Positions 1 to 64,000 of a stretch of DNA of 64,000 bases are shown piece after piece (within the stretch, counting starts at the first letter, position 1; each line of letters opens with the position of its first letter). The translations under genes and the position numbers were made by a program. Source of the DNA: Neophaeotheca triangularis (lineage: Eukaryota); contig BAAIJX010000031.1 of the NCBI GenBank assembly GCA_054600435.1, positions 186,001 through 250,000 on the forward strand, written 5' to 3'. The notes beneath the pieces are model-generated. The model did not search any database. It was not told the origin of the DNA and saw nothing but the letters and a program-made list of their open reading frames with translations.

Positions 1-1030
1 CAGATAACTCGTGCTCACGTAGAATGAAATGATGGTTGTTGCGACAGGTTCACTCTACTAAGACCCTAGATGGAGGTTTGATCGTTTTCATGAACCACAG
101 GGAAGGGACAGAGAGCATAGCCATATGTTTGAGTCGCCGAAGAAATTGGAACGATGAGTTCTACCCATGCTTGCTTACGGGCAATTCGCGTCGTACCGTG
201 GCATTGGTCGATCGGGAACGGGAACTCAGATGTCCAAGACTGAGGACCAAGCTTCACCACCACTGTACGCGGGGACTTTTGACTAGTCTCAACAGGAACG
301 CCTTCGAGAAGGAGCTCTCGGCTGATGCTATACGACGTGTCTTCGCGAACGCAGAAGTATCGTAAGCGGCTGTTTGCTAATCTTGCCTCGATTTTCGGTT
401 TGAGACGTTCGCAATGCTTGTTCGACATGCGAGCTGGAAGGCTCAGAGATGCAGAATTCGTCGGGGTGTTTGGAAAGATGTGGAAGTTATCGCTATCCTT
501 GATGACGTGTCGTAGATACGCGTTTAAGACCCAAGCACAGTAGCAAAGCGGGAGGATGCGGGAGTCGAGTTGAAGACCAAGGCCACCCGAATATTGCTAT
601 TATTTCCGACCAGGAATCGGAAAGCTGGCAGTGGACATGTGACGATTAGATTGGAGATTCCCCTCCAACCCTGCGGGTCTTCATCGATGCTTGATATCAG
701 GGTAGAAGTTCTGTATGCGGCCTGTGACTCACACAGACGAAGTTTCGGTGGTGACTGTATTCATGGCGGAAGGTATTGCTGCAAACAAGGCCTTGTCGAA
801 GGTGACGAAGCCGGTATTGGTCCAGCTCTTGAGGCACATCAGCCACAAAATAGTCTGCTCGTCTAGCTGTCTTCTGCGCGATGATATGGCTGCTTCGGTC
901 TCACTGAACTTGCGCTCTGGCCCCTCGCTCATTGCCGGTGTTGCGCAGAGGTCAAGGGCCATAGTAGCTAGTTGATGCCACAGCCAACGTTGCTCGAGCT
1001 AGTACTGGATAGGTGAGTGCTCAATCTTCA
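1..1030 (-). pseudogene. Fragment of a fungal MYND zinc-finger family protein, running off the window start
   Basis: Minus-strand frames contain FPFPIDQCHGTTRIARKQAWVELIVP and VALVFNSTPASSRFATVLG, which resemble the middle region (F-P-x-P...RIARKSxYIE) of fungal MYND-finger proteins. Stops and frameshifts present. Confidence 0.55.
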
Positions 1031-1060
1031 CAGTCTGCGAGCGATATTCACCGTTGTAGG

Positions 1061-1920
1061 TCATGTTTGCTGCTCAATGGTTGAGCCTTGCAGGATGAGG
1101 TAGTTTGGTAGGTAACCGTCCTTCGTCAATGCTGGCAATATTGACCACCTCTCAGAGCGCTTCGTCGACTGCAAATCAACGCAATCAAGACACCGGCGAC
1201 CAACCATATTTGCGCCGGCCAGTCTTCTCATTGGCCGCAGACTCACCGACAAAGCAGAGATCTTCTTGAGGCCAATGTGCAGACCGTGTAAATCATATGT
1301 TGCGCAGCTCTTAATTGCGCTCCTTGGCGGTGCGTTTGGCGACCTTGTAAGACCAAGTCCTCCTCTTCAGCACGCGGAACACCGTCGTCTTACTGACATC
1401 AATACCAAGCTCATCCCAAACTGCAAGGCAGATCTCTTCTAAGTATGCGGTAGGCCGGTCGCCAAGGTACTTTAATTTCCACTAACCACTCAGTTAGAAT
1501 GTCAGTCGCAATCGCAGTCGGTCAGAGTAAAGCAACTACTCACATCCTCTTGCGCAGTGGTAATGATTCGTGGCTTTCCATGAACAACACCAGACGGAGC
1601 ATATACAGTGCTGGATAGCTCGAAACACAGCCTCCACCTTGCAATGGTGCGTTTGGACAGGCCAACCTTAGTAGCGACGACAGAGGGGGGCTCGTTGGCC
1701 TCAAGGAGCTCCCTGGCTGGAGCAACGACGTGATCCTCCGCTAATTTGACCATGACCGCAGTTACACCTCCAATTTGCCTATACCAACGATGTTCACATG
1801 ATATTGAGGCTTCAAGAGCATGAATATAATGGTTATAACTACGGTGATGGAGCTGTCACCAGACTTAGGTGAGGGCTTGACCAGCTCCGCAATCTTCGGC
1901 GTGCGACACCTCATACGGTA
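1061..1920 (-). mobile_element. Tc1/IS630-like (DDE_3) transposase pseudogene, truncated
   Basis: HTH-like N-terminus (1502-1753), then after a likely intron YLGDRPTAYLEEICLAVWDELGIDVSKTTVFRVLKRR, LCFVGESAANEKTGRRKYGWSP and KRSERWSILPALTKDGYL. In-frame stops. The element end near 1920 is tentative. Confidence 0.8.
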
Positions 1921-1994
1921 CAGATTGTATTAGTACTAATTCACTAGCTATCGTGGTCTCGAGGCTCTTAGCTGATGTGAGGGAGGCCTGTTGC

Positions 1995-3583
1995 CTAGCT
2001 CACGACTCTATGGGTTTCAGGGGGTAGGTAGAAGAGGCCGCGGATCATCTCCACTACCTTAATAAATCGAGCTGCAATGTAGCCGATGGTGCTAGGCATG
2101 ACAACAATGTCCAGGGGTTTTTCGATGACTTTGCCACTGGCGTCCAGTATCCGATCCCATCTTTCTAGATATCGAATGATTTGGCGCAAGAAGGGCAGAC
2201 TCTCATCAGGAAGGTGGTCGGCCCCGTCGATGTAAGATTCAAGAGCGTCCTTTAGGGCCTGGATACACCCTCTAATTACCTGGATGGTTGGTTGTATAGT
2301 GAGCAGTGCAGGGCAAGCGGTGGCGATGATCGTGGACGCCGGCCAAAGCCTTGCGTCAGTCGCCGAAGGGAAGTGCAGCTGCCATGGCGCGAGATGCATG
2401 ATCCCAAAGCAAACTCCGAACAGATACGCTGCCGAGGTTTGTCTCTTTGCGCGGGCCATTACTGGTATCCGTGGCCAGTGCCTTCTGTCTTCTTCGTAAG
2501 TCTCGCGGAGCTCTGCTGGGATGCACCCCTTGGCTGCAAGTGCAATGGGAATCTCCACCCCGCACGGCTTCTGGAACTGGAAGCCGTATGCTAGCATCGA
2601 GCAGATCGCGAACGCCAGGGCCCCTACTTCAAAGGCCGAAATCGGTAGTCCTTCCGCAACTCGTGCCATAATACTGACAACGAACCATAGGAGCGACCAG
2701 ATGAGGATGATCTTAGCGAGCGTGTCGCTTTTGGCACGGTCGTCGATATTAGCGGTCGTTATCGGCGTTCGTGGTATGATTCCAAGCTCGATGGCACGGA
2801 AGTACCTTTCCGGAGTAAGATGGAAGGATCAATATTCATCACTCTTAATGACGGTCGTAACATCATAGGGAACCATCATGCTGTTCCAGTCAGTAGTTGC
2901 GACGGGCGTTGATACAAGACTGCATGCGTCTGGGAGGGATGGTTCGCGACCGTTGACCTTTCCCCCCTCCCAATCCATCCAGTCAGGGCGAGTAGCTGGC
3001 GCTAAGTGCAAAGAAAGCGTTGTTGAATTACCAGGCAGGTCTGCCGTGCGATCTGTATCTTGGTAGGACCATGTGGACGCCTTCGTGATTTTGTGGCCAG
3101 CACGATCTGACTACTCTGGAATTGGGTTTGTGTCGCTCTGCGTCGATTTCGGCATGTCCTGTTGGGGGCATAGCAGAATGTATTCATTCATGTCCATGAA
3201 GAAGATGTGTTTGATCAGCCAAGGAGCGTCCTCCTATTTCGATTGCTGACGCAAGACTTTAAGCCATAGCCATGCATCGAGCAGTCGATTAACGCAGGAG
3301 CGTAGACAAGCTCGGGCGCCAGTACCGCCAGGCCAGGCACGACGTAGACCTCACACTCGAGCCATCGTCTAAATTTGTCGCTAAAGCCGTCTAGCTGACG
3401 TGAGCTAAAAGGGAGATTGTAGTGCAAGAAAGTGTACACACTAGCAACTAGTACTGATATGCACGCCCGGACAAGTTGCAAGCTCCCTTGAATCGTAGGA
3501 GGTCCGACGTAGCTGACCGTGTGGTTGGGGACGGTGCAATTGGGTTCAAACGCGGTAAACCCTTCGACCCGGAAGTAGAGCAT
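1995..3583 (-). pseudogene. Fungal multi-pass membrane protein of unknown function, disrupted
   Basis: NCTVPNHTVSYVGPPTIQGSLQLVRACISVLVASVYTFLHYNLP at the N-terminus and IDDRAKSDTLAKI...ARVAEGLPISAFEVGALAFAICSMLAYGFQFQKP downstream match a widespread uncharacterised ascomycete membrane family. Split over several frames. Confidence 0.65.
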
Positions 3584-3684
3584 GCTTAGGAAGCCCTTAC
3601 TAGTACTACTACCTTGCTATCTTAATAACACTCTAATCTACTATATACCTCTGAGTATACTAAATTTATCCTCTAAATATATCA

Positions 3685-4120
3685 TTGCGCACGGAAACCA
3701 GAACGGTAGGAAGAGGACAACCCTCCGGGAGATTAGCACCGCGATAGTTCAGATAGAGCGACCTTTGCAGAGGCTCCGGATTGCCTGGGTTCGAGGACAC
3801 CAGGGAATAGAATGGAATGAGATGGCCGATAGAGCGGCTAAAGCAGCTACCGAAGGGGACGGTCGATTCAAAATTCCAGTACAGAAGAGAGTACGGGAGC
3901 TAGACGGCGCCCTCCGGTTAGTAGAGAGAGATAGGAGTGACAATCCGACCTTCACTCAAAGTGCTCGCAATACCGGCCAATACACGTGGAAGCTAGACCA
4001 AGTCCTCCCGGGACGCCACACCCTAGAGCTATATGGAAGGATGAGCTCGGACGAAGCCTCTACTCTAATCCAGGCTCGCTCAGGGCAAAACCGACTTAAC
4101 GCTTCCCTTCATCGCTGTAA
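3685..4120 (+). mobile_element. Non-LTR (Tad1-like LINE) retrotransposon RNase H fragment
   Basis: LRIAWVRGHQGIEWNEMADRAAKAA (RNase HI WVxGH..GNExAD motif), followed by LYGRMSSDEASTLIQARSGQNRLNASLHR, typical of the fungal LINE ORF2 C-terminus. Confidence 0.85.
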
Positions 4121-6049
4121 GACCCGGGTCCATCGTATTCCCCCGTTAAGTCTCCCCTCTTATCCGTCGTGGCCTCCCGAAGCCTTTGCTTTCCTCCTTC
4201 CCAAGCCGGGCATCACGGCAGGACGTGCTGGATCGTCGCCGTTTCTGCACGCCGCCACGCTACTACTACACCCAAGTCGGAGTTCATGATATCTGCAAGA
4301 GGATCAGCTAATACGGTATACTTCAACATCGCGTCTGAAACGCGCCCCGCGCTCTTATCCGCGCAGCAGTGCCCGGATTGTCTCGTCGTAGGCTCGTAGC
4401 TGTTTGTCTACTTGGCCACCTCTTCGCTTCCACCCGGCTGTCAGAGTCCGCAATTCGTATCGCCATTCGCCATCGCCGTGACTGCTCGCGTGGTTGATGC
4501 CAGCCGTCGAGTTCAAGCCTTCATTCCGCCCGCATCCGTCATGAAAGGACAGCGCGAATGAAGGTCTTGAGCACGCGGTTTCTTTGGCGGAGGAGGCGGA
4601 CCCCTCCTACTCAGATCGTTGCTTGCAGGCCTTGGCTCGAGTTCAAAGTCTCCAAGACTCCGACGGACCCGGGGGGAGCTTTTCGTTGTCGATGCCCTGC
4701 CCGCCTTGCTACACCAACGATCTCCGAAAATGGAGGCGCAAGTTCCTATCGCTCTTCCTTGTGTACCTTGCGCAGGTATACTGTATGAATATGGTGACCT
4801 CAGCAGCCGGCAGTCGTCGTTGGCAGAGTTCGAACGTCGAAGTTCCCAGCCACAGCCCGGCGACTTCTGCTCTACCGCGTACCTTGTAGAAGCCGCCTTT
4901 ATTGTCCGTCATGCTCTTCACAGCAGGGCGGTCAGTGAGTGAGAGCAATCGAGCTTCGAGCCGTGGTATATGCTCGCTCACTCGGAAGTCACCGTCAGGG
5001 AGTGCTCGTTCGCTCGCTCGTTATGAGCTCCCCACTTCTCGATTGTATACTCCCTTTTGCTTCCCACTCTTGATCGCTCCTTTCTCCACTCCAACCTCTT
5101 CTTGGTGACGCATTGAAGACGTACTACCGGATCGTGGATATGCAGGGCGCTCTTTCGGTGGGTGGTGATGTCCACCGTGGGTGAGGCACGTAGTTGCCGG
5201 AGGTGCAAGTAGGCGGCGGAGGTGCTATAGTGGCTCTATCGGTTCCAGAGGTGCGTGCTATGGTGGTGATGGACCAGTTGTGAAAGGCTCTGGAATAGGC
5301 GGGAGAGGTTCGTGGGGTCTCTTCTTTGTCGGCGCAGGTGTTTCGTCGAATTCGATGAACGCGTTGTCGATATTGTCTAAATTTGGAGGTCCAGAGTCCT
5401 CTTCAAGAAGGCCTTTCACAGGGTGAACAGACTTGTTAGAAGTCTACGTTCTAGTTTGAATGTCTCGTTTTTGCCAGGCGCGCGTCGGGCGAGCGGGCAC
5501 TGAAGCTGGTGACCTCAGCAAACACCCAGACCGCCTTCTTGCCTGATCAATCAGCGGATATGGAGGGAATGCTAATAGCCTCTTTCCGTTCTTCAAGGGT
5601 CATCTCAGCGAGATAGGTTGGTGAATAGGACAGACCAGTGGAGCACTGGCGCAGTGTCGCGCTTGTCTGTTCCTGTTCCTGATCCACTCACCCATGTCAT
5701 TCGCCTTCAGATGCGTCTGCTGGAATCGAGGTCATTAGAGGCGATATTTAGCTTTGAATGCGAGAGCAATACGGCCGTTAACGCTGCGGCCAGCGGCGCG
5801 CCTTTTCCCAGGATACACATACGAACCGCTATCCAGTACTCTGAGATCCTATCTTACCGTTGCACATTTTCCGGGCCCTATATTATCGAAACTACAATTA
5901 ATTGCGCTCGTTTTCTATTTGCCCGATGTTCTCCGTATGTCAGGATCCAGGTCTTTCTCTTAAGCATCGCCAAAATGCGCATCATCATCCCGACCCTCAA
6001 TCTCTTCTATTGATGCATTGTAGTTAAGGTTCAACTCATCTTCACCACG

Positions 6050-6497
6050 AACGTGGACAACATCATCCCATTCTTCCAGCGGCACACCTCTTCAAGCCTG
6101 CTTCATGATCTGCTGCCACTTGGTCTTCCCATCGCTGTCCACTTTCCCATGCCAATCATAGTCCGCTCCACTTCGTCGTGGGAACTTGTTGTCATCCTAC
6201 TCTTGCATTGGCACCTCTCGAACAGCGCCATCACCAATTTGCTGCCATTCCCAATGTTGCCCGCGGAAGAACGCTGCGTCTCCGTGCCGAAGGCCGCAGT
6301 AGCCATGAAGTCCATAATGGCCGTTCTCGTCCAAGCTCACGACCTCGAAGGATTGTAGAACAGATCCAGGCGCCGGGTTGAAGCTAGGCCGGCCTAGCGA
6401 TAAGAACATTGTTCCGGCCCCAATCTCCGTGGTTTAAATGTCCACTGCCGCAGTGTCCGAAACAGACGTTGGAGCGGTAGAAGCGGACAGCAAACCA
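6050..6497 (-). pseudogene. Fragment of an unknown Cys-containing protein, paralogous to 10315-11108
   Basis: AVRFYRSNVCFGHCGSGHL and GHYGLHGYCGLRHGDAAFFRGQHWEWQQIGDGAVREV align with the plus-strand copy at 10.3-11.1 kb. Confidence 0.6.
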
Positions 6498-7739
6498 TGC
6501 GCAGACGAGCCCTCATACCCCTAGCGCGACCATGCGCAGACGAGCACCTCTACACCCTACCAACACCTGCACCAAATGGGTGTCTCACCTGCCATGGACA
6601 CTACCTCCCACCGCGCATACCCACGAGCTGATGGCTCCCTTTCAGTGCGTCACTAAGAAGAGGTGGGATGAGGGAAAGCAGTTATCAAGAGCAGGGAGCA
6701 ATAATGGCGCAATGGGGAGGCCACCCAGGTGCATGAAGCGGTTGCCATGTGCACTGGATAATCACTGGTTTGGGGTTTAATAACTGCAATGCACTGAGAC
6801 ACCAAATTGCTGCCCCTCCACCTCTGGCCTTCCACCAATACCCATTGGGACTTCACCAAAGTTAATTTCTAAAGCAGGTGAAGCACGTGGCAACAAGCTC
6901 CTATACTCAGAACTTTGATTGAGTGGGTGGTTGTGATGGTATAAGGTGGGTGGAGGGTTGGTGAAGCTGGTGAGCTTGTGCCATGACAATCAACTAGCCA
7001 GTGGTACGCTTGGCACTAACTTCCTAATGCGGTAACAGCATCAAGCCTTGACAAGCAAGATCAATCCACCTGCCGTCTTGACTTGTCAAAACAAGATCAA
7101 ATGACCTAACCACGTGGACCTTTCAAGTCAAGACTAATTCACCTACCAACTTGGCTTGGTTTGATTAATGACAAGTCTGTCGCGAACGTGCAATCCAGCA
7201 CTTCACAAGTCGAGCGCCCCAGCGGGGAGGCCATGCAAATCTTGATAGCAACAGTTTCGGCAGCAGCAAAATGACTCGAAAGGTGTAAACACTCTTGGGC
7301 AGATTGTTAATAGTTTCGAAGACATCTGATCGGCCTATCTTCTTGGGCTATTCTGTGTGACTGAGGGTGCCAGCATTCTCCGTTACGACCACCAGATCCG
7401 ACAAGTACTTGATCACGGGGCCTGATAGCTTCGCGAGCCAAGACATCGAATGGTGGACGATCTCCTAGCGTCAACTTAACATTCTCGGTACAAACCCGAG
7501 GGTGAAGCATCTTGCCAAGACCGGGCACACCAATTCGGTTTGACCTTTTACCTCCCAAGGTAGAGAGGCATTTGCTACTCAACTACTACTCATTTCCCAT
7601 CCCACTCTTACACTTTTGACCGCACTTGGTTCTTCTCTTATCTCTCTTCATTGTGGCTGCATCATTTACAAGTTCTGACAATACCTCTCTCCCTTTCCTC
7701 TCTTCTCTGCAACAGCACCATTGACACACGTTCGACATT

Positions 7740-8978
7740 ATGGAGCGCCTGGACATCAACGTCAAGATTTCCTCAGTCTTCCTCGGTTGTTCCAATCTGG
7801 TCTACGATCAATTGAGCGAACACGCACTAGCACTTTGGCGTCCTAACGACCAGGACAAAGAGTCAGGCTCGACGCGTAAAGGCCTTTTCTTCCTTGGCTT
7901 CGCAGCATTTTGCCTCTGGTCAACCATTCATGTATGTGCCTGCTGACCCCGCGTTTAGCGATGGAGACGTGGCATAACTGATTGACCCCAGCAAGCTCAC
8001 GCTGAAGGCGCGGTGGGGTTGACCGTAGCTACAGTCGAAAGCTCTCAACCGCCCATTAGAGATGAAGAACCAGGCGCCAAAGAAGGGCAAGCTTCCAAGG
8101 TTGGGGAGGCAACAAAGTCCGATGACAAGGCATCATGCAAGCCATCTAAAGATGACGCCGACTTGACAGAATCAAGCTGGATACCGTCTAAGACATTTCC
8201 GTATGGAAGTCTCTGTGCCCAACGGTTCTTGAACGGCAAAAGACAAGCTGGCAAAAGGCAAGCGTGTATCTTTTTACTACTAAACGAACTGGTATCTCGT
8301 GCACTCTACTTGGTTCTCGGCGATCCGACAACACAATGGGTGCAGTGGGCGGTCCATTTGATTACCTCCATCGCGCTTGCCGGAGCCCGTATGTTATGGA
8401 CACACGCAGTCCTCACGGATCCCTCAATCCAGATCCCAAGTCGGAGCTTAACGTCCTGGTTCAAAGTATATCAGGCTCTGCTCCTGCCGACAGTTGTCTA
8501 TGCTCTTGCCCAGCCTGCAACCGTTCTCGTCACCTGGAAGGCCACAACTTCGTTATTCCATCTGATTGTAGGTGCAAAACTGTCAGGAATAGCCATAATT
8601 CTAGCAATCATCAGCATGATGGTCATTCCCATTGCCGTACTCAGCACTATGACAATTCTATGCTTCACCCCAGCCGCGATGACCTTAAATCGCGTCGAAG
8701 CTTCACTTCTCCCTAGGGATATCCCTACGGTTGCTCCGCTGAACACTCATTGCGCCAACGACTTGAACGAGGATGGCCCTAACATCAGCATCAGCAGCAG
8801 TAGCGGGCTTTACAGGGTGTATCTGGAACCTTCTGTCCAAGCTTGGGATGCAATAGGGTACCGGACATTTCTACGAACCTACTGGGCCTTCCTTAAAGTC
8901 ACCTTCTCGGTTGGCTGCCACGGGATCCAATTCATCATGCAATCACCACGCTTGATTCGCATCGCTAGTCGGTCATGA
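7740..8978 (+). CDS. Hypothetical fungal membrane protein, at least one intron; 3' end uncertain
   Basis: ATG at 7740, GTATGT donor near 7932, then a 321-aa ORF with hydrophobic segments and motifs LAGARMLWTHAVLTDPS and PAAMTLNRVEASLLP, seen in a conserved fungal hypothetical family. Confidence 0.55.
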
Positions 8979-10314
8979 TTAGATAGCGCCAGTTGCCGGC
9001 CTGTATCCGGCAACCTACAACATAGGCTACTCGATGTTGGGCGCCATGCGGACTCAAATCCTGTCTTGGAGGTCGGCGCGCGAGCTCGTAGCTGTCAACA
9101 CCAACTCCAGCGTCGCGGCACTGGTGTACGGCATGTTGCTAACGGGCTTCATCGCCGAGTATTCAGGAGGCACTCTCGAGCGCGCCGTTGCGATTTCGTG
9201 GTGTCGCTACATGCAGCGCTTGCTCTGCAGCTGTGGCATTCGCTTGCTGCGTGATGCCCGTCGCCTTCTCTCTCGTCGGTTTAGTCAGAAAACAGTTTCT
9301 GAATGGTCTGGGTGCCATTACCGCTCACCGCGATAGCGATGAGTGGAAGGCGTGTCATCTATTTTTGGTAGTTTGGTCAAGCAGCAGTGCAGGTTGGACG
9401 ACACATTCAAGGTCTAGAATCCTAGTGCCGTTGCATTAATAGGTACTCTTTTAGCGTGCTTTTCCCTCGTTGCTAGACTCGCCATTCATCCTAGCACTAC
9501 TATTACCATTGTCTCTAAGTTTCACAACTGTTTCTATTACCATCACCACTACCTTCTCCGCGACCAGGCGTAAAGGCGCAACCACTATTATTCTATCTAC
9601 CGTCACTCGCTATCAACACTAGGAAGCTGCTAGCACAGGCATAGTGGGCCCGCGGAGCCACAGGTACGTACTCTTAAGCTTTCTAAATTACCCATCGTTG
9701 CGCCTGTCGGATCCTCTAAAGCCCTGGTCTACCCCAGCTTGAAATCATGTTTCCCTGAATTCTTTGATATTATGCGTCGTCGTGGTCGCTCGGGCAAAAG
9801 CGTCATGTACGATGTACTATCCCTTAGCTAGATTGACTAGAGTTGCTGAGATATAGGGCAGTGCCGCGAGGCTAGTGCAATGTGGACAAAGATCGATGTC
9901 ACAAGGAAAGTTCCACATAAAGCATACTCGGCGCTGGCGACCATACGGGATCGTTCGGCCCGCCCTTAGCTGGCTGGGTTGGCTGACTAAGCCCTAAAGC
10001 CTACTAGATGCCATGCGAATGTAGAACAGTACACGCGCCAAGTCGACCTTTCGTCATAACAATGCGCTACCCTCTTGTGCTACACTATAGGGTCCTTCTC
10101 CTCAAGCGTGGGTTTAGACCAACATTCGTGAGCGTAGGCAGAGTTGGAGTCGACGACAATCTCTCTTCCACCCCTATACGTCGCACCGACCGCCTTCCAC
10201 CTATACTTCTTTCATCACTTATCACCTAAGAAAGACGTCCTTGCGATCCTTACCTTCTTAGTTACCGACGTCACCGAATTGTCACACCCTGATTACTTCT
10301 ATCTGCCGTGAGAT

Positions 10315-11108
10315 ATGTTGGCATTTAGTGTGCTCTTTTCGCTTACCGTATACGCATTTGCGGCGCTGAATGTCACGCTCTATTCGAACCTCCTATGCAA
10401 ACAGAAGCCGCTAGATTCCTACTGCCTCGACAAATGCAACATTTCTTAATGCCTAACTCCTTTCGCGGGTAAAGCGCTCGCCTTAGGAGTCGACCTATGG
10501 CGCGAGCCGGATAAGGAGCTTATAGGCTCGCTTACGGTAGAGGAAAGATTCGTCCACGACAATGACGACTATGGAGAGCACCTTGCAGTCCGTTTTTACA
10601 GCCCGACCGACTGCTTCGGTCATTGCGGCAGTGGACAGTTAATTGAGCAGGTTCAAGGGCCGGCTCTTGCCGGTCCGTATTTCGTGATGCTCGGCGTTCG
10701 GATGCGGCTTAAAAGACCCCTATCGTCTCTATCTGTACTACAAACGTTCACGTGGATGAAGCTGGCCAGTATGGGCTTCACGGCTAGTGCGGTATCCGGC
10801 ACGGATATGCGCCATTCTTCCATGGAAGGCATTGGAAATGGTAGTAGATCGGCGATGGAGCTTTTCGAGATATTTTTATAGAAGATTGGAATGAAGAAGA
10901 ATTGCCACTGCGGACCGGAAGGAGTTGCGAAATGCACGAACGAGTCGACGATAGTGGCAAGTGGAAAAATTGTAAGGTGGCCGAAGCTGGTTTTAGTCGA
11001 ATGAGGGTAGAGGAATGGGATGGTGAGATAGATAATTGCAGTAGCAGCCTTCAGTGTTTCGGATGGAATTGTTTAAAAAGCTTGGAAGGAAAGGAGACGC
11101 GGAGTTAG
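10315..11108 (+). pseudogene. Secreted Cys-rich protein, inactivated by stops and a frameshift
   Basis: MLAFSVLFSLTVYAFAALNVTLY is signal-peptide-like. One frame runs to about 10750 with TAA at 10447, then a frameshift into GRHWKW**IGDG, where the paralogue has WQQIGDG. Confidence 0.65.
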
Positions 11109-11285
11109 TATGATACAAAGCTAGCATAGTCAGCCTGTACTGTAGCGCTACTAGCAATAGGCGTGATCTCACACGCTTTTTCAAAGTATACTTGAAATCA
11201 ACGACCACAACAAAATAGAGTACTTCCTCGAGTTTCATTGGAGCTGACGTGTTCGCTAGTAAACTCGCCGGTTCCTAGTCTACAA

Positions 11286-11993
11286 TCAAGATGCTCGCCT
11301 CTCTTCGCTCTTTGGGTGCGAAGCCCTTAGGCGAGCTTCAATCGCATCTTCTGCGTCCGAGAAAGCCTCGATGATCGCATGTCCAGCAATAGAGAGCCCG
11401 AAGGAGAAGAAGAGCCCTATAGCTGCGCTAAGGATTTTCCATGTTTTGCTTTTCACTAGAAAACAAAGGAGCCCAAAAACTAGTACCGACACTAGAAGAA
11501 CAAGAAAGCCAAGGACTAGTGATTCAGAATGTGTTAATAAGACCGCTCTAAGGGCATCTCGAATATCCTTAAGTACCTTTAAGGGGGGAAACGTACTTGC
11601 CGCCCTTTTCGTGACCCTCCCGATTCTATACAGGGGGATGTGAACCTCTTTGTATACAATCCAGCTATCTTCGATCCCGAATATGTCCATATACATACTG
11701 GGCGGGTATGCACGCAGCTCCCCTCCATTCCCCATTGTCCACTTCGCTGCTACCCGTCTCGCGTGATCAATGTGCAGGTTCCGCTTCGTGGTCAGCAGCT
11801 TAACGATGAAGTCGCGGACTTCGTCTGGCGTCGCTTTCGCATCGGGAAATTTGATTGAGCCGTCGGCTTCTCGTTGAACGTGCGATTCAGTGTAGAGGGG
11901 GAGCATCTCTTCGGTTTCGCTAGAAGGGCCGTCGATGGGGGCAGGATCATCATCGGCGGCGTTGGGCTTATGGTCGACTTCGGAGTCAGCCAT
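11286..11993 (-). CDS. Hypothetical protein with two C-terminal transmembrane segments
   Basis: 235-aa ORF with an acidic N-terminus, AAKWTMGNGGELRAYPPSMYMDIFG and two hydrophobic helices. A small in-frame intron is possible. Confidence 0.6.
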   Translation of the reverse strand: MADSEVDHKPNAADDDPAPIDGPSSETEEMLPLYTESHVQREADGSIKFPDAKATPDEVRDFIVKLLTTKRNLHIDHARRVAAKWTMGNGGELRAYPPSMYMDIFGIEDSWIVYKEVHIPLYRIGRVTKRAASTFPPLKVLKDIRDALRAVLLTHSESLVLGFLVLLVSVLVFGLLCFLVKSKTWKILSAAIGLFFSFGLSIAGHAIIEAFSDAEDAIEARLRASHPKSEERRAS

Positions 11994-12548
11994 TTGCGTG
12001 TGTTCTGTTCCAGGTCATTGGTGTTCGAGGTTAATGTCTAATAGTAGTGAATGCTCGGGCAGAGTATGATGACGTTGTGGACTGCTTCAATGGCAGTTGA
12101 TCATAGCATTTGTAGGTGCAAGACGTTATTGTAAGGTGATGGGGGGTTAGGATGGCTGTGGCTGTGTACAGAAGCAAGGCATGAAGAAGCATCCGCAAGC
12201 CGAGTGTCACGGCAAGCGGAGCTTCCGTCTTCCCGCTTTTAGCACAAAATTACATCTATTCTTATATAGTCAATATTCTTCGATGCCGAAATTATGCTGC
12301 AGAGCAGCCCTCAGTCGCTTTAGGTTCAGGTCTCTAGTCATAGCTATAGTCATAGCTTCCGTCGTAGGCGTAAAAGCTAGCAGGCACGGCAGGCAGCAGC
12401 GAGCGTTTGCTAGATGGGCTGACTGAACATATGGGCACTTACTCTTGCTCTTGCTCTTGCTTGTCCTCTCTCCGTTCTGACAATTTTTCAACACGCTGTT
12501 TTCCTGCTTCCTTCCCATCGTATTGGCTGAGGCACCGACACAATTATC

Positions 12549-14193
12549 ATGGGCAGTGCCAACTATCACACCTCCTCTTCTGCTCTAAGTACAGTCATCT
12601 CGGACTTCGCCCCTCACTTCTCGGAATAACGAGTCAATACCGACTCTGCTGTCCTCTCTGCTATCCGAAATGCCCATTGGGGTTCTCACGTCACCCCTAT
12701 CCAGGGACACAAATGTTCTCTCAAAGGCTACGCGGAAGTAGGCCATACGACTATTCAAATCCTCACGACACATATGGAAAACGTATGGGAGCGCGACTAC
12801 AAGGCCCCGAGTAGCCGGCTTCAACGCAGCGAAGGCACACTTGACGATGAACACAGCTTTGCACAGTATAGCTACTAGTAAAGAGACAACAGCTATACCA
12901 TCTACATGGTCTCCTGGATGGACCATATAAGAGGCAGAATCTGCAACTACTACATCCTCTCCCCCTTATCCACCCTTTCAGCCGACTCCCAACACTCTAC
13001 AGCCACCGACAGCCTAATTCTCCACGCTAGCGAATGGCCAAGCGATCTCCATGAAGAAATCTACGTCTTCGAGAACGGCCGCTGGAGCAAGAATGCTAAA
13101 CTCTTCCAAAGCGTCCAAGCCAGCACATGGGATGACGTCATCCTCGACCCAGCCATGAAAGCAACCTTAATCCGTGACGTTGAAAGCTTCTTCAACAACC
13201 GCGGCCCTCTACGAGACCCATCCGGTCCCCTGGAAACGCGGGCTGCTCATGCACGGCCAACCAGGCTGCGGCAAAACCATCTCTATCAAGGCTCTGATGC
13301 GCAGCCTCGCCTCGCGCCCCGACCCCGTTGCCAGCCTATACGTCAAATCCCTCGATGCCTGTAAGGGTCCGCAATAGAGCATCCGTAGCGTTTTCAACCA
13401 CACGCGAGCCATGGCGCCCTGCATACTCGTCTTCGAAGACCTCGACTCTCTCGTCACAGACAAGGTGCGCAGCTACTTCCTTAATGAAGTCGACGGCTTG
13501 GAGGAGAACGACGGCGTTTTGATGCTAGGGTCGATTAACTACCTCGATCGTCTGGGCTCGAGCATCGCCAAACGTCCGTCGCGGTTTGACCGCAAGTATC
13601 ATTATAAACTCCCCAGTGTGAAGGAGCGGCTGCTGTACGTGCAGTATTGGAAGCGGAAACTGGTGGCCAAACCCAACCTCGACTTTTCCCATGAGCTTTA
13701 CGGCGTTATCGCGAGGTTGAGTGAGGGGTTTAGTTTCGCGTATTTGAAGGAGCTATTTGTGCAGTGCTTGCTTAGTATTGTTAGTGGACGAAGTGGGTTC
13801 GACGAAATGGAGGACAGGAAACAGGGAAGTAAGAACTTGCAGACGGTTGCCGCGGAAGCAGAGGTCGGGGAGGGGTCTACGAAGCATGTGGCTCAGTACG
13901 AGAATGTCGTTTCCTATAACCCTGCGGAGGAGGAGGCGCAGACGAGCGTTTCGAGAGACGCTGTTGATCTCCCTGCAGTTGAAATATCAGAGGCTTTAGG
14001 GAAGAATCCTTTCTTTCAGATTCTGCGTGAACAGATCGGCGCTTTGGTCAAGGAGATGGATATTTATGAGAGTGGGGGAGGTGAAGGCAAAAAGGACGAA
14101 GTCGTCACCGGCGACGATGAAGGAGTGGTAACAGCGCAAAGGCGCACAGTTGCTCGTCAAAGACACTTAATCGAAGGCCTCAAATGGTCTTAG
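12549..14193 (+). pseudogene. AAA+ ATPase pseudogene
   Basis: WDDVILDPAMK, Walker A GQPGCGKT, Walker B ILVFEDLDSL, FLNEVDGLE and SRH KRPSRFDRKY. Interrupted by TAA/TAG stops (e.g. 13375) and a frameshift near 13200. Confidence 0.85.
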
Positions 14194-16001
14194 GGAGGCG
14201 TTAGATAGATGCCCATAACATCACAATCCGGCCGTGAACTTGTCCGCATCAGGAGTATCTTGTAAGCGTCTCCTGAAGCCTCAACGGTTGAGGCTGTCAG
14301 CGATGCTTCGCGCTTTTCTCTCGTCTGCCTCGCCTCGGATGCGATATGCTGAGATTGACGCTCTGTTGATGCCTAAATCGCATCGTTTGTATCCTTTGAA
14401 GTCAATCCCAGGTATACTATCCCGTGTTCAATGTTCATTTTGCTAGTCGTGATGTCGTTGTTAATATTTCTAAGTTCCTCGTTGGTCCACACGCCTATAT
14501 CGACTCCTAACAAAGTGAGCGCCAGCCCCAGTGTGTCGGGACTGTTTTCCACATCGCTCGCAAGCCCTACAATTCTCTCTTTCTTGCATGGGTAGATCGT
14601 CTCGCGACCGAAAGCCTTGCCCTCGGAAGCTACTATATGTGTTAGTGTTTCGTCTGGGTCTTGTTCGACATCTATCTTGTCTATCGCCCCCTAGATCTTT
14701 CCCCCCAGCCTCCTCACGTCTCTCGAGAGCAGATTCGACGTTTGCACGTGGCTTTGCGACTGCGCCATCGCATCTGATGGTGGCTATAATGGCGCTCGAA
14801 ACCGCTTAAAGGTCTAGCAATCAGGCCCGGTGTCTATGATATCTTCTTCGGCGTGCTTAAGCGCTTGGAGGTAGGTATACACATCTTCAAAGAGGTCTCA
14901 AGTCGGGGGCGGATACACAAATCATGTCTGCTTAGGCCGCTGCTTCAAAGGAGAGTCGAAGTACTTCGACAAACGTCTCTCGACAATATCTTCTACACTT
15001 TCGAACGCATTCACTGTTGCAACTCCTGATAGCACTAACAGGAAAAGCCCGACGAAAATCATGAAGAAGCTAAAGCCGAACAATGGGTTCTACGTCACAA
15101 GGCTGGCTATAAGCCCTCTAAAACCGAAACCATGAGAACCGCAAAAACAGCATTAGGACAAACTGTATGAAGTGTGAGTGACATGTCGCGCAAGGGATCA
15201 GGTTACGCAGGCATAGGAGAAACGAACGCCAGGAGAAGAACATACTTGCCATAGTCTTCCTCCCTTCCTACCCAACACAAAGAATGACCATAACATCCTT
15301 GTAAACGACACAACCATCCTCGTCCCCAAAAGTCTCCGCATATTTCCTAACCGACCACGCACGCATCTCATGCCCATTCCCAATATGCCACCGCGCCGCT
15401 ATCTGCCTTGCATGGCCAATTGGCAAACATCGCTTCGAGACTAGCAGCTGCGCAACAAACCCGCGGACCTGGTGCGGTGTTGCTTAGTTATTGGGGATAT
15501 TGATGGAGCCATCGGGTTTTTGTGAAAGGGTGTGCGATCCTGTGTACAGGTGCTGGATCTCATCAGCTTCGCTGGAGTGGTCGTGATCAGGAGTCTTTCC
15601 CGCCTTGTGGGCAACGTCAGCGCTTCTCATCTCTTGCACCTTTGACTTCAGGTTGATGATGTTTGACTTGGATGACTGATGCTTTGTGTGCTTTCGAGTG
15701 TCAAATCAAGCTGACACGCTGTGGCAAGCGGGCGCTTTACTTGATGAAGTGTTAGGGTGGCGGCTACTCGGCGTAATGAAATGTGCACTCGAGTCCCGCG
15801 GGTGGACTGACAATTGCAGTTACAAGTGGATGTGTAATTAGTGTTGAGCACATAGCCAATCTATACAGCTAGCTTTACGATTGCTTCGTACGGATCGGTA
15901 CTTCGTTACCTGGCTGAAAGCTCTAACACATCGCTCACTCCTCGAGCGTTCGATAATATGGGTACATCGACAGGCGAAGACCACAATCACAACACGAAAT
16001 C

Positions 16002-16560
16002 CTACACCCCGCAAATCCTACCCACGCTCTCAACAGTCACCTCCCGCGCCACCTCTCTGTCAGCCCCAAATCTAAGCATGCTCCCACTATGATACGGCGG
16101 CCAACCTTCCTCCGCTAGTCCAATCTCTAGGTTTCTCATAAAAGCTAACAACAAATTCTGCATTCTGTGGGTAACCGCATAAGCCCGGGGTAAAGACTCG
16201 CCCTGCCCAATAGAAAAGTCAGAATGTGTGCCCATCGCTATAGGCAAGTCAGCGGTGTGATCAGCTCCCATACAGGGGAGAGGGGAGACGTTCCAGAATT
16301 TGCCTGAGTAGAGGAAGCGTCAGGTGATCAGACCTGCCTGCTCGCGCAGCTGGGAAGTCTGATGACCGCAAACCGTTGTAACGGTTACCGGCGGACCGCC
16401 ATAGTCCTCGGCGGGCTTTTGCTTCTTGGGTCGGCAAGAAAGGTCGTGGATCATGTGAAGTTGATATACTACGTCGTGAAAAGCAGTCATCACCATTATG
16501 TCCTACTAGCCACTGCCCTGCATGTTGCGATTGCAACGTCAATTAGCTCCTAGACCAGCT
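16002..16560 (-). pseudogene. Type-B carboxylesterase C-terminal fragment
   Basis: GADHTADLPIAMGT (catalytic His region), MQNLLLAFMRN and GWPPY...MLRFG. Upstream part is frameshifted. Confidence 0.65.
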
Positions 16561-16678
16561 ATTACATGGGGCAACGGCTAAGGCCGCGGAGCGTCGATAT
16601 TACTACGACGAAGACCGCGCTCCATGAGAGTTGATTCTGGCATGTCGAAGTTGAAGACATTGTAGACATGCAGGTCGG

Positions 16679-17850
16679 TCAAGGTGGAAGATCCTGGTTC
16701 GAGGACATTGGTGTAGGAGTGACCCAACCCTCGAACCAAGGGCGATAAACTGTCTGAATCCAGTGCATTATCATGAGCAGCGATGCGATGACTTTGAAGG
16801 CTCCCGTATGCGTTGAGATGTCGCCAAGGGGAAGATCAGAGTACATAGAAGTACCGGTTAAGCTTCCTTCGTCGTCGTAATCGCCGCGGGCCAAGTAGAA
16901 TGACCACTAAGGACCGCTGCAGGCGAGTTGGGGCAGATGAGTGCTCTTGTCGTGGGGTTTAAGTGGCCTTTACGTAGCGTTCACATGCAAGCAGCAGCCC
17001 ATCGTCAGTTTGCTGTAATCATTGAAGGGATCGGAATGCGTGGCGAAGCTTATGTTGCATGTTGAAGACGCAAGGGTGAATGATTGCCTATTCCTGTGCG
17101 CTGTGACCCCCGGCTTAGCTGTCTGAGGTTTCTGGCAGATAAAGCGCACCTGCTTTCTCATGCCGGCGTTGAAGTGGAGGGTAGTAGAGGTCCCCTCTAC
17201 CGACAGTGAGTACGAAAATTCTCCATCTCAGCCTCACGGCTACTCGGGATTTGGATATCCGTGCCCTTTAATGCCGCTTCGCTGCTTGCGCCTCGCCTGA
17301 TGCGACCTAGCTACTTAAGTTGGTCGTGGGGGATGATTCCATTCTTAGCTGACCTCAACGAATCGGTCCTGGACTTTGCGTATCTCCAGTGCTGTGGGTA
17401 GGAGCGGGAATCTCATGACATATCCGGATGCCTGGCCTAATTACAGATTAAGTTTCCCCCAACAGAGCAGTATCTAGCGCTTGAAGCGTCGTTGATCCTG
17501 ACTCTGGCCGGTCTAGGTCTTCCTCGTCACCCCAATCTCTGCCCGACGTCAATAACAGGCATGAGATGGTCATTATCTCTCTTCCTCACGTGCTTTCAAT
17601 GTCGCAGCTCCGGGAGTGTCGCTCCAACGTGTTTTGATGGCGCTATGAATACTTCCTGAACGGCCTCCGGATCCCTACATCGCCATCGCGCACGATTGCA
17701 CCGAAGGTGATCATGAGCTGTTCGTAGTCGCCGCAGCCTTGGCGAGAAGGACCTTTTGGCGCTGTTCCGAAGGTAGTGAGGTGATCTTGTGCGCACACAA
17801 CAAGTACTTCTAGTCAAGGGTACAAGAATCGCCGTCGCTACATTTGCCAT
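16679..17850 (-). pseudogene. Decayed PD-(D/E)XK nuclease-like gene
   Basis: C-terminal LPQLACSGP*WSFYLAR and LGDISTHTGAFKVIASLLMIMHWIQTVYRPWFE resemble the C-terminus of the intact family member at 26-27.7 kb. The 5' boundary is uncertain. Confidence 0.5.
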
Positions 17851-20800
17851 GGGTCGCTATAACTGTGATTCCTAACCACGTGATATGCTGATGTCACGGA
17901 CTTTCCGTGACATTAGGCAGAGCCTGATATAGAGCCTAGTGGTCATGCCGAGCCTAGTAGGTGCGCTGAAAATGTAGCGTTTAGGCTGAAGACACAATAG
18001 ATACAGTTACTAGGTAAGGGGAACCACGACGAACAATTGCCGCGAGACACAAGAAGCAAGGGACGTCACTATACAATTATCATTAGTACTCCCCATTGAC
18101 TTTGTGCGTATGTTACGCAATTACTGCGTTTGTAGCACTTCTCTCTAACGGCTAGTACCAGCCTTCGACATGACTTTGTCATCTGTCGCAGGTAAGACAG
18201 CGTCCTGTTCGCATTACCTGTTTCTCCTGCCTACGCTGAATCAGCGTTGCGTACAGTTGTTACATAGGATCTTCTCTATACTGACCCTACAGCACGGCGG
18301 GCACTTGTAAAACCGATCGGTACCAGAGGCTTGCGAGCCTTTGCTCTTGCGTTCGCGTGGAGTACCACGCAGCAAGGCTCCATCACACTCCAAGATATTG
18401 CGATATCCTTCGGGATGTCGACTGTATGAACGCATATGACAAATCGCCGCGGCGCTGGCATGATCTCAGTGCATATCTCGTTAAGGTCTTGGGTATATGA
18501 AAGCTACTGAAAGCTCTTCTATCTCGGCAATAGAGGTAATTTAGGGTTGACAAGAGCGAAGCTAACTGGGAATAAAGCTGCTCATAAGGTACGGCAACCC
18601 CACCTTGTGCACACGCTCGCTTATGCTATAAGTTTCACATAGATGCGACTCGTTGTGTACTCGAGCCGCTTGGAGGGCTAGATACACCCATGCTCTCCTT
18701 ACAACTGCGCAAACTCGTACGGTAGGTCGAAGTCATTGGCTGCTACGTACTCGACAAAGCGCCAGTGCTTACGCTTCTTGGGCGGGTTACTACCGAAGCT
18801 CTTTCAAGCCAGCATTGCGTATCGTCCAGCCGCTCGACAGGAGCTTCCAACCCCACCACCCCGCCAACCTTAGATCTCAAGCTCGCTACGGAGGCAGTCG
18901 CGATGCTTACTGACGCGCAGTCGACGAGCTGCGGCCCCAAACAAGCGGAATGGGTTCATGACTCTGCGCGGCACGATCGCATCAATCGCAACGTTTGTTC
19001 GCTGCTCTGCTTTGGGAATGCGGCCGCGCAGAACGGTAGAAACCGACTTCGGAGAAGTTGCAATCCGCACTGGTGCGTCGCTCTACTTGGCTGAGTTCCG
19101 ACGACACTGCAGAGATGCGCCCGTAATTACAAGCATTCGTGTCGAGCAGCTGCGCCGTATCTTGTCCCGACTCGGTGTAGAAGCGAATCTTTTCTGTGAG
19201 CCGTCTGTAGAGTTGTGGTTGACTGTCCTGGGAGCTCTAGAGGCTATGGCACTGCTACTTGCGCGTCGAAGCTTCATTGAAGTGGAACAAATCGAGGCTG
19301 AGCTCGGCACGGTCGGTTGGCACGGCGGGCTGTACGCTAGATCTTCTGAGGGCTTTGTTTGAAAGATGTTCTCGCCGTATATGGTGATTTTGTAGAGGGC
19401 AGCGGACGAGCTTGCTTTGCCTATCATGAAGATGTAGAAATGAGTGGGCTCCGTATGACTTGCGAAATATCTTGTTGTTGCTGGAGGAGACATCCAAAAA
19501 GGCTCGATCTTACCTCCGAGCTCCTCTCCGCATTACTTGAGCATTCTACTGGTAGTTCATTGGCGGTTTACAAGCTGTTGTGTCTCCCCCGCTCGTTGTG
19601 TAAGTGCGCTGTATGGTCCTCACGGGGCTCGCTCTATACCCTAACACTATAAGCCGTCCGATGAGTGTTCCATGTCCGATATTGCCCGGTACGTTTTTGC
19701 GCACAACACGGCGGGTAGCGCAGGGTTTCTTGTAAGGGGCGTGGTCAAGTTTGCAGCGTGCAGTCGGGAAGTAGTTGCACTGGGTCTTGGCACCAAACGT
19801 TCAAGCCAAGCTTTACCTCCATTCATTGCTCCCACTAATCTGCATTCCATCTTCCGTCCCGACCTTCAGTTCATCAAGGAGCATCACCAGCCATCGTCAA
19901 GATGGATCGAAATTGCTGCTGCAACAAGCAGACCTGGTTTGATGCGTGCAAATATCCTTCTGTACAGTTCAGCTTCTTTCGCTTTCCTCTCTTCATCCTT
20001 CCTGTTGTCGCATCCCTGCTTTTCCTACTGGACAAGAAGTACAGTCCTTTCCTCGATCGAGACCCCCCAACCGCCGATCCGATCCCTATTTTCGAGAAAT
20101 AGGAAAAGACGGTGGTAGATGTCGACAATCAGGCCCCCGCGCGTGGGGATGAGCACATAGAGCAATGGCAGAAATGGCTAAGAAATAGCGCATGGTTCTA
20201 TCACCTGGGCTTCACATGGCAGCAAGGCATCTTGCTCGATGCCAGTGGCAAGCCGTCATTCGTTGACAGCACATGCACAGTGGCTGTGTTCGAGACACTC
20301 AGTCTGCTCTTTGCTGCTCCCGTCGCCGACGGAAAGACGCGAAGGGTATACGCTTTCACAGTGTTGGGCTGGGCGGCTTGGGCTATCGAGGGTGAAGGTG
20401 ATGGTGCTGGGTAGGAGAAGAGCGATCAACTTTAGTGGTACGGCATCGGGGGTTCAGGCTAGGCTAGGCAGAAAGGGCGAATGTATAACCTACCATATAG
20501 GTGTTTCACTAGCGGTTTTATGCAGACGACCGACCGACATTCGAAGAAGTCCACGACCCCCGCGTTCGTTGAAGAATAACTCAGTCGGCCATAGGGCTAT
20601 TCGCGTTACTACACTATGAAGGTAGGCTTTTCACTCTTTCTTTCATTCTACCGGGATGAGCGTGGCCAAGTAAACGACCCATCCTGTCTACCTGTCTACT
20701 TGCCTACCTGCTGCATGCCTTCTAAAGCAACGGGTATCCTACACGTAGAATCACAGGGAAACAAAAGGGGCGAGACTTTCCACCGTCTAACGTCATGTAC

Positions 20801-20999
20801 CATCCCACTCTTCGTCATCCATCCCACTGTTCCCCCTTCAAAGAAGTATCGTCTCCGTCCAAAAGTCTTCCGAGAACGGTAAACTAAGCTCTTCGCCGGC
20901 TCACCAAGAAGTTATAGCATCCTGCTCAATCGTATCCAAAGTGCCTGCAAACACGCTCAGACGCTAAACGCAGGCGTCTTGACAAGCGTCATCCTCCCG

Positions 21000-21927
21000 C
21001 GTACCTGACCGGGATGCCATCCTCTAACCTGTGCAGGTTGACACCGATGCCAGCGGCGAATCCGTCATGATGCCTAGGGAGCCACTTATCAATACGGAAT
21101 CCCGCGACTCCACGTTTCGTGTCTGGAGATTGCCTCATCAAGGCAATCCTCACGTCTAGCAAGCTGGTCGGCCGGCCAACGACTCCGACAACCCCTTCTT
21201 CTCACGCACGCTCACAGGTCACCACAACAATGTCCGTGCCATCGCCGCCTATGGCGACACCCTTATCTCCGGCCCCTATGACTGCACCGTGCGCGTCTGC
21301 GAAATTAGTACCGGAAATTCCACCCACCGTCTTCAAGGCCACACCCGAAAAGTCTACTCAGTCGTACTCAACCAAGGCCGCAAACGCTGCATCTCAGGCT
21401 CTATGGACAACCTCGTTAAAGTCTGGAACCTAACCAACGGGTCCTGCCTCTTCAACCTCGAAGGCCATACCTCTCTGGTCGGCCTCCTAGACCTCTCGCA
21501 CGACCGCCTTGTCTCAGCTGCCGCGGATGGCACACTCCGCATCTGTGACCTAGAGCAAGGCTCTTACAAAGCCACCCTCTCGGCCCATGCAGGCGCTATC
21601 GCCTGTTTCCAGCACGACAGCTAGAAAAACATCTCCACATCTGACCGCACGCTCAAGATGTAGAACGTTAAGAACGGCGAGTACGTGCTCGACCTCCTAA
21701 CCGATCTCAGTGGGATTTGGCAGGTGCGGTTTGATGAGCGCTGGTGTGCGGCTGCAGTCCAGAGAGACTGGATAACGTACATCGAGGTGCTGGATTTTGG
21801 CGCGCAGTGGGATCGGGTCGGTGGGGAGGAGAGGGCCCAGAGGATCGTGGTGGATCAGACTGGGAAGAGGATCACAGAGGTTGAGAGTGCGCCTAGGGTT
21901 AGCGGCTGTGGAGACGGTCGAGGCTGA
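21000..21927 (+). pseudogene. WD40 C-terminal part of a Cdc4-like F-box/WD40 protein
   Basis: RTLTGHHNNVRAIAAYGDTLISG, LQGHTRKVYSVVLNQGRKRCISGSMDNLVKVW, LEGHTSLVGLLDLSHDRLVSAAAD and DLLTDLSGIWQVRFDERWCAAAVQR...YIEVLDFG match filamentous-fungal Cdc4. TAG stops at 21622 and 21661; no F-box. Confidence 0.8.
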
Positions 21928-22379
21928 AGAAGGAATTTGATGACCTGCGCCTCGCACCGATTGCACCGCACAGTCGAGGTCATCGCCACGACTTTCGAAC
22001 GTGCTTGCCTCCTTTTCCCCTTTCGACGAACCATCCAAAGTACTGCCCACATCGAGCACCGGTTACCCGTTATTCGAGTATGATTTGTCCTTCAGCTTCC
22101 GGCGTTCCTTCCTGACCGGCGTGTCACTCGAAGCTTACGCACATACGCGTCCAACTTGTGGGACGACTACATCGGAGGGAGGCATCACAACATGATAGCG
22201 TACAGCACGCCAGATCCTTTACGAGGCGTTATTACTCATCAAGCCAGTGAGCGTTACGGGGAAGGGTGGCAGCTTTACGACTGTAACTGGGCGTATGCAC
22301 TCTCTAGCTCTCCCAACTGCCGCAATCAAACTTACACATGCTACGGCTGTTGCTGAACTGGCCCCTGCGTCTACCGCTG

Positions 22380-23430
22380 GCTGTGCTAATTCTTCGGCTT
22401 GCTGTACCACCATGAAACGGGCCACCTTGATCACTGCCGACAATATCGACGGGAACGTGTCCGGGCCTCTAAATCCCGCGTCGCTTAGGCTGAGCCCCAA
22501 TGCTGCCAATCCGCAAACCAACGCCATGTCGTACTTACTGTTGTGGATCGTCTGGTTCAACAATTCGATGCAAAATGAAAAACATGCTTGCTGCGACCTG
22601 CCCTCCAACCTGCCTGTTGACTGCGCCTGTTCTACGCTCTCTGGCCGACGTTCTGTGCTGCTCCCTTCCTCCCTGCCTCCGTTGGTGCTGTTGCCTTCTT
22701 TTTCCTCGTCGCTCGTTGCTCTCTCCGTTGTCGTCGCTCTCCTCCCTACTACTGGAATCTCTTGACTCACTGCCTTCCGGACTCCCCGCTGCCTACATCC
22801 GCTGGAATGGCCCGTGCTGTCTTTGGCTGAACTTGTACTCAGGGCTTCTGCACGCGTGTCCTCTTTACGTGCATACAAAAAACATTAACAAATGCTACGA
22901 ATATTGCCCATGCTTGTCAATGTCGCCTCTGCTTTGGTACGGCTCTAACGGGCGGTGGATACTCTGCTGTGTATCTATGCGCATTGCCTCGAACCTCAGC
23001 GTAACACCGCTCTGGGCTACCGTGGCCTGGCTCGCTGCGGCAACTCCACCTATCGCCTGCCAGATTGCTGCCGCGATCCGTTACTCTACGTCTATCCCGC
23101 CCTCCCGACTACAGGCTGCTGTGTGCTGCGCACAATGTCCTTGCAGCGGCAACTTCCTAAAAACGGGATCCATCCTGTCCTCCTCAACCACGGGTTGACT
23201 TCGTTCGCCTCGCCTGGCTGTATGACGTCCTCGGCCCGGATCCGGTCATAACGCTGGCACGCCTCTGCCCACCCCTATGACCACTAATCTCCGTCGCTGA
23301 CCTGCCTACCCTCCCTCCCTTCGACGTTTTCCCGTACCTCGAAGTACTGCGAATGCTTCTTCTATACGAAAAATCGCTGGCAATGCACCTAACGGAGACT
23401 CTGCATGATCTAGCGGTCGATGCCCTGTTT
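22380..23430 (-). mobile_element. Fragment of a DUF3505 / telomere-linked-helicase-type gene (N-terminal half)
   Basis: EVNPWLRRTGWIPF, a CQRFF...QYFEV motif and CFSFCIELLNQ...ALVCGLAALGL...FPSILSAVIKVARFMVVQQA are typical of Tlh/RecQ-associated proteins. Disrupted. Confidence 0.7.
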
Positions 23431-23654
23431 CTTTAACGTCCCCGACCCGCCCCGCTGCCTGCGTGTACCGGTCTGTCGGTGCGCGCGCGCCCTCTCAAGC
23501 TCCTATAGTGGCCGCACTGGGCTTCGAGCGGCCGGCAACGGTATATCTCAATGGCTGTGCCGCTTCCCACGATGCCCGTCACTGTAAACCTGCCTATATT
23601 GGCCGTCTGCGTGTGTGTGTGGCAATCCGGATGGCCCTGTGCGCGTTTGCCTCT

Positions 23655-23760
23655 AACCCCAAACGAATCCAACGCGCCTGAATCTAACGCACCCCCAGCT
23701 GGCTTAATCCTAACCCTAACGTTCATACAAAATGAATCCAATGCGTACGCGCCGGATTCG
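23655..23760. repeat. Cluster of GAATCYAAYGC repeats plus a telomere-like CCTAACCCTAAC
   Basis: CGAATCCAACGCG at 23664, GAATCTAACGC at 23680, GAATCCAATGCG at 23734, inverted GGATTCG at 23754; CCTAACCCTAAC at 23709-23720. Confidence 0.7.
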
Positions 23761-23884
23761 ACTTTCCATGGTAGGTCCAATTTTTTTGCCCCGTTCGATG
23801 TAACGTTCCCTGTGCTAGCGAGGGGTTTTCCTGGTTCACGTCTTGAAGCGAGGCCAGCCTCGTCATTAGTCCATCCATTTTCCT

Positions 23885-24125
23885 CTACATTTCTCCTTTC
23901 CAGCCCGGCCTTGATGGGAGCATCTGGAAAGTAGCCAGTAGGTTGGACGAACGCTCAAGCCCGTTGTACCTTTGATAAGTCGGAGCTACAATCGCATCGC
24001 CCCGTCCTACAAGCAGATATTCGTGCCAGACACGACTGTTCTCGAGATACCGGCGTATAATATCCGCCTGTAGCTTCGCGGGGAAGGCAGTCTCGAGAGC
24101 GTATGCGCTGGCGTGTGTCAATGCT
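23885..24125 (-). mobile_element. C-terminal fragment of a Tlh-type recombinase-like domain
   Basis: THASAYALETAFPAKLQADIIRRYLENSRVWHEYL parallels GANRYGVSLDVIKHLSSRSIDNFRPLCQKWHEFL in the 28.5-33.2 kb element. Confidence 0.55.
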
Positions 24126-25199
24126 TGTGTCCAGCCTGCAAGGCAAGTGGCTGCAGCAATCTATCATAGTCTTTATCAGTATGTGCATCGAATGGTTCAC
24201 TGTATTCGAGTGGTAGACTGATTGTTGAGAATATTCTACGCCGATTGATAAACGACCTCGGGCACTTCTACCCGTCGCTGCTGTTTGGTCACATGCTCTT
24301 GTTCAAGTACATGGTTACTGTTCATGTTGCATGCAGGTAAGATACGGCTCTCGGAGTGAGTGAATTTCGTAGCGATCTCATCGATCCTATGCCGAAGTTC
24401 TCAGGGAGAACGCCACTCTAGGAGGCATTGATAGCTGTTACTGATGAAGGAACCAAGTTCGGAATTCGGTGACAAGGCTTTCCGAATGGTCAGGTGGACC
24501 TTGCATGCGTTGCGCTAAACTGAAATAGGAACTAACAGCTGCTGACGACCGCAATGCACGCTTTGGGAATGGCTAGGCGTACGCAACACTTACAGATGAC
24601 CTTGACCGGTGGCTACGCAAGGCCAATGAGTTGAGGAGCTTCGCTTGAGCGCCCGAAACGCTGACGGTCGACTTAGTGCACCCTGTGCTTCCTTGCACAT
24701 TGCATTGCACATACACTGCTTCCGCGTGGGGTTACTTCCGCATATGCAGGTCTCGCCGCCCAGGAATCGTTTTCGGTTGAAGTCGCGTCTTGTTGATACC
24801 GGAAAGTTCCAAAAATTAGGCACGCGGCTCAGCCTCGATGCCAGAGAAGCCAAGGGCGCAACTTGTGACCAGCGTTGCGCTTGTCTATTGGACGCCGCAC
24901 ATCGCAGCATTTTGAGACGGATGGATATGGAATGATAAGAAAAGGTGATGCGTAGCGGCACAAATATCAGTCTTTCAACGAGTTCTTTCCGGGGCAGGTA
25001 GCTCTGACCTGCGCAAGTTCTTCAGGCCGGCTTACGTTAGTTTGCTGTACGGCAAGAAAGCACCGCCTAGCACGCACGCGTTTCATAAGATGGGAAGGAT
25101 ACACCGGTGAAGAGTCCGCACAGCCATCAGTAAAGCGTACCAATACACCTCATAGCTTGTTGCATATATTGAAAGTGGTAGAGACGCATGTAGACAGAT

Positions 25200-25840
25200 G
25201 CGTTGAAAGGTGGTATAGATTGATTGGCCGAGCTCGGTTCCGAAATCTATATTGCATGCAATGAATGCGGCTTGCTGGCAGAGTGCGGGATTAACTATGG
25301 AAAGAAGACCCTCAGATATACACAGCAAATAGCGCTGTTGACGTTCGACTTGACGTTGACCTGGACCCATTCCTCAGAAATAGACGAAGATGCCAGCCTA
25401 CCAAATTCCCTGTGCTCCAACACGTTACGTGTTTACGCGTGTTTCTATAATGGACCTGCTACATCTTCAATCTGTTGATAATATCCTGTGCCATGAGGTG
25501 TTGTAGCCTTAAAGCGATAGCTGGCCCAAGTATTGCGGCTTCTCCACATTGCTCGCTGTCAAACAGGATTCGACAACGATTATCAACTGGCTGCATAAAG
25601 GTCTGCAGAGTAACAGATCTCTCTTTCTCGCTACTACAGCCGACGTAAAGAGTCTTAGCCAGCCATTCGTGTCTGGATTCGAAAAGTCTCGCCCAAGTAC
25701 CGCAAACGAGATGACGGAAAAGCCCACATTCGATCCCTTCGCAGACATCTATCGTCTCCCTCGTACACAAGCCGGTTAAACGGACGGCGATTATCATGAA
25801 ATCTACGACATCTACAGCCTTGGTATCGTCTTGTCAGGAT
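25200..25840 (+). pseudogene. Fungal kinase-like domain fragment (type usually fused to a HeLo domain)
   Basis: WLHKGLQSNRSLF, PFVSGFEKSRP, DIYRLPRTQ and YDIYSLGIVL. Contains a stop and is truncated. Confidence 0.65.
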
Positions 25841-26005
25841 TGCATCCGGATGTCGTATCGAGAACGCTGCGGGACATTTTAGATGGTGGTGGTAGTGGGT
25901 GGTCGAAGACCTCACGAAGGCGTTGTTGTCTGTGCCAAGGATACCAATTTGTCGCGCTAGCAACTGCCGAGGCACACTGGAGTACACAGCACAACACCCA
26001 CGCCT

Positions 26006-27685
26006 GTGCATACACCTAGACTATATCTTCGCGAAACCCACACCGATTTGAGCGTAGTTAGAGGCTGCACAGTATTGCAGCCGACTCCACCAACACCGCC
26101 GACCTCACATCCCACAGGTGGCGCTCGAGAGGAACACCAAGGCACTGCCGCGACCCCCACGCAAGCCTCCAAGGGAGCGTCAGCTCCACGCTGTAGCACA
26201 GTTACAGACATGTACGACTCCCACCCTTCAATCCATGTGTGGCTCGACACTTTGGCTGCACAAAAGGCTTTCGATACCGCCAACTCGAGACTGGAGAGAC
26301 CCCAAGAACGGCAGAAGACCAACAGGCGCAAAAGACAACCGGAGGACGAAAGTACTATACACCCCGAACCCCCGCGCAAGATACTCCGTCGCAAATCTCC
26401 ACGTAGCACACTTGCACCACTGAATCCGAACACCATGTCGGGCTCGCGCCAGACACGCTCGAGCGCAAAGAAGACTAGGGGCGAGGAGGGTCACATACAC
26501 ATACCAGACGAGTCGGAGCTGGAGACACCAAGGCCATCGTCGTCGCGCGCTGGGAAGGGCAACGAGGTGGGAATGGGTGATAGCGTTCTGGATTCCCGGC
26601 AGCGCCCGGTGTTTGCTCTACCTCGACAAGAACGGCCTGCGTCACCTGGGTCTCCTGCTCGATCTCCGGCCCGCTCAAACAGCGCAACGTCCGTATCGGA
26701 TGCTTCCTCGCAGCGCTCGAGAAGCCCCGCTAAGCATGCCGCGGATCTGCGGTACGCAGAAATTCCGATACTGTACACCTCCTTGAAAGGTTTAGAGTGG
26801 CCCGCCGACGTACTTGCCGTTGCTCAGAGGGTTCGGAACCTGGCTCACGTACCGCACATACCCGCATCAGTAACAGAACGAATAGAGGAGTCGCGTCCTT
26901 GGCCGGTAGAGGCACCTAATATCAAGCATGGCACAACTGACACTCTTCGAGAGCGACTGGAATGCGAGAGGATAATAGACATCGTCGACTCCGCTTTAGA
27001 CTGCGACGACAAGGAAGTGACCGAGGCCGCCTGGAATTGCGACGTCCATTCTCGGATTCTACGACTGGCGCTGCGGAGCGTTAAGGGCGTCACCCATTTC
27101 AACGTCACGGCGGCTAAACCGCATCAGGCCTTTGCCTCCCGCGAACAACTCACCGGCGACATCATGTCCTCCAAACTCGTCGACTTCACTATCAACCTTG
27201 TCCCGCCTACCGAAGCTCTCGAAGAAGCCATCCATAGAACTATCTTCGAGCAATCACCCAGCATCCGAACCACGAACCAAACAATGTACTCACCCGTCCG
27301 CGCCCACCCCGCCGCTATCTCTATCGAGACGAAGACCTCGCTCAAAGCCGACCAGCAAAAGGCTCGCGTGCAGCTCGGGATGTGGACCGCGGCGCATTAC
27401 TGTCGGCTGAGGACCCTGATTCCTCTATCGACATCGAGAAAGCCCGAAGAAATACAGATGCCTCTTCATCCGCTTATCTACGTCGCGGGGCACAGCTGGA
27501 AGCTGATGTTTGGGCGATACCTCAACGAGAGCGAGAGGGTACAGGTACTCAACCCGAATTTAGAGATTGGGTTGACGGACTCGGTTGAGAATGCTTATCA
27601 GCTTGTTGCTGGGCTGAGGGCGTTGGCGGAGTGGGCGGAGGAGGAGGTCTGGGATTGGTGGCAGAGGGTCGTGTTGGCGGTGTAG
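26006..27685 (+). CDS. Fungal PD-(D/E)XK nuclease-like protein, intact; real start probably ATG 26210
   Basis: 559-aa uninterrupted ORF. Ser/Pro/Arg-rich N-terminus, then EAAWNCDVHSRILRLAL, SKLVDFTI, NQTMYSPVRAHPAAISIETK and ARVQLGMWTAAH. Confidence 0.85.
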   Translation: MHTPRLYLRETHTDLSVVRGCTVLQPTPPTPPTSHPTGGAREEHQGTAATPTQASKGASAPRCSTVTDMYDSHPSIHVWLDTLAAQKAFDTANSRLERPQERQKTNRRKRQPEDESTIHPEPPRKILRRKSPRSTLAPLNPNTMSGSRQTRSSAKKTRGEEGHIHIPDESELETPRPSSSRAGKGNEVGMGDSVLDSRQRPVFALPRQERPASPGSPARSPARSNSATSVSDASSQRSRSPAKHAADLRYAEIPILYTSLKGLEWPADVLAVAQRVRNLAHVPHIPASVTERIEESRPWPVEAPNIKHGTTDTLRERLECERIIDIVDSALDCDDKEVTEAAWNCDVHSRILRLALRSVKGVTHFNVTAAKPHQAFASREQLTGDIMSSKLVDFTINLVPPTEALEEAIHRTIFEQSPSIRTTNQTMYSPVRAHPAAISIETKTSLKADQQKARVQLGMWTAAHYCRLRTLIPLSTSRKPEEIQMPLHPLIYVAGHSWKLMFGRYLNESERVQVLNPNLEIGLTDSVENAYQLVAGLRALAEWAEEEVWDWWQRVVLAV

Positions 27686-28497
27686 GTCTGGGATTGGAAT
27701 GAAGTTGGGATGGGATACAATACATATCTCGGACCTGGTTTCCCTTTCGATTTGTGTTGAGCCCGCGTCGTACGTACTTGTTGAACATGACGCCCCCTCG
27801 CAGATGCTCCATGTAGCGCAGCAGTCCACGAGGCCGACCACTTTCGTACACATCCCCGCTCCGACTCTCTCTCGCTGGGGAACTCGACATTACCTCGCTA
27901 GAGAGCCGAGCTTCTCGCCAAGGTACCGTCGTTCCACGCTCGCCGTGTTTCTTCCCTCGTCTCTCGTGAAATCAGCACTCCCTCGGCCCCGACCCTTTTT
28001 CGCCGGGGGTTCTCAGTACCTTGCGTCCGCGAGCGACTTTTGCTACAACATTGAAGCCATCGTTCAAGTCCTCGTGCTATTTTCCGACATTTGGAAAACC
28101 CCAACGTTACTCACTGTTAATTCTATCCATAATACCTATTAATGTTTAATCCTCTCTAACCCCTATCTCTAATCCCCTATGTAATGTCATACCTAATACT
28201 ATTCTCTCCTTTTATTACATCAAAATCCCCAAAAACATGTCTATATAATCTATAGTTTTCTATAACCTCTATATCTCTTCTCTCCTACATTCTCTACTAC
28301 CTATATCCTCCTTACTTCCCTTCTCTCTATCTCTTCTTCCTCTCCATACTCTATACCCTACTTTAAGCTAGCCTCTGCCTTCCTCCTCGTTTGTAAACAC
28401 CTGAGCTATACTAAACTCGAGCGAGCTACCTCTACTTCTAAGCTTGCTGTGTTTCCGTTTGTATTCCTGACTGCTCTCCGACTATCTACCCTCTACC

Positions 28498-31400
28498 CTA
28501 CCCGAACCGCCAGATCAACTCATATAGCATGTTGCTTTCCACTCCGCCCCAACCCACTATCCGTTTGAAAAACCCCCCTAGTGCCTTGTGCCCAACTTCC
28601 TTTGCCTCCTTCACAAATTCCTCGTCCTCCCCCACCCATTCCTGCGCCTCTTTTGCCTTTGAACCTACGTAAAGTACCGCTATCGCCACTTCCCTTACCA
28701 AACTGCTCCAACGACAGCGCTGTCTCCTTACTGATTCTTCTTCACAACGCTGCCAGCCTACTCAGCACCTCCCTCGCTCGTTTCTCGGCTCGTCCATTGC
28801 TCTCATTTGTTTGTTTCCCTGCTTCATCATTTCAGTCAGAGGGTTGTCTCTGACACAATTTTCCGAAAAGTGACTTCGTCTTTCCACTCCTGCGGCCGCC
28901 TTCCAAATCAAGCACACGTTTTCCATCCGCGTAGCTTGCTCCTCCCTTGCTGACAGTACTCCGCGTTATGCCCCTAATCGACACTTGCTTCTTCCGTAGA
29001 CCTGACAAAGCAGAATGCACAGCCGCCTGCCACCTCGTCAAGTGTCTCTTCTACACTCTAACGCTCTACTGCTGCTCGCGCGTAGCATCTCTCTATCGAT
29101 GTCAGCCCTTCGCCGCACCTGTCCCTAGCGCCGATGTCGCTACAATCAGACCGCCTCGCTCTAACCACGCCTGCAGTCTCTCTTCGTTATCCGCAGCTCC
29201 GGCGTGATAGTAAGCGCACCTCAACTCCCTCGCTAGTCGCTCGCACTGATCCCTACTACGGCTGTACACCACGCCTTTTTGCAGACCCAGATGCTTCTTC
29301 ATTCGCTCGCATAGTTGTAGCGCCTTCTCCTCTAGCTTTCCGCGTTCGCATGTCTCTACCATATACCTCGTCTTGATCCGCGTCGTGACCGCCCTAATGT
29401 ACCTCGCTATCTGTGCCGCCATACTCGTCTCTAACTCGAACTCTAAGAGTACCGGTAGCGTTGCGGTAAGCATGGTTGTCGGTACCCTCAGTCCGCGTAC
29501 TGCTCGGACTTCCGCGAGCTTCGGCCTCCAGTCGCTCGCGGTGAATGTCAGATGACTCTCGTCCACGAAGACCCTTCTGAGAATGCCTTTAGCGCTGAGT
29601 AGCTGCGCGTAGCTAAGAAACTGACTCCATGCGGCGAAGTCCGCGCTAACGAAGACTAGCGCGGCCGGGTTCTGCTCTCCGGGCCTGTACTCGATACAGT
29701 CGATCCTCGCCTTCTTAGCAGTTGCTACTAGATTGTCCAAGAGTGCTCGGTACGGCACGACGACAATCGTCACGCCCGGGTCGTCCAGACAAGCCGGCGC
29801 CATGAATAGCAAGCTCCTTCCCCACCGGTCGGTAGTACTACTACTAGCGGAGTCGCCTGCTCGTTCGAAACGATCGTACGTAGCGCCTCTCCCTGTTCTT
29901 CCGACCGGAACGAGATGTCATCGCGGCGTAGCGCCTTCCTCATCGGCTTCTTCAGACCCTCTTCGCTTACTGCCGGGTTCGTGAATCTCCTCTAACCGAT
30001 TGTCGGTAGTGCCGTCGACCTGTCGTAGAGCGGCGACTGCTCGAGATGCGCGGCCGTGCCCGGGGTCACAGCGATCCCTGTCCCGGCGACGACCTGCGGC
30101 GTGATCTGCTGCGTATACTGTCGCGCGTATCGATCTCCTTGCTCTCCTTGCTGTTGTAGCGGCGTAGTCGTCGTCTGCTTGTTACTGTCGCCCCCTCTCC
30201 TACCCGAGTCGTTCTCGTTTTCGTCTCGCTCGCCTCCCCCGAACCACCAGCTTCCGTTCGATCCTCCGACTTCTGCGCCTTGCTCACGATCCTGTGCTCT
30301 AAACCTATCGATTGCCGGACCCCATCCCCTAACGCCATTGTTCACCATCATCGCTGTCCTCCTCCCGTCGGCGTCTTTTAGTAGCTGCGTGTAGAAGCTA
30401 CCCCTGCTACTACTTGACTGCGGCCCTCGCTTTTGTCCCTTCTTACCATAGCTCGCCAGCCCTAAGAATTCGTGCCACTTCTGACAGAGCGGCCTGAAAT
30501 TGTCGATCGACCGGCTGCTCAGATGTTTGATCACGTCTAGCGAGACGCCGTATCGGTTAGCCCCTATCTCACCACCTCTGCCTGCCGAGACCTCGAGCGG
30601 GTCGTCCTCTTCCACTTCCGCCTCCTCGACTTCGGTCGTCTCCTCGATGTACCCTCGCGAGAACTGCTCTCCGACCTTCTCACGCCCTAAGCTGACTGCC
30701 ACGTGTCGGTAATCCAGCGTCGTTAACCTTGTACCTAGTCGCTTGCTCGACTCTCGGTTGATGACCTTCGTTAAACGATCCGTCCCCCACGGGCCGTACT
30801 CGTTTGCCCAGATGTGATCGGATCGACCTGAGCCCTTTACCTTCACCGTCAGATACTGCTGAAACGGCTGAACGTAAGCCAGATAAATCGCTAGTAGCTG
30901 CCCTACCCTCCACGGCAGAAACCTCGGGATCACCTTCGGCTTGTCGAATTGCGACTGAGACTTGTGATAGCGGGTGACGACTACCATATGCCCCTGTATC
31001 GCGAAGACGTTCCTGTCCTGCTGAAAGCCGTTCCTGAACCGAATCGACGTGATCTTCGTCTCTCGCGCCGGCTACCCGCCCGTCACGTGAACGCAGAAGA
31101 GAAGCAGCTCCCTGAATCGATCGACCTGTCGTAAGTACTTGCGCACTTCTAGCCCCGACCACTCGCCTTGCTTACGCAACCTTTTACCTCTGACGTCTGC
31201 TAGCGCGCGCTTTATCATCCATTCGCGCTTGTCTTGTAGTCCGTTGTTAGCATTGTCCACGAACGACACCCCTCGCTTCGTCCAAGTGACATCGTCCTGA
31301 AGCTTGTCGAGCGGGACTTCGAACTGCTCTTCCTGCATCGCCCACATCAGATCTTTCCAAAGCCTACCCTCTGCCTCTTCGACCACGCCTCTGACCATAC

Positions 31401-33237
31401 ACCCAAAGCGAGCTACGTCGATCGGCCTGCCCTTGTACGACATCTCTGTTCGATCTAGCGACCAAGATATCGATCCGGCGTTGCTGTGATTCATCGCGAT
31501 GCTCTTGCCATAAGCTAAGATGCTGAGAGCTTTGCTCATCACGCTATACGCGCCATCGGCTAAGAAGTCGTCCCTCGATCGCTTAAAGCGCTCGTCGTCC
31601 ACATCGCCCTGATCTTCCCTTTCCTCCGACGGTAGTATCACTTCGACGGCAATCACTCGCACACAGTAGACGATACCGGCTAGCATGTAAGAAAAGTCGT
31701 TCGCCTGCCGGAGTCGTCTTGTCTCCTCGTCGATGCCGAGAACGGCGAGAAAGTGTAAGATTGCACTCTTGAACGTGTTCCCCCTTACATGCTGAAAGAT
31801 GAGCGACTCGTAGAAATCTAGTAGAGCCTTGAGCTGAAACTTCTTGTCCTCGCGAACCCGCCTTAGCAAGTCCTTTTGCCTGCTCTGCCACGGGTATAGC
31901 CTGCGGGCATCTTTGAAGACGTCGACGACGGGCTGTATATCGGAATCGCTGCTGCTGTCGCTATCGCCTTCGCTGCTTTCGTCGTGCTCGCTGTCGTGCT
32001 CACTATCGTCTTCTATATCGCTCTCTGAGCCTCAGCCTTCGCTCGGCTGATGATCTACCGTCCCTTCTAGCCTCTCCCTATCTTCGCAGCTCTGAAGCAC
32101 TCTCAGACTGTAACAGAGCAGTCGTGCCATGTAGACGGCGTACTTCTGTTGACTCTCCACATTCTGCAGCCTCGCTAGCGGACGCTGATCGATCTCCGAG
32201 TGCTTCGCACTTCTAAGCCAGCGTCGGGTTTCGTTATCGAGAGACGAGAGACCTGCGACGCACTTCTCGATCAGTGCGCCGTTCAGCTTTACCGCCTCAT
32301 GAAGCGTCTGTTCGTCGCGGTCCGGCAACCGACTCGCCTGACTCAGATGCTTCAAAGTGCAGCCCGCAACATGTTCGGGCCAGCCGGTCTTCTTGAACCA
32401 CAGAGTATGATCGGTCTTTGCAGTCTCATTGTCGGCTACTTCCAGCGCTTCGTTCAACTTCTCGTCTTGCTCCTTCCAGTCTATAGCGATCGCTGCCACT
32501 TCAGTGTTGTCTAACGTTCCCGTAGTCTCAATGACGTCTATAGTAGACCTTGTCGGCAGCGTGATCCCTACGTTTTCTCCCTGATTGTCGACGTTCTCTT
32601 CCTCGTTCTACAAGACGGTGAAATACCGCTGTAGACCTGCCGATTTAAAGAATGTTTGTACCCATACAGAGTGCCAATGTTCTCGTTCTTCGGCAGAAGA
32701 CCTCCAGCTTTGCTGCTTGTTACAGTGTATCCTAACGTTGTTCCTGTTGATGCTTGTATACGCGCACTCCGGTTCGTTACAGATGTATGCGTTCGACGGC
32801 TTCCCTAGCAATACAAACGGCTCTTTCATCGGCGACGGTAGTATGACTTCCTTCGGGTCTCGAGTCTGATATCTCTTAAACAGCTGTACGACAGCATTCT
32901 TCTCCTTTGTATTACCCGGGTGTTAATCACGTAAGTGATAGCGCAGATTCTTGATCGCGTAGTGGTGCGACCGACATATCAACACACTATAGCTCTCGTG
33001 CCATTCGAGCCATTCGCGCGCGTTATCTACCGTTATCCTTTGTCTTCCCGGTGTCTGCTGCTGATCATCTGCATCACTATGATCTTGCGGGACAAACATC
33101 TTTCGTGAGATGTTCGAAGCGACGGCTACGACTTTAGCCGCACATTCGGTGTCTACTGAAGCGGGCGTAGCCACTGCCTCCACTAAGCCGGGCGTGTTAA
33201 TTGTTAACAGTATATCTAGCAAGTGAATTGACCCCAA
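28498..33237 (-). mobile_element. RIP-inactivated DUF3505 + tyrosine-recombinase-like + RecQ (SF2) helicase gene
   Basis: Five ORF-track segments (33237 to 29992) share one frame separated by stops. They carry a DUF3505 Zn motif (VLICRSHHYAI; WVQTFF), TGG*PAR, TRYHK, LDYRH and NRY. After a frameshift near Walker A come VVVPYRALL, FVDESH, LTATLP, YYHAG and VATSALGTG, then a CxxC-containing tail. Confidence 0.85.
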
Positions 33238-33327
33238 AATATTACCTAGATGATATAAAAGCGTAAGAAGATGCTATACGAATTGATCTTACATCGCGAC
33301 GACGCGTAGAACGCGCGGGCAGACGGG

Positions 33328-33428
33328 TCGAGTCCAGCTGGTCGAGTCCAGTCGGATTGAAGCCGTGCGCAGCCGCGCTTTACTCAATACAGTAAGCGCC
33401 AAGCTCGAGTCCAGCTGAACTCGAGTCC
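33328..33428. repeat. Four direct copies of TCGAGTCC(AG)
   Basis: Copies at 33328, 33342, 33405 and 33421, just upstream of the helicase-element ORF. Confidence 0.8.
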
Positions 33429-33437
33429 TCATATTGG

Positions 33438-33782
33438 TTAGGATCCTACTCCTTTCGGGTCGTATAGTATACATGTTGAGAACTCGTTCGCAACAGCTTG
33501 CCGCTGCTTCTTTGTTCTAGAGTGTAAGTCGCGAAGATGTGTAGCGACATTCCGTATCGCATATTGATGTGCACTGCAAACAATGACACCATGTTCCAGA
33601 AGCCAATGAAGAAATTCTTTTGCGTTCTCTGTTGTAATTCTCTGGCCTGGTTGTTCAACAGCACCATTATTACTGTTAGTACGGGCGTTAAGCGATATTT
33701 GAGGTCCGCCTGGCGGAAAGCGGGGCGCTGAAGCCATTCTGACCAGCGCCTTGAGTCTTGTATGCAGCGTGCAACGATCCAC
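33438..33782 (-). pseudogene. Second DUF3505 N-terminal fragment
   Basis: QRITTENAKEFLHWLLEHGVIVCSAHQYAIRNVATHLRDLH is clearly homologous to QRITVDNAREWLEWHESYSVLICRSHHYAIKNLRYHLRD at 32923-33237. Confidence 0.8.
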
Positions 33783-34094
33783 AAAACGACTTAGAAGTGC
33801 TTCGACTGTAACAGAGTATGATCAGAAGTTGCTAGTTCAAGTATTTGAGCAAGTCTAGCGCATTCTTGTTGAAGTTGCGTATCATATGCACGATATGGGA
33901 GCTACTATTTGGGGGCTACTTGATATGCACCGTGCGCGACGCCCACCTTTCCTCTTTCGGGGTGGGGTCAACTTGCCCCCTCCGTGTCCTATTGGCAAGG
34001 AGCAAGTGTTCATCGCCTTGCCAACACATCGATGGCGATCTTGAATCAGGGGTCCGAAGCAATAGCGTTCCGAAGCAACATCTCGCCGCGATCC

Positions 34095-37000
34095 TCAATC
34101 AGCCTTCCCCTTCGCCCTCCCATCCGAAAACACCGAACTCTCATGCGACAAACGCTTCTCCCCCTCCTCACCCTCAACAACATGATACGAGAAGTCCAGC
34201 TCACCAACCAAATCCTTAACGCCAGCCAACACACCCTTTAATTCATCAATGATACACTTGGTCCCGATCTGCAAAACCGCAAAACACGCATACCCAGGCT
34301 CAGCAATGTGTCGCACGCTCAGGATATCGCGATCCATCTCTTCCAGCCGTTTCGAGAGGAGATAGGGTTCCGGGATGCGGAGGTGTGGCGGCAGGGGCTG
34401 GCCGTTCTTGATGGCGCTGGAGAGCAGGATCAGCAGCGTCGTGACGGATTGCGAAGTGACATTTGCTTCGCCGATGAGGCGGCGGAAATCGCTCAGCCAG
34501 GCCGATTGCGAATCGGAGTCTTTACCGCGTTGCTGTAGGGCGGTGAAGTCTTTTGAGGCGTAGCTGACCAGCGACATGAAGTTGTGAATGTTTTGCAAAT
34601 GGTCTATGATCTTTTCATACTGCTGGCGTGGAAAGGCGCCGCCGATGGGGAGGTCGTACTTGACGAAGCTGATCTGTGCGCGCAGACCTTGGATCACGAG
34701 GTTGCTCTTAGCGAAGAGGGAGTTGCGGGACTTTTCTAGCTTGCGACCGGGGCTATCTTTGACGCTTGTGTCGCCTTCGACGCCGCGGATGCGGGTGCGG
34801 GTTGTTTCGTGCATGACGCTGTAGGAGTTGGCTAGGAGGTAGAGGGAGGATCCTAGGCTTTGTCTACATTGCGAATGTTCAGAGATGGGGTAGGGGAAGA
34901 CTGTCCAGAAGAATGCGAGCAACAGGCCGGCGCATACTGTGGCGAGGCGAATGGGCGCTAGTATGTAGACGGGATAGTAGGCCTGACCGTTTGACACTGC
35001 GACTTCGATTCCTAGCTGGTTCACTTGCAATTCGTAGCCGATGACAACTACGACTGTGATTTGCCCGACTATACCAATTGGTGTCCATTGAGGGTACCTG
35101 AGAATGATGTACGATCCAGCATGCAAGAAGACGAAGGTGAAGATGAGCACCCCAGCAGGATTGCCATCTACGATGTAATAGGCGACAAAGCAAAGTATAA
35201 CTGCGACAAGAGTGCCACAGACACGGAGTAGGAAATTCCGGAGGGACTGTCCGGCAGAAGGGCTCATGGATATGGCAATCATCTGCGAAAAGTCAGCTTT
35301 ATGCATCGTCAAGAGGCGAAAGCTGGGAAACCTACGATCTGCGACCAGAAAAGTCTCTGCCGCGTATAGAATACCTGCGTATCACTAAGTAGCGAGGCGA
35401 TGGCAATAGACATGACAGCCGCAGCCGAGCGGAAGCCGAACGCAGAAGCCGGTGACTCGAGAATATGAGCGATGCCTTTCAACCTATTACCGAAACGCTC
35501 CCACGCGTTCTTTGCTGGGAGATGCTCGGGGTTCTTGCGTTCTTTGTAAGCTGCACCTAGGCGGACAGTAGGCCTGCTGCCTTCGGTACCAATCTCCTCG
35601 TTGTTGGGAGGGTCTTCGTCTGTCACGAAAGTTCCGCGAACCCATTTCCGCAGGCGCTTCAACCCAGGAACGATGACGCGGTTCCGGTCCATCTCGCCCG
35701 ATGTCTTCAATTCTTCCGCATACACGACGAGATCGTATACTGCACGAGATATGGAGAAGAACAGGAACTCCATGTACAGAAGAATGTAGAGCTGTCGTCT
35801 GTAGCGCTGCCGCGTTTCCGAACCCACGTCCTCATTCATCCAGGCTGGCGCTGTAAAGTTGGTCGTGTTCGGGTGTTCGAAGAAACCGAGTGGTATTCCA
35901 ATATCGTGCAGACGGCACCACTCGGTAAGCAACTCGCGCCTGTTATGGTGAAATGCGTCAGTTTCCCGTTGAAGATATGGAGAAAAGCCTTCGTCACCTG
36001 GCCGCGGCAGATCCCCTTTGGTCTCAAGATCGTTGCTCCTGTGCTTACGCTTGCGCTTAGAGGGAAGCTCGAGACTACTTAGAGCGTGATCAAGCCCTTG
36101 GTCGATGATGCCGGAGATGTGTCTAAATGGCTGTCTAACGATCCTCATCAAATCGTGCCATTCATCCACAGCTTTGGCTCTTGCATATTGCTCCGGATCA
36201 TCCAAGTCCTCGAAAGTGATGTTCCGATCTGGAGCATTGTAGTACCAACCTCTTTCCACAGAAGTTCGCTGAAAGATGTCTGAGACACAGCTAAGCCCAA
36301 TCATAGGTACCATGATCAACCGAAGAAGCTTGTAGTTGTTCTCGATACTATCCGGAGACACTTTTCCCAAGAAGGCGACCTCTTGCTTCGCAAAAGTGCG
36401 GTCCATGTCCAGCTGTGAGTGGATAGAGGATAGCGCAGCGACCTTCCCCTTGATAGTCTGAGCTTCCGGGCTGCGTTCGGGCTTCTTGCCAGATGTATTA
36501 GTCCGCTGACTAGCAAACATATCGATCTCCTCGAGCGAGTGCAGGTACGTCATGTTCGCTGCCAGAGTCTCCCGCAAGGCCGAGACATATTCGCTCATCT
36601 CCTCGAAAACGATAGTCCGCGAAGTCCACGGGAAGATGAACAAACTAACACCAGTAGCGATGCCGAAACCAGAAAGGTAAGCCAGAAGGAGCCTGCGTAC
36701 AAAGTTCTCGGCAATCTCTATGGTGGGGAACTGCGGCGCATAGATCATGGACACGTTAATGACAATCGAGGCATGGACGCCAGGTATCGTAAATTGGGGC
36801 ATCTTGGCACGGATAGTCGAAATCATCCAGACCAGAAAGAAGAGCCAGACGCCAGCTACAGCGGAAGCTGAAGAGTTATAAAGGGTGGTTGGTGCATTTG
36901 CGGAAGCCAGACCACTTGTTTCCGGCCCGCCAAATTCAGAGGTCTGTTCTGAAGTGTGTCGGCGCGCTTTGACTGCGCAGTACATGGCTAAGAGCGAGGA

Positions 37001-37360
37001 TGCCGAGGCGAGGAAGAGGAAGATGAGATTGTAGAGCATCGTTTGCAAGAACTTTGCTCTCGGCTGGTCTGGGATTGCTAGGATCGATCCGACAGCGACC
37101 AAGTACCCAATAGTGGTAAAGAAGCTAGCGTATGCGTTTGCTTGGAAAGCGGCGATTGCTATTGTCGGAGCCAGGGCCCCTTTGAACATGTTTTGATAGG
37201 TCCTTAGGTCTATGCCTGTTTTGGCCCAGAGGTCGGACGCTTTTGAAAGCCATTTTCTCATTCTTGACGATTTCGGCGGAGCAGCGTCATTCGGGGAGTT
37301 GCCATTCAGGTCATTCCCGGTGGGTGTCTTCGATGTGTTCGCTTCCGTGGGCGGAGACAT
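34095..37360 (-). CDS. ArAE/FUSC-family (Bre4-like, 'ER transporter 6TM') membrane transporter, about 1070 aa
   Basis: Two long ORFs join in phase through intron 35335-35283 (GTAGGT...CTGAC...CAG). Motifs MFKGALAPTIAIA, QPRAKFLQ, KNPEHLPAKNAWERFG, SAFGFRSAAAVMSIAI and LRVCGT. No stops. Confidence 0.85.
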
Positions 37361-37899
37361 GGTCGGATGACTCCCGTCTCCTGTCGTGTGGACGTCCAAA
37401 GCTCAGGTCCGGGGATGGTTCGTATTCCAGAGGATGAGGAAAGATTTTTAAGACGATTCTCAGGTGGCATGCCGTAGAATGCTAACCATGAACTCATAGG
37501 TGATGTGGGCAATACATGTTGGATACCGCTGCGGGGGAAGTCATACCCGTCCTTGTCCCGCGGAATGCAATGTGCGTCGTCACTGGCCCCCGCCTGTTAA
37601 CGCTAGCTAGCGTACGCTTTTCGCCAACCGTTCGCTGACCTCTAGTTCTTCATCAGCCGCTAACTCTCTTCAGCTACTGATGCTCGCCGACTTCTAACCT
37701 TTACCAACCGCGTGGGTCGTTTGAAGGAGCGGTTGAAATCGAGATTGTAAGCTTGATACAGCGAGGATTCTGGCTTCCGCACCGGATGCTGAAAGCTGGC
37801 GGCTCAAGGATCGAAAAGATAACCAAGTATACTCAGGCATATCCTCGAAGAAGTCGTGGGGAGGTGCAATTGACCCCTTTATCCTAGCAAAATACATAC

Positions 37900-38610
37900 C
37901 GCCGAAGAGACACCGGAGGTGCTCACGTTGTATCCCAGATATTCCACTCTTGTGGTGAAGGTGCACTTCTTCAAGTTTGAATACAGCGCAAACTTTCTCA
38001 GCCACTCGGATACTTCTCGCAGGTGAGTCACATGCTCCTCTCTACTCTCGCTGTAGATCAGGGTGTCGTCTAAATAGACGACACAATATGTATCAATCAA
38101 CCCAGCCATGGTGCGATTGATGTAGTTTTGGAAGGTGGAGTTATGCCGTGAGTGGTAAGCTTGACTCTCGTGCAGTCGGCGAGTCGCATGCGCACCTTGT
38201 ACGCAGCGAAGCACGTACTTTTGGTGCCTTGAAGCGCTCTCAAAAAAGGCAAAGACACGTTCAGCTTTTTGAGACGGTAACGGGCTGCAAAGGCTTACGA
38301 GATGATGTTCACCTCCGAGCCATCGTCGAGAATGAAGTCTGCCGCAGCTGGCTCCGCCGTTGACATGACGGTGCCTCGCATGCGCTTCGACGGCCATGTC
38401 TCGACACCTTGCAACCGAGACTCCTGCCGTACTCTCCGGATGTCGGTGAGTTAGGCTGAATCCTTGCCCTTGTCTTTGTCACTGTCTTTCTCCTTCTAGT
38501 CCCTTTTCTTCTCGGCGGCCACTTTCCAAGTTTACGACGAGCCCTTGGGGTATTTGCTGGCATATTGACCTTTCTTGTCACAGGTCCAGCACACGACGTC
38601 TCCGAAGGGC
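37900..38610 (-). mobile_element. Ty3/Gypsy gag zinc-knuckle and RT fragment
   Basis: STFQNYINRTMAGLIDTYCVVYLDDTLIYS...LKKCTF...VEYLGY (YLDD motif). Upstream is a VVCWTCDKKGQYA knuckle relic. Confidence 0.85.
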
Positions 38611-38619
38611 TTCCTGTCG

Positions 38620-41530
38620 TCTCTAATCTCATGACTCAAATAGCCGATCAGATGGCAGATCTAAACCATAGGATCAAGGCCACGGCAGAAGAAGAACTTG
38701 AGCAATCACGCAAGCCTCCCAGAACTCAACATGATGTCAACACGCCAACCACTACAGCAGTCAAGGGACGACAGCAACTCAGCCCGAGGAAGGTCCCCAC
38801 CTCCGTTTGCAAGGGAGGACGGCAAAGTGCAGGAAAACCAAACACCATCACCGATGATGGCACCACCGACACCTGACTCAGACAACGAAAGTCACACTCA
38901 ACGAGTCCACGCAAGGACAACAAACGAGGAGATCAATCCAGTGAGACTCCCACCACCGATATCCAGCTTGCAAGACACAGTAACCGAGGATGAATCGAAC
39001 AATGACACGTCCAAATACGATTACACCAACGACGACGAACTCGACGACAACAAAAACAGCGAAATTCATTGTGGAAGGACCAGACCCAATCAAGAAAATG
39101 GTCATCCACATCGCACGCTCGTACAAAGAAGTGTTCCCAAAGATCCCGGGCAAACGACGCCTGGAACCCAATCAATTCGAGGCCATGCTCTCGCGACTAC
39201 GAGCAATGTTTTGGGTCTACCGAAAGGTCCAACGTCGAGTACGACGCTGCGACCTTTGTCTAGGACAGGCCACTAATAGTAAGCACCTTCTACTGAGAAA
39301 ATGGTCACATTACACCGGACGGAATACGAATCCCGCATTCTATGAGACAACGAGTCAAGACTGTCAAGAATCGTTACAGAGAATTCCAGCTCACCTAAGA
39401 GCAAAAGAGAGAAGAAGAGATCACGCTGCAGGAAATGAAGAAACAAGCACAGGATTCCTTGGACTAATAGACTATAGTACCACACGACAAATTCCTACTA
39501 CTAGTCGACCGAAAGATGATTCTCGGGCACATCAAAGCAACCACACAAGGACCGATCACCGTACACGCGATTCAAGGAAAAGTCACGATCAACCCTCGGG
39601 ACGGACCCCTTTACTAGGAAGTCTCTCTCGACACAGCAGATTCATCCACCTACTTCTCAAAAAACGAATAGGACCTGTCGTTAAGAGCGAGCGTTGGGAA
39701 CTAAAGAACACAAATGCTCAACACTAGCAAGCATTAGGAACGGTCTTCCGAACAACATATACTGTTGATGGATACGAAATCTTTGCCATAATAGATTCCG
39801 GGGCCAGCGGAAAATTTATCTGGGAAACGTCAGTACGTCAGCATGGGTTAGCTACTCAGAAGAAAACAGATGGCTTGATGAACAATGAAGAAAGGATGGG
39901 TTTGGCCCTTTACTTCATCAGCCGCTTCACCACCGTTTTTCGTTCTGAAGAAAGGAGGAAAACTACGAATGGCTATCGATTTCAGACGACTCAATGCGAT
40001 CACCACCAAAAACCGTTATCCACTACCCAACATCGACGAGACGAGAGACCGACTCACCGGCTCACACTGGTTCACCAAGATCGATCTTCGAGATGCATTC
40101 TATTCAGTTAGAATGGCAAGGGGGGAAGAGTGGAAAACAGCTTTTCGAGCGCGCTACGGACTTTACGAATTTCAGGTTGTGCTTATGGGACTCACGAACG
40201 CCCTAGCAACCTGCTAACAACTCGTTAACGACATCCTAGGACGAGATCTGCTCGTCATCACTGTCATCGCTTACATTGACGAAATATTGATCTTCACGAA
40301 AGAATCACGAGAAGAGCATAATAAAGACGTACACGCAGTATTCGAACGACTCGACGAAGTAGACTTCAGAACCGCATGCGAGAAATCCGAGCTCTATAAG
40401 AAAGAAGTCGATTTTAAGGGCTTTGTGATCAGCACCACTAGGATACGAACAGAGCCGAAGAAACTCAATCGATCGAGGAATGGCCGACACCCAAATCAGT
40501 CAAGGACATCTAAGCATTCCTCGGATTAGCCAACGACAACCGGAAGTTCGTGCAGGATTGTTCAAGGCTCGGTACGCCCTTAATGAACCTCACAAAGAAA
40601 GACAAACTATTCGTATGGGGAAGGATTCAGCAAAAATCCTTCGACAAACTTAAGGAGTCACGGTACGACTGCTCCTACGCTTAGGATGTTCGACCCCAAG
40701 AGAACTATCCAAATCGAAACAGACGCCTCCGACAGAGCAATAGGAGCTTGCCTCACGCAAGAGGTTGAGAATAAAAGACACCCTATCTTTCTTGAGTCAC
40801 TAGCGGAACAGAACTACGAGATCTACGACAAAGAACTGCTCGCAATCGTTGCAGCATTGCGATACTAGACAGTTTACTGTGAAAAAGCAACCGGACTCAC
40901 CATCTACTCAGATCACAAGAACCTGCAATACTCCATAACAACCAAGGAATTGTCACGCCGACAATACAGATATTTAGAGCTACTCGGACAATCTAAGTTC
41001 GACATAGTCTACACTCCCGGAAAGGACAATGGGCGCGCCGACGCGCTAAGCAGAAGAAGCGACCACGTGGAAGGACACCTTCTACAGCAACACCGCATAC
41101 TGAGGGTTAATAGAGACGGAAGCCTTAGCGCTAACCCTCAGGAATTTAATTCAGTACTGCGAGTACTCAGGGATGACACCGAAGAATTCCCCGTCGAACA
41201 TGGGTGATTCAGGGTTCTAACCGAGCAGGAACACTAGTGCATCCAAGACCACCACGATGGACCTACTAACGGACCCGGGAATCGCTAGAACAGTGGAACA
41301 CATCAGACGCAACTTCGTCTTCCCCGGAATGAGACAAAAGGTCTCGGAATACATCAAGATATGCACAAGCTGCCATTACAACAAGGCTTCAAGATATGCC
41401 AAATATGGAAACCTCCAGTTTCAGGAACCACCGGATCTACAATGGAACGAAGTCACAATGGATTCCATCGTCAAGTCACTGAGATCCAAGGACCCTTCAA
41501 CAAACAAGGAGTACGAATTAGGAATACACT
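38620..41530 (+). mobile_element. Degenerate Ty3/Gypsy retrotransposon (gag-PR-RT-RNase H-partial integrase)
   Basis: Protease AIIDSGASG near 39790; RT LRMAIDFRRLNAITTKNRYPLP, FTKIDLRDAF, WKTAF; RNase H IETDASDRAIGACL, NYEIYDKELLAIV; integrase Zn-binding region and WNEVTMD. Many stops and frameshifts; truncated just before the nickel permease 3' end. Confidence 0.92.
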
Positions 41531-41567
41531 GAATGGTATCACCTCTCTCCTAGTGCGCTCACGCCGC

Positions 41568-42866
41568 TCACCCCGAGTCTGCGTGTCGAGGTGAAGTCGA
41601 CGCAACAGCAGTGGTCTTAGCGATAACCTGCTCCGTTGCCCCCAACTTGTTCGCTGGGACCGACGACTGTCCTGCATCATCGGTATATTGAGACGAGGAC
41701 ACTGGTTGCTGGCTCTCGTTGTCTAATCCCTCACCGCTCACCTCAACTAAACGTGCCAACGACATACGCTTCTGGTCGACCCGCCGTCTCCATGGCTTAT
41801 ATAAGATCGCAGCAAGCCCCCCGAACATTACGAAACAGCCGCAGATCGCGCCGCCAATAATATCGTAGTGGTCGCCAGCGACTTCGACGCCGTGCCAGAA
41901 GGGACCGCCAAGCCTGGGCGCTACACTTAGGATCAAGTTCAGCAACTGCAAGATCCCAATCACTAGCGCCACAACAACAGTAATAGCCGTTAGCACGCAC
42001 TGATAGTACAGCACGGCGATGTGGTCTTTAGCTAACCGCGCAGAGGTATACAGACTCATCATCGCGGCGCCGTCGGTGGTGTCGAGGAGACACATGCTGG
42101 CGGTAAATAGGATTGGGAAGATCAGGATCAACCAGAACGATGTCCCCTTTGCAGCTTGGATGGAGGAGATACCGAGGAGGGCGATCTCAGAGGACGTGTC
42201 GAAACCCAGACCGAAGAGCACGCCGAGGGGGTACATTTTCCAGGGACGGTCGATTAGCTTGAACATTCTTTTGAGGAGCCGGAACACGAAGCCTCCACCT
42301 TCGAATTTGACTTCAGGGGGTTCGTGGCCTAGAGGGGAAGATTTGGCGACCTGGAGCTGGCGGTAGAGGCGGTGGAGGATGTATCCGTTCATGAGGCCGA
42401 GGACGATGAGGAAAGCAGAGGAAACTGAGGAGCCGATGATGCCGCCGACTTCTGAGAAGGGCCCGAAGCGGTCGGAGATGGCGGCTGAGGAGGCTGCAAC
42501 GACGATGGAGGTGACGACTACGATGGTCGAGTGGCCTAGCGAGAAGAAGGTGCCGACGGTGACGGGATGCTGGCCGGCTGCGACAAGACGCCGGGTCATG
42601 AGGTCGATGGCGGAGATGTGGTCGGCATCTAGGGCGTGGCGGAGGCCTAGGGTGTAGGCGAGCACGGCTGTCGAGACGAGGCTTGGATGGAAGTGCAGGA
42701 CGATGCCACAGGCGATCCATACTAGGATGTTGACTACGATCAAGAGCGCGATAATGGCAATTGCGGCTCCAGGTAGCTTTCGCAGTAGGGGTGTTCGTTC
42801 ATGATACTCTTTAGCTTTTGCTAGCAGATTCGCGGTAGGTGGTGGCGGGCAAGTTTCTCTGTCCAT
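41568..42866 (-). CDS. nic1: High-affinity nickel permease (NiCoT family, Nic1/NixA-like)
   Basis: 432-aa intronless ORF with NiCoT signatures LGLRHALDADHISAID, FFSLGHSTIV and GVLFGLGFDTSSE. Confidence 0.95.
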   Translation of the reverse strand: MDRETCPPPPTANLLAKAKEYHERTPLLRKLPGAAIAIIALLIVVNILVWIACGIVLHFHPSLVSTAVLAYTLGLRHALDADHISAIDLMTRRLVAAGQHPVTVGTFFSLGHSTIVVVTSIVVAASSAAISDRFGPFSEVGGIIGSSVSSAFLIVLGLMNGYILHRLYRQLQVAKSSPLGHEPPEVKFEGGGFVFRLLKRMFKLIDRPWKMYPLGVLFGLGFDTSSEIALLGISSIQAAKGTSFWLILIFPILFTASMCLLDTTDGAAMMSLYTSARLAKDHIAVLYYQCVLTAITVVVALVIGILQLLNLILSVAPRLGGPFWHGVEVAGDHYDIIGGAICGCFVMFGGLAAILYKPWRRRVDQKRMSLARLVEVSGEGLDNESQQPVSSSQYTDDAGQSSVPANKLGATEQVIAKTTAVASTSPRHADSG

Positions 42867-43049
42867 GACAGCGTATGCTCACTTTTAACAGCGCGGTCAA
42901 GGTGCAGCGAAACGCACCGCACCGATATCCAAAGCCCAAATACTTTTGAAGTAGAGGCCAGTAGTGTTTGTACAATCGAGCGATGTTCAAGATAACAGAT
43001 CCTGCTGGTGGACCCTGCGGTTGGTTAGGGCTCTTCGAGGAACACGCGG

Positions 43050-43116
43050 GAAGCAATTGTGCCAAGCATTGGCATACGTACAAGGTACGTATGCCAATGC
43101 TTGGCACAATTGCTTC
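43050..43116. repeat. Perfect 32-bp inverted repeat with 3-nt spacer, upstream of the nickel permease
   Basis: GAAGCAATTGTGCCAAGCATTGGCATACGTAC (43050-43081) - AAG - GTACGTATGCCAATGCTTGGCACAATTGCTTC (43085-43116). Confidence 0.95.
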
Positions 43117-43563
43117 GTTGGGCACGGACATCAATCCAAAGCCCACATCCCTGAATACGGATCGCGCTAGCACGGTCAAGTGTTTGAACGCTAGCGTTAG
43201 GACTAACTAGACTCCAAGCGAGAAGCGACCAGCGCTTATGCCATCGATTGCTCTAGCGAACTTATACGCCTAAGAATATTTGACGGCAGATATCGGTACT
43301 AGAAGCTCCAAGCAGTTCACTAGGAACGTTATACTGGATACGAAGCGGCTTGCGTGCATTGACCGTCCGCGCGTACAGACTGCATGTCAGATGTGTCAAG
43401 CGAAGAAGCCTATCAACGCAAGAATCACCGCAGTTGTATACACGATAACTTTCCATCATCATCAGCAGATGCTCCTTGCCGTGTAGGACTTGTGACGTGA
43501 GTCGGCTTCGGATTCGTGTTCTCAGCATTGCCTAAAATCTTAAATTTGGACTATCCATCGAAG

Positions 43564-44560
43564 ATGGCGAATCCGATTCTTGGGTAAGTCGTTTCTTAAA
43601 ACCTCCAATATAGATAAATAACAAAATAAGTAATAGATAGTCTATAGTGGAATGTTCAATTTCGAAATTAGCATTTGTCGTTTCGCCGTCTAGAAGCTCG
43701 TTTTGTCGAGAGCTTTATCCACACTCTTTGCTTTCGTGGAGAATGAGTTGCGAGAGTTCCTGAAGAGATGCGCGACGATATCCGACGTATATGAAGAGAC
43801 ATTTGCTCGCTTTACGAAATTCTGAGACTAGGACACTACGACTCGCCCCAACCTGTACCCGTCCAGGGGATGTCGACGAGCACTTAAGGTTTCGATAACA
43901 ACAAGTACAATGCGGCTAGCACGTTCTCATCCCACGAGCACAATGCACCGCCGAAGCCATACGAGGAACCACTGCCAGACCAGCCCTAGAGCCGCCAGTA
44001 CTTAAGCTCGATCTAGTGAGGACGTTTGCAGGATGAAGAAAGGACAAGAAGAAGGTGCGGATAGCGTTGACCCGGCGCCGCCACACGATAAAGTGAGTTC
44101 AAAGTTACCTAGCCCAGACATCAGTATAGCTGTTAGCTGCCCGCTATCCTCGTCCTCGAATGTCATCTGCTATAACGATTACGTTGCTATTTTCTTCTCC
44201 CGCGCACAGCTCTATGTTCTGGGAGACAAGTGTGGCGTGGAGCCATTAAAGGTGCTTTCAAGTGAGCAGGCCCTTCAGACACAGGAGCGTGCAGAAAAGC
44301 CCTTTGTCGACTTTCCGGACCTAGTGAGGCATGTCTTCGGGCACGATCCGAGAAAGACCGCTCGTGACTTCGAAGGACAAGCTCCCCAGAGCCCGCATAC
44401 ATCACCGGGGCATATTTTGCAACGTATCTGCGTGCACTTTGCTACCAATAATTTCGGATCTTGATTCGTTCCTCGAGACTTTGTCGTCTTTTGCGTGAGG
44501 GGGGGTTGTTTGTCACTCACGTGGCCAAAAAATTTGCATGGATGCAGCAATTAAAAATTA
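43564..44560 (+). pseudogene. BTB/POZ-domain protein pseudogene
   Basis: FVENELREFLKRCATISDVYEETFARF and IFFSRAQLYVLGDKCGVEPLKVL match fungal BTB proteins (HAxLYVFADKY-type motif). Several stops. Confidence 0.65.
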
Positions 44561-44619
44561 CGAACGAAAATAGAGCGCTAGCCGCTGCCCCGCTCTATCA
44601 CACAACCGCCTGTTAGCTG

Positions 44620-45935
44620 GTCAAGTGTCTCTTCCACAGTCTAACGCTCTATTGCCGCTCGCGCGTGACACCTTTCTATCGCCGTCAGCCCTTCGCCGCA
44701 CCTATCACATCTCGCTATGCTTGAGTCGAGATACAAGCCCATCACTCGCCTACTACAACCCTTCGTTGCAAATGAACTCGCGCATGATGCTCTCATCCAC
44801 GCTCCCTCTCCTAGATGCCAGCTACCTCTCCGCCTTCCGTTCTTCCATCAGTATGACTGAATCTAGGTCCCCACCTGCGCATCCCGTTCGCCCCGGCTCT
44901 TGCGCAAAGTCGATCATGCCATATGGTATGTCTACATGTAGGGTGAAGACAATGTCCGAAAAATCTACGCCTGTTCCTAGCGCCGATATCGCTACGATCA
45001 GACCACCTCGCTCTAACCACGCCCACAGTCTCTCTTCGCTATCTGCAGCTCCGGCGTGATAGTAAGCGCACCTCAACTCCTTCCCCAGTCGCTCGCACTG
45101 ATCCCTACTGCAGCTGTACACCACACCTTGTAGATTTAGATGCTTCTTTCTTCGCTCGCATAGTTGTAGCGCCTTCTCCTCTAGCTTTCCGTATTCACAT
45201 GTCTCCACCATGTATCTCGTCATGATCCGTGTCGTGACCGCCCCTAACGTACCTCGCCATCCGTGCCACCATATTCTCTTCTCTAACGCGAACTCCAAGA
45301 GTACTAGTAGCGTCGCGGTAAGCATAATTCTCGGCACCCTAAGTCCGCGTACTGCTCGGAGATCGGCGAGCTTCGGCCGCTAGTCGCTCGCGGAGATTGT
45401 CAGATGACTCTTGTCCATAACAGACCCTCCCGAGAATGTCTTTAGCACTAGCTGCGCGTAGCTAAGAAATGACTTCATGCGACGAATTCCGCGACGGTAG
45501 AGACTAGCGTGGCCGGGTTCTGCCCTCCTGGCCTATACTCAATGCAGTCGATCCTCGCTTTCTAAACCATTGCTACTAGATTGCCGACGAGTGGTCGGTA
45601 CGGCACGACGACAATTGACACACCCGGGTCGTCTAGACAAGCTAGCGCCATGAACAGCAAGCTCCCCGACCCCATCTGTTAGTAGTCTAATGCTAGCGGA
45701 GTCGTCTACTCGCCCGACACGATCGTACGTAGTGCCTCTCCCTGTTCTTCCGACCGGAACGAGATGTCATCGCGGCGTAGCGCCTTCCTCATTGCCTTCT
45801 TAAGATCCTCTTCGCTTACTGCCGGGTTCGTGAATCTCCTCTGATCGATTGTCAATAGTGCCGTCAACCTGTTGTAGAGCGGCAACTGCTCGAGATGCGC
45901 GGCCGTGCTCGGGGTAACAGCGATCCCCATCCTGG
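44620..45935 (-). mobile_element. Second, partial copy of the RecQ-helicase element
   Basis: High nucleotide similarity to about 29040-30090. Encodes LTATL, YYHAG, SALGTGVDF and DFAQEPGRTG (motif VI). Frameshifted. Confidence 0.9.
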
Positions 45936-46536
45936 CGACGAACTACGGCGTGAACCGCTGCCGTACGTGCTGACCAGTCCTCTGTTGTACCGGGATGAGT
46001 TGCGGCGTGGTCATCGCGTATATCCTAGTATTGCATTGGGTGGGCGTATCACTGTCCTGTTCTTAGAGTTGCTGCTGCTGCAATGGTTGGGGCACGTCGT
46101 GGCGACATGATGATGGGCGGCAGCGCCCTATGACCTAGGTAGGTAATATGGAGTCTCTACCTAGGCCGTTCTAACTAGACTATCGCCTTACTAATCCCCT
46201 AGAGGATCGCCCTCTTCTTACTATTCTGGTTTCCACTTGCAATTGCCTGAACTGCCACTACGCTGTTATGAAGACCTGCGCAGGTCCCTTGTAGTAGTCT
46301 GTTGTTATTAGGGGATGGGGGTGGTAGTGGATTGGGGTGTGAGAGGGGGTCCGAGGTCATGGCTATGGATGGTGTGTGATATCGGTCTCCTAATAACTTT
46401 CTTCTACCTAGTAACGGGTGGAATAGAGACGTAGAGCGATGAACTTTGCTATGTAGGAGCGAGGTACACACTTTCATCAAGCCTCGAGGAAGTCGCGACT
46501 TCAAGGCCTGAACCTTCTTTGTGAAAGTAAGCAACT

Positions 46537-47424
46537 CTAGGAGTTGAATATTCTAGTGTACAGTTTCTCATGCAATCCCACCCAAAGATCCATGATTGGT
46601 ACCACCTGTGTTGCATCTTCTATCTCTGTCTCCCATTGAAGTTCTAGCGCATGACTTAGACTTTCTTGTAGCCATCCGGACGCAAGAAAGGCTTGTGCGT
46701 GATATGGCCCAATGACAGAAGCGCGCACTGCAGCAGACAGGAGTGATTGCGCATGTTTGAATAGAAAGACATACCCGGCGGTCTTCAAAGGAATGGACAT
46801 GGCGCGATTGACCGTTCCCCAAAGAACCGGGAAATGACCCGCTAGCTGCGTAGTAGCCGGTGTAGGATGTCGTAGCGCAGCCGCAAAATCCTCCAGAGCT
46901 TGAACACTGTCTTGATCTTGCAAAGACTGATCGAGACTGCCTACAAGCGACCGGCGCCAGACACCTAGTAGCGCTCGCCCCTGCGTCACACTCGCTCTCT
47001 TTGCCACTTGACACAGAGTTGAAGCATCGAGGTTGTCATCCAGGCTCATCATGTCGTGAGGCCGCCGGTAGGCAGCTAGCACATATGGGAGTACTGTGCT
47101 AGACATGGAAGCAAGGGACAGCACAACAAATCTCCGTAACTCCTCGTGTCTGACGAGCTGAGGACGATGGTGAGCAATGAAGGACTCAAGCCCGCTTGAG
47201 AAGGCGAACGACCCGAGAGGAAGCGCGGAATCGGAAAGTACCAGTAAGTAGTGATGAGAGCCAGCAGAGCTCGCTTCTAATTGATTAGGACCAGACGTCG
47301 GCAACGTAGTGCATTTGTTGAACATACCAATCTCGTCCCCGCCTAGCTCTTGGGATATCCTTTCTCCTAGAGGCTGGTATGGTCGGCTATCCACATTTTG
47401 CGTGTCCCTATACCTAGATGCCAT
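46537..47424 (-). CDS. ureF: Urease accessory protein UreF
   Basis: 295-aa ORF with LLVLSDSALPLGSFAFSSGLES, AGHFPVLWG, SAAVRASVIGPY and the canonical C-terminus HEKLYTRIFNS. Confidence 0.95.
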   Translation of the reverse strand: MASRYRDTQNVDSRPYQPLGERISQELGGDEIGMFNKCTTLPTSGPNQLEASSAGSHHYLLVLSDSALPLGSFAFSSGLESFIAHHRPQLVRHEELRRFVVLSLASMSSTVLPYVLAAYRRPHDMMSLDDNLDASTLCQVAKRASVTQGRALLGVWRRSLVGSLDQSLQDQDSVQALEDFAAALRHPTPATTQLAGHFPVLWGTVNRAMSIPLKTAGYVFLFKHAQSLLSAAVRASVIGPYHAQAFLASGWLQESLSHALELQWETEIEDATQVVPIMDLWVGLHEKLYTRIFNS

Positions 47425-49030
47425 TTTTTCTCCGCCCTTCGTTAACGGGCTGTCAAATATGTTTACTTAAAGAAGAGTCTTCGGGCTCGAGCTTGCTTGC
47501 ACAGAACGCGAGGGCAGCTAGTACACGAGGTGTAATGAATATTTGGTTAGGGCGCATGAGGTCGCAGAATTCGCATACGTGTTCACCGACCCGGATTTTG
47601 CCACCAAACAGTCCAAAAAACCTGTCGTCTGCCAAGCTCTGCGGAGTTGTAGCGTCTATCACCAAGATCTGGTGGTAAGGCGCCGTACGCACCGATCCAC
47701 GTGACCGAGCGCGCCAGGTTACTGCTCGAGATCCACGATGGTGACGCCATCGAGGTCGCTTGGGAGCATTACTGTAGACGTCTTCAACGACTGGTAACGA
47801 ATGACTATGCTTCCGTAACTCGTACCCGGCATGATGTTTAGTTATGGATAACTCCTCTATCCACCGGAGTTGTGAGGTAGCTGCAGTACAACGCTTGAGC
47901 AGGTAATACTCAGACTGCTCTCAGTGTTACGACCTCGAGCCCATGCGGTAGCAGCAACACAGGCCCTAGAGCAATAGGGTCTTCATATTCCTTGGTGGTG
48001 TTAGCAACAACCTTATCATTGCACTTCAACGTCCATGTTGCGGCATACGCGCAAACCCCAGTAGATCATTCTTGACAAGGTCCTGCTCATGAGCTTCCAT
48101 CTTACTCTTAACCTCGCCCTGACTCTCACCATAAGGGTGCATCTTGCTAGTTACGATCAGCTCGTCCACTGCAGCTATGGCCTTCTACGTCTTCTGCGCC
48201 TCAACTATGCGTCGCTTGCAAGCCTCAGCGATCTGACGGTTATTCTCACGCAGAGCTTCTAGTCGCTCTTTGCTTTCCTTCTCCCACCGCGCAATATTCT
48301 CCTCATGCTCACACGCCACTCTTCCTCAGTCATTTGGTCTTTATCATATCGCTTTTCCACTCTAAAAAAGGCCTGCTCTAAGGACCTTAAGAACAGAGCA
48401 CCAAAATCACGACTCGGCTCGTCACTAGGCTCGCCCTCCGACTTAGTACTATCGTTGTCTTCGTCAAAAGCAGTGAGGCCGCGAGCATCGCAACTGGGCG
48501 GTGACAACGGCTTGGTAGCAAAGGTATTGACACTGTGCTGCTGATTACTAGAAGGTGGCGGCGGTGACATCGGGCGGCGGTGACGACCCTAGTATACGGA
48601 CACGTTGGGAAGCCTGGAAGGCATGAGTGGGTGCTTCAGGCTTCAGTTGTGGAGGCACCATGAACACCACTTTCGATACCGCAATACCAATAATATAGAC
48701 AGGATATCAGAGCTTCAGTATGGTGCGGAATAGCAGCAATCACGCAATGGAGCCAACTCTCGCCAAGTTTCGGTGGAGCTAGGTCTCTTCGCATGAAGCT
48801 TGGCAGACGACAGTCCTCTTGGAAGGAATGATAACATATTCGAGCGGTACTGCGGAGGTTTCGGTGGTTACCTAGGTACAGTGCGCAAGTGACATAACGT
48901 CATACTGTAAGTGCACCAACGCGGCTTCGATAAGGGACTAAGCCGGACGGGCGCACGGGGGTGGCCAAATTAACATTCCTACAGCTCATGCTTTTGATCA
49001 TCGATTTGAAAACGGCTATAGTACAACACT

Positions 49031-50428
49031 ATGGAAGCACTTCCATTTACTGTGGAATTGAAGTTCCCCACACAGCATGCCTATCGCCCTGGCCAGAGTA
49101 TCAGTGGCGAAATTGTGCTGAACAAATCTTCTCCGGTCCGCATCAAGCACATAAGCTTACGGCTGCGCGGTAGGCACCCTCGTCTGTCTATACCATCTTC
49201 CTTTCTAAACTTCACGCAGGCCAAACGCGCACATGGCGTCATGTTGACGAGCGCAGAGAGGTCGTTTCTACTCTCGTCCATTCAGTAAGTCTCTTGTGAT
49301 CTGGCTTGGTGGCCGCTGCCTAATAGCCAGTTTCCAGTTTTTGGAGCAATCCCAGCGGTTCCCTGGAGCCCTCTCGCAAATCAGCACACTGTCCTGCCAG
49401 ACAAATCTCTGCATTCCATTCTTGATGAAGATAACGGACAAGCTGTTGTGTGATCACGGAAACAATCCTTTAACCGCTCGCCCCCCCCCTTCTTGCAAAT
49501 CAGGTGCGGTCTTCACCGATTCAGCGTCTGGGACCGTGTACATGCAGCCTCTGATTGAATATGCATTATCTGTTCTTGTGGTTTTTGAGACATCAGGGCA
49601 GCGGAAAAGAGAATCGACTACTGCAACTGAGATCGAGATCGAGTCTTCACTCCCGGTAACAGCACCCTCGTACTCGCTTAAGACACAGAGTGAAGACTGT
49701 TGTCCTCGGCGCTTAAAGTTCTTCCGAAGGAGCATTTTCGCTACGGCCGCACGAAGGATTTACCTCGAGATACAGGAACCCTTCCCAGTATTCTCAGGCC
49801 AAAGGAATGTGTCTCTTGCACTCCGAGGTCGACTTAAGATTTCGATCCCGCGTTCTTCGACAGTCTCAGCAAATACTAGCGACAAGACATCGATTCGCAT
49901 GGCAGCGCGTTTGGACATGGATGTCTACTCAGGAACGCGCGACTCCAGCAACGGTGCCACTTCGTCCTCGAAGCTACACAGGCTTGTGCAAACTACTTCC
50001 TGGCCGTTGCGCCATCTTAGTATGGCACTCAATCCTTGTCCACACCCATGCCGCGATGACGCAACTGCACTCGGTGATTGCTGCGCGCAAGACATCGTCT
50101 TCCCGATAGAGCTGCCTGACAACTTGGCGCCCGCTTTCGACATGGTCTCGGCAGGTCGCTACTATTCACTTCACGTAACAGCTGCAGCGGGTGCTCTCCC
50201 TCTGGAAGAAAGCGTGACCGTACCCCTCCAGGTTCCCCACGATCAAGATGCGCCAGCCGCATATGACTCCAACGAAGGCGACGCGACGCTGGGCATGTTA
50301 GTAAGTCCTTCCTTAAGCTACCCTGTTCCGAGCATAATAGCAAAACTGTCGCGGAATACTCGGCATGCATTGGCTGACGACTGAATTTGCTCGTTCAGTT
50401 GCCAGAATATGATGACTTGATCCGCTGA
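49031..50428 (+). CDS. Alpha-arrestin-like protein, 4 exons, about 398 aa
   Basis: Exons 49031-49169, 49220-49284, 49338-50300 and 50399-50428 splice in frame via GT-AG introns. Motifs YRPGQSISGEIVL...ISLRLRG, PPSC, IEYALSV, LAPAF..RYYSLHV and terminal LPEY (PY-like). Confidence 0.65.
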
Positions 50429-51639
50429 AAAGTCTCCGTAGAGACTGCACTCGACTCAGAGTCGCGATCGACTGTGACCCTACGGAAGAAGATTACTAGT
50501 CCCATTCAAGTCTTGAATCGCCTTCACGGTATAGTGGTGTTGCGTCAATAACGACATAACGATAGTCAGACAGATTCTCCAGCTGCGCTTCTCTACCCTA
50601 TGATCGATTATCTCCTCACCGGTAGGACTTTCAGGGTTCTCTCCGGTCCAAATAACTACTCTCCTCTTTCGAGAAACCTTGCTGTCCACCTCACATGTTC
50701 TCGCCTTTACTGGGTAAGCCCACTTTCCTAGCTTCAGTTCTTGATACACCAGATCTTTGACGTTTTCGAGACTACCTGTACGCACCTTGACAAGTCGCAT
50801 CGTGATCTCCTCGCTGTCGGCCAGAACATTGTTAAGGCGGCGCGGGAGCCTCGCTTTTTAGCACCGGGAAGTCGTGCTGTTTGATCAGCGTGCGGACATC
50901 GCCAAAAAAGACAACGTCATGCTGGCCGATGAGCCTCCGGTTGTTCTCGTAAGCGATAGTGTAGGAGCTGTTAGCGCGATTCCCAAGCGTTTTCGAACGC
51001 ATTATTGAGACAGTTATTGCTCTCGTGAATTCGTTGGAAAAGCCTAATAGTGTAGGCGGTGACAGTCGTAAAGGGAGAGGCATTGTTCTTGTATTTCACG
51101 AGTTTTCGTAACTCCATCATTTCAGACGTGTATACTCTCCTTCTAACAGCAGCATCTCTTTCTAGCGCAGCTGACGCGTTGGGAACACTTTTCCTTAGAT
51201 TCGGCCAAACTTCTCCGCTTCGGACGCATAAGTCAAGGATGGGAGGACGTTTCTGGAAGGGGAACACGATTAACAAAGAGACAATTTCTGAATTCGCTCT
51301 GGAATATGACGGCAGCCAAGTACAGCCCAAATGACTGCTCAGCAGATCAGAACACTTACTTCCACGCGCTGAGCTGAGAACTTCATGGCGTCTGAACCGA
51401 AGTAACAAATCGATAGTCGCATCAAGCCACGTCAGCGCGAGTTGCATTCGCGATGACTAGGTCGAATATACCCTCTTCACACATACACAAGTAACGCTGC
51501 CCGTCAAGGTAGAGGTTGAAAGGAATACATGTGTGTGCATAGATAAATAGCATTGGTGTCGAGAATCCTCATCCGAGTCATCTACACAAATCGAAAACAC
51601 TATTCGTAGCCATCTCCAAGTACAATTCCGCACACTTGA

Positions 51640-54600
51640 TCACATCAGATAATGCGCCTGAGCCAGTGGGACTTCAGACATTGCTGGCGCACAACATTCA
51701 AGACCGTCGGCGACGACTGTCTGCTCATATAGTCAGCATGACTTCGCTTCCTGACGTCCAAGGGTTGGGCGACTTACAAAGGTTTCTGGATCGACCTTCA
51801 TCTTCGGCGTGGCTCCGTTGAATTTCATGTCATGTTTGCCGACACTTCGCGTGTCCTTCACAGCTTCCACTCTTTTACCGAGGCCATAAGAACCTACGGT
51901 GCCACTCGCGATACCCGCCGCGGAGACAAACATCACGCTCGCATGCGGGACCAGGGGCTGTCGGTATGAGCAGTGTTCTTTTTTGTGTTTGCTTGATGGA
52001 CTCACTGAAAACATTGGCCTCGATAAGATTGGCTGTACCGTCGCGATTCTAAGCTTCAGGGTTAGATTGGGCATGACGAGAAGACAGCGGGCACCTTACG
52101 ATGCGTTTGGATCGCCCTGATACATAGTTAGTCAATCACGCTTTGTCAATCACGCTTTGTCATGCAAGCAGTTCCAATGGAACTCACCATCTGGGCAGAG
52201 GCAATGAAGCCGCTCTTTAGGACTTGGAAAGGCTTCGTGCCAAATCTGGAGGGTTCCCAAATGACCAAATCGGCTAACTTCCCGACTTCGACACTTCCTA
52301 CCACGTGGCTAATGCCTTGTGTAATGGCGGGGTTGATGGTATACTTGCTGATGTACCTCTTCACTCTGTGGTTGTCAGCGCCAGTGCCTTTGTCTTCATC
52401 TAGAAAACCTCGATGAACTTTGTTCGCATGAGCCGTGTTCCAGGTACGCGATATGGTTTCGCCACATCTACCCATTGCCTGAGAATCGGACGACATCATA
52501 CTAATGGCCCCGAGGTCGTGTAATACGTCCTCAGCAGCAATAGTCTCTGCGCGAATCCGAGACTCAGCAAAGGCTATATCCTCCGGTATGTCTTTTGACA
52601 AGTGGTGACAGGACATGGCCATATCTAGGTGTTCGTCGACCGTGTCTGTAGTAAAGGGGCACGTTGGGTTGGTACTGCTAGGAAGAACATTCGGGTACTC
52701 CACTAGTCGAATCAAGTCCGGAGCATGGCCGCCTCCTGCACCTTCGATATGATATGCGTGAATGGTTCGCCCTTTGAAAGAAGCCGCGGTCTGTTCCACG
52801 TAACCAGCTTCATTCAGTGAGTCGCTGTGGAGCTCGCACTGAATATCGTGCTCGTCACACAATCTAGGTGGTTGTTAGCAAGCTAGCTAAGAACTGAAGC
52901 ACATTACTTACGATAGACAGTTGTCAATGGATGAAGGCGTGCAACCCCAGTCTTCGTGTACTTTGAGACCCGCCACACCTGCGTTCGCCTGATCTCGTAG
53001 TCCAGGGATCCCTGTGTCACTTCCTTTGCCTAGTATCCCATAGTTCAGCGGCAAACGATCGCAAGCTTGCATCATGCGGCCAATGTTTTCCTTTCCAGGA
53101 GTGCAGTTAGCTGCCACGGTGGCGGTACTACTTTACATTAGCACAGCTTCTTTTCTAGCTTCGAGGCAATAGTTCACCTTGGACCAGTCCCGCCACTGAA
53201 TTGTGTGGTAATACCCGCAGCTAAAGCTTCTTCAGCCTGCTGAGGGCAAATGAAGTGACAGTGAGTGTCAATTCCCCCAGCAGTCACTATCTTGCCTTCT
53301 CCTGCAATGACATCTGTACATGACCCGACTACCAAGCCAGGGTTCACTCCATCCATTGTGTCGATGTTTCCGGCTTTCCCGAGCCCAGCTATGTGTCCTT
53401 TCTTGATGCCAATATCGGCCTTGAAGATGCCGGTCCAATTGATGATGAGAGCATTCGTTATGACTAGATCGAGACACTCGTCATCGGATCGACCACTCGC
53501 CTGGCCGATGCCGTCCCGCAACGTCTTGCCTCCTCCAAAAGTGCACTCGTCGCCGTAGCTTGTGAGGTCCTCTTCCACCTTTACCCATAGATCAGTCGAA
53601 GAAAGCCGAACAAAATCGCCAACTGTGGGACCGTACATGGAAGCGTAAGCCTGACGATCCATTTTGCAGGCTTCGAGTCGCCCTTCCGTCTCGGTCGCGA
53701 CTTCCGGCGTGTGACAAAACCTCTCCTCCTCCAAACGACGAAGTATAGTGCTCGCCATGGACAAGTCAATTCTGCCAGGTGCAATGCTACTTCCTCCTCG
53801 AATAGTCTTGAGACCCCCAATCTCAACCAGTGATACAGTCTTAGTATCTCCTGGTTCGAAGCGTACCGAGGTTCCGGCCGGAACGTCGAGATGATAACCG
53901 TAAGACCTCAACCGATCAAAATCCAAGCAAGGATTCGTCTCAATAAAATGGAAATGCGATCCAATCTGCTATCCTTCAGCATGTAGCAACACTAGTGGGT
54001 TTATGGGAAACCCAACATACCTGCACGGCACGATCACCTTTGTTGGTGACCTGGAGTCTTCGCCTTGGTCTCCCCTTACGTAGCACGACATCGGGGCCCT
54101 TCGCAGTGACAAGAGCCCCTGGCATCTTCTCATGCTCGAATTCTGACTCGTCAACCGGTGGAAAAACGTCCATTTTGGGCGGATCAATACAACTGCCGTA
54201 CATCGCCAACGTCAAGTCCCCACCGTCTGTGGAGATGGGCTTGTCGACAGTAACAAGATGAGTGCCTGTTCGGAACGTTCCTTCTACCTGTAGACCAGCA
54301 ACCGTGGAGGTGACGGATGGCTCCACGTGTCTGCGTCCCAGGATCTTTTGCCCGATTGACATGAGATCTGAGACAGTGTGGTCGCCATCGCGTATGAGCT
54401 GAGCATTCATCAGTCTCATGACAGTCTTGATGGCTATTGGTTCTCATCGCCAGACATACCTCGTGAATGACGCAGAATATGAGGGCCTACTTTCGTCAGC
54501 TACCAGGTACAATTGATTTCATAGATGGCCAGTACGTACTGTGGCTTCAGTGCCGTTCAGCTTGATCCCCCTAGCAAGACGTCGTTGGGCGAGATACCCA

Positions 54601-54711
54601 GCTTGTGCAACTAGGAGTTTGTCTAGCTGTAGTGAAAGCGTCAGAATCACGGACAACAAGGCGGTCTGTTGTCAGGAGGGCTCGACTCGCCTCTCTCGGC
54701 ATGAGATGCAT
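51640..54711 (-). CDS. ure1: Urease (single-chain gamma-beta-alpha, eukaryotic type), 11 exons, 837 aa
   Basis: Ten introns (54690-54627, 54539-54487, 54459-54399, 54020-53966, 53177-53128, 52911-52864, 52187-52117, 52099-52049, 52005-51958, 51777-51721) leave a 2514-nt stop-free CDS. Ni-ligand and catalytic motifs [31 protein letters not shown] and SSDSQAMGR are all present. Confidence 0.97.
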
Positions 54712-54913
54712 TGTTCCAAAACGCTCACAAAACTCTCTTTGAGGGATGAAGTTGCTGTAGTGGGCAACCGAGAGAATTTGATCGGAGAGTGCACGATAGA
54801 GTGTGGGATGGGTTCCAAGTGGAGATGATTTCGAACGAACTTCGTTGCCGTATGCGCACTTATGTTGTCTCCCTTCCAGGTGCTCACAAGACTCCACTAG
54901 CCGGGAGCAGCGT

Positions 54914-54979
54914 CTTGGCATGCGGGGTCGATCTTGGCATCTTGGCTATCATGCTTCCGTATGAGCCGGCGTGACGTCA
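54914..54979 (-). promoter_or_regulatory. Three GCCAAG (PacC-consensus) sites and a TGACGTCA (CRE/ATF-type) site upstream of urease
   Basis: CTTGGC at 54914, 54933 and 54941; GCGTGACGTCA at 54969-54979; all 200-270 bp upstream of the ATG. Function is inferred from consensus only. Confidence 0.45.
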
Positions 54980-55239
54980 AAGGCGCCGTGTCGGAAGACT
55001 CCACAGTTGTGTACGGAAAACCTTAGCGGGAGGGTCCACGCCGGCCTGCAATGGATGTGGCTTGCACGGAAGACGTTCGTGACAGCCTCGTCGGCTGTAG
55101 TACCACCTACCTCTGCATAGCTATATTTGCCTACGTGCTGCTTTTTGCCTTTTTAGCTGATATCCCTTTCCACGTTGATGCGGTATCTATCCCTCGCTCT
55201 AGCCGAACTTGTGCTCCTGGTGTCCTCTTCCACGCTACT

Positions 55240-56760
55240 ATGAGTTTAGAGTTTAGCCCATTCGGACAAAACGGAAACGGCTGTAAGCCAGACTCTACTG
55301 GCTTCAAAAAGCGATCGAAAGAGCAAAACTTTACTGCTAACCAGGCTGACACACTCAATGGAAACCGTGGCTCATCCCAGGACCGCCACGATGAGAATAA
55401 TGTGACGGAACAGCTGCACTCCCATCCTCAAAAAGACCATGGAGCGAACGCCTGTGAGCGTGTCGAGACCTTGAAACTGGATAGAGGAGTGTTGAAGAAG
55501 ATTGAGAAAAGCCTCGTCCGCAAACTCGACCTGATCTTAATCCCTAACGCTTGCATCTCGATCATCACGAAAAAAATTGACACAAACGATTACAAGGACG
55601 AATGACGACATGGGCCTTGAAGGCACTAAAGCCCTCAACTGGCTCAATATCTACTTCAACATCGCTTTTGCCATCTTTATCGTTCCCTCGGTCATTATCA
55701 TACCTCGCGTGCGCCTCTCCCTCTGGCTGCCTGCCCTTAACTCACACGGGGCGTGCTGACCGGACGCATGGCGCTGGCTAACACTCTGAATCAAATGTAC
55801 ACCCTTCGTTGGTCCATCGGCCTGTGTGAAGCAAGTATGCAATAGCGACAGGGACGACAGACTGTGTCCGTTTGCCAACATGTGTTAGGCGGAGGGGGCC
55901 GACCTGACGGTCGCAAGGGTGCAAGTAGCGGGCGCGGGTGGTATTGGGGTAGCCCGGTATGGTGTAGAAAGGTAGGCACGCGGACATGACGGTCACGATG
56001 CAGTTGACTATGTAGAGCCAGCGCTAGCCGGGCAGGCCACTGTGGTTATCGAGGGTCTGGTGAATGGCGCTCTGCACAGCGAGAGTGAACACGCTAACGG
56101 CACACGAACCTCATAGATGTTTTGCTCGGTGCTTAGCCATCTCGCAAGACGTGTATCAGCTGAGGAGGACGGGGACTCCAGGCCACCCGTTGTTCGTACA
56201 AGCGTGCAGAGTGCTGCTTGGTTTAGAGGTCGCACTACTCTTCTTAGCTTACGCGCCCTGGGCGTGGGCTCAGAATATTAACGCTTACTTCAACATCTAC
56301 CTCGACAGCCTACGGCGGTACTCCATAACAGAAGTGACGAATATAGCCGTTGCCGCTTATATGATTAGCATCACTGGCTCGCTGGTCTTCGCCTCTTTAT
56401 CAGACCGCTTACAGGCCCGCTGGCAGCTCGCTATCTTCGTCAACGTTATTTAGCTCGGGCGCACTTGCATACTCGCCGTTCGGCCCAGAAGCACGGCTTT
56501 GAAGATGTTCGCCTCCCCGCTCAGTTTCATTACAGGTATCAACGAGCCTTCGCTGCTCAGCTAGATAGGGGACACGTGCAAGGATTTACCAATCGAGCGG
56601 CCCTTCATCATCGCTTCGACGCTGTCGCAACCGTTCGTCGGCAACGCCAGTATGCCGCACGCTTTGTGGTCTGCAAGTCAAGTTCCTAACTACAAAAGTG
56701 GACACAAATTCGATGTTAGTATTTGCATGGCGAGTCTGTGGCGAATTGTGTCGCGAGTTG
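55240..56760 (+). pseudogene. MFS permease of the allantoate/pantothenate (Dal5/Liz1) family, with an internal inversion
   Basis: Plus strand: EKSLVRKLDLILIP, NWLNIYFNIAFAIF, YFNIYLDSL...LSDRLQARW. Minus strand (about 55780-56230): GGLESP, TLDNHSGLPG*RWLYIVNCIVTV, IPGYPNTTRARYL. Confidence 0.85.
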
Positions 56761-57041
56761 CGCGGCGAGTTGCGTGGGAACACCGATTTATCGGGGTCTA
56801 ATTGCTAAGTAGCGGGAGTGAGCGTATGCTTTCGTCTTGCTTTGCCAGTTCGAAGTAAACATAGAGAGCGAGTGACCAGCAATTTCGTATTTAATCTCTA
56901 GCACTACCCTCGCGCGAAAGTCTCCGGAAAACGCCGTGTTTGATGCTCCCACGAACCCTCTCCCTTCCGTCCTCATTCAACCTTTGAGCACCTGGGGAGC
57001 TAATTATCCCCAACCCTCCGCTACTATCTTCTAACGCTGAA

Positions 57042-58028
57042 TCAGCGATCTTGTAGACAGAGCAAGTATTGCTTGCCGAATTCCTTTTCCACAGTGCCGT
57101 CACTAGTCAAGAGATCTCTCAACCAATGTCGGGCATGTTCCACTGAGGTCGCTCCGAATCTGACGACAACGAAGTTGCGAACTGAAGTCGCCGTCCATGT
57201 AGGCTGATCTTTAGTTGGTTGGGGAAAGGTCGCACGTCCTTCGTTTTGGCATCCGATTGCGTCCGAATTTTGGGACCAATCTCTATCACCGGCACGCGGC
57301 TGACAAGCGTAATGTTGAAGAAAATGGTTTCCTAGGTTTTCAAATAAAGGCCCTCGGATGATGACTGTGCCAAAGACCCCTAGTTGCTCCATACGTTCCC
57401 GCAACGACTGCGTGAGTAAAGGAGACTTGGCGAAGAGCATCGTGTTGTCTCTCAGTAGCAATCTTCCTCCTTTCTGCTCCTCTCCGTTCGTTTTCGTAGG
57501 CAAGGACCATACTTCGTTCCGTGCTCTCCACTCTGTGAGATCCCATCTCTCATTGCGTGCGCTCCTTCCCTCTGATACCCAGTCCAACAAGAGCAGACTA
57601 GAGCTGAGAGGATCAATCTCAAAAATTTGCTCTTGTCTGTATACACTCCCCCTGAAGGGCTGTACAGGATCCTGGAGAACCACTAAAGACGCGTTATCCC
57701 TGATGGTAACCTTTAAGGACTGCGTAGTGCACCTGACGTTTGGTAGGCTCCTGTAGATCTTTGTGCTTCCTTGTGTCAGGAGGCCTAAGCGAGCGTTGGA
57801 GAGTATTTCGGCATGGACTTCGATCTCGTCTCCGGCAACAAGTCCACCTCCGTGGTTAAGGACAAAGACAAGTACTGCGCTTGCACCGGGCGGCGAGGAT
57901 GGCGATATCAACCTCACAGGGTACGTGCAAGCAAGGGCCTCGACTTTGGAAGATCGCAGTCCAAATGGCCTTGCGCAAATATAGCCGCGACCACCGGTCT
58001 GGCCTGACTGTACGGACGCTGGACGCAT
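57042..58028 (-). CDS. ureD: Urease accessory protein UreD
   Basis: 328-aa ORF with YPVRLISP, HGGGLVAGD, LLTQGSTKIY, DPVQPF..SVYRQEQ, LLDWVSEGRSARNERW and LLLRDN. Confidence 0.95.
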   Translation of the reverse strand: MRPASVQSGQTGGRGYICARPFGLRSSKVEALACTYPVRLISPSSPPGASAVLVFVLNHGGGLVAGDEIEVHAEILSNARLGLLTQGSTKIYRSLPNVRCTTQSLKVTIRDNASLVVLQDPVQPFRGSVYRQEQIFEIDPLSSSLLLLDWVSEGRSARNERWDLTEWRARNEVWSLPTKTNGEEQKGGRLLLRDNTMLFAKSPLLTQSLRERMEQLGVFGTVIIRGPLFENLGNHFLQHYACQPRAGDRDWSQNSDAIGCQNEGRATFPQPTKDQPTWTATSVRNFVVVRFGATSVEHARHWLRDLLTSDGTVEKEFGKQYLLCLQDR

Positions 58029-58200
58029 CGAGAAGAGTTTGCTCAGTAAAGGGGTTGATGGAAAATCTACAGACTTTCATCCTTGTTTCCTACAAAGCGT
58101 TAGTACCGAGATAATAAGTAACTTCTTTCACTGCGCTGACTGCCCAGACCGTCGATGTCATGTTGGAGCGTATCAGCACTACGGTCAACTCTCTAATGCC

Positions 58201-58348
58201 CGATCAGCTCCGAGTTGAATTGGGATCCGAGCGTGACATCATGATTGATCACTGGGTCCACGGGTGTCGGACGATAAGCTCCGAGTCAGCTGTGGACTCG
58301 AGCGTGACATCATGAAATGATCAGATCACTTTGGTTCCCGGGTGACGG
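58201..58348. repeat. Imperfect ~70-bp tandem duplication in the ureD-ureG bidirectional promoter
   Basis: Units at about 58201-58270 and 58272-58348 share an identical 17-mer CGAGCGTGACATCATGA at 58228 and 58299; GATAAG at 58273. Confidence 0.8.
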
Positions 58349-58464
58349 CCGCTGCCCAGATATACATCGAACCCATCCCCGCGCAGTATCATGAGTCTCT
58401 CCCCGTTCTCGCCCAAACGCATGTAACGTGCGCATTGTCTCTCGGATTCGGTTCTACATTCTAA

Positions 58465-59295
58465 ATGACCATGGCATCTCAATCTCTCTATCTTGCGAAC
58501 GAAAGCCACTCCCATGCTGGAGAGGGTCACGGACACACACACGAGCTTCTGTCCGGACCTGGCTCGTTTACACTACGCGAGAAGCCGGTTGTCGAGGGTC
58601 GAGACTTTCACGAACGAGCATTCACTGTTGGCATTGGGGGGTTGGTCTCCCGCACATTCCCTACATGAGATCTCCTACGGACTTATAATGACATGTAGAT
58701 TCATAGTCCTGTTGGGTCCGGCAAAACGGCCCTGATGCTCGAGCTTTGCATCGCGTTACGACAGAGTCACAGCATAGCCGCCGTAACTAACGACATCTTT
58801 ACGCGCGAAGATTGCGAATTTCTCACCCAACATCATGCTCTACCTAGCGAACGTATTCGCGCGATCGAAACTGGTGGATGCCCGCATGCCGCTGTGCGAG
58901 AAGACATATCTGCGAATCTCGCGGCTCTGACCGACCTCCACCGAGACTTCGACACCCAGATTCTGTTGATAGAATCCGGGGGCGACAACCTTGCGGCTAA
59001 CTATTCACGAGAGCTCGCGGACTACATTGTTTACGTTATAGATGTGAGCGGCGGGGACAAGATTCCGAGGAAAGGTGGACCTGGGATCACTCAAAGCGAT
59101 CTCTTAGTGGTGAACAAGACTGACCTGGCAGATATTGTGGGTGCTGATTTAGATGTGATGGAAAGAGATGCGCGAAAGATTAGGGATGGCGGACCGACTA
59201 TCTTCGCGCAGGTGAAACACGGGAAAGGCGTCAACGACATAGTGGACTTGATACTGAGCGCATGGAGAAGTTGCGACGGCAAGAGTATAGAATAG
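58465..59295 (+). CDS. ureG: Urease accessory GTPase UreG, 2 exons, about 254 aa
   Basis: His-rich N-terminus [13 protein letters not shown]. Intron 58641-58706 restores the P-loop GGPVGSGKT. Also [24 protein letters not shown] and NKTD. Confidence 0.96.
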
Positions 59296-59639
59296 CAAAC
59301 AAGAACAGGTAACATGACTTGCGGTAACGAATCAAGCTTTGATGTAAAGCAGTCTTTCTTATCACATATCTTTACGTGAATCCACAGAGCTTTGAACATC
59401 CAAGCAACGCCGTTTACGACCACATTGATCAACATTTGGGGGGAGGGGGGTGGTGTGTGAGTTGGATTAACGAGTCGCATGAAATATTCATCGCTGTACT
59501 TGTAATGTGGGGCTATCTATATCTCTATTTACATTCGAGCATGGAGTCGATGAGACCATCCACCAGCTGCCCACTCAACGACGCATGTGTTCAAGCGAAG
59601 CCATAACAACGCTTTCAAGAATCTTTAACACTCCTTTCC

Positions 59640-60058
59640 TGATTCCTTCGAATCTTGACAGCCTTATCCTTGGCCCCACCGCGCACCCTCTCGCCATCGA
59701 GACTCCAATGAAAGGCAAAACCCTCATCCTTATGTCCGGGCAGATTACCATCCCCCGGTCGCAAGTATTCATATCATGCGAACACCCCACAGCTAACACC
59801 CACCCGGTATGCCCCTCTAAAGTATGCATCGGGTACCGGTCCTAGCTCCTCGCAGTCTTATCCCCACTCATCATCTCGCCATGCTCGCACACACTCGCTG
59901 AACACCTCGTCACCGCCGTGACCTTGAAAACCGCCTCCGCCCTGTAGGAGATACCTAGCTCCAACTCAGCCGTTGTCTTGCCATCTACGTACGCTTTCAC
60001 CACGACATTCTGGCTGGTTTCTCCGGTGTCGCCGAAACGGTTGTAAAACCTGTACGTG
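59640..60058 (-). pseudogene. Internally deleted relic of an Rsa4/NLE1-like WD40 ribosome-assembly gene
   Basis: AVFKVTAVTRCSASV..HGE, SGDKTAR and HTLEGHTGWVLAV are joined almost directly to C-terminal WSLDGERVRGGAKDKAVKI. Confidence 0.7.
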
Positions 60059-60119
60059 ACGCGATCAGAGGGCTCTTCGTCGCCTAAGAGACTGTTGAGA
60101 AGGAGCGGGGGATATTATC

Positions 60120-60420
60120 GGCGTACGGTCAAAGTCAGACTGCAAATATCTATGTGGCCAACTCATGACGCGTTATTACGGCGAGCGCAACTTGATCGGA
60201 CTCTCCCGCGATCCCGGTGGGATCATGACGGACCTTGCGAGGCACATATATCAGGCAGACTACGAGATGCTAAAGATCGATAAGTTGCACAAATACATCA
60301 GATCCGTTGACCAAAGCGCCGCAACTTCCGTCTGGGCCGCCGTGTCGCCGCACTTCTAGGGCGAAGGAAGGGGTGGGCATTCATCTGGGAGATTGTAGGG
60401 AGTATGGGTCTGCAAGAGGA
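60120..60420 (+). pseudogene. Short-chain dehydrogenase/reductase C-terminal fragment
   Basis: ANIYVAN, YGERNLIGLSRDPGGIMTDLARH and RSVDQSAATSVWAAVSP. Frameshifted. Confidence 0.7.
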
Positions 60421-61099
60421 TACCAGCGGTCCTCCTGTGGCGTATGCAAATCATGCTTATGATAAGGAGATGGAGAGATTGTGGAAGAGGGGTCGCGACG
60501 CTACGGGTGTTTCTGCTGGGGACCGAGAGGCGCGGTAGGAGTTGAGCGGAGGCTCCCATCTGTTGGCAGGTCCATTTTCGCATATATAACCGATCAGTAC
60601 AATGGATGGTTCCTTGTTTCAATTACCAGCAACACAATAAGGTAACAGATCGTTTGAAATGCGACGATACGTGAAGATTTCTGAGCTTGTATACCTTTGG
60701 CCTGCTGTGATCAAAGTATATATGGTGCACACGAGTCGGGGCTTCTTAAACACTTACAGGTTTACAGCTCTTGATACGCATATTTGCGGAGAGCATGTGT
60801 AACTCGTACGAGCGTCCATGTCCACCAACGTACACAGTTGACGCTAATCAAACAATACATGACCATGAATGCGTCTCAACGTTAGCCCTTCGTGGCTATC
60901 GTACCACCTGTGGTAGGTAGCGCAGAGTATGCGGTCGGGATGTAGACCACCGGTGAGTGGTGTGGCTGGGGCGACGATTCATCTTGAGCGCCAGAGCCGA
61001 CAGATAACCACATAGAATATCGCCTCCTTGCAGTATCTAGAAGGCGATGTCAATACCTGGCTCTCCCTCAAGCCCGCCCCACCTACTGCGAACCATCAT

Positions 61100-61420
61100 C
61101 ATACGACGAGAGAGACTGTGGCCGCCGCCGCAGCTGCCATCACCTCCAAAAATCTCAACGGCCCGAAACTTCTCAACAATTACGAGGCTGAGCGGCAGAA
61201 GCGCCTCCGTCCCAAAGCAGGAGCCCAATACATCGATCCCCGTGAGGACGAGAAGCTCAGCAAGTATCTAGACGACCCGTGGCTTGCGCCAGGAACGCCG
61301 GTGCAGCAAGCCGTTCTCGATGGCGGATCTCGCAAGCTCTTGATAGTGGGTGCTGGGTTCAGGGGGATTTTGTTCGCTGTCAAGCTTATTATGCAGGGGT
61401 GCACAGGGGGTTGGATGTCA
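61100..61420 (+). pseudogene. Baeyer-Villiger-type flavin monooxygenase N-terminal fragment
   Basis: YEAERQKRLRP...YLDDPW...LLIVGAGFRGILFAVKL (degenerate GxGxxG), then homology ends. Confidence 0.7.
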
Positions 61421-61516
61421 CGGTGGCGAACTAGTAATTTTGGGTCGCATTGAGGCTTTTGTGAGCATGGCATGGCGCTGGAAGTGGAAAGCTCTCCAGG
61501 CCATCCCATCTTGGAC

Positions 61517-63181
61517 TCAAGTCGATCTGAGTTGCCGTCGAACTTCTTCCGGCGCATCGACATCGTAGTTTTGGAACTTCCGACTTCGGATCCTTCGCTC
61601 AAACATGATGTCTAACTCCTCAAATGTACGATCCTTCGTCTCCGGCAAGAAGAACCAACAATACAATGTACAGAGCATACTCAAGCCAGCAAAAAGAAAT
61701 CCTAGCTTGCCACCCCAATTCCCCTCATCCTCCTGCATAGCATAAGGTATCGACACGGAAAAGACAATGGAAGATATCTGCACCGTTACTGTGGCAATCG
61801 AAACACTAAGACCGCGCAAATGCACAGCCGAGACTTCTGCAAGAAGCACGTAGCAGAACGGTCCTACAGTAGTGTCGTAGACGATATTGCACAGCATCAT
61901 AAGCACGCACTGCGCCCACGTTGCCGCCGTGTTGTTTGAATTTTCCTTGACAGTGTCCAGTACGCCTATCAAGAAGAGCAGCATCATCAGGCTTGTGCAG
62001 CCCATCAAGTACGCCGTACGTCGTCCAATGCGCGTCATTAGGAACCAGGATAGAACTGTCCCTATGAAGCCGAGGGCTTTGAGACCGAGGTTCAGGGAAA
62101 AAGAGTTTGAACCGTCCAAACCGGCGGTCTCGAAGAAGTAGACGGCGTAGCTGATGAAGAGCAGATTTCCAGTGAAGGCTTGCATGTCGTAGGCCATGAT
62201 GCAGATTACGAGGCGACGGAAATTGGTGCCTCGGAAGCAGTCTTTGAAACGAGGTGGGCCTTGGGCGTATGATGTTTCCAGTGCGAGCGTTTCTTTAACA
62301 TGAGCGAGCTTGATGTCTACGTCGATGTTGCTGGTAGTCAGCCGGGTTAGGGAGTGTCGCGCGGCTTCGGGTTTACCTCGTCGGCAGAGCCAGTAAGGTG
62401 GGTCCGGGCAGAAGTAGATGATGGCTAGCAAGATTGCTGGGAGGATCCATTGTGTGGCTAGCGGGATTTTGTAGGCGAGGTTGTTATTATATTTGTTGGT
62501 GCCCTTGAGGATGCCGGCTGCGATGAATTGTCCGATGACGAAGGCAAGGTTAGTCATGGACGCTGCGAATCCGCGTAAGGCTAGGGGGCAGACTTCTCCT
62601 ACGAAAGTTGAGGCGACGATCGGGTAGAAAGCGATTATGATGCCGTTGATCAGCTCGCCGGTGAAGAGTTGGGTGGGCGTGTTAGCGAAGAACTGAATGA
62701 AGATGACTCCCATAGAGAGTGCTGAGCAGACGGCTATCACTTTTCTAGGCCCGAACCTGTCGTATGCTGCTCCTGCTAGGAGGGATCCTACGACTGCGCC
62801 AATGTTGTTGGCATAGTTGAATGCGCCGAGCCATTGCGCTGGAATGAGGTATTCGCCGCGATATTTGTAGCCGAATGTCTCTTTGAAAGGCTGGAGGCCG
62901 ACTAGACTGCCCACAACATTGCCGTCGACGCCTATCGATTGATTATTTAGTGTCAATTGAGTAACAATCACTCTACGAGACGGTTATCTACCTTTTAGAA
63001 CGACTGCAAGATTGATAAACAGGGTCCATGCCACGGCAGGCCAGTACAGACGAACGGCATGCCAAAATGACAGGCCATGCTCGTACGCCGTGAACTGTCT
63101 CGATCTGTCTGCTTCGGTACTCACAAAGTCTGGCGACTCTGCCCGGGATTGGGTGGTGTTGTGGACCTTATTGCCCTCCAT
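61517..63181 (-). CDS. MFS sugar porter (maltose/alpha-glucoside permease-like), 2 exons, about 534 aa
   Basis: Intron 62991-62932 joins the two ORFs in frame. Motifs DRFGPR, FVGEVCPLALRG, PDPPYWL, IGRR and LPETKDRTFEELDIMF. Confidence 0.92.
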
Positions 63182-63423
63182 GACTGACTTTACAACTGCA
63201 GAGCTTGAAGAACTCAGTTGAGCGACAAAGTGGAAGAAATTGATATGACTCTCTCCATATGTCACGTCGCATGCCAAGCTTCGTGCGGAGAAACCTGGCT
63301 TCACCGAAATATGGCCAGAGCTGGCTCCCGTGTCTGAATACTGCCGTGTCTGTCAATGTAGCCTTCATATTGTATGTTGTTAGTGGTACATGCCTTTGTG
63401 GGGTGTTGTTGCTGCTCCTGTGC

Positions 63424-64000
63424 ATGCCGCCATACACTCCGCGCCACGTTGACTGAACGCGCCAGACTGCTCCTTAAGCTCCACACCGGTGATGCCGCTG
63501 TGGTTGGTCATGCTCTCGGTAAGAGCAAGCGTATGTTCGAGCGGTGGATCTTTCGCTCCAACCTCTTTGGTGAGTCGTATGCCTCTAAGTCGGTGACCAT
63601 GGGAAGCCCTAAAGAGTTGACTGCGCACCAGGAGCAGATCAGTAGCTGTTGGAGAATGGGACTGAATTGAACTGAGCGCGCTCTCAGTGGTTAATTGACT
63701 ACCTCCATGATCGGCCTACGGCATACCTTGATGAGCTCGCTCTCGCCGCGTATGACGCATCCGACGTGCACGTGTCTCATACTACCCTTCACCGCACAAT
63801 GGAGCGCCGCCGGTGTTCGAACAAGGTCGCCAAGAGGGTTACGAAGGAGAGGCACCGCGGGCTCCGGTCGTTGTGGTGTACAACGGCCTCAAAGTGGTCG
63901 CAAGAGCTGTTATGCTTTGTCGATGAATCTGCGGCAAATGAGAAGACTGGATATTGTAAGAGAGGTTGGTCACCGCGAAGGGTTGACTGCGTCGATCTGG
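63424..64000 (+). mobile_element. Tc1/IS630-like transposase pseudogene, running off the window end
   Basis: YLHDRPTAYLDELALA and LCFVDESAANEKTGYCKRGWSP; same family as the 1061-1753 element. Frameshifted. Confidence 0.8.

Follow-up and report, generated by a model that had tools for sequence, protein, structure and literature searches.

A predicted nickel-urease gene cluster on a second ascomycete urease lineage in Neophaeotheca triangularis

Described urease systems and the present locus

To our knowledge, fungal urease genes have been taken as single-copy and dispersed. Maturation by UreD, UreF and UreG without UreE is established for the family, and urease and UreD are a textbook interacting pair. 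In Cryptococcus neoformans, all helpers and Nic1 are needed, and its genes (URE1, URE4, URE6, URE7 and NIC1) encode the same five components as the locus reported here, likewise without UreE and with a fused urease and a His-bearing UreG N-terminus (PMC3663189). The accessory genes of C. neoformans are not clustered and its urease is single-copy (PMC3663189), whereas five such genes lie within 17.7 kb of the window, by which we mean the whole 64-kb stretch of N. triangularis DNA that was analyzed. The window urease also belongs to a distinct clade of paralogues, and the UreG tail is much shorter, with 5 His in the first 30 residues against 17 in 52 for Cryptococcus Ure7 (PMC3663189). The first-pass annotation of this DNA had described the UreG N-terminus as His-rich, which is right as to the presence of His, in a tail that is small. 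Its statement that these genes are unlinked in well-studied fungi agrees with Cryptococcus and with the core copies of other fungi, while its view of ure clustering as a bacterial trait fails against the algal urease-assembly clusters published in PMC7826186. These are also eukaryotic urease and accessory genes in physical proximity; they belong to another kingdom and were presumably assembled independently.

The Klebsiella aerogenes operon ureDABCEFG (PMC6077230) resembles the locus in its chemistry, ligands, D-F-G maturation logic and grouped genes, and PDB 1ejw/2kau are among the structure matches of the window urease. The operon is polycistronic with three subunits and UreE, whereas the window genes are separate, carry introns, occupy both strands and have a fungal ancestry. 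The DAL, GAL and nitrate assimilation clusters, named in PMC7826186, are likewise composed of nutrient-acquisition genes of eukaryotic origin with patchy distribution; the nucleus of the present cluster differs in being an enzyme-chaperone pair, not consecutive enzymes. Second urease copies are likewise known for Fusarium graminearum and F. oxysporum (PMC3073912) and for "C. immunda" (PMC5844311), which the available parts of these papers report as copy number without clade or linkage; the two Fusarium proteins in our urease tree are core-type. The literature search found neither a published description of a second, helper-linked fungal urease nor a urease member among fungal primary-metabolism clusters of this kind. 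A urease of the clade termed Ure2 here, with its own UreD adjacent, is apparently undescribed so far.

The five genes and their surroundings

The features are listed in Table 1. As the first-pass annotation had claimed, five intact genes (NiCoT permease, UreF, fused urease, UreD and UreG) were found within 41568–59295; all frames are open, the domains are present, and all nickel ligands are kept. The genes themselves occupy 7.0 of the 17.7 kb; the space between them holds an arrestin-like gene that is intact, a broken MFS transporter and the remnant of a helicase transposon. N. triangularis genes were read within the 64-kb window, in which no urea transporter was found. For comparison, 80 of 182 metagenome ureD loci were kept (79 core-type and one Ure2-type). 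None of the 79 core-type fungal loci had another ure gene in its flanks, 30 of them with at least 3 kb and 16 with at least 9 kb on both sides, which argues that the five-gene linkage is not due to chance. No second full five-gene cluster was found among the 80 kept loci.

Table 1. Features at the urease locus (positions in the window)
Feature	Position	Strand	Remarks
Broken Ty3/gypsy-type retrotransposon, left flank	39728..41530	+	RT, RNase H, integrase zinc finger
NiCoT (Nic1/HoxN-type) high-affinity nickel permease	41568..42866	-	single exon, 432 aa
Perfect 32-bp inverted repeat, 3-nt loop	43050..43116	.	184–250 bp upstream of permease start; z -12 vs shuffles
Degraded partial helicase-bearing transposon	44601..45961	-	Helicase_C and DEAD matches; 86% identical to 29018–30112
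UreF	46537..47325	-	single exon, 262 aa; PF01730 E 7e-21
Arrestin-like gene, intact	49031..50428	+	gene model: 4 exons, 398 aa, no stops
Fused gamma-beta-alpha urease, Ure2 clade	51640..54711	-	11 exons, 10 introns, 837 aa, no stops
Broken MFS transporter pseudogene	55360..56760 (approximate)	+	MFS-like fragment E 5e-4; stops in all three frames
UreD, Ure2-associated clade	57042..58028	-	single exon, 328 aa; PF01774 E 2e-52
Divergent UreD/UreG intergenic region	58029..58470	.	442 bp; UreD and UreG head-to-head
UreG GTPase	58471..59295	+	252 aa; one in-frame intron, 58641–58706

The urease model, whose first intron is GC-AG, is identical to an NCBI protein (P0283/GAB7363747.1), has Pfam matches and exceeds the TIGR01792 cut-off. 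Residues 1–836 were aligned with jack bean urease (3LA4, E 1e-285), and the length is that of the eukaryotic single-chain enzyme (approximately 840 aa). The four nickel-binding histidines (H406, H408, H518 and H544), the carbamylated lysine (K489), the aspartate (D632) and the flap Cys-His pair (C591-H592), together with H491, are all equivalent to jack bean residues; the urease chemistry itself is ordinary. The permease, identical to NCBI protein P0403, matches the NicO domain PF03824 (E 2e-64, 218 bits against a cut-off of 28), and scores 283 bits on TIGR00802, under the cut-off of 333 that applies to the bacterial family. It contains FSLGHST and, at residue 76, RHALDADHI, which conforms to RHxxDADH, which we take to be the NiCoT permease signature. 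An alternative in-frame ATG of UreF at 47424 would give 295 aa; the nearest homologues have 238–260 aa. UreG exceeds the TIGR00101 cut-off (257 against 204 bits) and keeps the P-loop, GGCPH, ESGG and NKTD motifs, so that UreD and UreF domains and a UreG with P-loop, CPH and NKTD, the eukaryotic maturation set, are all present. Pieces identical to the permease, urease, UreD and UreG genes were detected among assembled contigs of low depth from two RNA runs, one of them with a spliced joint.

Most neighbors had been called pseudogenes, which holds for the MFS and transposon relics and not for the arrestin-like gene or for a sugar transporter starting at 63181 (535 codons, no stops); a BRE4-like neighbor gene has two long open frames. 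The arrestin-like assignment is a lead only, with Arrestin_N on 12–38% of the top-cluster members (Atlas) and recognition below threshold. This gene is probably incidental to the cluster, since the gene numbers of UreF and urease are consecutive in Hortaea. An identical piece in run X3 passes the predicted introns of this gene unspliced, such that X3 may be DNA. A longer copy of the helicase transposon lies at about 29018–33300; a RIP-scarred reading was dropped, because most composite indices came out negative and the differences between the copies fall mainly on CpG and CpA (40 and 26 of 99 transitions). The UreD/UreG intergenic region contains a 44-nt direct repeat (58201–58244 and 58272–58315) with a CRE-like TGACATCA in each copy, and the two genes presumably have a common promoter. 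Promoter motif counts, which rest on consensus motifs with palindromic sites counted twice, are uncorrected for multiple testing and are leads only, were 8 against approximately 5.9 expected for GATA, 7 against 2.5 for PacC-type and 4 against 0.6 for CRE-like sites; GATA showed no clear enrichment in the cluster promoters, and common 8-mers were not above the random mean.

The Ure2 clade and its linkage to UreD

A urease tree of 77 rows was divided into two clades (SH-aLRT 100), namely Ure2 with 32 rows and the core type, Ure1, with 45. Core ureases are mostly grouped by class or order, while Dothideomycetes, Cordycipitaceae and Aspergillus/Penicillium are intermixed in Ure2. In the AU test, a single clade was rejected for all Dothideomycetes (p 5e-6), Eurotiales (2e-7) and Sordariomycetes (3e-5); accordingly, the window urease does not group with core Ure1 of class-mates such as Parastagonospora and Dothidotthia (p 5e-6). 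The UreD tree exhibited a matching split (support 96) that places the window together with Hortaea at 99. The comparison of gene trees with the species tree called for earlier thus gave a clear departure for urease, with UreD split alike. Ure1 and Ure2 were not found together in any named genome among those listed. Runs X6 and X7, which carry the organism label of the possible source run X1 (a label that may be broader than a species), gave no high-identity match to any of the 20 kb and were not counted as strain-level presence or absence. An 88-kb contig of X6 contains an intronless permease homologue (approximately 81–90%), and a short urease match in X7 has a loose end resembling core Ure1 (M before LGRR). 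Runs X4 and X5, with small word shares, count as no evidence.

Linkage was examined in relatives for urease, UreD and UreF; that of UreG and the permease was observed in the window. UreD of the same assembly was seen in 12 of the 24 other named Ure2 species, and in all 12 it shares a contig with the urease. For eight, the identifiers are consecutive (Hortaea werneckii, Akanthomyces muscarius, Cordyceps javanica, C. fumosorosea, Aphanocladium album, Aspergillus ambiguus, Penicillium concentricum and P. brevicompactum); for four, the match is by equal contig size alone (P. palitans, A. glaucus, A. ruber and A. chevalieri). Core urease and UreD shared no contig in the four pairs compared (Xylona, Glutinoglossum, Vezdaea and Cadophora). 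In H. werneckii, g417, g418 and g419 are UreF, urease and UreD in a row, and the UreF-urease accessions are consecutive in two more assemblies; the window UreF falls into a clade with g417 and other proteins (SH-aLRT 99). In all three same-assembly comparisons of Aspergillus, the UreF that was found groups with core UreF and is located on a different contig; UreF relatives were taken from the best 120 matches, below which a Ure2-type UreF of Aspergillus/Penicillium could rank. The linkage kept in other species, as expected of a fungal metabolic gene cluster, is hence that of urease and UreD, extended to UreF in Hortaea. The proposal that this cluster was assembled from eukaryotic genes stands as to their fungal nature; the locus is not a one-off: a urease-UreD module is shared by three fungal classes, and this is its largest member.

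Proposed pathway and history

With slightly better than even confidence, we regard the locus as a working nickel-urease pathway, predicted from its sequence and resting on Ure2 as a second lineage of urease in filamentous ascomycetes, in a cluster that grew stepwise and with some horizontal transfer. The permease, judged by its family, would import Ni2+; UreD would bind apo-urease, UreF would bind UreD, and UreG would load nickel with GTP hydrolysis, without UreE. This order of D, then F, then G is given in PMC6077230. The ammonia that the urease would release from urea would most likely serve to scavenge nitrogen in saline habitats that are poor in both nitrogen and nickel. The conserved core would be Ure2 with its own UreD, as observed across three classes; the black-yeast branch would have gained a dedicated UreF (Hortaea and the window), and in the N. 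triangularis genome (the window) UreG and the permease are present as well, the permease probably as a later addition derived from the host. UreF and UreG could be borrowed from the core set, while UreD, as the helper that contacts the enzyme, may stay beside Ure2. The patchy, tree-discordant spread suggests that horizontal transfer from fungus to fungus, via transposon-rich accessory DNA, played at least some part. The suggestion that the module is transferable draws on this discordance and the transposon-rich setting. A scan covering 140 of the 189 ORFs with at least 90 aa in the 64-kb window, beyond which the ends of an element could fall, revealed no Starship captain (DUF3435) or other cluster-mobilizing gene. 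More tentatively, and at less than even confidence, an unrecognized second ascomycete urease system may move horizontally as a urease-UreD cassette since Ure2 is matured only by its own UreD, with partners gained as D, F, G and nickel importer, giving here an autonomous five-gene module for salty, dry or marine niches.

A history free of horizontal transfer, in which a linked Ure2-UreD2 pair arose by an old duplication early in Leotiomyceta, descended vertically and was lost differentially, from most lineages, is in our judgment fairly unlikely. In that case, Neophaeotheca and Hortaea may have Ure2 as their usual or only urease locus. The root of Ure2 is unstable, nested in Pezizomycotina in the tree with bacterial outgroups (where Ure2 still has 100/100) and sister to all core ureases in a reduced tree (24/82), which would also suit an old duplication followed by many losses. 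The AU test did not reject monophyly of the Dothideomycete Ure2 without Cordycipitaceae (p 0.066), UreF occurs in many H. werneckii assemblies (two alleles, on 31 and 10 contigs), and all tested strains of this species are urease-positive (PMC7325687). The divergence between copies (urease 70–80%, UreD 44–51%) is too deep for a recent jump. However, very many losses would be required, as the named Ure2 members among those listed are only Vermiconidia, Hortaea and Coniosporium uncinatum in Dothideomycetes and only Cordycipitaceae in Sordariomycetes. Cordycipitaceae Ure2 (70–78%) is also about as near to the window urease as that of Vermiconidia (72%), and adjoins Neophaeotheca and Hortaea in the outgroup tree (100/98), and the locus is set among transposon relics and pseudogenes.

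It is doubtful, though compatible with the other histories, that the permease is a chance neighbor of a true unit UreF-urease-UreD(-UreG). It lies 3.7 kb from UreF, with the transposon remnant in between, its GC3 (0.67) resembles that of the flanking transporter genes (0.60–0.66) and not that of the other four cluster genes (0.49–0.56), and its closest named relative among the matches listed is an ordinary Dothideomycete Nic1 (Diplodia seriata, 66–68%); no cluster-type named relative was found in the 2 of 150 representative matches looked up. Random landing less than 4 kb from a nickel-enzyme cluster would nevertheless be unlikely in a fungal-sized genome, and the gene is intact while several neighbors are broken.

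A redundant, decaying spare module with mis-spliced UreG, heading for loss like its broken neighbors, appears quite improbable. The sole spliced UreG contig uses an acceptor at 58698, 8 nt before the one that keeps the frame, leading to a frameshift and a stop near codon 70, but a single contig at depth 3 is too little for isoform ratios. Decay would also suit the short UreG His tail, the broken elements inside the cluster and the retrotransposon ending 38 bp from the permease stop; against it, five frames are open with all catalytic residues and nickel ligands kept, and Ure2 motifs are retained in 30–32 of 32 rows. UreD compared with a close relative, L001 (65%), gave dN 0.24 and dS 1.84 (dN/dS approximately 0.13), which bears out, for this gene, the earlier statement that the cluster is kept by selection. 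Against the proposed history, the 2.5 kb downstream of L001 holds unrelated genes; the same stretch in the window holds the MFS relic and then urease.

Transfer of a bacterial ure operon with later intron gain is effectively refuted, as the first-pass annotation had also concluded: although the content (urease, D, F, G and nickel importer, no UreE) is like that of UreE-less bacterial operons, the genes are neither co-directional nor intronless, the 10 introns are spliceosomal, the one fused chain shares 65–66% identity with core fungal ureases and no more than 59% in any segment with the bacterial matches, whose gamma-beta and alpha parts are separate, the fungal rows all group together against bacteria (100/100) with the window among Pezizomycotina, and the named UreD and UreF matches listed are all fungal.

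A second urease clade with an adjacent chaperone in three classes, and a full pathway in black yeasts, would alter the single-copy, dispersed picture of fungal urease. It offers a graded series of two, three and five linked genes for asking why eukaryotic genes cluster, and predicts that Ure2 requires its cognate UreD. If the cassette reading is true, the series would be a natural one on eukaryotic cluster assembly, with protein-interface co-adaptation as a possible driver of clustering. Urea is suggested as a nitrogen source of marine black yeasts, and in common species of Penicillium, Aspergillus and Cordycipitaceae, Ure2 may contribute unnoticed to urease phenotypes.

Gene content and setting of the cluster

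The cluster genes were located by six-frame translation and Pfam matches, which placed all five urease and nickel genes between 41568 and 59295, confirming the 17.7-kb cluster proposed in the first-pass annotation. The urease and permease models exactly matched NCBI proteins, both from one 256,738-bp contig. All nickel ligands and the flap Cys-His were kept in the window urease when aligned with jack bean urease, and the window UreG exceeded the TIGR00101 cut-off. UreD exhibited purifying selection (dN 0.24; dS 1.84, which is near saturation). Pieces identical to the cluster, one of them spliced, were present in marine and aquatic RNA runs; N. triangularis is a black yeast, isolates of which are described in abstracts as marine and deep-sea. 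The genes had been called intact, which stood for the open frames and for the conserved motifs and ligands but not wholly for UreG. Its His-rich N-terminus was present only as a small tail, 5 of 30 residues being His. The sole spliced RNA contig for UreG, from run X2 at depth 3, was frameshifted. The UreG intron (58641-58706) has two acceptors 8 nt apart, and this contig used the one 8 nt upstream of the in-frame site, leading to a stop near codon 70. Such a dual acceptor may regulate urease maturation through splicing, or may be noise.

Genes of the window cluster, and Ure2/UreD pairs of other species (Ure2, second fungal urease clade)
Feature	Species	Position or identifiers	Strand	Remarks
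NiCoT permease	N. triangularis	42866-41568	-	432 aa, gene model
UreF	N. triangularis	47325-46537	-	262 aa, gene model
Urease	N. triangularis	54711-51640	-	11 exons, 837 aa, gene model
UreD	N. triangularis	58028-57042	-	328 aa, gene model
UreG	N. triangularis	58471-59295	+	252 aa, one intron, gene model
Ure2/UreD pair	H. werneckii NU219Hw	g418/g419		
Ure2/UreD pair	A. muscarius	LMH87_006064/65		
Ure2/UreD pair	C. javanica	V2A60_007682/81		
Ure2/UreD pair	A. album	PWT90_05518/17		
Ure2/UreD pair	C. fumosorosea	OAA49692/93		
Ure2/UreD pair	A. ambiguus	KAL4889572/71		
Ure2/UreD pair	P. concentricum	N7517_007574/75		
Ure2/UreD pair	P. brevicompactum	KAK9847365/64		second strain N7506_008206/05 agrees

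The five genes take up 7.0 of the 17.7 kb. Between them lie an intact gene, whose arrestin identity is an Atlas lead only, a disrupted MFS gene, and a remnant of a helicase transposon (44601-45961), with 86% identity to the copy lying at 29 kb. The latter (~29018-33300) is a transposon-like element with DEAD and Helicase_C matches, of which the remnant is a partial second copy; the two differ mainly by CpG and CpA transitions. Two reverse-transcriptase remnants lie on opposite strands (37882-38478 and 39728-41530). The second is a broken gypsy element that adjoins the permease, its integrase being truncated 38 bp short of that gene's stop codon. The setting also holds WD40/AAA fragments, a PD-(D/E)XK_12 nuclease domain in an open 574-aa frame (25961-27685), and a BRE4/ArAE_2-like transporter gene (34095-37361) with two long open frames, for which a one-intron model gave no clean splice junction. 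A perfect inverted repeat of 32 bp around a 3-nt loop (43050-43116; z -12) lies upstream of the permease gene; it may be the footprint of a transposon, a hairpin with a regulatory role or an artefact of assembly. No captain, the DUF3435 gene of Starship giant transposons, was seen among the 140 of 189 window ORFs scanned. The UreD/UreG intergenic region contains a 44-nt unit twice (58201-58315), bearing TGACATCA, and a perfect TGACGTCA is located upstream of urease at 54972. We take both motifs to be CRE-like sites, which may hint at stress (bZIP) regulation.

Linkage of core and Ure2 genes

The accessory genes of Cryptococcus urease are stated not to be clustered in the accessible text of PMC3663189. 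A metagenome-contig control retained 80 of 182 fungal ureD loci, 79 of which were core-type, core denoting the ordinary Pezizomycotina genes. Another ure gene was present in the flanks of 0/79; the flanks on each side were 3 kb or longer in 30 of these loci and 9 kb or longer in 16. Within the same assembly, core UreD was on a contig of different size from core urease in 4/4 cases and from core UreF in 2/2 (Pycnora and Acarospora). Linkage of ure genes is unusual for core genes; a classical report is said to describe ureA-ureB linkage in A. nidulans.

Besides the window species, 24 named species carried Ure2, and a same-assembly UreD was seen in 12, all of which had both on a common contig. 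The identifiers were consecutive in eight of these; for the remaining four, the common contig was judged from equal contig size alone, one being chromosome-sized. UreF of Hortaea (g417) directly precedes urease, in the same order as in the window, and UreF-urease accessions are consecutive in two further Hortaea assemblies, and in one more the gap is three. Judged from equal size, a contig of 12,161 bp seems to carry UreF, urease and UreD, and one of 6,965 bp UreF and urease. The UreF found in three Aspergillus assemblies was core-type and on a different contig; a UreF of the Ure2 type might, however, stand lower than the 120 matches listed. Locus L001, having a close UreD relative (65%), contains unrelated genes in the 2.5 kb downstream, which counts against tight conservation. 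An opposite-strand 600-codon frame (1412-3214) follows this Ure2-type UreD and presumably resembles an acyltransferase. Furthermore, a UreD and a UreF (proteins P0008/P0010 and P0125/P0253) that take positions intermediate between core and Ure2 appear to share one 18,571-bp ENA contig, and may represent another, separate linked set.

Ancestry of the window urease

The urease tree was constructed from 77 rows of at least 670 aa, selected from 120 matches and the members of their sequence clusters, with shorter and many unnamed rows omitted. It split at SH-aLRT 100 into 45 rows, mostly sorted by class or order, and 32 Ure2 rows, where Neophaeotheca, Hortaea, Vermiconidia and Coniosporium uncinatum are mixed with Cordycipitaceae, Aspergillus, Penicillium and a Flavoplaca MAG. 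The window urease is a member of this separate clade. With four bacterial outgroups, all fungal ureases grouped together (100/100), which bears out the earlier view of fungal genes rather than a bacterial operon, and Ure2 was again recovered (100/100) on a long stem. The root was within the core copies in this tree, and between core and Ure2 (24/82) in a 27-row analysis. The bacterial ureases L082-L085, two of them titled Verrucomicrobiota, have a two-chain layout of gamma-beta plus alpha and are 56-59% identical to the window urease across the alpha part.

The comparison of gene and species trees suggested by the first-pass annotation revealed discordance for the ureases, as Ure2 mixes classes and AU tests (27 rows, LG+G4; taxonomic groups, tested once the tree had been inspected) rejected single clades of all Dothideomycetes (p 5e-6), all Eurotiales (p 2e-7) and all Sordariomycetes (p 3e-5). 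A single clade of the Dothideomycete Ure2 copies was not rejected (p 0.066). A core-orthologue locus was ruled out by the placement in Ure2 and the rejected all-Dothideomycetes clade. The tree for UreD, from a quick search over 77 rows with midpoint rooting, exhibited a matching split at 96, with window and Hortaea joined at 99; in the UreF tree (66 rows), these two formed a clade with unnamed proteins at 99.

Known systems and proposed working

Clustering had been considered a bacterial trait, but it is not exclusively one, since algae, which are eukaryotes, also have urease clusters (accessible text of PMC7826186). Second urease copies are mentioned, without clade or linkage, in the accessible parts of PMC3073912 for two Fusarium species and PMC5844311 for C. 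immunda. The literature searched, where subscription journals are thinly covered, yielded no account of either a fungal urease cluster or a urease-UreD paralogue pair. The accessible parts of PMC7325687, PMC5488104, PMC2944026, PMC13203064 and a bioRxiv preprint contain nothing on either, and that of PMC11381361 (CLOCI), whose supplement may list the gene set, contains nothing on such a cluster.

According to the accessible text of PMC6077230, UreD binds apo-urease first, followed by UreF and then UreG, and eukaryotes are without UreE. That of PMC3663189 reports that the three Cryptococcus helpers and Nic1 are all required and that urease level is set by nitrogen source. The window cluster should work like this five-gene system (URE1, URE4, URE6, URE7 and NIC1), and falls within the eukaryotic nickel-urease family. 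It would form a self-contained path, beginning with nickel uptake and ending with ammonia, whose most likely use is nitrogen supply. UreD would be the constant partner because a diverged urease retains the chaperone touching it. The permease probably joined separately, since its GC3 (0.67, against 0.49-0.56 for the other cluster genes) is like that of the flanking transporters and its best match is an ordinary Dothideomycete protein. The tree discordance, transposon relics, PD-(D/E)XK nuclease and WD40/AAA fragments suggest that the cluster may be mobile. Several Ure2 carriers are presumably salt-, drought- or rock-adapted. Urease activity is enriched in salt-downregulated genes of Aspergillus sclerotialis (accessible text of PMC6563132), which shows salt responsiveness but no benefit. 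While its chemistry is ordinary, the cluster is real and richer than a curiosity of one genome.
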